The notes: a model not told the origin generated them from the sequence alone. 64,000 bases of DNA from an uncultured Alphaproteobacteria bacterium (GCA_964404255.1 CAYOJJ010000006.1:11567-75566), one strand, 5' to 3'. Positions 1-64,000 are shown, counted from the first letter of the stretch. A program made the numbers and translations.

Positions 1-1020
1 AGTCGAAAGTTTTCCCTGAGTGATACCATTAGGATCGACGGTTACATGGCCGCCCCTGCGATGAGCTTCGCGCGGAGTGTTTGCCTTAAAACCATATTCA
101 TCGCATTTATCGAAAATGCGCTGCGTCAGCGTAAGCGATTTTTTCCGGATCGCTTCAATGCCAATCTCGCCCATCATCGTGAGCGCCGGTACAGCAGTGG
201 AAAGACAGGGTACCTGAATGCTCGAGGTAAGAAAGCGATGCATACCAGTAGCAAAATTCACATCGGGCATAGTAAACTCAAACGGATCTTTATCGCCAAG
301 CCAGCCGCGAATAGCTGGTTGAAAACGCTCCTGATGGTCGGGACGAACATACATAAAGGCTGCGCCAGGGCCTCCGCATAACCATTTTAAAACTCCCGAG
401 GCAAGAATATCGACATTCAACACTTTTACATCGATCGGTACCACTCCGGCGGCCTGGTAAGAATCGACCATCACGAGGGCTCCTTTCGAATGAGCATGAT
501 CGATAATAGTTTTGATATCCTGCAAGGCGCCGCTGCGGAAATAGACATGGCTGAGCGGGACGATCAGTGTTTCTTCGTCGATCGCATCGCAGATCTTTTG
601 GGCATCGACGGTAATGCCATCGTCGCTTTTTACCAGCTCGATCTTTGCGCCGTATTTAGTCCAGCCGTGCCAGAAATAGGAGATCGTTGAAAAGTGCAGA
701 TCGGTAAACACTACTTTATTTCGTTTGCCGGTAAAATCGAGGCAACTGGCAATTAACGCATGGCCGATAGTAAGATTATGAATGAGTGTTACATCTTTTG
801 CTTCGGCGCCGATGATCTTTCCGAAGAGCCCGCTGACGGTATCGACAAAGGGAAACCACTCATGCCAGGCTTCGACGCCTTCGGTCTGCCATTGGTGGGT
901 GTACTTCATCAGCTCGCTTTCTACCTGTTTGGGCATCGCTCCGAGCGAGTTGGAGATCATATAACAGGAAGTGGAAAGGATAGGGAAGTGCGGTCTATAC
1001 TTTGCGGCTAATTCGTCCAT
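1..1020 (-). CDS. kynU: Kynureninase (PLP-dependent, aminotransferase class V fold); 3' end lies beyond window start
   Basis: My minus-strand translation starts MDELAAKYRPHFPILSTSCYMISNSLGAMPK and contains HVYFRSG, KWLCGGPG and GWLGD, all matching kynureninase signatures. The ORF runs off the window start, so it is absent from the complete-ORF track. Confidence 0.75.
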   Translation of the reverse strand, partial: MDELAAKYRPHFPILSTSCYMISNSLGAMPKQVESELMKYTHQWQTEGVEAWHEWFPFVDTVSGLFGKIIGAEAKDVTLIHNLTIGHALIASCLDFTGKRNKVVFTDLHFSTISYFWHGWTKYGAKIELVKSDDGITVDAQKICDAIDEETLIVPLSHVYFRSGALQDIKTIIDHAHSKGALVMVDSYQAAGVVPIDVKVLNVDILASGVLKWLCGGPGAAFMYVRPDHQERFQPAIRGWLGDKDPFEFTMPDVNFATGMHRFLTSSIQVPCLSTAVPALTMMGEIGIEAIRKKSLTLTQRIFDKCDEYGFKANTPREAHRRGGHVTVDPNGITQGKLST

Positions 1021-1139
1021 GGTGTAGTGGTCAGAAACCGCAAAATTACGACAGAAACCGCTGTAAAATAAAAGAAGGCATGATCCACCCCATCATGCCT
1101 TCGGCAAGAAAAGCGTCTAACGCCATCAGACGCTTCTAT

Positions 1140-1334
1140 CTATGCTTCTTGCTTTTTTGTCGGTGTAAAAATGCCACCGATAAAATATCCGAGTATTGCC
1201 CCGTAGATCGTCATGAACGGTGCGTCAGAGGACATCGCACAGGCCCCGGAAGCACAGCCTACATATCGGTAATAAGCCCAGCCTCCCAAGGCACCTATCG
1301 GTATCATTGCCCACCGTAATATTTTGCGTGTCAT
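1140..1334 (-). CDS. Small membrane protein with CASGAC motif (hypothetical)
   Basis: 64-aa ORF with two hydrophobic segments, upstream of kynU on the same strand. Confidence 0.35.
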   Translation of the reverse strand: MTRKILRWAMIPIGALGGWAYYRYVGCASGACAMSSDAPFMTIYGAILGYFIGGIFTPTKKQEA

Positions 1335-1364
1335 TATGTGAGTAGTAAAAAATAGAAGAAATAA

Positions 1365-1577
1365 TTATTGTGTTTTTTTCTGAGAAAGCGTACCGGTATT
1401 GAAGATCCTGTAGATCGGACAGAAGCTCATCGTAGAAGTAGCAAGAAATACTATCCCAACGACGAGGAGTATGACTCCCAAAGCGCCAGTCACTTGTCCG
1501 CTGAAATAGAGAAAGAAAAACAGGACTGCAATAATGACGCGTATCACGCGATCTATGGTGCTCATATTCTTTTTCAT
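1365..1577 (-). CDS. DUF2892 / YgaP-like inner membrane protein
   Basis: 70 aa with MKKNMSTIDRVIRVIIAVLFF...CPIY, which fits the DUF2892 pattern. It sits next to rhodanese genes, as is typical. Confidence 0.55.
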   Translation of the reverse strand: MKKNMSTIDRVIRVIIAVLFFFLYFSGQVTGALGVILLVVGIVFLATSTMSFCPIYRIFNTGTLSQKKTQ

Positions 1578-1587
1578 TGGTTCTCCT

Positions 1588-2010
1588 TTATTTACGTGAG
1601 TGTTCTACCGGCAAATGGGCATTGTTCCAGGCGATGATACCGCCGCTCATATTTAGCACCGTATAACCGTTGCTGGTAAGAATGCCGGAAGCGGTGGCAC
1701 TTCTTCTGCCGCTATGGCAATAAGCCACGATCGTTTTTCCCTTATCGGAAGCGAGTTCGTTGATCCTCGATTCAAGCTCCTGCACGGGGATCAGTTTGGC
1801 ATGAGGAAGGTGGCCGGATTCACCGGTATATTCCTCTGCAGTACGGACATCGAGAATGACGATAGAAGTGTCGTACTGCCGCAGCGAATCTATCGTCTGT
1901 ACCGATACGGTTTTGAATTTCTGTGCCGACCCATTAGAGCAGGCCATCATGACGGTCGTTGCGGCAAGTAGCAGTACCGCAACAACCGGTCTTAGTGATA
2001 TACGTTTCAT
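1588..2010 (-). CDS. Rhodanese-domain sulfurtransferase, lipoprotein/secreted
   Basis: Signal peptide MKRISLRPVVAVLLLAATTVMMACS and a rhodanese active-site region (AYCHSGRRS). The start is taken at internal ATG 2010, which gives an ATGA overlap with the upstream gene. Confidence 0.7.
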   Translation of the reverse strand: MKRISLRPVVAVLLLAATTVMMACSNGSAQKFKTVSVQTIDSLRQYDTSIVILDVRTAEEYTGESGHLPHAKLIPVQELESRINELASDKGKTIVAYCHSGRRSATASGILTSNGYTVLNMSGGIIAWNNAHLPVEHSRK

Positions 2011-3119
2011 AATGCTTTCTCCCGTTTCAACGAGCGTTTGACCGGGTACCCATCGCGCATCCATCCAAGTGTTCCTCCTACAAGATTATACACGGTTTTG
2101 CAGCCGTGGGTTGAGAGGTAATGGGCAGCTTCGATCGATCGGCCCCCGGTTTGACAAACAACCACCACCGGTTTCTGCTTTAACGATTCGATGGATTGCT
2201 TTCCATAGAGCAGATCGCCGACCGGTACATTTACCACTCCTTCGATCGCTCCGAAAGCGAGCAACTCCATTGGCTGGCGAACATCGAGGATCACGAGGTC
2301 TTTTGTTGCCGGGATCATTCGCTTCAACTCGGCGGCGGTTATATTACTGAAGCTTTCGTGATCGGTGCTCACGCGCTGAGCGCCGCATTGCAGGACGACG
2401 GCTCCTCCTTCGGAATCGGCCATCGGCGGGAAGAAGTCTTTCACGAACTCGATATACTCGGCCTTGGTACGTGGTGCAAGAAAAGGGTTGTTCTGCTTTT
2501 CTGCTTCAAGCGTTGTCGAATCGTGTCCTTCGTAATCGTGACCGGGATGAATGATCGTCTCGGCCGGCAATTTCATAATGACATTGAAGAGCGTATCGTA
2601 TTGCTCTGCCGTGTTGCCGCTCGGAAGATCACTGCGGCCAGCCTGGCCGATAAGTAATAGATCACCGGTAAATAAGTGTCCATCGCCATATAAGCAGATA
2701 TGATCGTTGGTGTGACCCGGGGAATAGATCACAGCGAGCGTCGAATTGCCGAAGGCAATAGTATCGGTATCGGTTACATAGCGATCGACACTTACTTTTA
2801 CATTCTCTCTTAAAATATCGCCGATGCCGAAGGCATCGCCGAGATCGACAACTTTATATTTTTCTTTTGCAGTAGCATGCATGATAACCGGTGCACCGGT
2901 GTGTTCATGGAGCAACTTTGCGCCGGAGACGTGATCGGCATGGGTATGAGTATCGATGATCGTGCTCAGCGTCACCTGCAAAGCAGAAATCTCGGCCAGG
3001 ATCCGCTCGACATCTTCGCGGTTAGGATCGATAATAGCGGCCGCTTTTGTCGGCTCGTCAATAAGCAGGTAGGTAAGGGTACCGGTACCGTCAGTAGAAT
3101 GAATTGGTTTTATCAGCAT
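2007..3119 (-). CDS. MBL-fold persulfide dioxygenase (ETHE1-like) fused to C-terminal rhodanese domain
   Basis: HTHADH metallo-beta-lactamase motif near the N-terminus and a C-terminal rhodanese region (CQTGGRS). Confidence 0.75.
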   Translation of the reverse strand: MLIKPIHSTDGTGTLTYLLIDEPTKAAAIIDPNREDVERILAEISALQVTLSTIIDTHTHADHVSGAKLLHEHTGAPVIMHATAKEKYKVVDLGDAFGIGDILRENVKVSVDRYVTDTDTIAFGNSTLAVIYSPGHTNDHICLYGDGHLFTGDLLLIGQAGRSDLPSGNTAEQYDTLFNVIMKLPAETIIHPGHDYEGHDSTTLEAEKQNNPFLAPRTKAEYIEFVKDFFPPMADSEGGAVVLQCGAQRVSTDHESFSNITAAELKRMIPATKDLVILDVRQPMELLAFGAIEGVVNVPVGDLLYGKQSIESLKQKPVVVVCQTGGRSIEAAHYLSTHGCKTVYNLVGGTLGWMRDGYPVKRSLKREKAL

Positions 3120-3188
3120 AGCATCCTTTCAGATTGTTAACTGAGGATAGGATGCAGCGAAAAGGCAAAGGATTCTAAAGAAGGGGCA

Positions 3189-3431
3189 TTATTCTTCTTT
3201 TTTTTGGATCAGTTGCATTGTTTCGTCGATAAGAGAATCGGTATCGGCAGGTATTTCAATAGGATAGGATCGGTAGCAATCGATCGTATGCTCGAGCGAT
3301 TCTACATATTTTTTACAGTCTGCACAGGCCTCGATATGAGCACGGATAGCAATACAGCGTTCGGAATTGCGGGTAATATCCATTCCCTCGCCGAGGTAGC
3401 GGCGTACCATGGCGCAATCGATCGGCGTCAT
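3189..3431 (-). CDS. Anti-sigma factor, zinc-finger (ZAS-like HxxxCxxC)
   Basis: 80 aa with the motif HIEACADCKKY. It overlaps the upstream ECF sigma gene by 4 nt. Confidence 0.55.
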   Translation of the reverse strand: MTPIDCAMVRRYLGEGMDITRNSERCIAIRAHIEACADCKKYVESLEHTIDCYRSYPIEIPADTDSLIDETMQLIQKKEE

Positions 3432-4012
3432 ACCTTGCCCTCCAAATATGGTTGTAATTGACGACGTAAAAACTCACGAGCTCTGAATAGGCGCGATTTA
3501 ACGGCAGCAACAGTAATATCTAACGCTGCCGCTACTTCCGATGCCGGAAGATCTTCCAGATCTCTCATGACAAATACGATGCGATATTCGAGAGGAAGTT
3601 TCAGAATTGCTTTATCGAGGACTTCTTTCAATTCGCTATTAAGGGTAAAGGTTATCGGTGTCTGCTGCGAAGAAACTTCCGGAAGTTCTGCCGGTATTTC
3701 TTCAAGCGAGAGGTCCTTGCGCTCGCTTGCAAGCGAACGCCGCTTCATCAGGCAATTATTCGTGACGATCGAATACAGCCACGTAGAAAATTTCGAGCGT
3801 CCATCGAAGCTGTCGAGCTTGCGATACACGTTTATTAAGGTATTCTGAAGCGTATCGGCTGCCATTTCCGGATTGCGGCAGACATTATACGCAAAGCGGT
3901 ATACCGTGTCCTGATACCGACGGATGAGATCGCGAAAAGCTTTTTCATCACCGGCCTTTGCCTGAGCGATCAGTTCAAGTTCATTTACCGAGGGAAGTGC
4001 TGCAGTACTCAC
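3428..4012 (-). CDS. RNA polymerase ECF-type sigma-70 factor
   Basis: Sigma70 region 2 and region 4 motifs (FRDLIRRYQDTVYRFAY ... LPLEYRIVFVMRDLEDL). Confidence 0.85.
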   Translation of the reverse strand: MSTAALPSVNELELIAQAKAGDEKAFRDLIRRYQDTVYRFAYNVCRNPEMAADTLQNTLINVYRKLDSFDGRSKFSTWLYSIVTNNCLMKRRSLASERKDLSLEEIPAELPEVSSQQTPITFTLNSELKEVLDKAILKLPLEYRIVFVMRDLEDLPASEVAAALDITVAAVKSRLFRAREFLRRQLQPYLEGKV

Positions 4013-4015
4013 GTA

Positions 4016-4474
4016 TTAAAATAACAACATTCCTTCTGTTTTACTTTCATGGCGTAAGAGCCATTCCTTGCGCCAAAGGCCTCCGGCGTAGCCTGTTAAT
4101 GAACCATCCGAACCGATAATGCGGTGGCAAGGGACGACAATAGCAATAGGGTTCTTCCCATTGGCAGCGGCAACAGCGCGAATAGCTTTCTCATCACCAA
4201 GAGTACGTGATAGATTGAGATAAGAAGAGGTAGCTCCGAACGGCACAGTTAATAATTCCTGCCAGACTCGTTTCTGAAAATCGGTCCCCTGTAGATCCAG
4301 CGGGAAATCGAAGGTTTTTCTTGTGCCAGTAAAATATTCGTTTAGTTGTGTTGCGGCTTGCTTCTCAAGCTCTGTTGAAGTATCGAAAGTTGTCTCTTCA
4401 GTAAAAATAATAGCTGTAATCCCTCTTTCTGAAGAAGTAATAAGCAGTTGTCCAAGTGGTGTTGAAAGTATCAT
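4016..4474 (-). CDS. ogt: Methylated-DNA--protein-cysteine methyltransferase
   Basis: PCHRIIGSDGSLTGYAGG active-site motif. The longest ORF reaches 4489; the start was chosen at the MILSTPLG Met. Confidence 0.8.
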   Translation of the reverse strand: MILSTPLGQLLITSSERGITAIIFTEETTFDTSTELEKQAATQLNEYFTGTRKTFDFPLDLQGTDFQKRVWQELLTVPFGATSSYLNLSRTLGDEKAIRAVAAANGKNPIAIVVPCHRIIGSDGSLTGYAGGLWRKEWLLRHESKTEGMLLF

Positions 4475-4503
4475 GATAATTAGTAACAAACTAGTGTGGT
4501 TAA

Positions 4504-4905
4504 CTATTGCCTTCGTATTCGCTTATTATTTAATTCATAGTGGATGTCTAATGTCCACCAAACTTTAACCGGCTGACCGAATACCCCGATGGCAGGAGTA
4601 AATCGTAATTTTTTAAGGGCATTTACTGCCGAAGGAATAAAAATAGAATCGGTAGCACGATCAATTTGCATCTTGGTGATCCCGCCGGAAGTATCTATAA
4701 GAATATCGGTTACTACGCTTCCTTCAAGATTCTTTTTTAGTGCCGCCTCGGGATACACTACCAGATCGTAAATATCTTGTAACGGCTGCGGTTCTCTGTA
4801 AATATCGATAAATTCTTCTCTCGTTGTCGAATCGGGCTGTAAGATTTGGCAATATCCTGAGGCCGATACCAATAGTCCTGCAAGAATAATACTAAATGCT
4901 TTCAT
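4504..4905 (-). CDS. TonB C-terminal-domain protein, secreted
   Basis: Signal peptide followed by YPEAALKKNLEGSVVTDILIDTSGG...FTPA, a TonB_C-like fold signature. Confidence 0.55.
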   Translation of the reverse strand: MKAFSIILAGLLVSASGYCQILQPDSTTREEFIDIYREPQPLQDIYDLVVYPEAALKKNLEGSVVTDILIDTSGGITKMQIDRATDSIFIPSAVNALKKLRFTPAIGVFGQPVKVWWTLDIHYELNNKRIRRQ

Positions 4906-4919
4906 GCTGCAAAGATAAA

Positions 4920-7900
4920 TTATTTTTGCAGCTTCTCGAGATATTTCCTGATAAGAGCCTGATAATCTTTTGAATAAATGCTTTCCTTTTTATTCAGCAT
5001 ATCGTCTCGAATGGCGCGGCGGCTGTCTTCGGAGTTGGGGTCGAGATCGGGCGGGGATTGGCGCACAATATCATTCGCGCCTTTAGCTTCACGGGTTTCA
5101 TCCTTATCGCGCTCATGAACCGAACGCTGGGCTTGCAGCAATCTCGATAAGATGCGCTCTTGGCGTTGGACGGTCTCCGGGCGAACACCACTGGTTTTCA
5201 TATCGGAAATGACATCCTGCATCTCATCGGCGATCTTCTTTAAATCATCGACCGCTTTCTTTCTTCCGGCATCGGATTCTTTCTGTTCTCGCGAAAGATC
5301 TTCAATAGATTTCTTAACCGCTCCCTGCTCAGCGGCAAGGCGGGCCATCTGGGCTTGCTGTTGTTGTGCCTGGCGCTCAGCCGATTGATTGCCATTCTGG
5401 CCCTGCATCATCGATTGCATTTGGTCATTGAGTGCCTGCTGTTTGGCGGCCGCAGCATTGATCTGATTCAAAAATTGCTGCATTGCTCCGCCACCGCCAG
5501 AACCCATGCTCATGCCCTCGCCACCACTGCCATCGGAACCGCCAGGGTTCATACCTCCGGGATTTGGGCAAGAGCCATTGCCGGGGTTCTGCATGGAATT
5601 CATCGCTTCCTGCGTCTGCTTGGCAACAGTATTAAGCGCTGCCATAGCATTGCGGCTATTGCTTACCGAACCGTTCTGATCGCGTTCGGTCATAGCATCC
5701 ATTGCTTTCTGCATACTGGAGAATGCCTCACCAAGTGATTTACCCATCTCAGGAGAAACGCTCGGAGAACGTTGCGCAAGCTGGAACATCTGGCTGGCCG
5801 CATTGCCGAGTTCTTCCTTGCGATCGGCCTGTTCGTCCGCCAGATCGCGGAATACATTCGATTGCGGCTGGGCTGATTGCGAACTATTCTTGAGCGATTC
5901 TTCCGCTTTTGAAAGACGGTTCATTTCATCGCGGAGCTGTTTTAGCTCGGCAATGGTACGCTGCTTTTCGTTCTGCGAAAGTTTTTGCTTGAGGTTACTC
6001 AGTTTATTGCGCGCATTTTTTGCTTTATCGGCAGCGTCCTGATGACGCTTGGAAGCCCGCTGATGCTGGTTCTGTTTCGAAGCATCGGAAGCATCCTGCA
6101 TCGATTTATCCATCGAAGGATCGTTAAGTGCTTCCATTGCTTCTTTCATTTCCTCCGGTGCCTGCATTTGCTCCGGAAGTTTTTTCATATCGTTGGCAAG
6201 ATCTTTAGCTTCCTCCTTCATGCGCTCGAGTTCGTTCTGCGCATCCTGCTGTTTGCGCTGCTCAGCCGATTGTTCTTCCGGCGAGAGGTTCTTGTTCTGC
6301 TGGGCGAGTTCGTTCTGTTTCTCGGCGGCTTGTTCCTGGCCTTTGGCGAGATCGTTCGAGCGTTTGATAAGCTCATCGACCTTCTGCTCCATCTTGATCT
6401 TCTTCAGGATATTAGCCGTGCGCTCGATAGATTTTCGGAATTGCTCGTCGTTGAACTGGAAGTTCTTCATTGCCTGTTCGAGCTGTTTCTGATCAATGTT
6501 CTTCATCGCATCCTGCAGCCGCTGCATGGCTTCTTTAAGCTCCGGAGAGTTGATCTGCTCGAAGAGCTTTTGCAGCTCCATATATTTTTCCATCGTCTCC
6601 GGGGTCAGCGCATTTTGTTGGGAAAGACGATCGGTCATTTGCTGAAGCTCTTTCTTGACGTCGGCAACACGATTATTGAGCTCCTGCTGGCGCTTTAAAA
6701 CATCCTGGACATCTTTCTGGCGTGAGAATTCCTGCTGACGCTTAGCGATCTCGGAAGTCGGAGCCTGTTTCATTTCGTTAACGACTTCATCGACCTTCTT
6801 TTGCAATTCTTCCGCATCCTGCTTGATATCTTTTAAAGAGCGCTCGGCATTATTCGATTCTTCTTCCGCGCGCTTAAAGATCTCATCGGCCGAGGGGAAA
6901 CGAACGGTATATTCATCCGTGCGTACACGGTGCGGACCGGTGACGTTATCGTTATCGGCCACTTCAAGCACGTATGCTACTTCATCTTCAGGGGAAAGTC
7001 GCATCGGAAGTAAATTCCAGACGTACGGTACTTCCTGATCCTGCTCGCTATAGGAAGGCAACGGTAGCGTGATCCATTTATACTCTTTTTCCTCCGGCCC
7101 ATATTTGGAAGCATGGAGCCGATAGCCGAGCTTCAGACTGCTGAAGCCAAAATCGTCATGGATTTTCATGAACATCGTCACATGCTGCGAACTCGGTAGT
7201 TCTGCGCGCTCACCCGGTTCGAGCAGTACGATAGCGGGAGCTTCATCTTCGGCAAGGGTAATGGTATATTCGATCGGATGCTCGCTTTGAATAGAATCCT
7301 TATCGAGCAGCATAATATGATAGGTACCGGAGCGGCGAAGGCTTAGTAAGCCTTTGGCCTGCATTCCCTCGACCGCGAGATGATAAACAGTAATCGAATC
7401 GTTCTTTTTAGGAGTAAGGCTATCGGCAGCTTCCGGCAACGGGCGATAAATAAGATCGGCGCTCAGAAGCGGTTTCGAAGAAAGAACCGAAACGGCTGCC
7501 ACCGAGCCATCGAGAGCGCTGATATCTCCGAAATTATCCTGCAGCGTTACAGCCTTCTGATGAGTATAAGAAGGAGGTGTGACCGTTATCGAGAGTGTTT
7601 TAATAACCGGTCGTTCGAGCGTTGTAATAGTGAAATGCTCCGATTCTATTTCACGCGCTTCGACATAATACTCGGTTGCGTGCTGGGGATGCAGCTCGTA
7701 AACGAATTCCGTCATGGCCGTACCGCGGCTGATCGAGGAATCGAGAGTGCGGGCTTTGAGCTCGATACGTTCGAATTCTCCGGCTTCGCCTTCGCGCAGG
7801 CGAAGCGTAAGCGTCTTTAATTGCTCGCCACTGGTGCGTACCCGGATCGTAACGGCTTCACCTCGCAGCGATTTAATGGTACCCGGTTTTACAGCAAAAA

Positions 7901-8543
7901 CAAAGGGGGCGGGCTTTTGATAGAAGGTGCGAAAATGCAGGAGGCGACCGGCTGCATCGGAAAACCCGAGTCCCGGCACCAGAAACATTCCAGCCGAAAA
8001 CACCAGCATTGAAGACATCAGAATGAGCGACCGGCGCAGGGGGCGTTCGTCAACGATAGCATTAAAATCTAAATGGCGGAAGGAGCTATAGGTAGAAGTG
8101 AAGGCGGCTGTAGCAAATGATGCGGAAGCGACAGGCGCTTCGCTCAGTTCGCGGGCAAGCTGCAGGACATTCACGAGGCGGTCTTCCACCTCACCGAAGC
8201 GTTTGCCGATCAGCGAAGCAAGCGTTTCATTGGAAGCGCGCTGCCTGATGCCCATATACTCGGCAACCGGAGCAAAAGAAAGCAATAGTAAAGAAGCTAT
8301 TGCAAGCAGGGCACTTACTGAAAAAAGGATAGTGCGGCCGATAATGGAAAGATGGAAGATCGATTCCACACCGATCGCTATTATAGCGATCAGCAGGATC
8401 ATCGTCACCGAGCGCGAGATACCAATGCCAACAGCCACGCGTTCGCGGCGGCGGCGAAGCTCGGAAAGGCGACTTATAAGTTCTTGGTATAGTTCTTGGG
8501 GCATACGAGGATCGTTACGGGTTGCGGATCGTCCTTGTTTCAA
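4920..8543 (-). CDS. Large membrane-anchored protein with long K/E/Q-rich coiled-coil and Gly/Asn/Gln-rich low-complexity regions (possibly DUF4175-like)
   Basis: 1207-aa ORF with N-terminal TM helices, a central structured region and a C-terminal ~600 aa of coiled-coil/low complexity. The family assignment is tentative. Confidence 0.55.
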   Translation of the reverse strand: MKQGRSATRNDPRMPQELYQELISRLSELRRRRERVAVGIGISRSVTMILLIAIIAIGVESIFHLSIIGRTILFSVSALLAIASLLLLSFAPVAEYMGIRQRASNETLASLIGKRFGEVEDRLVNVLQLARELSEAPVASASFATAAFTSTYSSFRHLDFNAIVDERPLRRSLILMSSMLVFSAGMFLVPGLGFSDAAGRLLHFRTFYQKPAPFVFAVKPGTIKSLRGEAVTIRVRTSGEQLKTLTLRLREGEAGEFERIELKARTLDSSISRGTAMTEFVYELHPQHATEYYVEAREIESEHFTITTLERPVIKTLSITVTPPSYTHQKAVTLQDNFGDISALDGSVAAVSVLSSKPLLSADLIYRPLPEAADSLTPKKNDSITVYHLAVEGMQAKGLLSLRRSGTYHIMLLDKDSIQSEHPIEYTITLAEDEAPAIVLLEPGERAELPSSQHVTMFMKIHDDFGFSSLKLGYRLHASKYGPEEKEYKWITLPLPSYSEQDQEVPYVWNLLPMRLSPEDEVAYVLEVADNDNVTGPHRVRTDEYTVRFPSADEIFKRAEEESNNAERSLKDIKQDAEELQKKVDEVVNEMKQAPTSEIAKRQQEFSRQKDVQDVLKRQQELNNRVADVKKELQQMTDRLSQQNALTPETMEKYMELQKLFEQINSPELKEAMQRLQDAMKNIDQKQLEQAMKNFQFNDEQFRKSIERTANILKKIKMEQKVDELIKRSNDLAKGQEQAAEKQNELAQQNKNLSPEEQSAEQRKQQDAQNELERMKEEAKDLANDMKKLPEQMQAPEEMKEAMEALNDPSMDKSMQDASDASKQNQHQRASKRHQDAADKAKNARNKLSNLKQKLSQNEKQRTIAELKQLRDEMNRLSKAEESLKNSSQSAQPQSNVFRDLADEQADRKEELGNAASQMFQLAQRSPSVSPEMGKSLGEAFSSMQKAMDAMTERDQNGSVSNSRNAMAALNTVAKQTQEAMNSMQNPGNGSCPNPGGMNPGGSDGSGGEGMSMGSGGGGAMQQFLNQINAAAAKQQALNDQMQSMMQGQNGNQSAERQAQQQQAQMARLAAEQGAVKKSIEDLSREQKESDAGRKKAVDDLKKIADEMQDVISDMKTSGVRPETVQRQERILSRLLQAQRSVHERDKDETREAKGANDIVRQSPPDLDPNSEDSRRAIRDDMLNKKESIYSKDYQALIRKYLEKLQK

Positions 8544-9989
8544 TGTAACCCATTGCTAAAGACCGGTGTTCCTACGCGCGTATTTTTGCATGATTACTAT
8601 CATCCAAGCGCGCGGTTGAAAGACAATAATCCACAATTTCCTGCCAGAGAAAATACCGTTCTGGTGATCGCTTACTATTTCCCTCCTATGGGGTTATCGG
8701 GAGTACAGCGAACCTTGAAATTCGTAAAATATCTTCCGCAGTTTGGCTGGAAACCTATCGTGCTTACTACCCCAGTCGATACACCCTATTATGCGTTCGA
8801 CGATTCTTTGCTTGAGGAGATCCGCGAAGAAATAGAGGCCGGCCGGATAGAGATTTATCGTACTGCCGCCGACCCCTCTTTAAAAGGAGTTTCTAAAAAA
8901 GGGCGCTTATTAAAACTTCCAGCGCAAGGCTGGCAGCGCCTGCGCTCAAAGATCGCCCAGATCATTCGCCAGCCGGATTCGCGTATCGGCTGGAAAGAAC
9001 TTGCCGTGCAGACGGCAGAGCAAATACTAAGCGACCATAAGATCGATGCGATCTTTTCCACTGCGCCACCTTACACCGATTTTCTTATCGCCAGAGAGCT
9101 TAAAGAGCGCTACGCTATTCCGTACCTTGTAGATTACCGCGATGGATGGGTGGATAACCAGGTATTGAATTATTACCTGACGCCCATGCATAAAAGGAAA
9201 GCCCGCGAGATGGAATACGATGTGCTTCGGGCCAGCGATTCCATCGCTACGGCTAACCGGCGCATGAAAGAGATCCTGCTCGAGCATTACATCTTTCTCG
9301 ATTGGAACGACGTTAATATCCTTCCTCAGGGATATGACCCGGAAGATATCGAGCGTGCAGAACCGATCGCACGAAGCATTAAAGAGCCAAATGTCTTTAA
9401 ACTTACGTATGCCGGCGCTTTTTATGTCGATCGTTCTCCCAAAGCCTTATTCCAGGCCGTTCGGGAGGCTATTAAGATCAAGCCGGAGCTGGAAAAGGTA
9501 TTGCAGTTGAACTTCGTTGGCATTCTACAGAAGGAATATAAGAAGCTCATTCGCAAGATGAAACTTGAGCACCTTGTGCACGAACAAGGGTATATGCCTC
9601 ATATCGAATCGGTCGCTCAATTACTTTCGAGCGATGTATTATGGATGACGATGTCCGACGATGTCTCTGCCCCCGGAAAGCTCTATGAATACTTTGGTAC
9701 CGGCAAACCGATCCTCGGTTTTGTGCCGAAGCAAAGCCATGTCGAGCGCCAGTTGCTCGAATATGGAAATGCCGTGATCGCCGAGGCCGATAACGTCCCC
9801 GAGATCACAAAAGCACTGCTTAATTATTACGAGTTATGGAAACAGGATTCGCTTCCGGTTTCGACGAACGAAGCCTTTATTGAGAAGTTCGATAGAATGT
9901 CGATCACAAAAGATCTCGCAACGATCCTGACGTTTATGTCGGGCAGCCTCGATGGCGAGATAAAAAAACTGCGCAGGAGCATTGCATGA
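8496..9989 (+). CDS. Glycosyltransferase (GT4/GT1-like)
   Basis: YYFPPMGLSGVQRTLKFVKYLPQFGWKPIVLT is a glycosyltransferase N-terminal motif. The longest ORF starts at 8496 and overlaps the divergent 1207-aa gene, so the true start is probably downstream (e.g. GTG ~8664). Confidence 0.6.
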   Translation: MGHTRIVTGCGSSLFQCNPLLKTGVPTRVFLHDYYHPSARLKDNNPQFPARENTVLVIAYYFPPMGLSGVQRTLKFVKYLPQFGWKPIVLTTPVDTPYYAFDDSLLEEIREEIEAGRIEIYRTAADPSLKGVSKKGRLLKLPAQGWQRLRSKIAQIIRQPDSRIGWKELAVQTAEQILSDHKIDAIFSTAPPYTDFLIARELKERYAIPYLVDYRDGWVDNQVLNYYLTPMHKRKAREMEYDVLRASDSIATANRRMKEILLEHYIFLDWNDVNILPQGYDPEDIERAEPIARSIKEPNVFKLTYAGAFYVDRSPKALFQAVREAIKIKPELEKVLQLNFVGILQKEYKKLIRKMKLEHLVHEQGYMPHIESVAQLLSSDVLWMTMSDDVSAPGKLYEYFGTGKPILGFVPKQSHVERQLLEYGNAVIAEADNVPEITKALLNYYELWKQDSLPVSTNEAFIEKFDRMSITKDLATILTFMSGSLDGEIKKLRRSIA

Positions 9990-11320
9990 AGTTTCGTTCG
10001 ATCCTTTGCCTGCTGCTTATAGCCGCGACCGCTACAGCTCAAAAGAAACGCACGGTTGTGCCGGATAAAATGCCAATGGCAGGCATTAAGCAGCAACCGG
10101 TCTATTCGCTCGATATTGCAAGGCCTATTGAGCTGTTCGACGCCAATCCTACCGGCAGCCTATGGTATTTCGTCGATGAGTTCGGTCTCTTAAAAACGAT
10201 CACGATCAATGGCAAAACGATCGAGCGGCAGTTCAATGAAATTCCCGTGCTATCGACCCGCCTTTCTCCAAATGGGAAGTATGTGATCTGGACGGGCTTC
10301 GATCGTAAGATCGATGAAGAAGGATTTAATACCACGCTGACAACACTGTATCGCTGTGATGGGAAAAGCTGCGATTCCATCGGTTCTTTTACCAGCGATT
10401 TCGCTCAGTTGTATTTTACACCAAACGGAGATCATTGGGCGGCTACATTGCCGGCGGCAAATGTACTGCAGGAAGGGCTGCGCGATGTTGTAATCGTCGA
10501 TGGAAAGATCGTTGCCAAGGGTAATGCTAATCCCAGGAAATTTACTTTCAGCAGCAATGGTAAAGACTGGGCCTATCGTTCGGATAATGGTAAAGAAGAA
10601 AATCTTATCACTTCGAAGGGCAACCATCTGCTCTATACCAAACTTTCCGATAACCCCTATAATGGTACCACAGAGCCGATGATCATCCGCTTTTCGCCCG
10701 ATACACGGCTTGGTCCTAATACGCTCGATGGCCGCGATTACGATTGGGATATCCGTCATGTTGCTACGATGTATCAAACCTCGTATCAACGCGGCGCCGA
10801 AGATACGGCATTGAAATACATTGTGTTCAACGGAAAGCGGCAGCTCTCCTCGCGCTGGATTAAAGATGTACAGATCGATTCGGCCGGCAAGCATATTACC
10901 TACTTTGCCTGCGATACGGCTGAGCAATGGAAGAAAAACAAAAAAGGTAACCGGGCTCTCGTCGTTCGTGATGGTAAAGTGATTGCCGGTCCGTATGACG
11001 ATGCATGGCGAATGTTTTTAAGCGAAAGCGGAGAGCATACGGCCTGGACGGTCATTACCGATTCGAGCGTTTATTTTTATCTCGATGGAAAGAAGATCGA
11101 GCAGGTTGGAGAATTTTTCAAGATCATTTGGTCGCCGAACGAACAACAGTATGCCTATGCAACGACGGACGATCACGATAAAGTCTATGTCGTGGCCGGC
11201 GGAAAACGCTCGCCTTCATTCGATATGATCGGAAAGATCGGTTTTACGGCCGATGGAAAAGCGATCGAGTATCTTGCCGTTAAGTACGATAAAATACTGC
11301 ATGTTACCCAACAGTTGTAA
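9986..11320 (+). CDS. Secreted hypothetical protein
   Basis: Signal peptide MKFRSILCLLLIAATATAQ and an ATGA overlap with the glycosyltransferase gene. Preferred over the antisense ORF 10250-10927. Confidence 0.55.
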   Translation: MKFRSILCLLLIAATATAQKKRTVVPDKMPMAGIKQQPVYSLDIARPIELFDANPTGSLWYFVDEFGLLKTITINGKTIERQFNEIPVLSTRLSPNGKYVIWTGFDRKIDEEGFNTTLTTLYRCDGKSCDSIGSFTSDFAQLYFTPNGDHWAATLPAANVLQEGLRDVVIVDGKIVAKGNANPRKFTFSSNGKDWAYRSDNGKEENLITSKGNHLLYTKLSDNPYNGTTEPMIIRFSPDTRLGPNTLDGRDYDWDIRHVATMYQTSYQRGAEDTALKYIVFNGKRQLSSRWIKDVQIDSAGKHITYFACDTAEQWKKNKKGNRALVVRDGKVIAGPYDDAWRMFLSESGEHTAWTVITDSSVYFYLDGKKIEQVGEFFKIIWSPNEQQYAYATTDDHDKVYVVAGGKRSPSFDMIGKIGFTADGKAIEYLAVKYDKILHVTQQL

Positions 11321-11329
11321 CTTTGCAGA

Positions 11330-11833
11330 GTGAGTACTATCTCTCGTAGTATATCGATCGTTGTTCTGCTTAGTCTTATCCTGACGAGCAGTATTCTTTT
11401 TTCAATGGAAAAAAAGAAGGGGTATCAGGTCCCGCGTCCGGTGATCGGCGGCCTGCATATCGGGATGTCGCAGGATTCCGTCGATATTGTTCTGAAAAAG
11501 TTGGCGCTAAGAAAAAACACGTTTCGCCTGGATTCCTTCCAGTATGTTGAATCCGATAGTGTAAGGATTTTTTCCGAACCGGCCTATCTGCGCATCGCCT
11601 TGCTTCATGGAAGAGTACGCACCTTGGTCATAAATTATCATCCGCTTTCCGGCGATCATTACCTCAATACCCGGGATATGGTACAGCAGTATCTGGAGCA
11701 ATATTTCGGCCGGGGAGTAATTACCAGAGATCAAAGTGTGGTCTATCGCCGTTGGGAAAATGAAGACGGAACGATGGAGGTCTCCTTTACCGATAAATAT
11801 ATGCGGGTCTTTATGCGGCTCGGCAAGTGGTGA
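11330..11833 (+). CDS. Hypothetical membrane/secreted protein
   Basis: 167-aa ORF with an N-terminal hydrophobic segment, directly following the previous gene. Confidence 0.45.
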   Translation: MSTISRSISIVVLLSLILTSSILFSMEKKKGYQVPRPVIGGLHIGMSQDSVDIVLKKLALRKNTFRLDSFQYVESDSVRIFSEPAYLRIALLHGRVRTLVINYHPLSGDHYLNTRDMVQQYLEQYFGRGVITRDQSVVYRRWENEDGTMEVSFTDKYMRVFMRLGKW

Positions 11834-12469
11834 TCAGCCTGCCTTCTTTGAGCCGGGATGCGGCTTGAAATCCGTACCATAAAAAGGATCGAGCAACGTA
11901 TATCCTTGTCCTTCATGCGATAGAGTGAGCTCTCCGAGCACTGCAAGGTCTATCGTCACCAGAGCCAGCTCAATAGGAAGATTCGCAATAGGCTCGAATG
12001 CCGCAATCGTTTTCACGGATTGTAACTCTTCCTTCTTGTGCAGGGTGATCTTCTCTTCAGCACCAACGGCCGCATAATATACCGAACCGGGTTCGTATCC
12101 CGGAGTGATCAATGCCGAGAAATGTTGCTCCGGCAACTGCAGTGCCACACAGGCAGCAAGCCACTGATGAGCAAGGATCGGGACAAGCTCGCAATGAGCC
12201 CCGTAGGCTATTCCTTTGGCAAAGGCAAGGCCGATACGTAAGCCGGTGAATGAACCCGGGCCATTAATAAAACCGATGCGTGAAATATCTCGAGCAGTTA
12301 TACCTTCTTTATGCAGCAGGGTATCGACCGTTACCGCCAGCATCGTATCATGGACTCCACGCTCGCTTGCACTGGCGATATAATGAAATTCCTGCTTCAT
12401 TGTTCGAAGCGCAGGATCATATAGCCCGCAGTGCAGGTCCTTGCCGGATGTATCGAAGAGCAGGATCAT
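11834..12469 (-). CDS. tsaB: tRNA threonylcarbamoyladenosine biosynthesis protein TsaB (YeaZ)
   Basis: MILLFDTSGKDLHCGLY N-terminus. The start is taken at the internal Met immediately after the tsaE stop. Confidence 0.7.
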   Translation of the reverse strand: MILLFDTSGKDLHCGLYDPALRTMKQEFHYIASASERGVHDTMLAVTVDTLLHKEGITARDISRIGFINGPGSFTGLRIGLAFAKGIAYGAHCELVPILAHQWLAACVALQLPEQHFSALITPGYEPGSVYYAAVGAEEKITLHKKEELQSVKTIAAFEPIANLPIELALVTIDLAVLGELTLSHEGQGYTLLDPFYGTDFKPHPGSKKAG

Positions 12470-12921
12470 GGAAGCTGGTTCAGTACGATCGTTCGTTCGG
12501 TAGGCGATATTTCTTTCAAGAGTATTTCCAAGCGGTGCTCTGGCAAAAAGCTTTCTATTCTCTCCGGCCATTCGATAACGGAAATATTTCCTGCCGGGTA
12601 TAAATACTCTTCCACTCCGAGCTGTAATAATTCTTCTTCATTTTCGAAGCGATAGCAATCAAGATGAAAGAGCAGGAAGGGCGTTCCATCAGGATGGTGA
12701 GCTTCGTATTCATTGGCAAGTGCAAAGGTCGGTGAAGAAATATCTTCGCCCTGAAGGCCGAAGGCTTCGGCGATACCTTTGGTAAGCTGGGTTTTGCCCG
12801 TGCCGAGTTCGCCGCGAAGTACTACAATGATGCCGCCGTTAAGCCATTGCAGGCCGATCTCTTTGCCGATCGAAATAGTCTCTTCGACGCTATGGCTGAT
12901 ATATGATGCCAACTGGCTCAC
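12466..12921 (-). CDS. tsaE: tRNA threonylcarbamoyladenosine biosynthesis ATPase TsaE (YjeE)
   Basis: Walker A GELGTGKT. Its start overlaps the upstream hydrolase stop by 4 nt. Confidence 0.8.
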   Translation of the reverse strand: MSQLASYISHSVEETISIGKEIGLQWLNGGIIVVLRGELGTGKTQLTKGIAEAFGLQGEDISSPTFALANEYEAHHPDGTPFLLFHLDCYRFENEEELLQLGVEEYLYPAGNISVIEWPERIESFLPEHRLEILLKEISPTERTIVLNQLP

Positions 12922-14231
12922 TTACTCTTCACCCAGCCTGCTATCGTTGCTACTACTTCCTCGGAGACATTGCCGGCCTCATTATAATCGGTAAAAGTCC
13001 CGTGGCCCGGCATAAAAAGGTGGTAGAGGCCTTCATATAATTGGAACGTAGCATTATTATTATCGAGCAATGCTTCTTTCCATGTTCTGAAATCTTTCGG
13101 CCCCACTTGGTAATCGCGATCGCCTTGTAAAAAGAGCATCGGCAGTGTTAATTTTTTGGCGGTAGCTATCTGATCGTAGTTGTTAAGATAATTCCAATAG
13201 GAAGCGGGGACTCCGAGCAGGCGTGAAGGCGGTGTATCATCGGTATAAGATTTTGCTTTAATGGTTGCAACATCTTTCCTGATCGTCTCGATAATAGAAT
13301 CGGCGTCATGCTTCGTTGTTTGCTGCGGCAGGAGAAATTCCTGCTGGTCGAGCGTTACATCTTCAAAATGGCGGGCCGGCGCTGCCATTAGGATAATGCC
13401 CTTAAGATGGCCATCGAGCGTGGCAAGACGCGGAGCAAGGAATGCGCCCAAGCTATGGCCGAGCAGAAATACTTTTGACGTATCTACTTCATGGAGCGAG
13501 CGTGCCAATCGAATAGCGCTAAGGGCATCGTCGGTGACTTCTTCTTTCGGTGTCATGTGGCCGAGATCCGGCAGTGAGACCCCATAAACAAAAGTGCGCT
13601 TATCGTAGCGGATCGAGGCAATACCCATCGAAGCAAGGCCGAGGGCAAGATCTTTGAATGGTTTATTTGCTTTTATAGTCTCATCTTTATCTGTTGGCCC
13701 GCTGCCATGAACAAAGACGACGACAGGCGGTTTTGAGACATTCTTTGGGAGAGTCAAAATCCCGGGAAGCTTAAAGGTATCGGTGATGATGGTGATGGGT
13801 CTTTCGATCACCTGGCTTTCGGAAGCGTAGGACGGTATCTTATACTTATGCTTGATCGTCGGCTGTGTTAAAAAAAAGCCGATCAGTTTTTTTGTTTTCG
13901 GACTAAAGACACATTTATAATCGGCCTCCATATTCTCGAACGAGCAGCCGAGCAGTACAGTATAATACACTACACTATTTTCGAATGAAGCATCCAGTTG
14001 AGACTTAAAGCGGCCGGTTGTTTCATGAATCTTATCGAATGCCTGCTGGAGGTTTCCTTCGCTCAGCACAGAGCGTACCGAAGAGTCGATGTAATACGTG
14101 CAGCCCCTGAAGTTTTTTCCTTCAAAGTAGTGCACAAACTCCTTAGCCGTTTGAATACATTCTTCTTCCTGTGTCCATGCTGCGCTGCTAAGACAGCACA
14201 GAAGCAGCACGGCCGTTACCCATATCCTCAT
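12918..14231 (-). CDS. Secreted alpha/beta-hydrolase (S9/dienelactone hydrolase-like)
   Basis: Signal peptide, a GHSLGA nucleophile elbow and HGSGPTDKDE. Confidence 0.7.
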   Translation of the reverse strand: MRIWVTAVLLLCCLSSAAWTQEEECIQTAKEFVHYFEGKNFRGCTYYIDSSVRSVLSEGNLQQAFDKIHETTGRFKSQLDASFENSVVYYTVLLGCSFENMEADYKCVFSPKTKKLIGFFLTQPTIKHKYKIPSYASESQVIERPITIITDTFKLPGILTLPKNVSKPPVVVFVHGSGPTDKDETIKANKPFKDLALGLASMGIASIRYDKRTFVYGVSLPDLGHMTPKEEVTDDALSAIRLARSLHEVDTSKVFLLGHSLGAFLAPRLATLDGHLKGIILMAAPARHFEDVTLDQQEFLLPQQTTKHDADSIIETIRKDVATIKAKSYTDDTPPSRLLGVPASYWNYLNNYDQIATAKKLTLPMLFLQGDRDYQVGPKDFRTWKEALLDNNNATFQLYEGLYHLFMPGHGTFTDYNEAGNVSEEVVATIAGWVKSK

Positions 14232-15823
14232 TTCGGTTCGAGCGTTATTACCGGCAGAATGGATTCTTCCATCGAGATACCGCCATGCTGGAAGGTATCC
14301 TTATAATGATTGAGAAACTTGTGGTAATCCGTCGGATAGACGAAATAGTAGTCTTCTTTTGCAATGATATAGTTGGTCGTTACGGCGCGGGAAGGGAGTT
14401 TGAATTCCTCGGGCTTCTTAATAAGCATGGCCTGCTTATCTTCTGCTTTTACATTGCGGCCGTATTTATAGCGGAGGCTGGTTGAGGTTTCGCGATCTCC
14501 CATAACCTTCGCACCACGCAGACTTCGGATAGAACCATGATCGGTAGTAATGACAATACTGATATTCGGTATCTGGGCCAGTGCCTTGAACATATCGTAA
14601 AGGCTCGAATGCAAGAACCACGAGCGCGTAAGCGAGCGATAGGCGCGTTCATCGGGCGCGATCTCTTTTAAGATCGGAGAATCGCTCCGGTGATGAGCCA
14701 GCATATCGACAAAATTCACTACGATAGCCGTGAGTTGATTACGGGCATAGGTAGCAATATTCTGTGTAATGCCGGCGCCGTAATCGCGGTCGATGATCTT
14801 GATATATTTTAAATCGTTATTGAGCTTGATGCGGCGGCGCTCAAGCAAAAGCTTCAGCATCTGCGCTTCGTCTTTATTTTGAGAATGTTCATCGTCACCG
14901 CTCGTCCAGGTATCGGGAAACATCTTACCGAACTCGCTCGGGAATTGGCCGCTGAAAATTGCATTGCGGGCGTAGGGGGTGGCCGAAGGAATGATGCCGA
15001 AATGATAATTGCGGGTGATCTTAAAGAGCGAAGCGATCTCACGCTCCATGATCATCCACTGATCGAGCCGCATACAATCGATCACCAAAAAGACCACATT
15101 CTTCTTTGCTTCGCGCAGATGAGGCAACAGCCATTCATCGGCAACATCGGGCGAAAGTGCCGGGCGGTTATCGGCATTATCGGTAGAATAGATCGTATTG
15201 ACCCACGATTTATAATTGCGCTCGAAAAATTTACAAAACTCGGCATTCATTTCCCGTTTTTGATCGGCGAGCGTCTGCGACAAGCCAAGATCGGGGTGCG
15301 CATCGAGCTCCATTTCCCACGCTACAAGCTTATTATACAGCTCGATCCAATCGTTGGCATTAGAAGCCATCATCAGATCGCGGGCCATTTTTGCAAATTC
15401 CTGAGTATAATCCCGTGAGACGGCCTCACTGACGATCTGCTTTCCTTCGAGAAATTTCTTGACCGCTAATAGAACCTGTGTCGGGTTTACCGGCTTGGTA
15501 AGGTAATCGGAGATCTTCTTGCCGATGGCCTGCTCCATGAGGTCTTCCTCTTCCGATTTCGTCACCATTACAATAGGGGTCGCCGGCGATTGATTCTTGA
15601 TCTCGATCAGCGTTTCGAGGCCGCCCATACCGGGCATCATCTCATCGAGAAAGATAAGATCGGCGGGGGACTCGGTATTCATGGCGATGGCATCGAGGCC
15701 ATTGGTAGCCGTGCGGACACTGTAACCGCGCTGTTCGAGCAGCAGAATATGCGGTTTTAAAAGGTCGATTTCATCATCGACCCACAAGATATTTCCTTTT
15801 GAGCTCATATAGAATAATAGCAA
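14228..15823 (-). CDS. Response-regulator receiver domain fused to PglZ/alkaline-phosphatase-like domain
   Basis: N-terminal receiver (ILWVDDE...FLDEMMPGMGG) followed by a ~400-aa PglZ-like region. Confidence 0.7.
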   Translation of the reverse strand: MLLFYMSSKGNILWVDDEIDLLKPHILLLEQRGYSVRTATNGLDAIAMNTESPADLIFLDEMMPGMGGLETLIEIKNQSPATPIVMVTKSEEEDLMEQAIGKKISDYLTKPVNPTQVLLAVKKFLEGKQIVSEAVSRDYTQEFAKMARDLMMASNANDWIELYNKLVAWEMELDAHPDLGLSQTLADQKREMNAEFCKFFERNYKSWVNTIYSTDNADNRPALSPDVADEWLLPHLREAKKNVVFLVIDCMRLDQWMIMEREIASLFKITRNYHFGIIPSATPYARNAIFSGQFPSEFGKMFPDTWTSGDDEHSQNKDEAQMLKLLLERRRIKLNNDLKYIKIIDRDYGAGITQNIATYARNQLTAIVVNFVDMLAHHRSDSPILKEIAPDERAYRSLTRSWFLHSSLYDMFKALAQIPNISIVITTDHGSIRSLRGAKVMGDRETSTSLRYKYGRNVKAEDKQAMLIKKPEEFKLPSRAVTTNYIIAKEDYYFVYPTDYHKFLNHYKDTFQHGGISMEESILPVITLEPK

Positions 15824-15922
15824 CAGAGGCAGGGCACTGAGAATTCGCTGCTTACTATAGCTGGCATCTGCTTTGCATATTTTTGTATCAATGGCTTTAT
15901 ACTATCCATCGCCCGGCGATAT

Positions 15923-17050
15923 ATGCAAGCACTAGGTTATTTTTTTCCTCGAAACTTCTCTCAAAAACTACTATTGTTGCTAATACTTATTTTCATTCGT
16001 AGCAATAGCTTTGCTAATATGGCAAATCCCGATATTCGTGGCTATCGTCTTGGGGAAGTATCCGGAGCACTGCGCCAGTTGCATATCGAGCATGAAGACC
16101 TGCGCATCGATCTTCGCCCGATCGAACAGAGCGATCCTGCCTTGGTTCGGGCAGAATATCAGATTCGTAACGATAGCAGTGAGCGGGATGTAGAACTGGT
16201 CTTTATCGGCGTGAACATGGAGCATAATACCTATCAGGTACTTTTTGACGATAAGCCGGTTTCTTTTGTAGCAGGATTCCAGGCCGATCTTCCCGATGAA
16301 TGGAAGGATCCTTCTTTGGTTGAGGACAACCGGTATATCCCTATCGATTCCTACGATAGCGAAAACCGATCGAGAGATAGGAAAAATACCCTGCGTTTTA
16401 CACTACACATCACGACCGGGAAACATCGGGTAGTTGTAACTTATAGCTCGTTAGTAGCCCATAATATTCATCAAAGGCCGGTAATAACCTGGAAGTGTCG
16501 GTACATATTGGCCCCCGCAAAACGATGGGCAAGTTTTGGTACGCTACATACAACTATACTATTGCCCCAAGGCTGGGGAAGTACTACGACTATCGAACCG
16601 GCATTTGCTCTTCAGGGAGATTCGGTGAGCGCCGAGTCCAAAGGGGTTCCGGCCGATTTTATTACTATAGAGACCTACCATCCTGCAGGAATACTTATGT
16701 TTATTGCTCAGGTATTAGAAAGCTGGGTGTCGCTTATCGGTTTTGCTATTTTACTGGGATGGTATGGAATTCGCCTTGGTAGGCGAAATGGAGAAACCAA
16801 GCGATCGTTTGGAAGAAATCTGCTTAGTATATTCCTTTTTTCAACTACTGCCACTATCGCATACCTTTTTATAATGCTGGCTGGTGCTCAGGCTCTTATT
16901 GAGATGGAGGCAGGTGAAATACAGATTGCCCGCCTGCATAATTATGGCAGCTTTATGATCGTTCTTGCTCTGCCGTTTATTATTCCAATTGAAATGCTTT
17001 TTATCGGAGGTATTGCAAGTTTGCAATATAAAGCCGCGCCAAAGGAGTAA
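15923..17050 (+). CDS. Hypothetical membrane protein
   Basis: 375-aa ORF with an N-terminal signal/TM segment and four C-terminal TM segments. Confidence 0.5.
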   Translation: MQALGYFFPRNFSQKLLLLLILIFIRSNSFANMANPDIRGYRLGEVSGALRQLHIEHEDLRIDLRPIEQSDPALVRAEYQIRNDSSERDVELVFIGVNMEHNTYQVLFDDKPVSFVAGFQADLPDEWKDPSLVEDNRYIPIDSYDSENRSRDRKNTLRFTLHITTGKHRVVVTYSSLVAHNIHQRPVITWKCRYILAPAKRWASFGTLHTTILLPQGWGSTTTIEPAFALQGDSVSAESKGVPADFITIETYHPAGILMFIAQVLESWVSLIGFAILLGWYGIRLGRRNGETKRSFGRNLLSIFLFSTTATIAYLFIMLAGAQALIEMEAGEIQIARLHNYGSFMIVLALPFIIPIEMLFIGGIASLQYKAAPKE

Positions 17051-17077
17051 AGACAAAGTACCATTTATATTTGTAGT

Positions 17078-17761
17078 ATGACAACGATAACTCCGACTGA
17101 AGAAGAATTCGATGCTCCCGATGAGTGGCAGCAACTTGCCGATACATGCCTTCATTCATTAAAAGCGCATGGCTGCAGCGTGAAGCTCGAAGATACCGGC
17201 ATACTTGAGGCCATGCCATTATCGGAATGGAGCATCTTTCAGGAATATAACCGGCTTATTCCGATCTTTACTATTCGCTTTATTGACTACCAGAAGGCAG
17301 AGCTATCTATCTGCACGGCGAATGTATCTCTTCCTACGATAAAGGCTTATACGGCTCCTAATATGCTCTTTACTTCCGAAGTGAGTGATTTGACAGAGTT
17401 ACATTCCGATATTTCCGATGCGCGCCTTTATTGTGTTCTGGCTATGACAAACGATCCGGGACCGCTGTATATCGAACCCCTCGATCTCGAAGGTTCTATT
17501 TCGAATCTGTTTCATAGGTCGTCCCTGGATATCGAAGGCTTCGGCGAGTTTACCAAGCACTACCATGTAGATATCGGCCAACCGGAAATAGCTCAGGAAG
17601 TTCTGACTCCTTATTTTTTCGAAGTAATACGCGATCTCGGCCCCATTCATATCGAGATCAATAATGGATGGCTCATAGCCGGTTATAAAACGCCCGCTAC
17701 CGCCGAACAGGCAACATTGCTGGGATCATTTGTCCAGGCCGTTGCAACGGCGAAAGAATAG
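17078..17761 (+). CDS. Hypothetical protein
   Basis: 227-aa ORF with no recognisable motif. Confidence 0.45.
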   Translation: MTTITPTEEEFDAPDEWQQLADTCLHSLKAHGCSVKLEDTGILEAMPLSEWSIFQEYNRLIPIFTIRFIDYQKAELSICTANVSLPTIKAYTAPNMLFTSEVSDLTELHSDISDARLYCVLAMTNDPGPLYIEPLDLEGSISNLFHRSSLDIEGFGEFTKHYHVDIGQPEIAQEVLTPYFFEVIRDLGPIHIEINNGWLIAGYKTPATAEQATLLGSFVQAVATAKE

Positions 17762-17767
17762 ACCGGT

Positions 17768-18166
17768 TTAAAATCCCCGGGCTATTGATTCCTGATGAAA
17801 TGCCCGAAGCGCTTCGGCTTCGCCGGCAATGCCATATTGTTTTATATCGATAATCTTATCGTCAGCAAGTGTTACGATACAATAGCTTTTCGTCTCATGC
17901 CAGCGAGGGCCTTTACGAAGCTTATCGATGAGATCGATCCGATAGGTATCGTCGCTTTCTTGAGAAACCTTCGACGAATAACTAACTTCATCGAAGTATC
18001 TCAGATACCCTAAATGATTTCGCTGGAAAATATTGGCAATGACGGTATTGCCCTGGTATTTCCCTTCGTCATATTGATAAGTACAATCATCGGATAATAA
18101 TTGCCCTGCCTCGGTGAATTGCTGTTTATCAAGCAGTGTTGCAAAAGAAGTAACGGTAGTATTCAT
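17768..18166 (-). CDS. Hypothetical protein (SnoaL/NTF2-like?)
   Basis: 132-aa ORF with only weak NTF2-like character. Confidence 0.4.
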   Translation of the reverse strand: MNTTVTSFATLLDKQQFTEAGQLLSDDCTYQYDEGKYQGNTVIANIFQRNHLGYLRYFDEVSYSSKVSQESDDTYRIDLIDKLRKGPRWHETKSYCIVTLADDKIIDIKQYGIAGEAEALRAFHQESIARGF

Positions 18167-18181
18167 AAGTGCAAGAAGTTA

Positions 18182-18736
18182 TTAGAACACAAGATAAAAT
18201 TTCCCATGCGTGAGGGTAATGGTATTGCCGGCCGAATCCTTCAGAGTGCCACCAAAGACCCCGAAGAGCGAATCAAAATGGGAATCTGAGAATCGCTGTA
18301 TGGTAGTAAGTCCCCCCGTGGATCGGTATTCGACCAAATGACCATCTCCGGCTGCCGGCACTTTGATCCTGCAACCCATTGCGGTCGAGTCGGTCCAAAG
18401 GTCTCCCCAGGTTGTTGTGCCGCTTGATATTCCTTTCAAGATCAAAGTGAAAGAGATGACGTTCGGGCCATCGATATCTGTGGGCGAGTCGGTATAACGT
18501 TTCTCACAAATTACCCTGTCGGAATAGGTCGATAGCAAAGTGGCCGATCCACCCTTGCCTACGCTATCTCCATCGAATAACGTATTGTCAAAGCCATTAC
18601 CATTGAGTACAAATTGATCTTTGTGGGTGAAAGTGATGGGATCGAGCGGAGTAGAGGAAGTAGGTTGAGTACTACTATCCGAGCATGCCACGAACAAGAC
18701 CGAAATCACTAATAATAGAAGAGGAGATATTTTCAT
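18182..18736 (-). CDS. Lipoprotein, hypothetical
   Basis: Lipoprotein signal [20 protein letters not shown]. Confidence 0.5.
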
Positions 18737-18838
18737 GATGGTAGTTGCCTTAGCAAAATAACGCCCCGGCTGCTTCTAATGGTTCGCGGAACTCCGATTC
18801 GCCTTTCACCCTTATATCCTAACTATTTTAATACAGTT

Positions 18839-20323
18839 ATGGCTGACGATAAGAAATTGACCACCCGTGCCGAGGATTTCAGTGCCTGGTACAATGAATT
18901 AGTAGAAAAAGCTCAATTAGCCGAGCATGCTCCGGTGCGTGGTTGTATGGTTATCCGTCCGAACGGATATGGCATTTGGGAGTTGATCCAACGTAACCTT
19001 GATCAAATGTTCAAGGATACCGGGCATGAGAATGCCTATTTCCCGCTGCTCATCCCGCAGTCCTATATTACCAAGGAAGCCGAGCACGTCGAAGGGTTTG
19101 CGCCTGAATTGGCCGTTGTTACTCATGGCGGCGGTAAAGAGCTCGACGAGCCGCTCGTTATCCGTCCGACCTCAGAGACGATCATTTACTCGATGTACGC
19201 CAAGTGGGTACAGAGCTATCGCGACCTGCCGATTCTTATGAATCAGTGGGCAAACGTTATGCGCTGGGAAATGCGCACGCGCCTGTTTTTGCGTACCGCA
19301 GAATTCCTTTGGCAGGAAGGGCATACGGCGCATGAAACCGAGGCCGATGCCGAAGAAGAAACGCTGAAGATGCTTGGCGTCTATCGTACTTTTGCCGAAG
19401 AATATATGGCAATGCCCGTTATCACCGGTCAAAAGACCGATAGCGAAAAATTTGCCGGTGCGCTTCGCACCTATTCTATCGAAGCGATGATGCAGGATAA
19501 TAAAGCATTGCAAGCCGGTACGAGCCATAACCTCGGTCAGAATTTTGCAAAAGGATTCGATCTGCAATTCCAGGCACGCGACGGCTCGTTGCAGTATGCC
19601 TGGAATACATCGTGGGGTGTTTCGACCCGGCTTATCGGCGGGCTTATCATGACACACTCCGACGATACCGGACTTGTGCTGCCTCCCCGCCTTGCCCCGA
19701 CGGTGGCAGTGATCGTCCCCATCTATAAAACAGATGAAGAAAAGGCGACCGTCATGCAGGCAGCCGATACGATCTATGCCGATCTTAAACAAAAAGGCTT
19801 CCGCGTGAAGATCGATCTGCGCGATACGCTTTCGCCCGGTGCGAAATATTATGAGTGGGAAATGAAAGGCGTACCGTTTAGAATTGAGATCGGGCCGAAA
19901 GATGTAGCTAATCGTACCGTCGTGATGGTGCCTCGTGTTACGATCGAAAGCCGCGAAGAACCGAAGCCCGGTAAGAAACAAAAGTTATTTGTCAATATGG
20001 ATTCGCTTTGCGATACTATTGAAGATCTTGCAGGTGAACTTCAGGCGCAGCTTTTCAAGAATGCCAAAGCACGCCGTGAAGCTAATTCGATTCGCGGAGT
20101 AACGAGCTTCGATGAAATGAAAGAGATTCTTTCTAAAGATGGTGGCTTTGTTTATGCCGGCTGGAATGGTAACCCTGCAACGGAAACCATTGTCAAAGAC
20201 ACAACAAAAGCAACGATTCGGTGTATTCCTTCGGAAGAATTCAGAAGCCCCACAATGCCTGCAAAATGCATTGTAACCGGCGAACCCGCCAAGTATGAGG
20301 TGATCTGGTCTAAAGCGTACTAA
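18839..20323 (+). CDS. proS: Proline--tRNA ligase (archaeal/eukaryotic-type class II)
   Basis: [29 protein letters not shown]...[15 protein letters not shown]. The start is taken at internal Met 18839. Confidence 0.9.
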
Positions 20324-20336
20324 TCGCTACGGTACG

Positions 20337-21182
20337 TTATTTTCTGCCGTACAGTATAAGCGTACTTGAAGGCAGGGCAATATTTCCATCGGGATAGGTT
20401 CGGTCGATAGTTTCGATCACATCCCGATGGATCTTTTGACGACCTTCTTCATCGGTCATTGCAAGTGCTGAGACAAATGGCCCTACGCACTGCGATGTAA
20501 AATTCCAATACGTCTCGGCAGCGTCGCACTGCAAGGCACCTGCAATTTCAATTTCCGAAATATCCTTTAAGCCGTTCTGCCTAAATAGTTCGGCAAACTT
20601 GCCGGGGGCGGCGCATCGAAACATCGAAGGGGCGCCCGGCGGCGGTGTTGGCAATTCGACTTGCCTGGCAGCGGCATCCAAAACTGTCTTAACCCAAAAA
20701 TTCTTTTCTGGCCCAAGCCACACTGCCGCTGCAAGCCGTCCTCCGGGTTTCAGGACCCGAATCATTTCCCGCACCGCGAGATCCATATCGGGGAAGAACA
20801 TAAAGCCGTAGCGGCAGCTAATGACATCGAAGGTGTTATCTGCAAATGGCAATGCTGAAATATCCGCTACGCAGGTTTCAAAGTTAGCAATTCCCTTGGC
20901 AGCGGCACGTTCGCTCGCTATCGCAAGCATCTCTTCTGCAAGATCGGCACTGACCACTTTCCCTCCGCTTAGCATTGGGGCAATCGTAAGACCCGGCTCA
21001 CCGGTTCCGGCAGCAATATCAAGGACAACATCGTTTCCATGCGGAGCTAATAGGCGGATCATTTCATCGCCGACGGGTCCGAGGAATTCCATCATCAAGC
21101 TATCCCATCGTTTCCAACCGGCCGATGATTTATTCCATGAATCCTTCTGCTGCTGGCTGATCTGTTCCAATTGCGATGTCAT
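20337..21182 (-). CDS. Class I SAM-dependent methyltransferase
   Basis: Motif I VLDIAAGTGEPG. Confidence 0.75.
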   Translation of the reverse strand: MTSQLEQISQQQKDSWNKSSAGWKRWDSLMMEFLGPVGDEMIRLLAPHGNDVVLDIAAGTGEPGLTIAPMLSGGKVVSADLAEEMLAIASERAAAKGIANFETCVADISALPFADNTFDVISCRYGFMFFPDMDLAVREMIRVLKPGGRLAAAVWLGPEKNFWVKTVLDAAARQVELPTPPPGAPSMFRCAAPGKFAELFRQNGLKDISEIEIAGALQCDAAETYWNFTSQCVGPFVSALAMTDEEGRQKIHRDVIETIDRTYPDGNIALPSSTLILYGRK

Positions 21183-21262
21183 TGCGCTGCGGTATAATTA
21201 TTAATTACGGTACGACAAAGTTACGACGAATTGGAAACGAATGGCGATCTACTTTCGGATTT

Positions 21263-21877
21263 CTAAAACCATCGGTCAAAAAAGCCAAGGCGAATGTCAC
21301 CGCGAATATAAACCGTATCCGATTTATCGCGATACCAGACTTTATAACTATGGCGTTGAATCCATTCATCGATCTTATCGATAAAGGGATTCGTGTATCG
21401 CTTGCCGTGCGTTTCGAGCGAAATGACTGCCGGGTGGCTTTTCATGGTTTCTAAGACATACCACTCGCAGCCTTCGGTATCGATACTGAGTACATCGATC
21501 GTACCATCGTCAAGGTCACTAAATAGCCGCGTCTCGACTTCAAAACGATCTTCTTCAATAGGAGTATAATTATCATTCACCAATGCAGGGCTTGCCGGCA
21601 AGGTTTCTACAAAGGTAGAAGCATTCGTCCGGTATAACCCAAGTATAGTCCGCTCATTATAAACGGCATAAGGATGAATGGACACGTTGTCATAGCCGGC
21701 AAAGCGAAGATGTATTTTTTCAAGCGCTAAAGGATCGGGTTCGACCAGATCGCTCTTGCATCTCTCTTCGATGAAGCCGAGGATGTTGGAAGTCTCCGGT
21801 AAATAGACCCCCACTTCTGCTACGTGTCTGACGGTAATCGGTATTTTTTTTACTTTGGTATAGAGCTTTTTGTTCAT
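21263..21877 (-). CDS. FkbM-family methyltransferase (tentative)
   Basis: VAEVGVY ... IDVLSIDTEGCEWYVLETM resembles the Methyltransf_21 family. Confidence 0.5.
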   Translation of the reverse strand: MNKKLYTKVKKIPITVRHVAEVGVYLPETSNILGFIEERCKSDLVEPDPLALEKIHLRFAGYDNVSIHPYAVYNERTILGLYRTNASTFVETLPASPALVNDNYTPIEEDRFEVETRLFSDLDDGTIDVLSIDTEGCEWYVLETMKSHPAVISLETHGKRYTNPFIDKIDEWIQRHSYKVWYRDKSDTVYIRGDIRLGFFDRWF

Positions 21878-23385
21878 TACTGCTTTGCGGTATGAATGAC
21901 CTGGAGCTTTTTAGTTATAGTTGTGGTGCTGGTCTGCAACTGATAGTAGTAGGTGCCATTGGCAAGGGAAGAAGTTGTTACCGCAAAGTAATGGCTGCCA
22001 AGCGGAAGAGCATTGTCGCAGATAGTTTGAATGTTCTCTCCAAGCTCATTGAGTAATGTTAATCGGATATGATCGTCGGTTGGTAATGAAAAACCAATCA
22101 TGGTTCTTTCGCCTGCGGGATTAGGATAATTCTGGTCGAGCGTTACACCCGATGCAAAACTTGGTTCTTCCGCTACCGAAAGTGGCGGCAATGCCTCGCC
22201 ATTTTGATCGAGTTCGAGCACCCACAGATCGGCAGTCGAATCCTGGAGGTTAGCAATATCTCCAACGGCAACAAAATGGCCGTTATGCTCGCAAACTCCG
22301 AGCCCTTCGGCAATACCGCCACCATAGGTTTTTTCCCATACTTTATTTCCGGCGCTATCGGTTCGCACGATATAAAGATTCGATTGATTAACACCCGGGC
22401 TCGAGCTTCCAATAATGACAAAGCCCCCATCGGAAAGTTGCATACCGGACCACCCGAAACAATCTCCAATATTATAATGCTTATTGATACGAATGTTGCC
22501 TGCAGAATCGACTACCAGTAACCAGGCAGTACTGGAATTGGAAGCAGTCGTGGTACCGCCGAAGAAAGCGAAGCCACCATCACTTGTTGCGACGACATCA
22601 TACGGTGAATCATCATTTGAACTTGCCGTGGAATAGGAGCGCTGCCAGAGTATGTTGCCATTGGAATCGGCGCGTACCCCATAGTAATGTTCGTGGTTGC
22701 CAATACTGGTATGACCGATAAGCATTACGCCGTTTGAATGGGCAAGAGCACCAGCATGGCAATGCTCTGCCGATCCAAAATCATAGGTCTTCTCCCACAT
22801 CACATTAAAATTCTTATCCAATCGCTGAGCGATCATATCGCCGCTCGGGTCGCCTTTCGAATCGGTATGGCCTGCCCAGTAATAGGTGTGATCCGGAGCT
22901 TCGATGAACCAGTGAGAATGGTCGGCCAGCGGATAATTTACTTCAATCTTCTTTACAACCTTCCCAACCGAATCGATCTTATACATCAATGCTTCCTCGG
23001 TACCGGAGTATTGCACGCCACTAAAACCAGCCAGTAACGCGCCATTATCGGAAGTAGAGGTGACCGTCCATAAATTTTCAAAGTCAGCCGTGCCATAGGC
23101 CGAATCCCATAATAGCCGCTCGTCTTTATCGAACCTCAGTACCCAGTAATCGAAATCGCCGGCACCCTTGCTATCGATATTACCACCAATAATAAAACCA
23201 CCGTCCAAAGTAGGCTTTACACGGTACCCATACTCGGTGCCGGGGTAAGAAAAGGTAGTACCGGTCTGGGCGGTAGCTAATACTGGCAATATAAGAATCA
23301 GAAGAAACGGTATCAATTGCTTTTTCATAGGTATGGTCGGTTCAAGATGATGCAAAATACTCAATAATTTCCTTAAAAGACACAA
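21877..23385 (-). CDS. T9SS-secreted beta-propeller repeat protein
   Basis: Signal peptide; repeated WxxxYGG/beta-propeller-like units; C-terminal NYPNPAGERTMIGFSLP...GTYYYQLQT...TKKLQVIH, a T9SS type A sorting domain. Confidence 0.7.
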   Translation of the reverse strand: MCLLRKLLSILHHLEPTIPMKKQLIPFLLILILPVLATAQTGTTFSYPGTEYGYRVKPTLDGGFIIGGNIDSKGAGDFDYWVLRFDKDERLLWDSAYGTADFENLWTVTSTSDNGALLAGFSGVQYSGTEEALMYKIDSVGKVVKKIEVNYPLADHSHWFIEAPDHTYYWAGHTDSKGDPSGDMIAQRLDKNFNVMWEKTYDFGSAEHCHAGALAHSNGVMLIGHTSIGNHEHYYGVRADSNGNILWQRSYSTASSNDDSPYDVVATSDGGFAFFGGTTTASNSSTAWLLVVDSAGNIRINKHYNIGDCFGWSGMQLSDGGFVIIGSSSPGVNQSNLYIVRTDSAGNKVWEKTYGGGIAEGLGVCEHNGHFVAVGDIANLQDSTADLWVLELDQNGEALPPLSVAEEPSFASGVTLDQNYPNPAGERTMIGFSLPTDDHIRLTLLNELGENIQTICDNALPLGSHYFAVTTSSLANGTYYYQLQTSTTTITKKLQVIHTAKQ

Positions 23386-23538
23386 TATGCAGGACTGAGT
23401 TTCAGAAATGATGGCCGTTGCGGGTAAGTAATGCTAATCTGTCATGAAAGGAGAAATAATATTTAAAAATATGTATAGAGCCTGTATCAAATAAAAAAAC
23501 CGACCGTAGAGATTTTCAGTGTTTAACTTCACACTTAT

Positions 23539-24426
23539 ATGGAAACCGACGACGTTCCGCGACGAATCATCCAGGCCTACCCGGCCATCTTATTAGTTAT
23601 TAGTCTCACCACTCTTTCCTGCTCGAAAGAGGACGAACCCCGGCAAAGCCCGCCGAAATCCTTAGTAAAGAACGAAGCCCCGAAGCAACCGGTACGTGAT
23701 AGCAACCTCTATGCTACGTATATACTGAGTGGCTCGCGCTCGCTCACCGATTTTTTTGCGAAGATCGGACCCGAAAAAAAGAAGATCGTTTTCAAACTAA
23801 ATCGCCGCGATCTGGCTCACTTGCGCGAAGGCGATACGATCATTACCCCCAATGGCAGCGCTAACGAACTCGACTATGCTCCTTTCCCTAAGAGCATAGC
23901 GGGGCTGCCGGCAAAGATCATCTTTGTCGATCGTCGCATTCAGGCCTTTGCAGCATACGATAGCGGCCATCTGGCAAAATGGGGCCCGACGAGCACCGGC
24001 AAAAAGAGTACCCCGACTCCGGAAGGATTATACCACACCAATTGGAAATCCAAGGAAACCCATAGTACCGTGAACGCTGCCTGGATATTAAAGTGGTGCT
24101 TTAATCTCGATTGCCGCGAAGGTATTTCGATGCATGAGTATGATTTACCTGGTTATCCGGCAAGCCATAGCTGCGTACGCCTCTTAGCCGAAGATGCCGA
24201 ATGGGTCTTTAATTGGGCCGAGCAATGGAAGCTTTCTGCCGATCGCAGTAAAGTAGTAGCAACCGGCACGCCTGTTATTGTGTATAATACCTATGGATAT
24301 GGTAAGAAACAGCCCTGGAAACAGGTAATAGCCAATCCCGCTTCTATCACTGTAAGCGATAGCCTGCTGGCCACGACAGCTAAGCATTGGCTCGCAACCG
24401 ATAGCACACTGGCTTCAGTGCATTAA
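23539..24426 (+). CDS. L,D-transpeptidase family protein
   Basis: YkuD catalytic motif ASHSCVRLLAEDAEWVFNW. Confidence 0.65.
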   Translation: METDDVPRRIIQAYPAILLVISLTTLSCSKEDEPRQSPPKSLVKNEAPKQPVRDSNLYATYILSGSRSLTDFFAKIGPEKKKIVFKLNRRDLAHLREGDTIITPNGSANELDYAPFPKSIAGLPAKIIFVDRRIQAFAAYDSGHLAKWGPTSTGKKSTPTPEGLYHTNWKSKETHSTVNAAWILKWCFNLDCREGISMHEYDLPGYPASHSCVRLLAEDAEWVFNWAEQWKLSADRSKVVATGTPVIVYNTYGYGKKQPWKQVIANPASITVSDSLLATTAKHWLATDSTLASVH

Positions 24427-24444
24427 TAAGATCGTTAGACCACC

Positions 24445-24633
24445 ATGGAAGAGAACAAAGAACATCTTGATATTCAGATACCACCGCCGGAAACCCGCGG
24501 TGCAGGAATGGTACTCATCTGGAAGTGTACTAATTGCGGTGAAATCTTTCATCTTAATCACACGATCCTTCCCGATACCTGCCCGAATTGCGGGGCCGAC
24601 CGAAGCTTCTTCGAGCAGGTCATCGAAGATTAA
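24445..24633 (+). CDS. Rubredoxin-like zinc-ribbon protein
   Basis: CxxC...CxxC (WKCTNCGE...CPNCGAD). Confidence 0.5.
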   Translation: MEENKEHLDIQIPPPETRGAGMVLIWKCTNCGEIFHLNHTILPDTCPNCGADRSFFEQVIED

Positions 24634-25652
24634 AGACGCTCTCGTAAGAGTTCTACTACATCGCTGATCACCGCCGAAGCTGTGGGAAAACTACCGGCGC
24701 CTTTACCATAAAGGATTTGCGGGCCCGCATGTTTGGCGGTGATTTCAAGCGCATTAAATTCATCGCTCGTTGCCGCAAATAAATGTTCGCGCGATATATT
24801 GGCCGGTGCGACCGCTGCAACAACCTTTCCGTTCTTTACCGATGCCTCGGCGATCAGCTTCACCACGTTGCCATGCTGACGTTCGGTAGCAATCGTTTGA
24901 GCAGTGATTTCTTCGATGCCTGTCGTTGAAATATCTTCCGGCTTGATATGCGAGCCGAACGCATGATAGATCAGCACCGATAATTTCTGTGCCGCATCCT
25001 GTCCCGATACATCGAGTGTTGGGTCAGCCTCGAGAAAACCTTTCTCACGTGCCAGTACGAGAGACTCTTCATAGCTGATACCGGTAGTAGCCATGCTGGT
25101 AAGAATAAAATTTGTCGAACCATTGACAATACCCCTGATGGAGATGATCTCATCACCGGCGCGATGATCGTCCAGCGCTTTTAATACCGGAATACTGCCA
25201 CAGACAGAAGCACTATAGTGCAAATTCACACCATTGCGCTCGGCCAGATTACGAAGCCGTGGCAATTCATGAGCGAGCAATAGTTTGTTTGCAGTAATGA
25301 CATGCTTGCGTTTTGAAAGCGCTGCCTCGATTACGGCTTGTGCTTCATAGCGCCCGCCGATGAGTTCGATCACTACATCGATTACCTCGTTATCGAGAAT
25401 ATCCGAAGGATTAGTTGTTAACTTATCAAGTGGCAGGTCGCTATCGCGGTCTTTAGCAACGTCGCGGATGCACACGGCTTCGACCGATACATCGATACCG
25501 AAGCGCTCGGCAAACTCGCGACGCTTTTCACGGATCACTCTCCAAACTCCGCTGCCAACTACCCCAAGCCCGAAGAGGCCAATACGAAGCGGTTCTAATT
25601 GTTTGGTGCGAATAGAAGAAGTTGTTGTTGTAGAAATAGTAGTCGTGCTCAT
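24630..25652 (-). CDS. hom: Homoserine dehydrogenase
   Basis: GLFGLGVVGSG NAD-binding motif and NGSTNFILTSM...EADPTLDVSGQDAAQKL. Confidence 0.8.
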   Translation of the reverse strand: MSTTTISTTTTSSIRTKQLEPLRIGLFGLGVVGSGVWRVIREKRREFAERFGIDVSVEAVCIRDVAKDRDSDLPLDKLTTNPSDILDNEVIDVVIELIGGRYEAQAVIEAALSKRKHVITANKLLLAHELPRLRNLAERNGVNLHYSASVCGSIPVLKALDDHRAGDEIISIRGIVNGSTNFILTSMATTGISYEESLVLAREKGFLEADPTLDVSGQDAAQKLSVLIYHAFGSHIKPEDISTTGIEEITAQTIATERQHGNVVKLIAEASVKNGKVVAAVAPANISREHLFAATSDEFNALEITAKHAGPQILYGKGAGSFPTASAVISDVVELLRERL

Positions 25653-25664
25653 AAAATTATAGTA

Positions 25665-26687
25665 TTAATAAATGGTAGAGAATGAAGCAGAGGAAAAAGC
25701 GAGCGCACTTTGAACGGCGGGAGCAATTAACCCGGCGACTTCTTGCTGCGCTACAAGAAACGAGTCATGTCCAAAGGGAGCGATAAGCTCCTTGTAGCTG
25801 CCTTGTGAAAAAAATTCTGAGAATGCTTTGATCTCGCTGCTCGGATAAAGAATATCCGAACTGGTACCGATACAAAGCACCGGAGAAGTGATCTTGCTTG
25901 CCACAGTAAAATCATAACTTTCCATTGCTTCTGTCAGTCGCAAATAGCTGTAGGGAGAGAACCGTGCAGCAATCTTTTCTCCCAGATGTTCGAGGTACGA
26001 TTCAACCTGAAAGATCTCGCCGGTATGCTCGCGGGCAAAGCGCGATTCAAATTCTTCGCTCGAACGATACGAAAGCATTGCGACCTGACGCGCCAGCTTC
26101 ATACCACTGATAAACCCTTCTTCACTGTAGCCGGAAGCAGCAGCCACCTGCTCAATCGTTTTTCTGATAACCGAGCTAAAGCCAATACGCCACGCTGAAT
26201 GAGACCCGGCAACAGCAAGTGCCACGATCGAAGAGAAGAAGGCTGGTTCAAGTGCTGTCAGCTCGAATAATATCATAGCTCCCATCGAACCACCGATACC
26301 AAGGGCGGCATGTTCGATGCCGAGCGAGCGAAGCGCGAGTAATTGCGAGCGGGCTATATCGCGAATAGTGATCTTCGGAAAGCTATTGCCGTAGGCTAAT
26401 CCGGTTGTAGTATTGATAGATTGTGGCCCCGTTGAACCATAACAGCTTCCGAGGAAATTAAAACAGATCACATAGGCTTCATCGGTATCGATACATTTTT
26501 CTTTACCGATCACCTGGGGCCACCACTCGGCGCAACTGCTTGCTCCGGTGAGCGCATGAAAGACGAGTACTACATTCGAACGCTCGGCATTGAGCGTGCC
26601 ATAGGCAGTGTAAGCGATCTCGACATTGGGAAGTACTATTCCCGAATCAAGGGTGAGATCGCCGATATTACAACTTCCAGTGCTCAT
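25665..26687 (-). CDS. metX: Homoserine O-acetyltransferase
   Basis: GGSMGAM nucleophile motif on an alpha/beta-hydrolase fold. Confidence 0.8.
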   Translation of the reverse strand: MSTGSCNIGDLTLDSGIVLPNVEIAYTAYGTLNAERSNVVLVFHALTGASSCAEWWPQVIGKEKCIDTDEAYVICFNFLGSCYGSTGPQSINTTTGLAYGNSFPKITIRDIARSQLLALRSLGIEHAALGIGGSMGAMILFELTALEPAFFSSIVALAVAGSHSAWRIGFSSVIRKTIEQVAAASGYSEEGFISGMKLARQVAMLSYRSSEEFESRFAREHTGEIFQVESYLEHLGEKIAARFSPYSYLRLTEAMESYDFTVASKITSPVLCIGTSSDILYPSSEIKAFSEFFSQGSYKELIAPFGHDSFLVAQQEVAGLIAPAVQSALAFSSASFSTIY

Positions 26688-27871
26688 GCAAAAACCTCTT
26701 CGCCTATTTCGGTAAATATTTCCTTCGGTGCCAGTAATTGCAACGCCTGATCGAGATCGGCAATAAGATCATCGATATGTTCGATGCCGACCGAGATACG
26801 AATAATATCGTTAGTGATCCCGGCCTTTGCACGAAGTATTTCGCCCATCGATGCATGGCTCATGGTTGCAGGATGTTCGATAAGGGATTCCACTCCACCG
26901 AGTGATTCAGCTAATGCAAATACTTTTGTTGCTCCTAATACTGTGTGTGCTTCTGCTATATCGCCTTTAATGCGAAAGCTAATGACTCCCCCGAAGCCCG
27001 TGAATAATTCTTTTGCAATGCTGTGTGTCGGGTGCGATTCAAGACCCGGATAAAATACTTCTTCAATTGCTTCATGCTCAGATAAAAATGCTGCAATGCG
27101 ATTCGCATTTTCTTCATGCTGGCGCATTCTTACGCTGAGCGTTTTTACTCCGCGCAGCACCAGCCAGCTATCGAACGAACCTGTCGTTGTGCCAAGGCAA
27201 TTCGCCAGCCAGTAACATCGATCTCCAAGCTCTGCTGTTTTTGCGATCACGGCACCACCGATCACATCCGAATGACCATTGAGCCACTTTGTCGTTGAAT
27301 GGACAACGATATCGGCGCCATGTTCGAATGGCTTAAAGTTATAGGGCGATAAAAAAGTATTATCGACGCAAACAAGCAGATCGTATTGATGAGCAATGTA
27401 GGCAAGCTTCGGCAGATCGACGACACGTAACAACGGGTTGCTTGGTGTCTCGATCCACAAGCATTTTGTATTCGATTTGATATGATTGTACAGAGACTCC
27501 GGATTACCGAGATCGACGAACGATACTTCCAGTGTGCCCTGCGAGTGATAGTGGTTGAGTAAGCGTGCCGTACCGCCATAGCAATCGTGCGTACAAATAA
27601 TATGCGAGCCAGCGGGGAAGTGAGCAAGCACCGTTGAAATGGCCGACATGCCGGTCGAGACGGCAACGGCACGAGCGCCGCCTTCGAGTTCAGCAAGCAC
27701 GGTCTCGAGCGTTGCGCGAGTAGGATTGCCGCTGCGCGTGTAATCATAGCCGGTGCTCAGGCCCGGTGCGCGAAAGCGGAAGTTAGAAGTTTGGTAAAGT
27801 GGTGTACCGATACTGCCGTATTCGGAGTCGGTATGAGTGGTATGCTGGATAGCAGCCGTTTCGATATGCAT
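26684..27871 (-). CDS. Cys/Met-metabolism PLP enzyme (cystathionine gamma-synthase / O-acetylhomoserine sulfhydrylase family)
   Basis: HSTTKWLNGHSDVIGG PLP-lysine region, with a 4-nt overlap with metX. Confidence 0.8.
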   Translation of the reverse strand: MHIETAAIQHTTHTDSEYGSIGTPLYQTSNFRFRAPGLSTGYDYTRSGNPTRATLETVLAELEGGARAVAVSTGMSAISTVLAHFPAGSHIICTHDCYGGTARLLNHYHSQGTLEVSFVDLGNPESLYNHIKSNTKCLWIETPSNPLLRVVDLPKLAYIAHQYDLLVCVDNTFLSPYNFKPFEHGADIVVHSTTKWLNGHSDVIGGAVIAKTAELGDRCYWLANCLGTTTGSFDSWLVLRGVKTLSVRMRQHEENANRIAAFLSEHEAIEEVFYPGLESHPTHSIAKELFTGFGGVISFRIKGDIAEAHTVLGATKVFALAESLGGVESLIEHPATMSHASMGEILRAKAGITNDIIRISVGIEHIDDLIADLDQALQLLAPKEIFTEIGEEVFA

Positions 27872-27983
27872 GGTCGTCCTTTGGTTCTGATCGTTGTAGT
27901 AAAGGACTCATCAGAACAGGGCGATAAGCGAAGCGGCGGTTTTCAGATCGGCTTACTATGCAGGACGCTTGCGATAGGTTTAA

Positions 27984-28014
27984 ACAAAAAACCTATCGGA
28001 AAGCGCCGATAGGT
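27984..28014 (-). terminator. Intrinsic terminator of SAM riboswitch expression platform
   Basis: Minus-strand RNA reads CCUAUCGGCGCUUUCCGAUAGG followed by UUUUUUGUU. It lies between the aptamer and the metY-family start. Confidence 0.6.
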
Positions 28015-28065
28015 AACGATCTCGATTCGCACAAAGCGAATGGATTTTGATCCCCGGCTCATCTT

Positions 28066-28182
28066 TCCTTAAGAAGGGTTGCTTCTCTTGGCAGGATTTA
28101 GCACCTGGACTTACAGTCTTTCGACTCTAACGGTTGCTACAGCTTCTTCGGGCCTGTCCCTCAGCTGTTCTTGATGAGTAAC
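28066..28182 (-). ncRNA. SAM-I (S-box) riboswitch
   Basis: Minus-strand RNA CUCAUCAAGAACAGCUGAGGGACAGGCCCGAAGAAGCUGUAGCAACC...GGUGCUAAAUCCUGCCAAGAGA...GAAAGAUGAG matches the S-box consensus (P1 CUCAUCAAGA/GAUGAG, GAGGGAC, GGCCCGA, GCAACC, GGUGCUAAnUCCUGC). Confidence 0.85.
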
Positions 28183-28347
28183 GCGCTTATAACTCTCATT
28201 TGCAAGAAGCAAGTTCCCGTCACTGGTTTGATTATTATTCATCCGTTAAAAAAAATGATATGATAGGTGAATCGAATTTGCTGCTTTCGTGTCATTCCGA
28301 TACCCCCCCGAAAATATAGAAAAAAATCACTAATCGTTTTCTCTTAC

Positions 28348-30138
28348 ATGATGTCGAACTTTCGGCGTTCATATCTCTATGTTATAATATTGCTTATCCC
28401 GCTGATGGCAAAGCCGCTCCGGGCGCAGGCTCTCGATAATGCCGGTACGGAATTTTACCTTTCCTTCGGAGCGAACGAAGGTACGGGCGAATCTGAAAAT
28501 TCATTCCAAGTGTATGTCACCTCTCGTGTTGCGACTTCTTGCCATGTGGAAGTACCGTCATTAAAATATTCAAAGAATTTTACTGTTACTCCAGGGGCAA
28601 TAACGGTCGTCGATCTACCGAATAATTCCTATGGGAGCACTGTCGAGATCGGTGAAAACGAAAATGAAAAAATTATAAAAGGTCGTAGTGTTCATATAAC
28701 TTCAATCAATGAAGTTACCGTGTATGGTATAAACCATAAGACCTATTCAAGCGATGCTTTTATGGGTATTCCGGTCGATGCGCTCGGGAAGGAATATTTA
28801 TCGATCTGCTTTCCGACTTCTTCGGCTTCTCCATCTGATCCTATTGGTGGTTTTAATAGTGGTACCGCTTCTGAATTTTGGATCACCGCGGTAGAAGATT
28901 CGACTGTTGTTACGATCACCCCTTCGGCAAAAACACTCGGCAATCATGCTGCTACAAAAGGATTTAGTCTCACGCTTCAGGCTGGTGATAGTTATCTGGT
29001 CGAAGGCGACCCGACTACTTATAATAACGATCTAACCAGTTCGCACATCGTTGCAACAAAACCGATCGCCGTTTTTTCCGGACATATCAGGGCTTCGGTC
29101 CCGCAATTCTATCTGGACGATCAGCTTGCCTCAAGCCGCGATCATTTGGTAGAACAGGTGCCGCCGGTCACCGCCTGGGGGGATTCAGCGCTCGTCGTAC
29201 CATTCGCCTCGTCAAAAACTATCGAACCGGATGTAGTACGTATCATTTCCGGAGCCGATAGTAATATCATTACGATCGGTTCGAATAAGCTGCAAAAAGT
29301 ATTTAAGAAAGGCGAGTTCTACGATATTGCAGCATTAACCAGTGCAACAGCTATCCATGCCACTAAGCCGATTATGGTTGGCCAATATATGCATACCAGT
29401 ATAAGGATGTATGGCAATGGCGATCCGGCGTTGGCACTCTGTTTCCCGGTCGAACAGTACGATACTTCTTATACCTTTATCGCGATCCAGAATAGCGCCT
29501 TCACCGATAATTTTATAAACGTCGTTGCTGATTCGGTCGGTGTCACTACGACAACGCTTGACGGGCGGAGTATTTCGAGAGGTGCGTTTCATCCCATCGC
29601 CAATTCAAATTATTATTATGCTCAACTTGATCTTGATAACTCCTCGAATACGCCAAATGTAGGCCCGGGTGCTCATACGATTCGCAGCGCTACGCCGATC
29701 GGCCTTACGGTCTATGGGTTAGGGTCGGTCGATAGTTATGCTTATACCGGTGGTTCTCGTCTCAGCGATCTTACCTTGCCGGCAGCCATTCAGGATACCG
29801 AGTACTGTGGTAAACGCACGATGGAACAATTGCTCGATCTGAAACTCCCGATCGCTATTTCAGATCCATACCCGAATCCTGCTTATGGATATTCCCAGGC
29901 TGTTTCGATCGGCTATATTGCTAATGATGATATAACGATCAGTTGGAAGATGAGCGATTCGAAAGGAACATCGGTTCTGCAGGCTCAAACGCTTTCCGTT
30001 GAAAAAGGACAGGGAATAATCAGCATACCGCTTTCCTCATTTCCTTCAAGCGGAGTCTATTACGTTACTATAACAGCAACTAACCCCGCAACTGCAGCAG
30101 AACGAGTTGTAACGACGAGTATTACGGTAAAAAAATAA
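28348..30138 (+). CDS. T9SS-secreted protein with IgGFc-binding-like N-terminal beta-helix region (hypothetical)
   Basis: Start taken at MMSNF (28348) with a signal peptide. The C-terminus PYPNPAYGYS...GVYYVTITATNPATAAERVVTTSITVKK resembles a T9SS sorting domain. Confidence 0.6.
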   Translation: MMSNFRRSYLYVIILLIPLMAKPLRAQALDNAGTEFYLSFGANEGTGESENSFQVYVTSRVATSCHVEVPSLKYSKNFTVTPGAITVVDLPNNSYGSTVEIGENENEKIIKGRSVHITSINEVTVYGINHKTYSSDAFMGIPVDALGKEYLSICFPTSSASPSDPIGGFNSGTASEFWITAVEDSTVVTITPSAKTLGNHAATKGFSLTLQAGDSYLVEGDPTTYNNDLTSSHIVATKPIAVFSGHIRASVPQFYLDDQLASSRDHLVEQVPPVTAWGDSALVVPFASSKTIEPDVVRIISGADSNIITIGSNKLQKVFKKGEFYDIAALTSATAIHATKPIMVGQYMHTSIRMYGNGDPALALCFPVEQYDTSYTFIAIQNSAFTDNFINVVADSVGVTTTTLDGRSISRGAFHPIANSNYYYAQLDLDNSSNTPNVGPGAHTIRSATPIGLTVYGLGSVDSYAYTGGSRLSDLTLPAAIQDTEYCGKRTMEQLLDLKLPIAISDPYPNPAYGYSQAVSIGYIANDDITISWKMSDSKGTSVLQAQTLSVEKGQGIISIPLSSFPSSGVYYVTITATNPATAAERVVTTSITVKK

Positions 30139-30246
30139 CGGTATTAAGATTCTCCCTGTGCCAATGGACGCAAGGTGTATTAAATAACTTGTACTTGCAG
30201 ATGTATATAGCAGAATCTTTATTTTGATCGTTATGTCTTTGTTATA

Positions 30247-30702
30247 ATGGTATCGATTTCAGAGATTGTTGCTCAATTACGACAAAAAGGGATTACTCTT
30301 AAGGCCGATGCACCTTCTCTTGGGAGGTATGGAAATAGCCGTGAATCTTCAGCGCGGTTGATAGACCTGATAATTAATGGAGAGAAGCGCGCTACGACAA
30401 GCTTATGGTGGTCTTATGAAGTGGAAGGTGAGCCGCTTGCTACTGCCGGTACAATAGAGATCGTTCTCGATTGGGATGAACGTCCTGTTGCAATACTGCG
30501 ATACATGGACGTATTCGTTGTTCCGTTCAACGAGGTAACGGCAGACTATGCGTTTGCCGAAGGGGAAAACGATAGGTCGTTAGAACAATGGCGCAAAAGC
30601 CACTGGGAGTTCTTTAGAAAAGAATGTCAGGGAATAAACCGCCTTCCGACGGACGATATGCCGGTCGTTTGTGTAAGATTTGAATTGGTTGAAGTACTAT
30701 AA
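30247..30702 (+). CDS. ASCH-domain protein
   Basis: 151 aa with EKRATTSLWW...EQWRKSHWEFF. Confidence 0.55.
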   Translation: MVSISEIVAQLRQKGITLKADAPSLGRYGNSRESSARLIDLIINGEKRATTSLWWSYEVEGEPLATAGTIEIVLDWDERPVAILRYMDVFVVPFNEVTADYAFAEGENDRSLEQWRKSHWEFFRKECQGINRLPTDDMPVVCVRFELVEVL

Positions 30703-30715
30703 AATAATACCCGTA

Positions 30716-31579
30716 TTATTTTGCTTGGGCGAGCCGAGCAAGGCGCATCGATTTTGTGCGTTTGCTTTTTGCAAATAATCCGAGGATATAATTCCTGAAC
30801 ATGTAGCTCCAGAAGCCGCTCTCGTTTAATGAGGGATCGATGAGGTGTTCGATCTTCTTATGGGCTTCCGGCAATTCGCTCCAATGAATGCTGGCGCGAA
30901 TATGATGAATGGTATGATAACCGTTATTAAAAAGCATTTGGTTAGTCCAGCCCAGGAAATTACGGGAGTGGCTGTACTCGGATTCCTCATCGGCATGGAC
31001 GTGCTGGACGTAATTGAAAATCATAATCATGTAGAGCGCAAATTGCTGCGGCACCACTACAAAGAGCAAGGCCTTTTGCCAATCGATTAACAGCAAGCCA
31101 ATTACATACGCAGCAAGCACGACATACTGCATCAGATACAGAAAGAAATCGGTCTTATTCGTGCGGCGAAGTTCGCCGAGATAGGCATAGATCGGTGTTT
31201 GCTGGAAATAGCTGCTGATCGTAGGGTAGGAGAGCAGGGTAATAAGATTATTCTTTTCGCTGTAGCGGTAGGTGATCGTGTAGTCCCCGTCTTTATTATT
31301 AAGCTTATGGTGATTTTTGTTATGGGTCGGGATCCATCCGAAAGCCGGAAAGCCATAGAACAGTGTCAGCCAGTAATCGGTAAGAACATTGAGCCACTTG
31401 GCTTTCCAGATCGAGACGTGATTATGATTATGAGCAATAACGGCCGTAGCAACAGCAAGGTAGAGGCTTAGCAGAAACAGAAAAATATTAAAGCTCGGAA
31501 GCGACCATTGGATAATTAAGGTCGCAGTCGTAACAACCATATAACACAGCGTGCGAATGTCAGCCTTGTATTTTAACAT
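30716..31579 (-). CDS. Membrane fatty-acid desaturase
   Basis: Three His boxes (HNHNH, HNKNHH, HTIHH) and TM helices. Confidence 0.8.
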   Translation of the reverse strand: MLKYKADIRTLCYMVVTTATLIIQWSLPSFNIFLFLLSLYLAVATAVIAHNHNHVSIWKAKWLNVLTDYWLTLFYGFPAFGWIPTHNKNHHKLNNKDGDYTITYRYSEKNNLITLLSYPTISSYFQQTPIYAYLGELRRTNKTDFFLYLMQYVVLAAYVIGLLLIDWQKALLFVVVPQQFALYMIMIFNYVQHVHADEESEYSHSRNFLGWTNQMLFNNGYHTIHHIRASIHWSELPEAHKKIEHLIDPSLNESGFWSYMFRNYILGLFAKSKRTKSMRLARLAQAK

Positions 31580-31665
31580 ACCTGGTAATAGAAGAAGAGA
31601 TAAACGTCCAACACACTATGGCTAACCCGCTCCCAAAGTGCCTTATTGCTACATAAAACCCCGTC

Positions 31666-32430
31666 TCAAAGTTTCCCGAAGTAAATGTTAGTACAATAAT
31701 CGAACCGGACGAGGCCATTGACCTGATGCTCGGTAAAGATCCGGGTAAGCTCGTTCTTCATAGTTTTATATCGGTCGCCTTCAAGCGAGACATAGGAGGA
31801 AGAGAACGCCCGACCGAGCAGCCCTTCCAGAGTAAAATCCTGATGATTGGCAAGGGTTGCTTTTGAATACTTGCCGGCAAAAAGTATATCGATACGTTCG
31901 GCAATATTATTACCGACCCGGCTTACTTCTAAATAATCGGTGCCATAGGTTCTCAGAGCATTCTCATAAGCGCGAAGAAATGGTGTCGTGTCGAGTTCTC
32001 GGTCGTTCCAGATAAGCGCTACCCATCCGCCGGGCTTGAGTATCCGTGAGAATTCTTTGCGGCAATTTGCAGCATCGAACCAATGGAAGGCCTGTGCGCA
32101 GGTGATAAGATCGATACTCGCATCTGCAAGCGTGGTTGCTTCAGCTGAAGCATCGACACTGTGAAGATTTGGGAAAGCAGCGAGCATAGTCTCAGCCGCT
32201 TCACGCATTGGGCCGTTGGGTTCGATGGCATAGACTTCATTGCCATTCTTTACTAATAGCTCGGTAAAAATGCCGGTGCCGGAGCCGACATCGGCCACCA
32301 CCCATGATGAATTAAAGTCGATCTCTTGTGAAAGCAGCGGCAGTAATTCACTCGGGTAACCCGGGCGGTACTTAATGTAATTTTCTACGCGATCGGAAAA
32401 ACGCTGGGTGGAATTGAGGTCAGTGTTCAT
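31666..32430 (-). CDS. Class I SAM-dependent methyltransferase
   Basis: Motif I VADVGSGTGIFT. Confidence 0.75.
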   Translation of the reverse strand: MNTDLNSTQRFSDRVENYIKYRPGYPSELLPLLSQEIDFNSSWVVADVGSGTGIFTELLVKNGNEVYAIEPNGPMREAAETMLAAFPNLHSVDASAEATTLADASIDLITCAQAFHWFDAANCRKEFSRILKPGGWVALIWNDRELDTTPFLRAYENALRTYGTDYLEVSRVGNNIAERIDILFAGKYSKATLANHQDFTLEGLLGRAFSSSYVSLEGDRYKTMKNELTRIFTEHQVNGLVRFDYCTNIYFGKL

Positions 32431-32507
32431 GAGTAGAATATTCTAAAAAGAAAAAGACCTGCAAGCCGGGTAGCTTGCAGGTCTTTAGAATAATGCTTCA
32501 TAAGCGG

Positions 32508-33833
32508 TTATGCGGCGAGCGATTCATCGGCTGCATGCTCAACGATCGGGGTGGCCCGGCCTTCGACGCTATCTCGCGTAACCGTTACTTTCTCGAGCTT
32601 CATATCGTCCGGCATCGAGAACATCAGTTCGGTCAACACTTTTTCCATGATCGAACGCAGCGCTCTCGCACCGGTACCGCGGCGTTGAGCTTCATCGATC
32701 ACGGCTTCGAGGCCATCCTTGCGGAATTCCAGATCCACGCCTTCCATCGCAAAGAGCTTGCGGTATTGCTTAACAAGTGCATTCTTCGGCTCGGTAAGAA
32801 TCTGCATCAGCGCATCGCGGGATAACCCATTCAACGCAGCCAGTACCGGCAAGCGTCCGATAAGCTCAGGGATAAACCCAAACTTTAATAGATCTTCCTG
32901 CTCGACAAACTGATAAACGCTCAGGTTGCCCTCCGTGCCTTTGTCCGGGAAGTTGGCGCCGAACCCGATAGGGTTCTGGTGCAATCGTTTAAGTACGATC
33001 TTCTCTAAGCCATCGAACGCACCGCCAGCTATAAATAAGATGTGCTTGGTATTAATATAAATAAGCGGCTGCTCCGGATGCTTGCGGCCACCTTTCGGGG
33101 GGACGCCCGCTACCGTACCTTCGAGCAGTTTCAACAAGCCCTGCTGTACGCCTTCGCCCGAGACATCTCTTGTAATAGAAGCGCTATCGCTCTTGCGGGA
33201 AATTTTATCGACCTCATCGAGATAGACGATGCCGCGTTCGGCCTTGGAGACGTCGTAATCGGCGGCTTGTAGTAACGACGAGAGAATGGATTCCACATCG
33301 TCGCCTACATAACCTGCTTCCGTAAGCGTAGTGGCATCGGCCACTGCGAACGGCACATCGAGGATGCGTGCGAGGGTGCGGGCTAACAGCGTTTTGCCAG
33401 TACCCGTCGGGCCCATGAGCAGGATATTCGCCTTTTCGATCTCGGTATCTTCGAAACCCTCGACGCCCACGAGCGTTTCGGATTCGATCCGCTTGAAATG
33501 GTTATAGACGGCAACCGAAAGCACCTTCTTGGCTTCGTCCTGGCCGATGACATATTCATCGAGCGCTTTCTTGATGGTGCGCGGAGTGACGTGCTTGATG
33601 CCGGCTTTTCGGACATTGGCACGGGGGGTAAATTGCGGCAAATGCGCGCGAAGCAGCTCCACATTATTAGCGGAGCAGATATCGCAGATATACGCATCGC
33701 CATAAGGGGCGCTGATAAGCGTCGTGACTTCGGTAGCAGGCCGCAAACAGAACGAACAATGCGGCACCGGCGGCTCGGAGCCTCCGGAAGCACTCTGCTT
33801 CGCCCTGCGGGGTCGGTTCTTTTTCTCGTCCAT
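32508..33833 (-). CDS. clpX: ATP-dependent Clp protease ATP-binding subunit ClpX
   Basis: N-terminal C4 zinc finger (CSFC...CDIC), Walker A GPTGTGKT and the overall ClpX architecture. Confidence 0.9.
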
Positions 33834-33915
33834 ATCGGTAATTACAGGTACCTTAGATACCTATAACTATAAACATCCCGGCGTTCCGAGGGGTTGCGGG
33901 GGATAAGGGTAAGAA

Positions 33916-36900
33916 TCAGTTTTTTCGGTTGCTTAAAATGCTACGTTTGCCAGAAATCCAACTTAAAATAAACTCTTTTTGTACATCAGTTAAACTATAT
34001 TCGGGAAGTAAATCATTGTAGAATAAGGTGTCTTTTAAATCGCGTGCTCTTAGTATAGCTGTAAAAGGTCGAGCAATAGAGTTTTCAGATAATATTTGTT
34101 CAATATCGTAACGTCGACGCTTAGTAGATTTATTCTCTGCAATGGTCTCGTATAAAATTAAAAAACAGCATATCGCACCAAAAAGCCCGTCCTCTAAACG
34201 AGTAATATCTATTGATGAAGTAAAAGGCTCAACGCGTTTTTCTAAAAGAGGTGGGAATATATCTACAGAGTGGGGAGAAATTTTTGTTTGAAGAATAATG
34301 ACGCCAAAATCACGTAAAAAAGCATTAAATATTTTTGAATGATGAAAATACTCATTGTCTAACTCATTCAACCGGTCTACAATATATGATGTCATAACAG
34401 AGATAAAGTTTATGTATTGCATCCCAAACCCTAAGCTATTTCCTATTGATTCTGTTACGAATGAGATCCCATGATTGTTTATTGCAAAAGGAAGAGCAAT
34501 AAAATGGTATTTTGTCAATAGATTATAGGTGATAAATGGCGAGTCCTTACTGGTAGTGATCAAATAATCACGGTATTTAGCAAAATACATATCTAATTTT
34601 ACTTGCCAGAATTCAGAGCTTTCTTCATCCGATGTCAGATGATGAAATCTACGAGAAAGCACAATTAATAATTCAATAATCACAATTATTGTGTCTTTCT
34701 TATGAGTTCGTACACTTTTCTCTAATAAATCATCAATAAAATTAGAGAAGTTTTCCCTACAACTTATATCCATTCTTAAAATGGCCGCTATTAGTTGTTC
34801 GCTTTGGTTTATTGGTAGTTTGCCAGAAGAATTCTTTGGCTTATTAAGAATAACTTGCAGGCTTCTAATCAAAAAATAATATGCAGCATTTTGCTGAGCT
34901 AAATCTGGGAGCATGTATTGAAAAGACCTAAAGAGAAATATAATTGTATTCCAAGCTTTGTCTTCATGCAAGGTCTTAGAATAGGATATCAATAAAGTAC
35001 AGAACTTGTTGGCGGCAAATTCTATTTCCTTGCTTCGGATTTGAAAAGCAATTGATGCTACTACGTCCCATTCTTGATGAGCTATTTTAAGTTTTAAGGC
35101 GTCGAAAAGTTTTTGTGGAGTATCGTTCTTTCGAGTGAGATACACCGCTGTAAAATACTCTAGAAAGGTTGCATGCGTAAATAAATATAAATCTTCACCA
35201 GAAGCAGTTGTGCCTTGATCGCAGAAAATCCAAGCTCTTCCTGTGCAAAATTGGATTAATTCATTGGCAACTCTTTCTGCGGCATCTTGACTGCTTTGAT
35301 GAGCAGGGTAATAGTATCGGACGGCTTGTTGAATCAGCTGAGAAGTGGTAACGCCTTTTTTCTGAAAGTCTGTATTAGAGTAAATCCAATACGCCAAATT
35401 TGCTATAATAGGGCGTACTTGATCTTCATATCTAAAATTGACGGGTATGTTTCTTGATTTGTCCCAGTTTTCAAATAATAACTCCGTGCATTTCTTGTAG
35501 ACTTCAGGACGATTCCGAGGAATGTAATTGACTTCTCTATAAATATTGCACATGAGTCCTAACATTAGAGGGTTAGAGCACAAATCATTTACTGTTTCGC
35601 TTTCTTTTAAAAATGATTCAGACTTGAGAGTTTTTTCTGTCTCCGTTAAATCGTCCAGAATAGAGAACCACTTTTTTACATATGAATTAATATCTTCAGA
35701 ATCGAACTCTGAAAGTAAAAATTCTGAAAAAACCTTGCTATCCAACGGTGCTTCGCTGTATCCTATTCTTCTGGATGTGACGAGTACTGGAGTGTGGGGG
35801 TAATTGTTGCAAAATGATTCAACATCGGTTCTAATTTCTTTTCGCTCTGATGTAGCTAAAAGTTCATCTAGGCCATCAAAAATTACTATAGCTTTGCCAC
35901 TGCTCAACAAATATTCAAAAGTATTTTCGGGGCCTGTGTCGGTCATTTGATAACGACTTACAGCTTGAGACTTAATATGTTCAAGAATAGAGTAGCGTCT
36001 ATATTGTTTCCTGTCAGCGCTATATTCTCGGAGGACAACAAGAATAGGAATTCTGTGATTTCTCAGGGTACGAGTTGGATCAGTAGCAGCATATAATGCG
36101 CAGATTTTTTTTGAAAGCGTGGATTTTCCACCCCCGGGGTCACCTAGAATCACAGTGCGATGAATGTTTTCAAAAAACCGATGAAAATTGATTTTTGTAT
36201 TGTCTTTTATTCTTGATTCATGAAAAATTATTTTTGGTGTCACATACAAATCGTCTAGGCGTAATTTGCGGCTAACTTTCGCTTGGAATGGCTCAATTTC
36301 ATCACAACGAATTGCAACAGCCTGGGCATATTTTATAGCATAGGTTTCAATTTTTTTGAAAACAGTTGGATTGATGGTTTTTGAAAGTTTTGTGCACTCA
36401 AGAATTTTATCAAGTTTTTCTGCCAGAATTTTAAATTTAATATTATTTGAGGATTCCATCGCTAGTATATTGCCGTCTAAGATGGCGTCCTGTAAGATTA
36501 TTTCGATTGTCTTTAAAATAAGAGACCATAGCTCATTAGCAACTTTTTGATTGCCTTTCGAAGTGCCAAATTTTTCACTGAAATACTTTAAAAATAATTT
36601 TTTTATAGACCCCAGATTTTCTCTCTGCTCAAGTTTGGCAAGGTCCACAGTAATTATTGCTTGAAAAAGCGAATTGACTTCAGGGGTGTTGATAAATATT
36701 CCAATCTCTTCAATGCTTATGTCCCCTCCCTCTTTTGTTCTCAGTTCAATTAAATTAGTGACTTTAGTTACAATCGAAGATAGTCCTATTTCATGATCTT
36801 TGATCGACCTATGAAGATCTTCGCCGATATAAAATCGCTCCCAAACCTTTTTGGAGATTTTTGGTACCGCGCTTTTTAGGGCAGTAATAGCAATGCTTTG

Positions 36901-36999
36901 TACGATAGATAAAAGAGGAATTGGCATATGCGAAATTAAAAAGGGTGACAAATAAGAATGAATACTTTGGGAATTAAAAAACTTACATCCGCTCCACAC
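33916..36999 (-). CDS. NACHT-family STAND NTPase with uncharacterised N-terminal domain and long C-terminal helical region (putative defence protein)
   Basis: 1027-aa ORF with Walker A ILGDPGGGKSTL and Walker B IVIFDGLDEL (NACHT hhhhDGLDE). A/T-rich codon usage is clearly different from the flanking genes. Confidence 0.7.
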   Translation of the reverse strand: MWSGCKFFNSQSIHSYLSPFLISHMPIPLLSIVQSIAITALKSAVPKISKKVWERFYIGEDLHRSIKDHEIGLSSIVTKVTNLIELRTKEGGDISIEEIGIFINTPEVNSLFQAIITVDLAKLEQRENLGSIKKLFLKYFSEKFGTSKGNQKVANELWSLILKTIEIILQDAILDGNILAMESSNNIKFKILAEKLDKILECTKLSKTINPTVFKKIETYAIKYAQAVAIRCDEIEPFQAKVSRKLRLDDLYVTPKIIFHESRIKDNTKINFHRFFENIHRTVILGDPGGGKSTLSKKICALYAATDPTRTLRNHRIPILVVLREYSADRKQYRRYSILEHIKSQAVSRYQMTDTGPENTFEYLLSSGKAIVIFDGLDELLATSERKEIRTDVESFCNNYPHTPVLVTSRRIGYSEAPLDSKVFSEFLLSEFDSEDINSYVKKWFSILDDLTETEKTLKSESFLKESETVNDLCSNPLMLGLMCNIYREVNYIPRNRPEVYKKCTELLFENWDKSRNIPVNFRYEDQVRPIIANLAYWIYSNTDFQKKGVTTSQLIQQAVRYYYPAHQSSQDAAERVANELIQFCTGRAWIFCDQGTTASGEDLYLFTHATFLEYFTAVYLTRKNDTPQKLFDALKLKIAHQEWDVVASIAFQIRSKEIEFAANKFCTLLISYSKTLHEDKAWNTIIFLFRSFQYMLPDLAQQNAAYYFLIRSLQVILNKPKNSSGKLPINQSEQLIAAILRMDISCRENFSNFIDDLLEKSVRTHKKDTIIVIIELLIVLSRRFHHLTSDEESSEFWQVKLDMYFAKYRDYLITTSKDSPFITYNLLTKYHFIALPFAINNHGISFVTESIGNSLGFGMQYINFISVMTSYIVDRLNELDNEYFHHSKIFNAFLRDFGVIILQTKISPHSVDIFPPLLEKRVEPFTSSIDITRLEDGLFGAICCFLILYETIAENKSTKRRRYDIEQILSENSIARPFTAILRARDLKDTLFYNDLLPEYSLTDVQKEFILSWISGKRSILSNRKN

Positions 37000-37585
37000 A
37001 CATCTGGGCGAAGATGTGGTAGTTGCTTGGGATGCCGCCTACTTCATAGACTGATAGATAGACCTGGCCGTTGAGGTCTTTGCCTACCTGATGGCCGAGG
37101 CAGATCGTAGTGCGTTCTTTTACCGTATAGACTATATCGAAGAGGCTTGGCGTGGTATTCAGCGCTGTAGCCGGGCTGCCGACTGTAATATTATGCGATA
37201 AGGCGGTAGTATCGCTTTCGAATTGCTTTGGGTAGAGCAGGCAATAGCCGGGGTAGTTGTTGCTGTCGTTAGGGACGGGCGGCGCCATGGTAACCTGCGT
37301 GGTGACGAGCGAGTAGCCATTGATGTGGTAGGTACCGGGTTCGAGCGTAACAGAGCCGTCTTTTTCAAGTGTGATGTCCTTTCCTTCGCTTGACATAACG
37401 GTATCGAAGACTCTGCGATTGAGATTATCCTTCATGTGCCTGTTAGAATCTCGCGCAAATTCCGCAACGATAGCATAGGAGCGCGAATGCTCTTTCTTCT
37501 CGGAGCAGCCGGAAAGAACGATGGAAGAAGTAGCAATACTTAAAATAAAAAGAGCGAGGCTCGGAAAACGAACGGCGGTCGGCAT
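36983..37585 (-). CDS. Lipoprotein, hypothetical
   Basis: Lipoprotein signal ...IVLSGCSEKK. Confidence 0.5.
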   Translation of the reverse strand: MPTAVRFPSLALFILSIATSSIVLSGCSEKKEHSRSYAIVAEFARDSNRHMKDNLNRRVFDTVMSSEGKDITLEKDGSVTLEPGTYHINGYSLVTTQVTMAPPVPNDSNNYPGYCLLYPKQFESDTTALSHNITVGSPATALNTTPSLFDIVYTVKERTTICLGHQVGKDLNGQVYLSVYEVGGIPSNYHIFAQMCVERM

Positions 37586-37710
37586 GATGGTAATAGTGAT
37601 TGATGAATGATCTACAAAGATACAAAAAATATTTTGAGATAGGGCTAGCGGCAGGGCATAAATCTGCCCCTGTCGAAACGTTCGATTTTTCCATCGCGTA
37701 GGGTACTGCC

Positions 37711-38103
37711 ATGATTCGAATTCGTACTCAGGTTATTGTCTGGCTGCTGCTCTACTGCTTTTGGGTATGGGTGTCGATGGGGTTTCACCCAACCTTTGAG
37801 ATCGATCTCATCGTCACGGCGCTACTGACTATCTTTTATGCGGCGGCTATCTATATAAACGAGTTATTAGTCTTGCCGCGTCTGGCACCTCAACGAGTAA
37901 CCACATCCTCGATAGCTGCTCAGCTAATAGTACAGGTAGTGCTAACCTTTGCCGTTCTTGGCCTTATTCGCTTAACGTATTGGCAGCTCGGCTATGGCGA
38001 ATATCTTGGTGACTACTGGGAGCATTATTGTATCGACTTATTGGGAATGACGGTGCATGTGATTGCCGCGAGGATACTGGTCTCACAATTGCGAAAAGGC
38101 TAA
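37711..38103 (+). CDS. Hypothetical membrane protein
   Basis: 130 aa with four predicted TM helices. Confidence 0.4.
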   Translation: MIRIRTQVIVWLLLYCFWVWVSMGFHPTFEIDLIVTALLTIFYAAAIYINELLVLPRLAPQRVTTSSIAAQLIVQVVLTFAVLGLIRLTYWQLGYGEYLGDYWEHYCIDLLGMTVHVIAARILVSQLRKG

Positions 38104-38684
38104 TAAGCCTCTGGAAACGAAGGTAATTGTGGAATGAAGTGAATAGCTATAGCCAATTCAATAATAATACAAATAAGTGGACTTGCTATTACTACCATCT
38201 TAACAAACCTAAGGGGACGGATTTTGAAATATTCTATAAGTTGAGAAGTCGAGAGAAGCATAATGCATGAAGCAATTGCAAAGATAGCTGGGTGCACGGT
38301 ATACAAGGCCTGCGCATCATAGGCACGTCCAAGGTAATAATGGTAGGCAGAGTCGTTGTTAATAACCATAAATAATAGACTGACACCAAATAATATCCAA
38401 CTAATTGTCAGAAAGTACTGTCGTGAGAGCAGTGTTGTCGTTTTTGAAATTAGTAATGGGACTGTAAGAATAACTGCCGAAACTAAGGATACTATAATAT
38501 CTATATTCTTATAAAACCCCAAAGCATCGAATGCATATAGTATACCAAAGATAAAAAAGTATTGTAGAGGAAGAGATATAATAGCTCCAACTGCTCGCAT
38601 TCGGATGATAATAGAAAGTAGAAAGAGCAACAGTACCCTCATCAATTGTATTCGTATATTATTGGCTTCACTAAGCGGCACCAC
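38100..38684 (-). CDS. Hypothetical polytopic membrane protein
   Basis: 194 aa with 5-6 TM helices, convergent with the previous gene. Confidence 0.4.
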   Translation of the reverse strand: MVPLSEANNIRIQLMRVLLLFLLSIIIRMRAVGAIISLPLQYFFIFGILYAFDALGFYKNIDIIVSLVSAVILTVPLLISKTTTLLSRQYFLTISWILFGVSLLFMVINNDSAYHYYLGRAYDAQALYTVHPAIFAIASCIMLLSTSQLIEYFKIRPLRFVKMVVIASPLICIIIELAIAIHFIPQLPSFPEAY

Positions 38685-38685
38685 T

Positions 38686-39063
38686 ATGGCCTATAATGAA
38701 AGTCTTGCTTCACGAGTCCGCGATGCGCTTGCTTCGCGTAGCGATGTGGAAGAAAAGAAGATGATGGGCGGGCTCATCTTTATGGTCGATGGCAAGATGT
38801 GTCTCGGTGTGCTTGGCGATGAACTGATGATCCGTTATGATCCCGAGATGAAGGCTGCCTTGATGAAAGAGAAGGGCGTACGCGATACAATTTTTAACGA
38901 CAAGCCGACCAGAGGACTTCTCTTCGTAAGTTTGAAAAACCTGGATTCGGAAAAAGACTTCAAGCGCTGGATAAAATATGCGCTCGATTTTAACCCGAAA
39001 GCCACCGCCAGCAAAAAGAAACCGATCGCTAAGAAACCAACCAAAAAGAAATCAAGATCATGA
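38686..39063 (+). CDS. TfoX N-terminal-domain protein
   Basis: MAYNESLASRVRDAL...EKKMMGGLIFMVDGKM matches the TfoX_N domain, followed by a Lys-rich tail. The start is taken at the internal ATG. Confidence 0.55.
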   Translation: MAYNESLASRVRDALASRSDVEEKKMMGGLIFMVDGKMCLGVLGDELMIRYDPEMKAALMKEKGVRDTIFNDKPTRGLLFVSLKNLDSEKDFKRWIKYALDFNPKATASKKKPIAKKPTKKKSRS

Positions 39064-39554
39064 TAACTGTAACCGATACCTTACTCATCGATTTCAAGCG
39101 CGAAGCTGCTGGTACTAAGCGCTTGCTCGAACGCGTGCCCGAGGATAAATTTACGTGGAAGCCGCATGAAAAATCCACAGCACTCGGCCGGCTTTCGATG
39201 CACGTTTCAGAATTGCCCTGGTGGATCGATGACATCATCACCAAAGGCGAATATAATTTTGCCGACCATCCCTTTAAGCCGAACATCCCAACGACGCTTG
39301 CGCAGGTATTTGCTGAGTTCGAAGCGAAGTATAACCGAACGGTAGAATTGCTTTCCTCGACGAACGATGAAGAGCTTCAGAAACCATGGCGATTAAAATT
39401 AGGCGATAAAGTCATCTCCGAAATGCCGAAATGGGAAGCGATTCGTCAGGTACTAGATCATATTATTCATCATCGCGGCCAGTTAACGGTTTTCCTCCGT
39501 CTAAATAACGTGCCATTGCCGGGCTTATTTGGCCCGACTGCTGACGAACGTTAA
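39060..39554 (+). CDS. DinB/YfiT-family protein
   Basis: HHRGQLTVFLRL is a DinB_2 His-triad region. Confidence 0.65.
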   Translation: MITVTDTLLIDFKREAAGTKRLLERVPEDKFTWKPHEKSTALGRLSMHVSELPWWIDDIITKGEYNFADHPFKPNIPTTLAQVFAEFEAKYNRTVELLSSTNDEELQKPWRLKLGDKVISEMPKWEAIRQVLDHIIHHRGQLTVFLRLNNVPLPGLFGPTADER

Positions 39555-39572
39555 GTAGCTCGTCGATAACGA

Positions 39573-40133
39573 GTGAGGCCACCACGGGAATTACTTGCAT
39601 TACTTGCGCAGGGCGATCGCGAAGCCTTGGGATTGCTCTATGAGTTATTTAAGAATAAAGTTTATAATACTGCGCTCAGCTACCTCCACGATAGCTCGGA
39701 TGCTGAGGAAGTAACACAGGATGTTTTTATAGAGGTCTATCGCTCGGCGGCGAAGTTTGAAGCGCGTTCGGAAGTTAGTACCTGGATCTATAGAATAACG
39801 GTCAATAGATCGCTTGATAAACTCCGTCAGCGTGAGCGCACCAGACGCGGCGGCTTTTTTAAGCGGATGCTTCGCCTGGATTCCGAAGAAGTGAATACAC
39901 AAGCAACAGAATTTAACCACCCCGGCGTAGCACTCGAACAGCGCGAAGATTCACAGCTATTATTCAGCGCGCTCGATACCTTGCCCGATCAGCAAAAGAC
40001 CGCTTTCATCTTAAAGCATCTTGAAGGTCTCTCCCAAAAAGAAGGCGCCGAGATCATGAATATCACCGAAAAAGCCTTCGAATCGCTCTTGCAACGGGCA
40101 AAAACGAATTTGCGAAAAAAACTTTCCGAGTGA
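39573..40133 (+). CDS. RNA polymerase ECF-type sigma factor
   Basis: Sigma70 region 2 (YNTALSYLHDSSDAEEVTQDVFIEVY) and region 4. Confidence 0.8.
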   Translation: MRPPRELLALLAQGDREALGLLYELFKNKVYNTALSYLHDSSDAEEVTQDVFIEVYRSAAKFEARSEVSTWIYRITVNRSLDKLRQRERTRRGGFFKRMLRLDSEEVNTQATEFNHPGVALEQREDSQLLFSALDTLPDQQKTAFILKHLEGLSQKEGAEIMNITEKAFESLLQRAKTNLRKKLSE

Positions 40134-40176
40134 GCGAAGGAAATCTTACAGACCAACGTCAAAACCAATAGAAGCC

Positions 40177-40491
40177 ATGAACAAGCTAAGTAAAGAACGG
40201 GTAGAGCAGATCATCGCCAGCGCGGATAGCATCCAGCAGGCTGAGGCCCCGCCCTTTCTTTTGACAAGGATACAAGCACGGCTTGAAGCCGAACCACTGG
40301 GCGCCGTTGTACCACGCATAAAAGTTGGGTTAGTATTCGGTGCGGCGGCGCTACTGGTAGCCATGAATCTCGGTATCGTATTCAGTGGCGGCGCTTCAAA
40401 GCAAGCAGCTACAATCCAGCCACAGCAGACTTCGCAGAGCGAGAGCGGCGGATATATCGGGCTCAATAGTTACAACCTCGATCTCTACTAA
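40177..40491 (+). CDS. Putative membrane anti-sigma factor
   Basis: 104 aa with a single TM helix, located downstream of the ECF sigma gene. Confidence 0.4.
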   Translation: MNKLSKERVEQIIASADSIQQAEAPPFLLTRIQARLEAEPLGAVVPRIKVGLVFGAAALLVAMNLGIVFSGGASKQAATIQPQQTSQSESGGYIGLNSYNLDLY

Positions 40492-40492
40492 G

Positions 40493-41041
40493 ATGAAACG
40501 CGAAACGCTGTTAACGATCTCGGTTGTAATTCTGCTGCTGCTGAATATAGGGGTACTCTCGTATATGTTTCTCGAGCGGCAGAGTTGCCCACCGCCTCCG
40601 GGGCCAATGCCACCACCTCCGCCACCGGGAGCCATGATGCCACCGCCGATGCGACCGGATATGCTTATTCGGCAGACATTGAAATTGAGCGAAGAGCAGG
40701 ATAAAAAGTATGTCGCTTCTATTGAAGTGCATCATAGCGGCATGGTGCGTCTCGATAGTGAGTACCGCGTCGTTGCCGAAGAATATTTTAAGTTATTGCA
40801 AACGAAGAACAGCACTGCTGCTGCAACCGGCGATTCGCTCGTAAAAAAGCTCGGTGCTATTCAGGCTGAAAAAGCTTCGATTACGTACCGCCATCTCGAA
40901 GAGATCAAGGCGATGTGCAGCGCGGAGCAAGCCGCAAAGTTCGATACCATTATCCCCGAGATTGTTCGGATGCTCCTGATGCCTCCGAATCGGATGCCGC
41001 CGGATCATGGATTTCCCCCACCGCCACCCCGAAGGAAATAA
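40493..41041 (+). CDS. Periplasmic Spy/CpxP-like (LTxxQ-type) protein with Pro-rich segment
   Basis: Signal/TM segment, a PPPPGPMPPPPPPGAMMPPP stretch and a helical C-terminus. The start is taken at the internal ATG 40493. Confidence 0.4.
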   Translation: MKRETLLTISVVILLLLNIGVLSYMFLERQSCPPPPGPMPPPPPPGAMMPPPMRPDMLIRQTLKLSEEQDKKYVASIEVHHSGMVRLDSEYRVVAEEYFKLLQTKNSTAAATGDSLVKKLGAIQAEKASITYRHLEEIKAMCSAEQAAKFDTIIPEIVRMLLMPPNRMPPDHGFPPPPPRRK

Positions 41042-41064
41042 TTACTTTTACCGTCTAAAAGAAT

Positions 41065-41862
41065 ATGACAAGACAGTATACCCTTCGCGCCTTTCGCGGA
41101 CTGCTACTTTCGACTCTCGTTAGTCTTACCCTTGCTTCTTGCGGGAATTCAGATTCGACCTCAAGCGATACTTCTAATAACAACAATACTAATACCGGTA
41201 CAGGCGATTCGCTCGCTATCTATAAAAAGATCTACGGCGCAACCGATATGTATGCCGATGGCGATTATGTGGTAATTAAATCTAAAGGATTACCCGATCA
41301 TAAGAGCCCCTATTACAAGACGACGAAATGGGAGGACTCATTATATGAAGCCTATAATGGGACGAACACTTCCTTCATGCTGGCACCCGGTATTATCGCC
41401 GAACAAAACTATACGTTCCGTATCCCGCTTCACCCGGCAGTAAATACAACCCATAGCTCGACCCCGCTTGGGCCTATTGGTATTTCACTTAATGGTGTGC
41501 CGTTCTTCAATCAGTATGCGGGTAACCATCAGCCGCTTGGTTCGATGGAGTTAAATACGTTCGATCAGCAGAATGGACACCCGACGCCGATGAACTCTTA
41601 CCATTATCATGGAGAAGCCTTTTATCTAATGAAGACCAAAGGCAGCGATGCACTTATGGGCTTCTTGCTCGATGGCTTCCCAGTGTATGGCCCGGTGGAA
41701 AACGGTAAGGAAGTCTCTAACTCAGATCTTGATGCCTATCACGGGCATACCAGTGCAACGGCCGACTATCCGAATGGTATCTACCATTATCATACGACGC
41801 TCGCTGCACCATATATCAACGGAAGTGGCTTCTATGGTACGCCGGGAACGGTCACGCAATAG
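41065..41862 (+). CDS. Lipoprotein with YHYH motifs
   Basis: Lipoprotein signal ...LASCGN, and YHYHGEAF/YHYHTT motifs. Confidence 0.5.
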   Translation: MTRQYTLRAFRGLLLSTLVSLTLASCGNSDSTSSDTSNNNNTNTGTGDSLAIYKKIYGATDMYADGDYVVIKSKGLPDHKSPYYKTTKWEDSLYEAYNGTNTSFMLAPGIIAEQNYTFRIPLHPAVNTTHSSTPLGPIGISLNGVPFFNQYAGNHQPLGSMELNTFDQQNGHPTPMNSYHYHGEAFYLMKTKGSDALMGFLLDGFPVYGPVENGKEVSNSDLDAYHGHTSATADYPNGIYHYHTTLAAPYINGSGFYGTPGTVTQ

Positions 41863-42511
41863 AAGCCTATACATCGTCGGTGCGGCCTCGGCCCTTGTTT
41901 ATCTGTCTGTCACGGGATGCAACCCAAAGCCGAAGCCGTCACCGATTGATGTAACTGCCACTAATGAAGTAACTGCTACTACTGAAGTAGCTCCTATTGC
42001 AATACCGAATACTACTATCGATCGCGAAGATTCAAGCATAGAACTTCGCAGAGGTCTTCTTCTCTATAGTGGTAAGCCATTCTCCGGCTATGCAGTGGGC
42101 CGTTATACAGGCGGCGATACAGCTTCCATCCATTCTTTTATGAATGGCAAAGAGGAAGGCACAAGCCGCGAATGGTATCCCAATCATCAGCTAAAAGAGA
42201 TTCGTACATTTTCCAATGGCAAGAAGATTGGCATACACACCGGCTACTGGAGCAACGGTACAAAGCGCTTCGAGTATCACTTTGCAATGGATGTGTATAA
42301 CGGCGAAGTGAAAGAGTGGTATGCCGATGGCAAGCCATATCTGGTAAAGCACTATCTCAACGGCCAGGAGAATGGATTGCAAACAGTCTATTATGCCGAT
42401 GGACGCTTGCAGGCGAACTACGAAGCCAAGGATGGAAGAAATTATGGGAATACGGGATATAGAAACTGTGAAAGTCCGCGCAAGAAGTTTGCTGCTGCCG
42501 CTGCTCGGTAG
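41834..42511 (+). CDS. MORN-repeat (YwqK-like) lipoprotein
   Basis: Repeated GKxxGxxxxWYxNGxxxxxxxYxNG units. The start is uncertain because the long ORF overlaps the previous gene. Confidence 0.5.
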   Translation: MVRRERSRNRSLYIVGAASALVYLSVTGCNPKPKPSPIDVTATNEVTATTEVAPIAIPNTTIDREDSSIELRRGLLLYSGKPFSGYAVGRYTGGDTASIHSFMNGKEEGTSREWYPNHQLKEIRTFSNGKKIGIHTGYWSNGTKRFEYHFAMDVYNGEVKEWYADGKPYLVKHYLNGQENGLQTVYYADGRLQANYEAKDGRNYGNTGYRNCESPRKKFAAAAAR

Positions 42512-43118
42512 TTTGTTGCTGGTATTAGGTTGCAAGCAGGAGCATAAGTACTCGAAGTTGCCGTATTACAACACTCCAGATTTTACACCACTCTGGGATT
42601 CTGCTGTCTCTGTTGATACACTCCATCAGATCGGCAAGTTTAGTTTTAGCGATCAGAGCGGTGCTGCCGTTACCGAGGCTGCGTATGCTAATAAGATCTT
42701 TGTCGCTAATTTCTTTTTTACCACTTGCGCCGGGATTTGCCCGCGAATGACAAATAACCTTTCTGATGTGGCGAAGTCCTTCAAAGCAAATCCCGATGTG
42801 CGTTTCGCTTCGTTCTCAGTGATGCCGGAAAGCGATAGTGTTGCGGCTCTTAAGTTCTATGCAGCGGCGAATAACATCTCAGCAGAGCAATGGCATTTAC
42901 TCACCGGCAATAAGAATGACTTGTATCATCTGGCGCGGCAATCCTTCTTTGTTGAAGAAGAAGCCGGTTTTAATAAAGACTCTTCCGATTTTCTTCACAC
43001 CGAGCATTTAGTATTAGTCGATAAGCACGGCCATATCCGCGGCCTCTACGACGGTACGTTGCCGTTAGAGACTGAACGCCTGACGGCTGACATCAAAACC
43101 CTGCTTGCCGAATCGTAA
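42444..43118 (+). CDS. SCO1/SenC copper chaperone (thioredoxin fold)
   Basis: FFFTTCAGICP is the CxxxCP motif. The start is uncertain and the gene overlaps the MORN gene by ~68 nt. Confidence 0.7.
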   Translation: MGIRDIETVKVRARSLLLPLLGSLLLVLGCKQEHKYSKLPYYNTPDFTPLWDSAVSVDTLHQIGKFSFSDQSGAAVTEAAYANKIFVANFFFTTCAGICPRMTNNLSDVAKSFKANPDVRFASFSVMPESDSVAALKFYAAANNISAEQWHLLTGNKNDLYHLARQSFFVEEEAGFNKDSSDFLHTEHLVLVDKHGHIRGLYDGTLPLETERLTADIKTLLAES

Positions 43119-43127
43119 AGACATCTC

Positions 43128-44003
43128 GTGTCTTATATTTGTAGAGACCATTACTCTACAATGAACTTAAATACTATTAAGATACTGTTACTTGCGCTCC
43201 TACTGCCACTGGTAGGTGCTAATACCATGGCTAAAAGCCAGAAGGTATGGTACCAGCTTGAGGGCAAAGGTACGCGCACGATTGTGTTGCTTCACGGAGC
43301 CTGCATCAATAGTTCGTACTGGAGCAATCAAGTGGCTCACCTAAAAGACAAGTACATGATCCTGACGATCGATCATGCCGGTCATGGCAAATCGAAGGAT
43401 ATGTCCGGGCCATACACACTTGAGCGTTTTGCAAACGATGCGGTTGGCATTATTAAGAGCTTAAAACTCGATAGTATTATTCTCGTGGGGCATTCGATGT
43501 CCGGCGATATAAGCCTGCACATTCATCATGCCTTAAAGGGCAAGGTGCTTGGCATTATCGGCATAGATAATTTTAAGGGCCTCGGTGCCGAGATGCCTCC
43601 AGAGCAAAAAAAGCAGATGGATGGATTTATGAAGCTAATCGATAAAGATTTTGCTGGCAGTATCCCCATGGCCACTTCATTTTTATTTTCTTCAACTACA
43701 GATACTGCTGTTAAGGCTCGGGTGAATAACGATGTGCTTGAAGGCGGGAAGACGCTCTTTCTATCTATATTAAAATCTATAGGTAAGCAAAGTGCTTTTG
43801 AACGCAGCGAAGCAAAGCAACTGAAAGTGCCGTTATTCCTGGTTAATAGCGATAAAGATCCCACCGATGAAAGTTTGTTAAAGAAATACTGTGGCGCTTC
43901 TTATAAGATCTGGCAAATTCATAATAGCGGCCATTATCCGATGATCGAACAACCAACGGAGTTTAACCGACTTCTTGACGAAGCACTCGCCTCAATTAAA
44001 TAA
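43128..44003 (+). CDS. Secreted alpha/beta-hydrolase
   Basis: Signal peptide, HGACINSSYW and the nucleophile motif GHSMSG. Confidence 0.7.
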   Translation: MSYICRDHYSTMNLNTIKILLLALLLPLVGANTMAKSQKVWYQLEGKGTRTIVLLHGACINSSYWSNQVAHLKDKYMILTIDHAGHGKSKDMSGPYTLERFANDAVGIIKSLKLDSIILVGHSMSGDISLHIHHALKGKVLGIIGIDNFKGLGAEMPPEQKKQMDGFMKLIDKDFAGSIPMATSFLFSSTTDTAVKARVNNDVLEGGKTLFLSILKSIGKQSAFERSEAKQLKVPLFLVNSDKDPTDESLLKKYCGASYKIWQIHNSGHYPMIEQPTEFNRLLDEALASIK

Positions 44004-44007
44004 TAGT

Positions 44008-44637
44008 ATGACTATGCCATCTGCCGATAAACGCATCGACGCTTATATTGCAAAGTCAAAGGAATTTGCTCAGCCAATCTTAACGCATTTCCGAGCGCTC
44101 ATTCATAAGACCTGCCCCGATGTCGAAGAGACCGTAAAGTGGGGAATGCCCTTCTTTACTTATGAAGGTGATAACCTCTGTATGATGGCCGCTTTCAAAG
44201 AGCATTGTGTGCTGGGTTTCTGGAAGGCCAAATTAATGAGTAATAAAAAGCTCATGGAGAATGCTTCATCGGAAGCGGCGATGGGTCACCTCGGGAAGAT
44301 CATGAGCATGAAAGATCTGCCGCCAAATAAAGAGTTGGTGGCCGATATTAAAGAAGCGATGAAGCTCAATGAAGATGGCATTAAGCTTCCGTCAAATAAA
44401 AAAGTCAGCGAAGAAAAGAAGAAAGCGCTCAAGACACCGGCTTATCTTACTGCCGCCTTAAAACGTAATAAAAAAGCATGGGCGGTATTCGATGCCTTTG
44501 CCTACTCGCATAAGAAGGAATATATCCAGTGGATCGAAGAGGCAAAGACCGAAGCGACTCGTGAAAAAAGAATTGCCCAAGCTATCGAATGGATAAGCGA
44601 GGGCAAAGGACGTAATTGGAAATATCAGAAAAAGTAA
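44008..44637 (+). CDS. DUF1801 + YdeI/OmpD-associated domain protein
   Basis: The N-terminus (IDAYIAKSKEFAQPILTHFRALI...VKWGMPFFTY) and C-terminus (YIQWIEEAKTEATREKRIAQAIEWI) match the two families. Confidence 0.6.
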   Translation: MTMPSADKRIDAYIAKSKEFAQPILTHFRALIHKTCPDVEETVKWGMPFFTYEGDNLCMMAAFKEHCVLGFWKAKLMSNKKLMENASSEAAMGHLGKIMSMKDLPPNKELVADIKEAMKLNEDGIKLPSNKKVSEEKKKALKTPAYLTAALKRNKKAWAVFDAFAYSHKKEYIQWIEEAKTEATREKRIAQAIEWISEGKGRNWKYQKK

Positions 44638-44638
44638 G

Positions 44639-45112
44639 TTACCGGCTGGCTTTATATAACCTCCTCGCAACAGCCATTTGCCCGATATGCCACGTCTCAT
44701 GACGAATAGCAGCGCGGCAAAAATCTATCACCGCCCGGCCATTCGCCATTTTCTCCGATAGCCTTTCTTCAGAAATGCCTTCGATCACTGTGCGAAACCG
44801 TGCTCGTATAGCTTTCACTTGTTTAAGGGCATCGGCAAGAGAAGTAACTTGTGGTGGCTCGGGCTCCGGTACGCTCTTCGGACGTTGAGCGATTGCCTGT
44901 CCGTAATGATCCCAGCATTGGCCGAGATGCACCAGATGCCAAAGGATCGTCCCCGATGGCGGCATCGTTTCATCTTTTTCATCGGCGGCATAGACCGGCG
45001 ATTGGTAGTACGCTTCTTCTTCGCTCAGGTCTGCAAATTTCGATTCGTACGACTCCCAGTCATGGCTCCAGGCATCGTCGAAGGAAGCGAGTAAATATTC
45101 TTTGGTTGTCAT
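44639..45112 (-). CDS. DinB-family protein
   Basis: HLVHLGQCWDHY matches the DinB_2 His region. The start is taken at the Met just after the M3 peptidase stop. Confidence 0.6.
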   Translation of the reverse strand: MTTKEYLLASFDDAWSHDWESYESKFADLSEEEAYYQSPVYAADEKDETMPPSGTILWHLVHLGQCWDHYGQAIAQRPKSVPEPEPPQVTSLADALKQVKAIRARFRTVIEGISEERLSEKMANGRAVIDFCRAAIRHETWHIGQMAVARRLYKASR

Positions 45113-46968
45113 TTGCTCGGGTAATGCGAATGCACCCATGCTCTGAACTTCGCATCGGCTGCAGGAAATTCTGCATCGTTGTTGAACTCGCAGATGAGTT
45201 CATTGCCATGCATAACTTTCACTTTTGCATCGAGATCGAGCGGGCCATTATACGGTTTATGCTCGGCAAGCGTAGCGACTTTCTCTTTCGCCTTTGCGAT
45301 CTCATCCTCTACCGAAGTTGCGACCTTTTCAACTAACGCATCGGCGCTGAAGGCTTTGCCCGTCGTGTTCTTTACCAGCTCCATAAAGGAAACCGAGTTG
45401 CCGGATTTCCAATAACCACGTTCAAGCTCGGGGCCGACGTTCGGGTTATCATTGATATAGCCGTACTTCTCAAGAATATATTTGCGTGTTTGATGCACTG
45501 CCATCTCAGCCAGTACATAGCCATGATAATACGCACTCGATTCACCGGCCAGAATATGCGGCACCGCAAGGATAGGGCGCGGAGCTTCCGGCATGAAATA
45601 CATCCGGCGTTCTACTTCATCGGCAATGGCGGTTACTCGCTCGGCCGTGAGTTCGCTTGCCAGTAATTCATAAATTGCTTTTTCAAAATAGCAGACGCCA
45701 AGCATCGCACGGACATTCACGACTTCATACGGCTGCATGAGTTCGATCTGTCGCTCGATAATATCGAATGGAATTGCATCACCATTCGCATTTTTCGCAT
45801 AACGCGTCAGCCAATCGGAATCGGAGAGAATCGCATCGCAGAACATCGACTGCGTCTCGGCATAGGCAACCGATGTCGGTGCAAACTCCTGCGCGAAGCA
45901 CGGCGCATTCATCTGAATGTTCGAGAAGTGCGCGGCATGGCCGCCTTCATGGAAGAGCGTATTGAGCGCATCGTGGCCCGAGCCTACTTTATTCGGAATA
46001 GCATTCGCCGTAAAATTAATACGCGCCGAATTCCATTTGCCATGATCGTACCACGCCGGTTGCGGACCGTGCATAAAGCCGTTCTCGTATTTACCGATGC
46101 GATCGATAAGATCGAGCGTTAGCTGTGCACCACGGAATTTAATACCGAGTGCAGCGAACGAACGCACCCAGCGCTCGAGGCCCAGACCAAACGGCAGATA
46201 CGGATCAAGTTCTTTTGCGATGGAGCCGGAGCGGAAGTGCTCGAAATTCCAACCGCGTGCTGCTGCCTGTCCGTGATCTTTCGTGATCTTCGCAATCGCT
46301 TTCTGTGCACTCTCGCGGGTGCGGACTTCAAGATCGTCGAGTAATTCAAACAGCTTGCGCTTAGAAAAACCTTCGGTGCGCTGTACTTTCCAATCGTAGT
46401 AATCTTCATAGCCGCAGCTCTTGCCGAGTTCATTACGCTTGGCGATGATCTCAAGAAAACCATGCTCGAGTGCAAAGGGCCCGATGCTTTTTAAGCCATC
46501 GTACGCTGCTTTGCGCGTAGCTTCGTCATCGCTGATGCGCTTGAGGTTCGATAGCTCGTTGGTAGTAGCGCGTTTGAATTCACCACTTGCCGGATCTTTA
46601 TAACCAAGCTCCATACCACCACGGGCAACGAGCAGCTTGCCTTCGAGTTCGACGATCTCGGCGGAAAGTTTTTGTGCGGCTTCTTCTTCGATCGCATTCG
46701 CGGTAAAGAATTGCTCCCAGCCTTTGGCTGCGGTAAGATCATCGGGCGTCGGGGAGGTAGAGGCGACGAGATCGCGGAGGTATTTTAGCTTCGAAGCATC
46801 CTGCGAAAACGTATTGACGGCGATCTCGGCATCGGCGGTGCGCTGCTGCGAAGCGGCCGGATCGTCGGAGAGGCCCATTTTCGATTCCCAGAATGAATTC
46901 TCTTTCTTGGTAAAGAGCTGTAAGAATTCCGAGTTAAGCTGATCGATATAATTTGAAAGTGGCGACAT
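45109..46968 (-). CDS. M3-family oligoendopeptidase
   Basis: Zinc site HEGGHAAH (HExxH), ~620 aa. Confidence 0.75.
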   Translation of the reverse strand: MSPLSNYIDQLNSEFLQLFTKKENSFWESKMGLSDDPAASQQRTADAEIAVNTFSQDASKLKYLRDLVASTSPTPDDLTAAKGWEQFFTANAIEEEAAQKLSAEIVELEGKLLVARGGMELGYKDPASGEFKRATTNELSNLKRISDDEATRKAAYDGLKSIGPFALEHGFLEIIAKRNELGKSCGYEDYYDWKVQRTEGFSKRKLFELLDDLEVRTRESAQKAIAKITKDHGQAAARGWNFEHFRSGSIAKELDPYLPFGLGLERWVRSFAALGIKFRGAQLTLDLIDRIGKYENGFMHGPQPAWYDHGKWNSARINFTANAIPNKVGSGHDALNTLFHEGGHAAHFSNIQMNAPCFAQEFAPTSVAYAETQSMFCDAILSDSDWLTRYAKNANGDAIPFDIIERQIELMQPYEVVNVRAMLGVCYFEKAIYELLASELTAERVTAIADEVERRMYFMPEAPRPILAVPHILAGESSAYYHGYVLAEMAVHQTRKYILEKYGYINDNPNVGPELERGYWKSGNSVSFMELVKNTTGKAFSADALVEKVATSVEDEIAKAKEKVATLAEHKPYNGPLDLDAKVKVMHGNELICEFNNDAEFPAADAKFRAWVHSHYPSK

Positions 46969-47009
46969 AAGATCGAATACAATTGTTTTGTGGATAGTAA
47001 AGAACAGTT

Positions 47010-47507
47010 ATGAGTTATATTCCATTCGATAGACTACCAGATCACTCCCGCTTGTGGATTTTTGCCGCCGATAGAGCGCTATCCGAGGCGGAAGCCGCAG
47101 CGTTAATTAACGAGTTGCAGGGCTTTGTCCAGACCTGGCTTGCCCACGGAATGCCGGTAACCGGAAGCTGCCAAATGAACTACGGGCAGTTTCTTTTTAT
47201 CGCCGCCGATGAATCGACCCTGCCGACGGGCTGCTCCACCGATGAAATGACCCGCCGCGTCAGGATGCTTGGCGAGACCTACGGGGTAGAATTTCTCGGC
47301 ATGCCGAAAGTCTATTACCGCAAGGGCGATGCCATCCAAACGATTGGCAGGTTTGAATTTGGCGATCTGGCAAAAACCGGCGAAGTTGGCCGCACGACGA
47401 CCGTCTTCGATAATACACTGACTAAGCTCGCCGATCTGCGAGGCGGCAAGTGGGAAGTACCGGCGGCCGAGAGCTGGCATGCAAAGGCGTTTGAATTTCA
47501 GGGATAA
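47010..47507 (+). CDS. Hypothetical protein
   Basis: 165-aa ORF with typical composition, located upstream of the tRNA. Confidence 0.45.
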   Translation: MSYIPFDRLPDHSRLWIFAADRALSEAEAAALINELQGFVQTWLAHGMPVTGSCQMNYGQFLFIAADESTLPTGCSTDEMTRRVRMLGETYGVEFLGMPKVYYRKGDAIQTIGRFEFGDLAKTGEVGRTTTVFDNTLTKLADLRGGKWEVPAAESWHAKAFEFQG

Positions 47508-47562
47508 TGGAACCGCTTTCCGCCCTTTTCTCGTTGTGCTAACCCTGTTTTCAGGGAGGAAT

Positions 47563-47634
47563 TGCCTCGTGGCCTAATGGTATGGCATCTGATTCTGGAT
47601 CAGCAGGTTCCAGGTTCGAGTCCTGGCGAGGCAG
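47563..47634 (+). tRNA. tRNA, most likely tRNA-Gln (anticodon CUG)
   Basis: Cloverleaf: 7-bp acceptor stem TGCCTCG/CGAGGCA, T-arm CCAGG-TTCGAGT-CCTGG, and anticodon loop TTCTGGA with U33 and CTG at positions 34-36. One mismatch at 27:43 makes the isotype call less certain. Confidence 0.7.
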
Positions 47635-47635
47635 C

Positions 47636-47664
47636 AAAAAGGGACTCATCGAGTCCCTTTTTTA
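47636..47664 (+). terminator. Rho-independent terminator after tRNA
   Basis: AAAAAGGGACTCATCGAGTCCCTTTTTTATT: a perfect 8-bp stem, a 4-nt loop and a T-run. Confidence 0.8.
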
Positions 47665-47675
47665 TTGCGTATTAG

Positions 47676-47745
47676 TTTGGTTAGGGTCAAAGGGTCATGG
47701 GGTCAAAGCCTAGGGGTTTGACCCCATGACCCTTGACCCTTGATC
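47676..47745. repeat. Left copy of ~65-bp palindrome-containing direct repeat (ATTAGT..GGGTCAAAGGGTCATGGGGTCAAA-spacer-TTTGACCCCATGACCCTTGACCC)
   Basis: Imperfect inverted repeat with ~23-nt arms built from GGGTCA units. It shares ~80% identity with the copy at 52910-52975. Confidence 0.75.
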
Positions 47746-48057
47746 CTACCTTTCGAATTAATTGGTATCCTTTTGCCGTTATTGAGGTGCGTTTATTTTC
47801 CATCATCACAATATGACCGGAATATTGAAGCTGATAATAAGGTGGTCGGCCGTGGCGGACAACCTATTGTTTTTCTTTCGGGAATGTTTGGCTAACAGAT
47901 CACACCTACGGCATTCACCATATTCATCTAAAAAAGATGAGTATCTGTACATACCGCCCCCACAGTTCTGCGCGAGCATTAAGCAATAATGAACATCCAT
48001 ACTCGTTACTTTATGCTACTTAACCTAGTTAGATAAAGAACTACTAGAAATTTATAT

Positions 48058-48906
48058 ATGAATTTTGATCAATTTAGGGACGAAGATCCCTTAGCAAACC
48101 ATGAACGACTTCGTTCCAATTTCGTCAGGCAATTCGTACAACACTACAACACGCCATCCAGGACGCGGACAGCATATAATAAAGCAACGCCAAAACGCAT
48201 AGTACAATTTTGGGATAATCTTGATCAATTACCTCAGGATGTTAAAGAATGTATGGATTCTTGGAGGGTACTTGAACGGTCTGGATTTGAATTTCAGATT
48301 TTTGACGAAACGACGGCAAGAGAGTTTATCAAGGCTCAATTAGGCTCAAGATATGGAAAAGCATTTGATAAGTGTTATCATCCTTCAATGAAGTCCGACT
48401 ATTTCCGGTATAGCTACATTTTCGTAGAGGGTGGTTTCTATATTGACGCAGATGATGTCTACCATGGAGCTGTGATCGATCATCTATTTGCTGATGGGAG
48501 ATTGAAACTTCAACCATTCTGTTATGATATTGCAACAAATCAAATGGTTTCACCTTCATCTTTTGTGAATCAGGGAGCAAACAAAACGAGTTGGATTTTT
48601 TATTTCAATACAACACCATTAATCGCAAGTCCCAAACACCCTATTGTTGAACGGGCACTGCTTAACGCTACTACATATCTTGAGCAAGTATCAGAAGGAG
48701 AATTACCAGAAGTTCAGGCTTCCACTGGTCCAGGCAACCTCACCAGATCTATTTTTGAACTGCTCGCTGATCAAGCCTGTCCTGAGGAAGAATTGCTTAT
48801 TTTACATGATTGGGAGAAGATATCTACTAGTAAATGGCCGCTTAGTTATCGAAATGACAAAAGGAATTGGAGGCTTTCTAATCAGCAAGCCTATCAAACT
48901 TCATAA
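48058..48906 (+). CDS. Glycosyltransferase family 32-like (DXD sugar-binding region)
   Basis: RIVQFWDNL ... SMKSDYFRYSYIFVEGGFYIDADDV matches the GT32/Gly_transf_sug signature. The gene is AT-rich. Confidence 0.65.
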   Translation: MNFDQFRDEDPLANHERLRSNFVRQFVQHYNTPSRTRTAYNKATPKRIVQFWDNLDQLPQDVKECMDSWRVLERSGFEFQIFDETTAREFIKAQLGSRYGKAFDKCYHPSMKSDYFRYSYIFVEGGFYIDADDVYHGAVIDHLFADGRLKLQPFCYDIATNQMVSPSSFVNQGANKTSWIFYFNTTPLIASPKHPIVERALLNATTYLEQVSEGELPEVQASTGPGNLTRSIFELLADQACPEEELLILHDWEKISTSKWPLSYRNDKRNWRLSNQQAYQTS

Positions 48907-48920
48907 CAAAAATAGAAGCC

Positions 48921-51149
48921 ATGAACTTACTACGCCCTCAACTGGCCATTATCAGTTATGCTTTTCGAACGTGGCTCTCTTTTCGCAGGCTTCTACATAA
49001 ACGAAGGTGTCAAGCATTTGGTATTAAACGTAACGGAAAGCGCTTGCAAATTGAGAAGATCTATGTTATCAACCTTAACCGTGAACCTGGACGTTGGGCC
49101 AGGATGAAGCAAGAGCTCAAACGAATATTTGACTCATCAGGAGTTGAACTCCTAAATTTATCTGTGCGGCATGTTGCTATTGATGCTAATGAGTTTTCAC
49201 GAAATCCGTCTAAAGATGCTCAGATCGATCCTTTTTACACCCTTGAAGATCAGTTATTTGTAGAACCCCAACCGCTGGTTCTTCCAACCCGCCTCGAACT
49301 AAATGAACCGATTCGAATGAGTCGAGCTGAGTGTGCCGTTGCGCAATCACATATCAGTGTATGGAAACAGGTTGCTGAGAGTAATAACGAATACGTACTC
49401 ATACTTGAGGATGATGTATGGTTTCATTTAAACTTCGCAAGCGATTTAGATAAGGTGTGGAATGATCTAGAAAATGATTTGCAGGGTAAATTTGACATTC
49501 TTTATTTGTCTTATCTTGAAGTAAAGCATGGTGCGCCAAAAACTATTTTGTCAAGGAATGTATTTAGACCAATGCGTGGACTTTGGCACCTGTCTGGGTA
49601 TGTGCTTTCTAGAAATGGCGCTGAAAAACTTCTAGGTCTTCTCCCATGTCGTGGCCCGATTGATCTTTGGATAAATCAGCAGTTCAAAACATTGGATGTG
49701 CTTGCAGCTAAACATTCTCTTATTAGCCAACGCAGGGACACTAAATCTAGCAATTCGTATTCAATACTTCCCACACTTACTAAGATAGGGGCAATCACTA
49801 GTGAGGGGGCAGCATTATTTAATATCCGGCCAGCTGAGCAGCCCGTATTTGCTTTTGGCCCTGAAGGTACTGGCCAGTCATCGCTTGCAATGGCCTTGTC
49901 TATGCTAGGATACAGGTGCTGTAGTGATTTCCAAGATATACCTTTAGCTGAAATGGATAATCTTCTCAATGGAAGAGCGGAGAGAGTTTTCAATGCATAC
50001 GTGAATATTGGCTCTTTGTATTCAAAAGTTACGGAGCTCCTGATTCTATACCCAAAGGCAAAGTTTATTATTACGGCAGATAAAAAAGCCGTTTCAGACG
50101 AGATGTTCTTGAAAATGGAAGATAGTCTGAGAAATGCCGATCTGGCTATACTTTATTCAGAAAAATTGAATACGTGGCAAACCATTTGCGAACACTTAAG
50201 GTGTGCGCCACCTAAATGCTCTTACCCTATGGTGAAGGATATTGGTCAAAGACCAATTCTCAACACAAAGAATGAACACAAACCGGCTATAAAAACAAAG
50301 ATTCCTAAACGTGATAGCTCACCATGGGTCATTGAGTCCCATAAGTTATGGCGAGGTATCAGTCTTGTCGAGACAAGGAGTTGGCAGGTTGATACTGGAA
50401 CATTAGTCAAAATCACCGACTCTTTGGAATCTCATGATGCAAAACTGTGGCACCTAAGGAGAGATACTTTCACCGATAACTTGGCATTGTTTCGCCCGTC
50501 AAATGTCGAGTTTAAATCAGGTATAGGAGCTGTGCTTAACGTAAAAAAGGAATCCGTCGGCGTTCGAGATTACACTGCTGCATCGTTATCCAGCCAAAAC
50601 CAATACTTATTCGGAAAATTCGAAGCAACCATCAAAGCATCCAATGTTCCAGGAGTAGTCACTGGACTATTTCTCTACCGCAACTCCCCCCGACAGGAAA
50701 TAGATATCGAAATTACGGGTAATCGGCCAAACCGGCTCTTGGTTAATGTATTTTACAACCCAGGTACTGAAGGAGCAAACTTTGATTATGGTTATAGAGG
50801 AGCTCCGACTTATATTGAATTAGGGTTTGATGCATCTAAGGAAAGTCATCGCTTTCAAATTGAATGGGATCCGTACGAAATTAGATGGTTGGTTGACGAC
50901 AACCTCGTTCATAAACGAACTGTATGGAATCCGACACCTATTCCAGACCTTCCTATGACGTTCCATGTTAATAATTGGGTCTCTCGTTCTGCACAGCTTG
51001 CTGGGCGAATTAACAAACGACATCTCCCAGCTACCTCCATAGTTAGTGAAGTCACACTAACGGCAAATGTCGTCATTCAAAAATCCGAGGACAATGAACC
51101 GCAGTTGCAGACCCTTACTAATGTTAACCCAAGTCAGTTTATTCAATGA
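48921..51149 (+). CDS. Multidomain glycan-modifying enzyme: N-terminal GT25-like glycosyltransferase, central P-loop/sulfotransferase-like region (tentative), C-terminal GH16 glycoside hydrolase/transglycosylase
   Basis: The N-terminus (EKIYVINLNREPGRWARMKQEL ... YVLILEDDVWFH) is GT25-like. The middle has FAFGPEGTGQSSL. The C-terminus (QEIDIEITGN ... FQIEWDPYEIRWLVDDNLVHKRT) carries the GH16 ExDxE catalytic motif. Confidence 0.6.
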   Translation: MNLLRPQLAIISYAFRTWLSFRRLLHKRRCQAFGIKRNGKRLQIEKIYVINLNREPGRWARMKQELKRIFDSSGVELLNLSVRHVAIDANEFSRNPSKDAQIDPFYTLEDQLFVEPQPLVLPTRLELNEPIRMSRAECAVAQSHISVWKQVAESNNEYVLILEDDVWFHLNFASDLDKVWNDLENDLQGKFDILYLSYLEVKHGAPKTILSRNVFRPMRGLWHLSGYVLSRNGAEKLLGLLPCRGPIDLWINQQFKTLDVLAAKHSLISQRRDTKSSNSYSILPTLTKIGAITSEGAALFNIRPAEQPVFAFGPEGTGQSSLAMALSMLGYRCCSDFQDIPLAEMDNLLNGRAERVFNAYVNIGSLYSKVTELLILYPKAKFIITADKKAVSDEMFLKMEDSLRNADLAILYSEKLNTWQTICEHLRCAPPKCSYPMVKDIGQRPILNTKNEHKPAIKTKIPKRDSSPWVIESHKLWRGISLVETRSWQVDTGTLVKITDSLESHDAKLWHLRRDTFTDNLALFRPSNVEFKSGIGAVLNVKKESVGVRDYTAASLSSQNQYLFGKFEATIKASNVPGVVTGLFLYRNSPRQEIDIEITGNRPNRLLVNVFYNPGTEGANFDYGYRGAPTYIELGFDASKESHRFQIEWDPYEIRWLVDDNLVHKRTVWNPTPIPDLPMTFHVNNWVSRSAQLAGRINKRHLPATSIVSEVTLTANVVIQKSEDNEPQLQTLTNVNPSQFIQ

Positions 51150-52780
51150 AAATTATATCATTTAATCCCGGTCATGATGGCGCTTTTGTTTACCTCGAAG
51201 ACGGGCAGTTGATTGCCTCGATTGAAGCTGAGAAAAACTCTCGTTATCGTCACTCGCCGCTTTCTGTGCCAGATGCGTTCAGCATTCTAGGTGAACTTAG
51301 AGAGGTGCCGGATGTGCTTTGTAGAGGAGGGTGGTGGCCAGGCAATTCTCTTTCGTCTGAGCAGCGCTCTCTTGCTGGATACTATGGTTTAAGCAACAGT
51401 GATATTATCACCGGTCAAAAACGCCTTTTAGGAAAGAATGTTGATTATTTCTCCTCTTCGCACGAACGATCCCATCTTCTTTGCGCCTTTGGTATGTCAG
51501 ATTTACCAAAGGGAACCCCCTGCTACGCTCTACTTTGGGAAGGCGTGATCGGTTCGTTTTACGAAATTGATGCTGAGTTAAATTTGACAAAACTCGCGGA
51601 TGTTATGCCTGAGCCAGGACATCGATATGCCTTGCTTTACGGCTTGGCTGACCCAACCTTTGATAAAAAAAATGCAGAATTCTCGCGATTTTCCGACGCA
51701 GGGAAGTTAATGGCATTAACTTCATTTTCGAAGAGAAGCAAACCTACGGATGAGGAGGAAAAGATAATAGAGTTTCTAATGCAAGACACTCTTCATCTAA
51801 AGGCATACGAGTGCGAAGCCTTAAGACATTATTGTCACTATAATGTAGGATTGGATGATGTTGAGTTTCGTAACTTCACAGGTATAGTAAGCGATAGAAT
51901 ATTTGATCGTTTTTATCAGTATGCCAAATTGAAGATGAAGAGAAACATGCCGCTGCTCATTACTGGTGGGTGTGGTCTTAATTGTGATTGGAATTCGAAA
52001 TGGAGCGAGGCTAATCTCTTTTCGGAAATATTTGTACCACCTGTCGCCAATGATTCAGGGTCAGCTATTGGCACGGCGATTGATGCCCAATTCCATTTCA
52101 CTGGCAATCCTAAGATAAATTGGAGTGTCTACTCTGGTCTTGAATTTAATGCTGAGGGCCCATTTGATGCATCATTATTTGACGAGTACGAAACAAGTTA
52201 TACAATGATTTCTGAAATGCTTGCAAATGATTTGATTGTCGGATGGGTAGATGGGAAATATGAAATTGGCCCTCGTGCCTTGGGAAATCGTTCAATTCTT
52301 GCTTCACCCTTTCATGAAAGCACTAGAATTCGGCTAAACGAGATTAAGCAGCGCGAACAGTTTCGCCCAATTGCACCTGTTTGCTTAGAAGAAGATGCTC
52401 CAAGATGGTTTAATTGCAATCAGTCTAGCCCATATATGCTTTACACGAAGATTGTTTCTACAGATGCTCTCGCTGCGGTGACCCACGTCAATGGTACTGC
52501 ACGTATACAAACGGTATCTAATAAAACCAACAGCCACTTATATAAATTGCTTATTGCCTTCAAGGCACTCACTGGCTATGGGGTTTTGTGTAATACTTCT
52601 TTGAATTTCAAGGGGAGAGGATTCATAAACAATATTGCTGATCTCGCAACATATACAATAGACCACAATTTGGATGGATTTGTAATTGCAGAAAAATGCT
52701 ATATGTTAAGGAGCTCTAAAAGTTATCAGGCCTATCTTAGTATCAAAAATTCAGTACGGCACAGGGAACGCCAAAATTGA
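51146..52780 (+). CDS. Carbamoyltransferase, NodU/CmcH family
   Basis: MKIISFNPGHDGAFVYLEDGQLIASIEAEKNSRYRHS is a carbamoyltransferase N-terminal signature; 544 aa. ATGA overlap with the previous gene. Confidence 0.75.
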   Translation: MKIISFNPGHDGAFVYLEDGQLIASIEAEKNSRYRHSPLSVPDAFSILGELREVPDVLCRGGWWPGNSLSSEQRSLAGYYGLSNSDIITGQKRLLGKNVDYFSSSHERSHLLCAFGMSDLPKGTPCYALLWEGVIGSFYEIDAELNLTKLADVMPEPGHRYALLYGLADPTFDKKNAEFSRFSDAGKLMALTSFSKRSKPTDEEEKIIEFLMQDTLHLKAYECEALRHYCHYNVGLDDVEFRNFTGIVSDRIFDRFYQYAKLKMKRNMPLLITGGCGLNCDWNSKWSEANLFSEIFVPPVANDSGSAIGTAIDAQFHFTGNPKINWSVYSGLEFNAEGPFDASLFDEYETSYTMISEMLANDLIVGWVDGKYEIGPRALGNRSILASPFHESTRIRLNEIKQREQFRPIAPVCLEEDAPRWFNCNQSSPYMLYTKIVSTDALAAVTHVNGTARIQTVSNKTNSHLYKLLIAFKALTGYGVLCNTSLNFKGRGFINNIADLATYTIDHNLDGFVIAEKCYMLRSSKSYQAYLSIKNSVRHRERQN

Positions 52781-52861
52781 GACTATCGAGAAGTTGTCGG
52801 CAACATTAGAAATAGAAATGTACAAACTGTTTATTAAAGACTCTTATTTGAAATAATAACG

Positions 52862-52890
52862 AAGCCGCTCAAACGCGGCTTTTTATTTTG
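52862..52890 (+). terminator. Rho-independent terminator of glycan cassette
   Basis: AAGCCGCTCAAACGCGGCTTTTTATTTT. Confidence 0.75.
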
Positions 52891-52909
52891 AAATGGGTGC
52901 TGCTTTTTA

Positions 52910-52978
52910 ATTAGTATCAGGGTCATAGGGTCAAACCCCTATAGGTTTGACCCTATGACCCTTTGACCCTGGGGTTGC
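52910..52978. repeat. Right copy of palindrome-containing direct repeat (ATTAGTATCAGGGTCATAGGGTCAAACC-CCTATAGG-GTTTGACCCTATGACCCTTTGACCCTGG)
   Basis: Near-perfect 18-nt inverted arms around a palindromic centre. It shares the ATTAGT...AGGGTCA.AGGGTCA...ATGACCCTTTGACCCT backbone with the 47676-47745 copy. Confidence 0.75.
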
Positions 52979-54044
52979 GGTAGTGCCCTGGGCGTCCTTT
53001 GGTTAATCCTTCTCTAATACCTCTTTTGGCAGTGGAGTGTGATACCTCGAACTGGTCCTGGTAGCGCTGAAGTAATTCCCCATACGGCAGTTCTTCCTCG
53101 TCATCCTCAAAGAGGAGGGAGCAATCTCTTTCCGGTTTATAACTTCCGGGTAGGGTAAAATCGCTGTGGGGCCGTTCGTTGCCGGTGCGGGTAAAGGTAA
53201 GGGAGTGCTCATGAAACTGCAATTCGAGCGCTTTTTCTTTTAGTTTGCCGGAGACTCCATTACCTTTAAGCACCGAAAGGTATCGTATGCCTTCTGCTTC
53301 TCCTTTTCTGAGTTCGAGCAGCAATCTCGTTTTTTGTCCCAGTGCACCGGCGCCTTGTACATGCCGTTGGTTCGGAGCTACGGAATAGGCCGCTTTATTT
53401 AAGTGATGGATAAACAAAAGAAGGCATTCGAATTTATTGGCCAGCAGCGCAAAGGGTTTGAGAAATGCCCGTACATCGGTGTTCGAATTTCCATCCCTGC
53501 CGTTAAAGAGATCGCCGTAGCTATCTAAGACGATCAGATCCACGGGGTTTGCTGAAAGCATCGTGAACAGGTTCTCTAAGAGGGCCTTGGTATGTATCTG
53601 ATCGGCAAAGACTATTTGCAGGTGGTCGCGGTTGCAGCTTGCCGTATGATCTGCGCTAGCCTGCAATTGCTTTGTAAAGGCAAATTGGGTGGTATCGATG
53701 CTATCCTCGGTGGAAACATAGATGGCTCTCGAGTGGCGAAGCGATAAGGGAAAGCCAAGAAATTCGCTGCGGCCAAGGGAAATACTTAAGGCCAGTTCTC
53801 GGCAAAACATCGACTTCCCGCTATCGGGAGCACCGGCAATCGCTGCTAATCCCATCACCGGCATGATAGCGCCCCAGAGGTAGCGGTGCGGGGTGCTCTG
53901 GCGCTCGAGTAACTGGCCGAGCGAAAAGATGTATTGCTCGGATTCCGATTCATTCTCCGCTTGCTTGAAGAACGAGTCTAAGTCGGCGATAGAAGATTCG
54001 GGTTGAAAGATGGAATTCACGGCTTCTTCCGTACTGGGGTTCAT
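52953..54044 (-). CDS. AAA_25/RepA-like RecA-fold ATPase (mobile-element replicative helicase-like)
   Basis: Walker A GAPDSGKSM and Walker B-like IVLDSYGDLF, ~363 aa. The 5' part of the longest ORF overlaps the repeat, so the true start may be downstream. Confidence 0.6.
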   Translation of the reverse strand: MNPSTEEAVNSIFQPESSIADLDSFFKQAENESESEQYIFSLGQLLERQSTPHRYLWGAIMPVMGLAAIAGAPDSGKSMFCRELALSISLGRSEFLGFPLSLRHSRAIYVSTEDSIDTTQFAFTKQLQASADHTASCNRDHLQIVFADQIHTKALLENLFTMLSANPVDLIVLDSYGDLFNGRDGNSNTDVRAFLKPFALLANKFECLLLFIHHLNKAAYSVAPNQRHVQGAGALGQKTRLLLELRKGEAEGIRYLSVLKGNGVSGKLKEKALELQFHEHSLTFTRTGNERPHSDFTLPGSYKPERDCSLLFEDDEEELPYGELLQRYQDQFEVSHSTAKRGIREGLTKGRPGHYRNPRVKGS

Positions 54045-55057
54045 TGGGTGAGTTCTTTCTCTATGTATTCTTTGTAAATGAGATCGGCAGCGTCAAGCCC
54101 GTCCGAAGGATCGGTTGTCAGTTTCCATTGGTCAAGTTTCTCGGCCTGGCAATTGATATCAGTGAGAATCTTGCACGCCTTCTGTGCACCGGTTTCACCG
54201 GCAGTATCGCAATCGTATAATACTTTAACGGTTCTTCCACGAAGGATGAGCGCTTTCTCTTTAGTAAGTCCGTTCGCACCGCCGCTTGCAATCCATATAA
54301 ATTCCGGTTTATGATGACTTAAAATGATAGCCGTTTTTTCCGACTCAACAAGAATAATTTGCGTGTTCCGATTATACGGCACCCCGTACCGATTCTTAAA
54401 TCCCGCACATAACTGATGTTCGCCAAAAAGGCAGGTGTGAAATCCCTCCGATTTTGAATACAGGAAGGAAGCGGGGGAGTGCTTATCGCGGTGGAAGCCA
54501 TCCGGTAAATACTTTATTTTCTTGGCGTTGACATATTGTTGCCGGTAATTCTGGTACCAATAGAGCACGGCTCCATCCGAAGCGAAGCCGATATTCCAGT
54601 CCGATAAAATGCTTTCTCTGGTCAAGCGGATTATTGTCTCAGCAAACGGATGTACTGCGCGAAGCCTTTTAAGCTCCGAGTGCAGGCGTTGGCTTGTAAG
54701 CCCTGAACGCTCGTTTGCTTCTGCGGTCGTTAAGCCACCATCAAACTCCATAATAGCTGCCCTTTCTTCAAATGAGTCGCATTCGGTATTCTGATCTTCG
54801 CTAGCGAACCCTACAATGGTTTTGGCCACCTGTTGCCGATTGATGAATTGCTGCAATTGCTGTGGCCTTGTCTTCTTGCCCTGTTCTCGATGGGCATTCG
54901 CCGTATCGGTTATTGGTGGAAAGATGGTACTGTCACAGGAAAAGCAATGCCCAAAGTGCTCGTGTCCTTTGAACGCAGCAAAGGCAGTCCGAGCAGCACA
55001 TCGGGGGCACCGTGTTCTTTTATTTGAATAAGAATATGTTGGGAATGCAGTAGCCAT
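54041..55057 (-). CDS. DNA primase with CHC2-type zinc finger and Toprim domain (P4-alpha/mobile-element type)
   Basis: N-terminal CPRCAARTAF...GHCFSCDS zinc finger and a C-terminal Toprim region (ILVESEKTAIIL ... VLYDCDTAGETGAQK). ATGA overlap with the ATPase gene. Confidence 0.65.
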   Translation of the reverse strand: MATAFPTYSYSNKRTRCPRCAARTAFAAFKGHEHFGHCFSCDSTIFPPITDTANAHREQGKKTRPQQLQQFINRQQVAKTIVGFASEDQNTECDSFEERAAIMEFDGGLTTAEANERSGLTSQRLHSELKRLRAVHPFAETIIRLTRESILSDWNIGFASDGAVLYWYQNYRQQYVNAKKIKYLPDGFHRDKHSPASFLYSKSEGFHTCLFGEHQLCAGFKNRYGVPYNRNTQIILVESEKTAIILSHHKPEFIWIASGGANGLTKEKALILRGRTVKVLYDCDTAGETGAQKACKILTDINCQAEKLDQWKLTTDPSDGLDAADLIYKEYIEKELTQ

Positions 55058-55225
55058 CGGATCCAGCGGTTGCTAAGACAACATGGCCCGAGCCAAGTGC
55101 CTATAGCTCGGTGGAGGATTGCGGTTTTTCAAATGCATCTGGGCCGAGTTGCCTATTAGTTTGAGACCTAATTTTTAAAATGGTGTCTTACTATACGTGT
55201 ATATTGTGCAGCAGTATTTCTGGTT

Positions 55226-55789
55226 GTGAAACGCCGTCAGTTAACCGATGAGGAATTAATAGCAGGGCTGCGTGGGACTCACCGCGAAGCTGAAATCGCA
55301 TTTACCGAAATCTACAGCCGATATGCACAGCGAACCTATGCGTTCATCTTACGAATGATGGGCGATGGTGCCGCCAGTGAAGATATTCTGCAAGAGGTCT
55401 TTCTTAAATTCTTCAATGCCACCCGGCAGCAATTAGTCTTTACTAACCTTCGGGCATTCATTTTTATGATCGCGCGTAACCAGTGTCTTAATTACAAGCG
55501 GGATGTGCCGCAAACCGAATCGATCGAGCACATGGAATTCGTGGTTCACGAATTTTCAGGAGCGATCGAGCAGAATGAGTTACTGCAGTTGGTTACCTTA
55601 TCGCTGGAGTTACTCGAGATCGAATTTCGAGAAGCGTTTGTGCTCAAGTATTACCAGGGGTATTCGTATGAGGAGATGTCTCAGCTAACCGGCGATACGA
55701 TACCGGCACTCAAGAATAGAGTATGGCGGGCCAAAGAACAAATACGCCGGGCATTGAAACCCTATATAATAGAAGAGCAAAATAAATAG
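55226..55789 (+). CDS. RNA polymerase ECF-type sigma factor
   Basis: Sigma70 region 2 (RYAQRTYAFILRMMGDGAASEDILQEVFLKFF) and region 4 (FREAFVLKYYQGYSYEEMSQLTG). Confidence 0.8.
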   Translation: MKRRQLTDEELIAGLRGTHREAEIAFTEIYSRYAQRTYAFILRMMGDGAASEDILQEVFLKFFNATRQQLVFTNLRAFIFMIARNQCLNYKRDVPQTESIEHMEFVVHEFSGAIEQNELLQLVTLSLELLEIEFREAFVLKYYQGYSYEEMSQLTGDTIPALKNRVWRAKEQIRRALKPYIIEEQNK

Positions 55790-55803
55790 TACTACCTATA
55801 GTT

Positions 55804-56865
55804 ATGTCCTACGAAAAACGGATTCACGATTATTTGGCGGGCGAACTCAGCCCGGAAGAAGAGCGGCGGCTCTTTGACGATCTTTCGGCCCATCCTGAAT
55901 GGCGGCACGAACTTACTGCTCAATTAAAGATCGAGCAGGCAGCCCAAAAAGATTTAGGGACGGTTGTTGTCCCGACTGCTGTGACGGCGGCTATTTTTTC
56001 CTCCCTGGATTTTGCGGCTCCCGATCAATCTATTGCTTCACCGGTAAAGACGATGACTGGAGTTACCGGAACAACTATTCTCTCTCGCTTTGGACTCTTT
56101 GCTATGGTATCAACGGTGTCGGCTATCATAGCAGTTGGATGCTTAGTATTTATGCTGTACCGCTCCTCGGAAACTACACCGATCGTACATTCTGCAAGCG
56201 CCCCTAACGTTTATTCATCGGTACATGATAGTGTACAAACTCACAGTTCTACCTCAGAGCCCAATCAGGTAGTTAAGGCTGCAACTTCGTCGCCTGCCGC
56301 CACAAAAGAAATGACGGCATTGAAAACTCCTTTTATCAAGACTATCCCCAACGAACCAATGAGGTTCTATTTTGATATCGGAAGATTTTCCTCTGTGGAT
56401 TATCTCACACAGAAAAAAATCATCGGTGTTGCCGACGAAGGAAAAATCTATTGTTCGGAAGATGGAGGCAAATCGTGGGAAATGCAAACGAGCGGGACTT
56501 CCAGCGATCTCTATGGAGTACATTTTATCGATACCACTCATGGTATTGCTGTCGGTGCGAAGGGTACCGTCTTACATACCAGTACTGCCGGAAGGGAATG
56601 GCAAAAAATGTCCAGCGGTACCGAAGCGACGCTGGCAACGGTTCGCTATGCTAATCGCGATACCGTTTATGCCTGTGGTGCACAGGGGACTATTATTCGG
56701 AGCACTTCCAGCGGGATACAATGGCAGCAGCTTGAAAGTGGTACAACGGCAAATTTATTTAAGATCAGATTTGAAAACGGTTCGACTGGTATTGTCGGCG
56801 GCGAACACAATCTGACGCTTGAAACCGATAATGCCGGTACTACCTGGCATGTGAAACCACAATAA
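55804..56865 (+). CDS. Anti-sigma factor: N-terminal zf-HC2-like segment, TM helix, C-terminal BNR/Ycf48-like beta-propeller
   Basis: N-terminus MSYEKRIHDYLAGELSPEEERRLFDDLSAHPEWRHEL and a TM segment. The C-terminus has repeated xTSGTxxxLxxVxFxxxxxGxAVGxxGTIL units. Confidence 0.6.
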   Translation: MSYEKRIHDYLAGELSPEEERRLFDDLSAHPEWRHELTAQLKIEQAAQKDLGTVVVPTAVTAAIFSSLDFAAPDQSIASPVKTMTGVTGTTILSRFGLFAMVSTVSAIIAVGCLVFMLYRSSETTPIVHSASAPNVYSSVHDSVQTHSSTSEPNQVVKAATSSPAATKEMTALKTPFIKTIPNEPMRFYFDIGRFSSVDYLTQKKIIGVADEGKIYCSEDGGKSWEMQTSGTSSDLYGVHFIDTTHGIAVGAKGTVLHTSTAGREWQKMSSGTEATLATVRYANRDTVYACGAQGTIIRSTSSGIQWQQLESGTTANLFKIRFENGSTGIVGGEHNLTLETDNAGTTWHVKPQ

Positions 56866-56879
56866 TAATCACGATCGTC

Positions 56880-59800
56880 ATGAAAGATATTGCTATGGCT
56901 ACTCACAGACGAGCTCAATGGTTAGTGCTGGGATTATTATTATGCGGAGCAATAAATATTGCTTCGGCTCAGGTCCCGAAGACTATCTCTTATCAGGGAA
57001 GAATTCAGCAGGGGACTTCGCTTGTGAGCGGCAAACATTTGCTGCACATTGCTTTTTATGATGCCGAGACCGGTGGAACAAAGCTCTACGAAGAATCTCA
57101 ACAGCAGGAAATCTCCGATGGATTATTCTCGATCGTGATCGGGACGGTCACTCCTTTCCCTGCTTCTTTGCCATTCGATAAACCATACTTTCTGGCTATA
57201 AGTATCGATGGTGCGGATGAACTACTGCCGAGAACTCCTATGACGAGTGTTCCTTACTCGCTTAATAGTCATTACGCGGAGTTAGCAAAAGGCCTTACTC
57301 CTGATGCGAATGGAGTTGTCACCAGTATTAATGAATTAAGCGGAGCTATTCGTATAACGGGTGATAGTACAACTGCTATTACGCAAACCGGTAATATAAT
57401 TTCTATTCATTCTTTCGGAAGTGGCAGCACAGCTACTGCCGGAATTCAATCGATTACGAGCCCGGATAAAACAATTGCAATAACCGGTACTGCCGGGCCA
57501 AGCACCACAATCGGTGTTGCCGATAACGCTATTACTACCTCAAAGCTCGCTAACGGTGCGGTTACTCTTTCAAAGATAAATCAGAGTGGCGCTAAAATTG
57601 GGCAGATCATTAAATGGAATGGCAGCTCCTGGGTTGCAGCAGATACGACTATTCCTTCTGCTTCGAATCTTATTCCGGGCACAACACCGAATAGCACCCT
57701 TAGATGGAATGGTACGCAATGGGTGGAAAATACCAATCTCCGCAGTGACGCAACTGGCAATACGAGCGTAAATGGCAGTACTACACTCGGTGATGGGACC
57801 GGTAATGATGACCTCACTATTCAACCCGGCTCCGGCGTAGTAAAGATAGCAGGTTTTGGAAAAGGAGTTGTAAAGAGCACGGCGGTGGGAGTTCTTTCAA
57901 GCACTGCTCTTGATTTAGCGAACGATGTGACCGGTATACTATCAGTCTCAAAAGGTGGTACGGGCGTCTCGACTCTTCCTGTAGGTCAACTGCTTGTCGG
58001 CAACGGAGTAAACCCAATTAGTACCATGAGCTTAAATGCCGGTGCAGGAATTGCTATTAGCTCGAATGGCAGCGCGCTAACTATTACTAATATAGATACA
58101 CTCCAATGGAAACTGCTGGGTAATACTACTATCAATCCTGCTACACAATTTTTAGGCACTACCGATCTGAATCCGATCCCATTTCGTACCAATAATATCG
58201 AGCACATGCGCCTTGATGCATCGGGAAAACTCGGTATCGGTACTACGGTGCCATCTCAATTGCTCGAAGTTAGAAATGGAAATATCCTTATTTCGAATTC
58301 CGGTACAGCAGGGAGTTTACAGATAGCCGCACCGGGAAACAGCTTGTCCACTGCTTTTACAACCTCATCTCAAACGGCCGATATAACATATAAATTACCT
58401 CCAAGCATTGGCACTGCTAATCAGGCGCTCGCCATTGCTTCGGTTTCCGGTACTACCGCTACGCTTGGTTGGGTTAATGCGGCAAGTGCTACGGCCTGGA
58501 ATCTCATCGGCAATAGCAGCACTACTGCCGGAACAAATTTTCTTGGTACCACCGATGATCAGCCACTGTATGTGCAAGTTAAAAATGGCGCGACGGTTTC
58601 CAATAGTCTTATTCTCAATCCTAATGGTTCGATCCAGCATAGCCCAACTCGCAATGCGAGAGGGGCTAGTGCAGTCGATCTTCAGCTCAATGGTGCGGTG
58701 GGCACTCATGTGGCCAGCGGTCAGTATTCGGTACTATCCGGTGGCAGAAATAATGTAGCGGGAGGGGATGGCTCTGTCGTTGCAGGTGGCGAAGGTAATT
58801 CTACCGTTTCAAATTATTCCGTTGTCGGCGGTGGAGCTTCTTCGGTTGCCGGGGGAAGTTATTCCGTTGTAAGCGGAGGAAATTTAAACAGTGCCAGTGG
58901 TGCACTCTCATCGGTGATCGGTGGAATAGCTAACGAGTCATTTGGTGCTCGTTCGTCAGTTCTTGGAGGCGGCTATTTAAAGTTAGGTGCCAATAGTGTC
59001 GGCTATAATTATGAATCCGGGACTACTATAACCAATATCAGTGCTCTGAGCAATCTGGCATATTTTGGTAATGTCGATATGATGATCGGTAATACCGATA
59101 ATACTGCGCGTGAGCTTCGCTTCTACGAACCTAATACGTCCTTCACGTATACTGCTACAAACTTCAGCTCCTTCAAAGCCGGCACACAGGCAAGCGATAT
59201 TATTTATATACTTCCAACTTCACAACCAACGGCTAATCAGGTTCTTTCGGCAACTTCTATAACAGGATCAGGGCCGTATACTATTGGGCTTGGTTGGACG
59301 AACAGTGCTAATGCAGCCTGGAATCTTACAGGTAATAGTGGGACGACGGATGGCACAAATTTTCTCGGCACTACTGATAACGTCCCATTCACTATTCGTG
59401 CAAATAATATACGGGCATTTCGGATAGAGCCGTTTGCAGGTGCAGTAAACATTATTGCGGGAATAAATACTAATAGTGTCGGAAGTGGATTTTCTGGAGC
59501 TACAATTTCCGGAGGAGGATCAACCTTTAGTCCAAATACTATTTCAAATTATTTTGCTACAATATCTGGTGGCGCCCAGAATACTGTTACGGCCAATGGA
59601 GGAGTGGTTGCCGGTGGTCAGGTGAATGCCGCAGGTGGTTCGGTTGGTTCTACGGTTAGCGGTGGTTTTTATAATACTGCAAGCGGTTCATTATCTAGTA
59701 TTGCCGGAGGTTCGAGTTTAAAAGTTGGAAATCTTAGTTTCGGATTCAATGGTGAGCAATATAGCATCAATCCAAGTACTACTATAACAGACATCTCTTC

Positions 59801-62800
59801 GCATTCAAATACCGCTTATTTCGGAAATGTGGACCTATGGCTCGGTAATGTTGATAACACCGCAAGAGGGCTGCGCTTTTACGAACCCAATTCATCGCGC
59901 ACCTATACCAATACTAACTTTTCATCCTTCAAAGCCGGGACACAAACGGATGATATTATTTATACACTGCCGACTTCGCAGCCAACCGTCAATCAGATAC
60001 TTTCCGTCACTTCAGTAAGCGGGTCCTCTCCATACGAAGTAGCCCTTGGCTGGGCAACGAGCACCGGGCCGGCCTGGAATCTTACCGGGAATAGTGGTAC
60101 TACGATCGGCACAAATTTCCTGGGCACGACCGATAATCAACCCTTTGAAATACTTGTAAAGAATGGAAGCTCTATTAGTAATTCCTTGATCTTTGAATCT
60201 AATGGCTCTATTCATCGGGACAATCAGGGGAATGCCCGCGGAGCGTATGCCATCGATCTGCAATCTCTTCCGACCGGTGCCTCAGCACTTCATGTAGCCA
60301 GCGGTAATCAATCTGCCATTTTGGGTGGAGTAAGTAACCAGGCAAGCGGGGCCTATTCTGTTAGCACCGCAGGATATGATAATATCGCATCCGGAGACTA
60401 TTCTGCTATTGGCGGTGGAGATGCAAACAGCGCAACGGGCAGCCATGCAACTATTAGTGGTGGGCGGTATAACGTTGCCTCGGGAGATGGGTCATTTATC
60501 GGTGGCGGTGGTTATCAGGGAGCGACGAAACCTAATGTTGCTGCCGGTACTGCTTCGGCGATTGTCGGAGGATGGGCCAATTATACTGCGGGGTTCTATT
60601 CATCAGTGGCCGGAGGAGAAAGTAATGGGGTAACAGGTACAAGTTCTGCCATTGCCGGAGGAGGATATTTGCGCTTAGCAGGCAACGGATCTTTTGGTTT
60701 TAATAATGGAAGCAGCGCCTCGGATAGTGCTTATGTAAGTGCGAACGCTACGGCCTATTTTGGCAATGTCGATCTGTGGCTTGGTAATACCAATAACACC
60801 GCAAGCCAGTTGAGATTTTATGAAGCGCAAAATGGCGGCATAACCATGCCGGGAGCTGCTACAAATTATTCGGCATTCAAAGCCGGTGCACAAACAGCCG
60901 ATATTACTTATACGCTTCCAACAACCCAGCCGAGCGCTAATCAAGTGCTTTCGGCAACGACCGTCAGTGGAACGGGGCCTTATTCCGTAACTCTTGGTTG
61001 GGCAGATGCCGGTACTGGCAGTGGGTTTGTCAATTACGGTCCAACGACTGCTCAAGCTACACTGACTCCGAGAACAACACCGCTATTTAATATAGCCTAT
61101 ATATCTTCTGCCGCTAATGCTAATGCCGCAGGCGCTACTATTACATCCAGTGCAGGAACCGCGGGTAATTTTAATGCTACCGGTCTAACTGTTATTGCTA
61201 CTGCTACCGGCACCGGGCTTGCAAGAGCTATCGATGCAACCGGAAGAGTAAATATTAATGCGCCGTCGAGTTATGATATTGGCGGGACAAGATTTTTATG
61301 GACGGGCGCAAATTCTTCAAATCAGAATACTCTGGTCGGTAATACCGGGAATACAGTAAATGCTGCAAACCTTAATACGTTTGTAGGATACAATGCCGGA
61401 TACAGCAATGATTATGGGGATGGTAATACGTTTCTGGGTGCAGAAAGCGGTAAGAATACAAACGGCGCTTCTGGCTCGGATAACACATTCGTTGGCGCTG
61501 AATCGGGCTATTCGAATACTGATGGAACACAGAATACTTTTATCGGCAGTTATTCCGGCTATTTCAATACTACAGGAAATTATAATATTTTTATTGGTGA
61601 AAATACCGGTTTTTCAAATGTCAGTGGGACAAGCAATACATTTGTGGGAATGAATGCCGGCTGGCAAAATACGGCAAACAGTAATTCGCTGTTCGGACAA
61701 GGTTCTGGATTTAACCTTAAAACAGGATCAAACAATACCTTTATAGGAGTATCAAGCGGTTACTACGATACTTCGGGAGGAAGTAACGTTATGATCGGGG
61801 TCAGTTCGGGCCTTTACCATAAGGCCGGAGATAATAATACCTACATCGGAAGAGGCTCGGGAAGTATCGATACGGCAGGTATCAATAATACAATGATAGG
61901 ATATGGAGCAAGCCCAACGGCAGGTCATTTCAGTAATGCGACAGCTATTGGAGCTTCGGCACAGGTCGGCGCAAGTAATAGTATCATTCTCGGTAGTATT
62001 TCCCCGGTAACAAAAGTCGGAATTGGTACCATTGCTCCGCAACAACAATTAAATATTGAGAACGGTAATGTTCTTCTTTCGAGAACGACAGGCAATAGTC
62101 CGGATTCAATACAATTCCAGGGTACGGGCACCGGAATATCTTCATTTGCTGCCGGAGCCCAAAGTACAACCACGATAAATTATACATTGCCGACCTCGCA
62201 GCCAAGTGCTAACCAAGTGCTGACGGCAAGTTCGGTAAGTGGCTCTGGTCCCTATTCGGTTGCTCTTAGTTGGGCTAATAGTACTGCGTCGGTTTGGAGT
62301 CTGTCCGGAAATAGTGGAACAAGTTCTTCGTCCAATTTTATTGGCACGACGGATAATCAGGATCTCGTCATTAAAACCAATAATAGTGAGGCTCTTCGGG
62401 TAAAAGCCTCCGGGAATATTGGTCTTGGCACCACTACTCCTTCTCATAAATTACATAGTGTTAATAGCACCACTACCGATGAAGTTGCTGCTATCTATGG
62501 TACTACCACCAGCTCGACTTCCAGCCAGTCTATTGGTATGTGGGCAGATGCAAGTAATACTGCCACTTCAAATACCGGTACTATTGCTATGCTTGCTACG
62601 GGTAATGGGAATACAACGGCCGGACAAACCAACATTGCCCTCCAGGTAAACGATGGAGAATTTACTATAGGAAGAACAACAGAAACGCCAACGACGGGTA
62701 CCACCGTTAATGCTGCTACCGGTGGTACCGATTACTCTGCAGAAGGACCGAGTGGGATGGTTGAATTGACACTGGGCAATGGAAATCTTGCAACTGCTGC

Positions 62801-63077
62801 TCCCACCGCCAACACGATGCAGAGTTTTGGAGCAATCACTATTAATAATCGATATTGTCAGGCAGCAAGTATCGTACTGGTCAATGTATCGGGTATGACC
62901 GAAGATGGCACAGCACCGGATGTGCGGGATGCAGCATTCATAGTAAATGTAGATAATATCGCCGCAGGGTCATTTTCAGTTCGTATCAAGATGATACCTT
63001 CGGCCACCAATGCTACCAACTATAGCTCGAACGATAAAATAAGAATAGGGTACGTCATTGTAAATCCTTCCAGATAA
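56880..63077 (+). CDS. Giant secreted repeat protein (2065 aa) with ~6 internal ~200-aa repeats and tail-fibre-like NxFxGxxAG C-terminal region
   Basis: Signal peptide. Repeats of FKAGTQ..DIIYTLPTSQPTANQVLSATSVSGSGPY..LGW...WNLTGNSGTT.GTNFLGTTDNQP. A C-terminal run of NTFVG..AG / NTFIG..SG heptad-like repeats is followed by ATAIGASAQVGASNSIILGS...VGIGT. Confidence 0.7.
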   Translation: MKDIAMATHRRAQWLVLGLLLCGAINIASAQVPKTISYQGRIQQGTSLVSGKHLLHIAFYDAETGGTKLYEESQQQEISDGLFSIVIGTVTPFPASLPFDKPYFLAISIDGADELLPRTPMTSVPYSLNSHYAELAKGLTPDANGVVTSINELSGAIRITGDSTTAITQTGNIISIHSFGSGSTATAGIQSITSPDKTIAITGTAGPSTTIGVADNAITTSKLANGAVTLSKINQSGAKIGQIIKWNGSSWVAADTTIPSASNLIPGTTPNSTLRWNGTQWVENTNLRSDATGNTSVNGSTTLGDGTGNDDLTIQPGSGVVKIAGFGKGVVKSTAVGVLSSTALDLANDVTGILSVSKGGTGVSTLPVGQLLVGNGVNPISTMSLNAGAGIAISSNGSALTITNIDTLQWKLLGNTTINPATQFLGTTDLNPIPFRTNNIEHMRLDASGKLGIGTTVPSQLLEVRNGNILISNSGTAGSLQIAAPGNSLSTAFTTSSQTADITYKLPPSIGTANQALAIASVSGTTATLGWVNAASATAWNLIGNSSTTAGTNFLGTTDDQPLYVQVKNGATVSNSLILNPNGSIQHSPTRNARGASAVDLQLNGAVGTHVASGQYSVLSGGRNNVAGGDGSVVAGGEGNSTVSNYSVVGGGASSVAGGSYSVVSGGNLNSASGALSSVIGGIANESFGARSSVLGGGYLKLGANSVGYNYESGTTITNISALSNLAYFGNVDMMIGNTDNTARELRFYEPNTSFTYTATNFSSFKAGTQASDIIYILPTSQPTANQVLSATSITGSGPYTIGLGWTNSANAAWNLTGNSGTTDGTNFLGTTDNVPFTIRANNIRAFRIEPFAGAVNIIAGINTNSVGSGFSGATISGGGSTFSPNTISNYFATISGGAQNTVTANGGVVAGGQVNAAGGSVGSTVSGGFYNTASGSLSSIAGGSSLKVGNLSFGFNGEQYSINPSTTITDISSHSNTAYFGNVDLWLGNVDNTARGLRFYEPNSSRTYTNTNFSSFKAGTQTDDIIYTLPTSQPTVNQILSVTSVSGSSPYEVALGWATSTGPAWNLTGNSGTTIGTNFLGTTDNQPFEILVKNGSSISNSLIFESNGSIHRDNQGNARGAYAIDLQSLPTGASALHVASGNQSAILGGVSNQASGAYSVSTAGYDNIASGDYSAIGGGDANSATGSHATISGGRYNVASGDGSFIGGGGYQGATKPNVAAGTASAIVGGWANYTAGFYSSVAGGESNGVTGTSSAIAGGGYLRLAGNGSFGFNNGSSASDSAYVSANATAYFGNVDLWLGNTNNTASQLRFYEAQNGGITMPGAATNYSAFKAGAQTADITYTLPTTQPSANQVLSATTVSGTGPYSVTLGWADAGTGSGFVNYGPTTAQATLTPRTTPLFNIAYISSAANANAAGATITSSAGTAGNFNATGLTVIATATGTGLARAIDATGRVNINAPSSYDIGGTRFLWTGANSSNQNTLVGNTGNTVNAANLNTFVGYNAGYSNDYGDGNTFLGAESGKNTNGASGSDNTFVGAESGYSNTDGTQNTFIGSYSGYFNTTGNYNIFIGENTGFSNVSGTSNTFVGMNAGWQNTANSNSLFGQGSGFNLKTGSNNTFIGVSSGYYDTSGGSNVMIGVSSGLYHKAGDNNTYIGRGSGSIDTAGINNTMIGYGASPTAGHFSNATAIGASAQVGASNSIILGSISPVTKVGIGTIAPQQQLNIENGNVLLSRTTGNSPDSIQFQGTGTGISSFAAGAQSTTTINYTLPTSQPSANQVLTASSVSGSGPYSVALSWANSTASVWSLSGNSGTSSSSNFIGTTDNQDLVIKTNNSEALRVKASGNIGLGTTTPSHKLHSVNSTTTDEVAAIYGTTTSSTSSQSIGMWADASNTATSNTGTIAMLATGNGNTTAGQTNIALQVNDGEFTIGRTTETPTTGTTVNAATGGTDYSAEGPSGMVELTLGNGNLATAAPTANTMQSFGAITINNRYCQAASIVLVNVSGMTEDGTAPDVRDAAFIVNVDNIAAGSFSVRIKMIPSATNATNYSSNDKIRIGYVIVNPSR

Positions 63078-63086
63078 GAAGCAACT

Positions 63087-64000
63087 ATGATTCGTACCAT
63101 TTGTGCTCTGGTAGCAATACTGATATTGTTAGTAGAACCGATTCGGGCACAGACGATCTCCGGAGTGATCAATACTTATTATAAAGTTATTGATGTCGAT
63201 AGTTGTCATAACCAATTGATCGTTTCTTCAACAACAGGGCTTACCGCCGGAATGAAGCTACTGCTTATTCAAATGCAAGGAGCCGTCGTTGATCGTAGCA
63301 ATACTGCTTCTTTTGGATCGATAACTTCATTGGAAGGTGCAGGCACTCATGAATTTGTAACGATCGAATCGGTTACTGCTACCACTATAACGATCAGGAA
63401 TAAACTCTTGCATCACTATGATGCGCTTTCGCAAGTGCAGGCAGTCGCTGTGCCGCAGTACTCTTCGGCAACGGTTGTAAGCACACTGCTTGCCGGAGCC
63501 TGGGATGGCGAAAAGGGTGGCGTGCTGGTACTGATGGCCGATACACTCACCCTTCGAGGCGATATAGAAGCCTCCGGTCTTGGGTTTCGCGGAGGCTTCG
63601 TTTCAAATAACTCCGGAGCAACTTCCAAACAAGATTATTTCTACGATGGCGTTTCCGGCGAGGGGGCGTTTAAAGGAGAAGGCATTTCAATTGCCACTAC
63701 TGCATACGAAGCAGGTCGTGGTGCCATTGCCAATGGCGGTGGTGGTGGGAATGCCCGCAACAGTGGCGGTGGAGGTGGCGCTTGCGCCGGTAATGGAGGC
63801 AGAGGTGGCGATCAGATCGATCAATTTACGCGAATTCCTATCGGTGGCGAAGGCGGGTATGAAGTTCATGCTTCTCCATCGCAAATTATTATGGGCGGAG
63901 GAGGAGGAGGAGGACAGCAAAATGATTTTGCCGGAAGTTCGGGCGGTGCCGGCGGTGGAATAATTTATATCAAAGCAAACGTACTGATGGGAGGCGCTGC
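63087..64000 (+). CDS. Secreted Gly-rich protein, partial (continues beyond window end)
   Basis: My translation is MIRTICALVAILILLVEPIRAQ (signal) ... GGGGGNARNSGGGGGACAGNGGRGG ... GGGGGGQQNDFAGSSGGAGGG. The frame stays open to position 64000 and is absent from the complete-ORF track. Confidence 0.5.
   Translation, partial: MIRTICALVAILILLVEPIRAQTISGVINTYYKVIDVDSCHNQLIVSSTTGLTAGMKLLLIQMQGAVVDRSNTASFGSITSLEGAGTHEFVTIESVTATTITIRNKLLHHYDALSQVQAVAVPQYSSATVVSTLLAGAWDGEKGGVLVLMADTLTLRGDIEASGLGFRGGFVSNNSGATSKQDYFYDGVSGEGAFKGEGISIATTAYEAGRGAIANGGGGGNARNSGGGGGACAGNGGRGGDQIDQFTRIPIGGEGGYEVHASPSQIIMGGGGGGGQQNDFAGSSGGAGGGIIYIKANVLMGGA

Follow-up and report, generated by a model that had tools for sequence, protein, structure and literature searches.

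The mosaic adhesive trimer (MAT) fibres of Bdellovibrio bacteriovorus fall into S74 and non-S74 subfamilies and combine a fixed base with swappable tips (Caulton et al. 2024, PMC10769870). In ECF/anti-sigma modules with extracytoplasmic sensors (the RsiV, FecR and RskA types), a sigma factor made up of regions 2 and 4 shares a transcript with its anti-sigma factor, a single-pass protein with a sigma-binding N-terminus and an extracytoplasmic C-terminal domain, and the promoter is autoregulatory, with an AC-rich -35 and a GTC -10 element. The OmpA-type peptidoglycan-binding protein TpgA is encoded downstream of AtaA in Acinetobacter sp. Tol 5, and SprB-like gliding adhesins are also giant repeat proteins. 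Here we describe a cassette, lying at the end of a 64,000-nt stretch of DNA (the window), with its own dedicated sigma factor of the stress type, which appears to turn on the production of a giant surface fibre. The cassette is conserved in a little-known group of Bacteroidota, and the fibre, as judged from its sequence, is a mosaic of adhesin-like and phage-tail-fibre-like modules.

Layout of the cassette

An earlier, sequence-only reading of this DNA had placed four open reading frames in 55226-64000, and ORF calling confirmed both their existence and their coordinates. All four lie on the + strand and are listed here with a candidate promoter.

55162-55190, + strand: ECF-type promoter candidate, TGAGAC (-35), 17 nt, GTCTTA (-10), ending 36 nt upstream of the sigma start codon
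55226-55789, + strand: ECF (group 4) sigma-70 family sigma factor, 187 aa (Pfam, NCBIfam)
55804-56865, + strand: single-pass anti-sigma factor, 353 aa (Pfam, NCBIfam, orthologue alignment, hydropathy)
56880-63077, + strand: giant secreted mosaic fibre protein, 2065 aa (ORF)
63087-64000, + strand: 5' part, 304 aa, of an AgmC_N-like Gly-rich secreted protein (NCBIfam; the ORF runs off the window)

The intergenic gaps measure 14 nt (sigma/anti-sigma), 14 nt (anti-sigma/fibre) and 9 nt (fibre/Gly-rich ORF), and the proposed dedicated ECF sigma/anti-sigma pair and giant fibre-like protein stand in one apparent operon. The window ends inside the fourth gene and the fifth is known from relatives. With some reserve, we favor the view that the region belongs to a conserved operon of five genes, of which it covers the first four, and that this operon controls and builds a cell-surface fibre, the host being a T9SS-bearing Bacteroidota of the Kapaibacteria/Ignavibacteria branch. 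Directly upstream, on the opposite strand, is a primase/helicase-like gene pair (DUF6371/Toprim and AAA_25).

Regulatory genes and candidate promoter

Pfam domain matches bear out the proposal of an ECF sigma factor followed by an anti-sigma factor with a BNR/Ycf48-like part. The sigma factor matches Sigma70_r2 (4.6e-12, 46 bits) and Sigma70_r4_2 (2.4e-7, 30.8 bits), both above cut-offs, as well as the NCBIfam sigma70-ECF model TIGR02937 (60.5 bits, cut-off 42.9); regions 2 and 4 are the only sigma-70 regions present, and its orthologues in loci L013-L020 are 60-63% identical to it. In the anti-sigma factor, an N-terminal anti-sigma domain (residues 1-75) is followed by a transmembrane helix, a variable linker and a BNR/Ycf48-like domain.

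56089-56160, + strand: anti-sigma transmembrane helix, residues 96-119, the sole one (hydropathy)
56344-56862, + strand: 4-blade BNR/Ycf48-like domain, residues 181-353, conserved, with four Asp-box-like blades from residue 181

The BNR part is matched by Pfam PSII_BNR/Ycf48 (1e-14, 54.9 bits vs a cut-off of 27) and by NCBIfam Ycf48 (1.5e-15). Matches of the N-terminal part (residues 4-142) to zf-HC2 (E=0.0026) and to the antisigma model NF052375 (E=1.4e-5) are both below curated cut-offs, and an alignment with three orthologues shows that this N-terminus is conserved. We take the membrane protein adjoining the sigma gene to be the putative cognate anti-sigma factor, with sigma binding predicted. 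The pair shares with the RsiV, FecR and RskA types its two-region sigma factor, the order of domains in the anti-sigma factor and the form of the promoter, and differs from them in that the sensor is a 4-blade BNR/Ycf48-like half-propeller; our literature search found no description of an anti-sigma factor with such a domain.

The promoter motif is matched once within the 64-kb window. In 10 loci (the window, L006, L008, L009, L013, L014 and L017-L020) the orthologous sigma gene is preceded by the form TG(A/G)GAC-N17-GTC(T/A). Over both strands of all loci (556 kb) it has 13 matches, 11 of which are at the sigma-upstream position, counting L007, a duplicate of L006. This conserved element is a candidate autoregulated ECF promoter. 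The motif scan found no copy directly before the fibre gene, and so sigma dependence of the fibre rests on co-transcription.

The fibre protein and its adhesin-like repeats

The signal peptide claimed for the giant ORF was recovered as residues 1-30, with predicted cleavage between ASA and QV. As a whole the protein has no Pfam, NCBIfam or PHROG family match, and its C-terminal 308 aa have no Pfam match even at E<=10. HMM searches upheld the claim that it lacks a T9SS sorting domain, whether type A (TIGR04183) or type B (TIGR04131) (NCBIfam and Pfam), and an S74 chaperone (PF13884; Pfam). Pfam also gave no C-terminal YadA-type anchor/translocator barrel (whole protein, and the last 308 aa to E<=10) and no YadA_stalk or neck families, and the AF2 models, which are of the monomer only and of mediocre confidence (pLDDT 56 and 63), contain no helices and show the C-terminus as a soluble beta-sandwich. 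The homologues are all from MAGs of Kapaibacteria, Ignavibacteria and Bacteroidota. We divide the mature protein as follows.

56970-57359, + strand: N-terminal domain, residues 31-160, TISYQG...PYAL...GVVTSINE, family-wide (profile search)
58077-58496, + strand: partial repeat unit, residues 400-539, neck WKLLGN..FLGTTD..GIGT and unit tail ..YKLPPS..LGW (internal BLAST, motif scan)
58497-61025, + strand: three complete repeat units, residues 540-1382 (internal BLAST, alignment)
61326-61979, + strand: twelve 17-residue repeats NTF(V/I)GxxSGxxNTxGxx, residues 1483-1686, and a ATAIGASAQVGASN cap to residue 1700 (repeat listing, tblastn)
62013-62414, + strand: terminal partial unit, residues 1712-1845, VGIGT neck, FAAGAQ..YTLPTSQP..LSW and WSLSGN..FIGTTD (internal BLAST, motif scan)
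62415-63074, + strand: conserved C-terminal tip module, residues 1846-2065 (homologue alignment, AF2)

The N-terminal domain is present in P0001-P0025, P0028 and P0029, including P0019, which ends in S74, and the stand-alone P0017; it is kept across the wider family regardless of the C-terminus.

The sequence-only reading had described about six copies of a tail-fibre-like unit of ~200 aa. The repeats are real and far above chance (internal BLAST pairwise E down to 2e-60), and every motif quoted for them was found. The unit, however, measures 250-315 aa, and there are three complete copies (residues 540-813, 814-1065 and 1066-1382) and three partial ones (residues 400-539, the tail at 1333-1382, and 1712-1845). 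A complete unit runs from a WNLTGN..FLGTTD neck through UspA1/YadA-like GGxxNxAxGxxS head repeats to AYFGNVD..LRFYE..FKAGTQ..YTLPTSQP..LGW. A PDB search with the unit profile A2 found the UspA1 head (3pr7, E=1.9e-25; 3ntn, 7e-8), a match that lies in low-complexity G/S/N/A-rich sequence with a bias of 13-23 bits; the whole fibre matches the same head at E=2.5e-14 and Pfam UspA1_rep weakly. The AF2 monomer of a unit has a beta-solenoid core (pLDDT 73-82). Profile comparison thus identifies the core of the unit as a head of the UspA1/YadA trimeric autotransporter type, a known adhesin fold, and not as a tail-fibre repeat. Given this homology to obligate trimers, the fibre itself would be a trimer.

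The likeness to type Vc adhesins such as UspA1 and YadA extends to relatives of the fibre, which carry Pfam UspA1_rep and YadA_head. Unlike these adhesins, the fibre has neither a C-terminal 12-strand translocator/anchor barrel nor coiled-coil stalk or neck Pfam domains, and its polarity is probably the opposite of theirs, with an N-terminal base and a C-terminal tip. For these reasons we do not consider it a type Vc autotransporter.

The phage-like stalk and the conserved tip

The NTF(V/I)G repeats had been called heptad-like; they exist, but as twelve copies of a 17-residue repeat, after which comes ATAIGASAQVGAS.NSIILGS...VGIGT. Their assignment to the phage-tail-fibre type held up well. 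A tblastn search of the fibre against phages gave matches in 11 phage records, all confined to residues ~1460-1793 and reaching E=3e-29; the NTFxG block and the ..AIG..GIGT transition are 29-40% identical to the matched proteins, which are annotated as tail fibre, tail structural protein or 'endo-N-acetylneuraminidase'. The best match is a 423-aa virion structural protein whose gene lies just after three tail-protein genes. On this homology, residues 1483-1700 would form a phage tail-fibre-like stalk.

The tip comprises ~220 aa, of which the last ~110 aa are predicted to fold as a 7-strand beta-sandwich (AF2 pLDDT ~80 for residues ~1952-2062). It is 54-68% identical to that of 12 cassette-type homologues among P0002-P0014 and is absent from other relatives. 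Fold comparison of the tip model gave no significant match in the PDB and, among predicted Caudovirales proteins, twelve with E<1e-3. In every protein that carries it the module stands at the C-terminus; these proteins are fibre-like, as opposed to diverse cargo, and between them show at least three kinds of N-terminus. The tip is also found on other fibres that have no sigma factor or AgmC_N-like neighbour. Conversely, the N-terminus of the window fibre is joined in relatives to other tips, Peptidase_S74 in P0019 and at least four more; the S74 domain occurs among distant relatives only.

These findings bear on the suggestion, made among others in the sequence-only reading, that the structure is tailocin-like; in its full form, the region would be a remnant of a prophage, tailocin or contractile-injection system, with the giant ORF as its tail fibre and the Gly-rich ORF as a further fibre or tip protein. 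The phage matches at residues ~1460-1793, the resemblance of the tip model to Caudovirales proteins and the primase/helicase-like pair upstream all speak for such an origin. Nevertheless, we consider it extremely unlikely: (i) neither the fibre nor the Gly-rich ORF has a PHROG match; (ii) genes for a capsid, portal, sheath, tube, baseplate or assembly chaperone are absent upstream of the cassette within the window, and absent on either side of it in four relatives with housekeeping genes as flanks (the P0002 locus, L006, L008 and L009); (iii) virion proteins are normally made without a Sec signal peptide, and the fibre carries one; and (iv) the cassette is stably chromosomal and has its own sigma factor. 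Five orthologous loci end in a gene for an OmpA-family outer-membrane protein, with unrelated housekeeping genes beyond it in the four that have DNA on record there. Most of the length of the fibre is, moreover, a non-phage, adhesin-type repeat, and unlike endosialidase/S74 tail fibres and tailspikes it lacks S74. Of the original wording 'regulated fibre, adhesin or tailocin-like' we therefore keep the first two terms: the cassette appears to be a regulated surface fibre/adhesin operon, and we reject a tailocin.

There is precedent for such a mosaic in the MAT fibres, which likewise have a Sec signal, a family-invariant N-terminal domain, a long chimeric stalk with phage-tail-fibre-like segments and, at the C-terminus, an S74 chaperone or else a beta-sandwich cap unrelated to it, with tips swapped between paralogues and several paralogues per genome (PMC10769870). 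Sequence similarity to them is marginal, and the window fibre differs in being about twice as long, in its repeated UspA1-type head units, in its ECF sigma/anti-sigma operon with T9SS cargo and an OmpA-barrel gene, in a tip that is conserved and not diversified, and in its phylum. Within the family of the window fibre the N-terminal domain does not vary, and a profile search with it recovered 0 Bdellovibrio proteins; the corresponding MAT domain is without a solved structure. One could nevertheless propose that the fibre serves cell-cell recognition in the MAT manner, holding prey, a cyanobacterial or algal host, or kin, and is not a general adhesin. The shared plan of signal peptide, invariant N-terminus, long trimer-type stalk and swapped S74 or non-S74 beta-sandwich tips (PMC10769870) would fit, as would the four fibre paralogues on one 3.4-Mb contig of a relative and the weak match to Bd2133 at a GN(I/L)GLGT..P..LH motif (E=0.25). 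We think this unlikely, given that tips determining prey range are expected to diversify while this one is strongly conserved across cassette loci, and given the outcome of the profile search.

The partner genes and the T9SS

The Gly-rich ORF is secreted and has poly-Gly tracts, as had been noted, and carries a signal peptide; its description as fibre-like did not survive. The partial ORF matches NF047640 (gliding_AgmC_N) at E=5.1e-51 with 173.9 bits vs an equivalog cut-off of 275 bits, and its orthologues score 195.9-244.9 bits, also below 275 (E from 5e-51 to 1e-72 with the window ORF included), so that these proteins share the AgmC_N domain and are not to be taken as AgmC equivalogs. In L006 and L011 the gene next to the fibre on its 3' side encodes a protein with 47-48% identity to it. 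Orthologues are 905-1308 aa long, and those scanned have PKD/Ig domains and a T9SS type-A C-terminal sorting domain (TIGR04183 at 24.2 bits in L006, 36.8 in L008 and 24.6 in L009; cut-off 23). The source genome has a T9SS, as indicated by PorX at 14228-15823 (705 bits), type-A cargo in the window and several CTD proteins. The fifth gene, in relatives, encodes an outer-membrane beta-barrel protein with two OmpA-type peptidoglycan-binding domains, which match the TpgA model NF047726 at about 1e-11; an OmpA-type peptidoglycan-binding protein gene is thus found 3' of the fibre, as in the AtaA-TpgA pair.

A further possibility is that the fibre and the AgmC_N-like cargo are mobile adhesins of the SprB/RemA kind, driven by T9SS/gliding machinery, with the OmpA barrel as an accessory. 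The N-terminus of the partner does match a model named for the Myxococcus adventurous-gliding protein AgmC, its orthologues are type-A cargo, the source genome has PorX, a PorQ-like gene adjoins the cassette in L006, and giant repeat surface proteins occur in both systems. All the same, we find this interpretation rather improbable. The AgmC_N scores (174-245 bits) fall short of 275, the fibre lacks the type-B CTD used by SprB-type adhesins (and type A as well), the cassette has no PorP/SprF-like partner gene, an unsystematic look at the window and the fetched flanks of relatives showed no gld genes, and AgmC_N-like genes in Ignavibacteria occur without any fibre.

Working model for the fibre operon

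The surface location of the fibre, the role of its N-terminal domain, its export route, anchoring and ligand, and the inducing signal are all matters that we infer, and the following is a working model for the regulated fibre operon. The anti-sigma factor would hold the sigma factor at the inner membrane until an envelope or glycan cue is perceived by the periplasmic 4-blade BNR domain; the freed sigma factor would then initiate at the promoter of its own gene, and read-through would extend transcription to the whole operon. The fibre may be a homotrimer held at the cell by the family-wide N-terminal domain, extending through UspA1-like head/neck units and then the phage-like 17-residue beta-helical stalk, and presenting the conserved beta-sandwich tip, which would bind a ligand on another surface. 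The fibre may stand on an outer-membrane/peptidoglycan platform formed or stabilised by the T9SS-delivered partner and the OmpA-barrel protein.

A bolder version, which we regard as a long shot, is that the cassette is a self-contained, signal-responsive surface organelle: the giant trimeric fibre would take a route that is neither type V nor that of classical T9SS cargo, an outer-membrane platform of the T9SS-delivered AgmC_N-like protein and the OmpA-barrel protein would export or dock it, and the BNR half-propeller would sense fibre assembly or engagement and feed back on transcription of the operon, a kind of cell-surface signalling. If this were true, the cassette would identify the missing anchor and export partners of the widespread 'tail fiber domain-containing' or MAT-like fibres of diderms.

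Conservation of the cassette in relatives

The gene order in relatives is sigma factor, anti-sigma factor, fibre, AgmC_N-like T9SS cargo and OmpA-type barrel, where the cassette ends. All five genes are found in the P0002 locus, L006, L008 and L009, which have unrelated flanks. The contig of L012 begins within the anti-sigma gene, which leaves the last four genes in view, and its record holds cassette genes only.

It could still be argued that the neighbours are coincidental, the sigma/anti-sigma pair being a general envelope-stress regulator with the fibre merely downstream. Consistent with this, within the window the promoter motif stands in front of the sigma gene and nowhere else; L013 and L014 carry these regulators without a fibre, so that the fibre is not obligatory to them; and related fibres occur alone, without regulators, as at the P0017 locus. 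We give this explanation little credence and prefer a regulated fibre operon, since the order of sigma factor, anti-sigma factor and fibre is kept in the window and in the four complete relatives despite their differing flanks, the intergenic gaps are very short, and the anti-sigma-to-fibre junction is also kept in L012 and L016. Even the fibre-less variant in L013 and L014 keeps the regulators, divergently placed, beside T9SS cargo and OmpA-barrel genes.

A conserved cassette with its own sigma factor

Four co-oriented ORFs lie where the sequence-only reading had placed them, all on the plus strand, with intergenic gaps of 14, 14 and 9 nt:

55226-55789, + strand, ECF sigma factor (Pfam and NCBIfam matches, regions 2 and 4_2)
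55804-56865, + strand, anti-sigma factor (Pfam and NCBIfam matches)
56880-63077, + strand, giant fibre ORF, 2065 aa
63087 to beyond the window, + strand, Gly-rich AgmC_N-like ORF

We consider it probable that these genes belong, in general terms, to an operon for a regulated surface fibre or adhesin. The Pfam and NCBIfam matches uphold the earlier naming of the first two products as an ECF sigma factor and a BNR/Ycf48-like anti-sigma factor; the C-terminal part of the latter scores 54.9 bits against PSII_BNR/Ycf48 (cut-off 27). Alignment of anti-sigma orthologues shows that the N-terminal anti-sigma domain is kept, that a linker is variable and that a ~170-aa domain with four Asp-box-like blades, about half a Ycf48 propeller, is highly conserved, while a hydropathy scan places a single transmembrane helix at residues 96-119.

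The sequence TGAGAC-N17-GTCT stands 36 nt 5' of the sigma start codon and is the sole copy in the window; the motif scan found no second ECF promoter copy, either ahead of the fibre gene or at any other place in the window. The motif, a candidate ECF promoter, has an AC-ending -35 element and a GTC -10 element, a shape typical of ECF promoters. Given the short intergenic gaps, we infer autoregulation of the sigma gene and read-through into the fibre gene. The form TG(A/G)GAC-N17-GTC(T/A) occurs at the equivalent position in 10 loci, 4 of them from an independent metagenome scan, and this position accounts for 11 of the 13 motif matches across the 556 kb of DNA fetched (L007, which duplicates the relative locus L006, is included). 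A match within the fibre gene of another relative locus, L012, looks like chance.

Gene neighbourhood in relatives

Gene order past the window was read from orthologous loci. At the locus of the homologous fibre protein P0002 and at the relative loci L006, L008 and L009, genes for an ECF sigma factor, a BNR anti-sigma factor, a fibre, a 961-1308-aa protein and a 668-692-aa protein follow one another in this order, with unrelated flanks; L012 has the last four, its contig beginning inside the anti-sigma gene. At a further locus (L011) an AgmC_N-like gene again comes next after the fibre gene, which here encodes a short form of 723 aa sharing the base and tip. Where a fibre has another tip it stands alone, and PTL_trimer-type fibres that bear this tip lack the regulators. 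That the sigma/anti-sigma pair and the fibre are mere neighbours, adjacent by chance, seems to us unlikely.

The truncated ORF of the window shares 47-48% identity and an AgmC_N-like domain with its fourth-gene orthologues (NF047640, E=5e-51; orthologues up to 1e-72), which also carry Ig_7/PKD domains and a T9SS type-A sorting domain passing the TIGR04183 cut-off. The cassette protein shares this AgmC_N-like domain with AgmC without being an equivalog, and nothing on AgmC was found in the literature searched. The idea that the cassette is a gliding adhesin system is, in our estimation, improbable. In relatives the fifth protein combines an OMP_b-brl_2 barrel with two OmpA peptidoglycan-binding domains. 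DNA past this gene is on record for four loci, where the genes differ from locus to locus and include no phage-tail genes; this argues against a tailocin or prophage, and the tailocin-like option of the sequence-only reading now appears highly improbable.

Two metagenome contigs, Ga0206906_1002 and Ga0206990_1114 (loci L013, 1940-10963, and L014), have sigma/anti-sigma orthologues and no fibre gene. The same promoter is kept there, with TGGGAC as -35, and the regulators are divergent from an apparently frameshifted SBBP/DUF7948 + PKD/Ig + Por_Secre_tail cargo gene and an OmpA-barrel gene. In view of this fibre-less variant, the regulators, T9SS cargo and OmpA-barrel gene may represent an older core module.

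Elsewhere in the window, a PorX orthologue (T9SS response regulator; receiver + PglZ) is encoded at 14228-15823 on the minus strand (NF052313, 705 bits against a cut-off of 300), along with two T9SS type-A cargo candidates:

21877-23385, - strand, Por_Secre_tail
28267-30138, + strand, Por_Secre_tail and IgGFc_binding (E=1.6e-59)

With PorX and type-A cargo both present, the organism therefore has a type IX secretion system. In one relative only (L006, 22645-23676, minus strand), a gene for a PorQ-like T9SS outer-membrane protein directly follows the cassette; it scores 202 bits against the 220-bit cut-off of NF033711, and 147 against 90 for the PorV/PorQ family.

Some relatives have several fibres. 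Locus L043 (2163-8565; GCA_021825235.1, JAKAIL010000027.1) has three tandem paralogues of ~700 aa, preceded by a Por_Secre_tail protein gene and annotated PF26696 'PTL_trimer' in a precomputed table (a family missing from the Pfam version used for the searches); P0067, in the middle of the three, bears the same C-terminal tip as the window fibre. Four fibre paralogues of 2000-3305 aa (P0018, P0020, P0022 and P0025) lie on one 3.4-Mb contig, with precomputed UspA1_rep in three and End_tail_spike in one, which suggests that some genomes carry sets of several fibres.

Fibre anatomy

The fibre is rich in G, S, T, A and N, has one Cys only, and as a whole sequence gave no Pfam, NCBIfam or PHROG matches. 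The layout below comes from BLAST of the protein against itself, scans for motifs and a unit-derived HMM:

1-30, signal peptide
31-160, conserved N-terminal domain
160-400, S/T/G-rich region
400-539, partial unit
540-813, 814-1065 and 1066-1382, three complete units
1383-1482, linker
1483-1686, twelve 17-residue NTF(V/I)GxxSGxxNTxGxx repeats
1687-1711, ATAIGASAQVGASNSIILGS..VGIGT transition (1687-1716, running into the next module)
1712-1845, last partial unit
1846-2065, C-terminal module

The repeats recognised earlier are thus real, but instead of about six units of ~200 aa there are three full and three partial units of 250-315 aa, and the NTF(V/I)G repeats, described as heptad-like, have a period of 17 residues. 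The N-terminal domain is common to relatives whichever tip they carry; searches with it returned only short fragments from Ignavibacteria/Bacteroidota MAGs and no tie to named families.

Searched whole against PDB sequences, the fibre matched the head of the trimeric autotransporter adhesin (TAA) UspA1 (3pr7, E=2.5e-14), and a profile of 17 unit sequences matched it at E=1.9e-25, in register with the GGxxNxAxGxxS repeat, E-values to be read with the caveat that the match sits in low-complexity sequence. Pfam UspA1_rep gives a weak match, and both UspA1_rep and YadA_head are precomputed in relatives. By these similarities the large repeat unit is an adhesin-head module. A monomer model of the unit had no significant match among PDB folds, the best being ice-binding beta-solenoids (E>=0.25).

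For the NTFxG block the informative search was tblastn against 50,697 phage records, PDB and Pfam yielding a marginal hexapeptide-transferase match alone (E=0.1). Phage matches are confined to residues ~1460-1793, the 17-residue block, and come from 11 records with proteins named tail fibre, tail structural or 'endo-N-acetylneuraminidase' (best E 3e-29, 40% identity). The best is a 423-aa structural protein whose gene lies directly after three tail-protein genes. These matches therefore bear out the phage tail-fibre-like character that the sequence-only reading gave this block.

A swappable tip

Over its last ~220 aa the fibre shares 54-68% identity with 12 cassette-type homologues from the set P0002-P0014, and other relatives carry different ends there, Peptidase_S74 included. 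AF2, with a 13-sequence alignment, predicts a confident 7-strand beta-sandwich (pLDDT ~80) for the last ~110 aa only. No PDB fold matched this model significantly (best E~0.2, generic beta-sandwich adhesins); it matched 12 predicted Caudovirales proteins at E<1e-3 and, less strongly (E 0.005-0.07), proteins named YadA-domain structural protein and tail-fibre gp53-like C-terminal domain.

Among 1.84 billion representatives searched with a profile, only 234 proteins had the module (52 of them at E<1e-30), invariably C-terminal, invariably on fibre-like proteins and behind at least three kinds of N-terminus. This distribution marks the module as a swappable fibre tip rather than a general sorting tag; the idea of a new tag for secretion or sorting was rejected because diverse cargo in the same set lacks the module. 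In T-even phages the Gly-rich adhesin gp38 is encoded just downstream of gp37, and by analogy the tip could dock specifically onto the AgmC_N-like protein, a low-probability arrangement that is disfavoured by loci which have the same tip but no AgmC_N-like gene. The PDB contains no sequence homologue of the AgmC_N-like domain.

Working model and comparison with known systems

For a regulated surface fibre or adhesin operon, a plausible scenario is that the sigma factor would be sequestered by the anti-sigma factor, released when a periplasmic cue is sensed via the BNR domain, and would then transcribe the operon. The Sec-exported fibre would trimerise and display the conserved tip while its N-terminal domain keeps it at the cell, and an envelope platform may come from the AgmC_N-like protein, delivered by the T9SS, together with the barrel protein tethered to peptidoglycan.

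Having no anchor barrel, the fibre is not a type Vc autotransporter; it is also neither T9SS cargo nor an S74 tail fibre, and the sequence-only reading had seen no obvious T9SS sorting domain or S74 chaperone motif at its C-terminus. Probably closest in working are the mosaic adhesive trimer (MAT) fibres of Bdellovibrio bacteriovorus, in which a fixed base and chimeric stalk carry a swappable S74 or non-S74 tip (PMC10769870). This family follows the same base/stalk/tip logic (PMC10769870), direct similarity to Bdellovibrio Bd2133 being marginal (E=0.25). MAT-like cell-cell recognition, a functional refinement of the adhesin operon, is possible but doubtful.

Many diderms, Bacteroidota and Bdellovibrio among them, commonly have long 'tail-fibre-like' surface proteins. 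Their export, anchoring and regulation were explicitly described as unknown in the MAT paper (PMC10769870). The cassette ties one such fibre to specific candidate partners, namely a T9SS cargo and an outer-membrane barrel tethered to peptidoglycan, and to an ECF switch of its own whose promoter is clearly conserved, and thereby offers testable handles on regulation and anchoring. It also brings head modules of the TAA type, stalk repeats of the phage type and exchangeable tips together outside autotransporter and phage contexts. The five-gene cassette, BNR-type anti-sigma factor and conserved promoter appear to be undescribed (no description was found in the literature searched). The cassette is a useful handle and no surprise in kind, and its practical importance is moderate, the carriers being uncultured or little studied and the function inferred.

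Other features of the window

Within 47563-55057, a tRNA-Gln gene (47563-47635) is followed by a lower-GC stretch (0.41-0.42) with glycosyltransferase genes (Gly_transf_sug; a 742-aa GT25+sulfotransferase+GH16 fusion) and a carbamoyltransferase gene, and then by a divergent primase/helicase-like pair (DUF6371/Toprim, 54041-55057, and AAA_25, 52953-54044, both minus strand). This may be an integrated-element remnant abutting the cassette; no integrase was seen. The window's lowest-GC segment (0.35) encodes a 1027-aa NACHT/STAND NTPase (33916-36999, minus strand) adjoining a ClpX-like gene (32508-33833); it had no PADLOC match and is possibly a STAND protein of the defence type.

A second ECF sigma factor, unrelated to the fibre cassette (39573-40133, plus strand; Sigma70_r2/r4_2/Sigma70_ECF), is followed by genes for a Metal_resist (Spy/CpxP-like) protein and a YHYH protein. 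A SAM riboswitch (RF00162, 28056-28180, minus strand, 68.6 bits) lies upstream of a Cys/Met-metabolism PLP enzyme gene (26684-27871, minus strand). The Kapaibacteria papers found were genome announcements only; the whole-window GC of ~0.47-0.48 is similar to that of the Kapabacteriales MAG strain Clear-D13 (127 contigs, GC 48.4%; PMC7714850).
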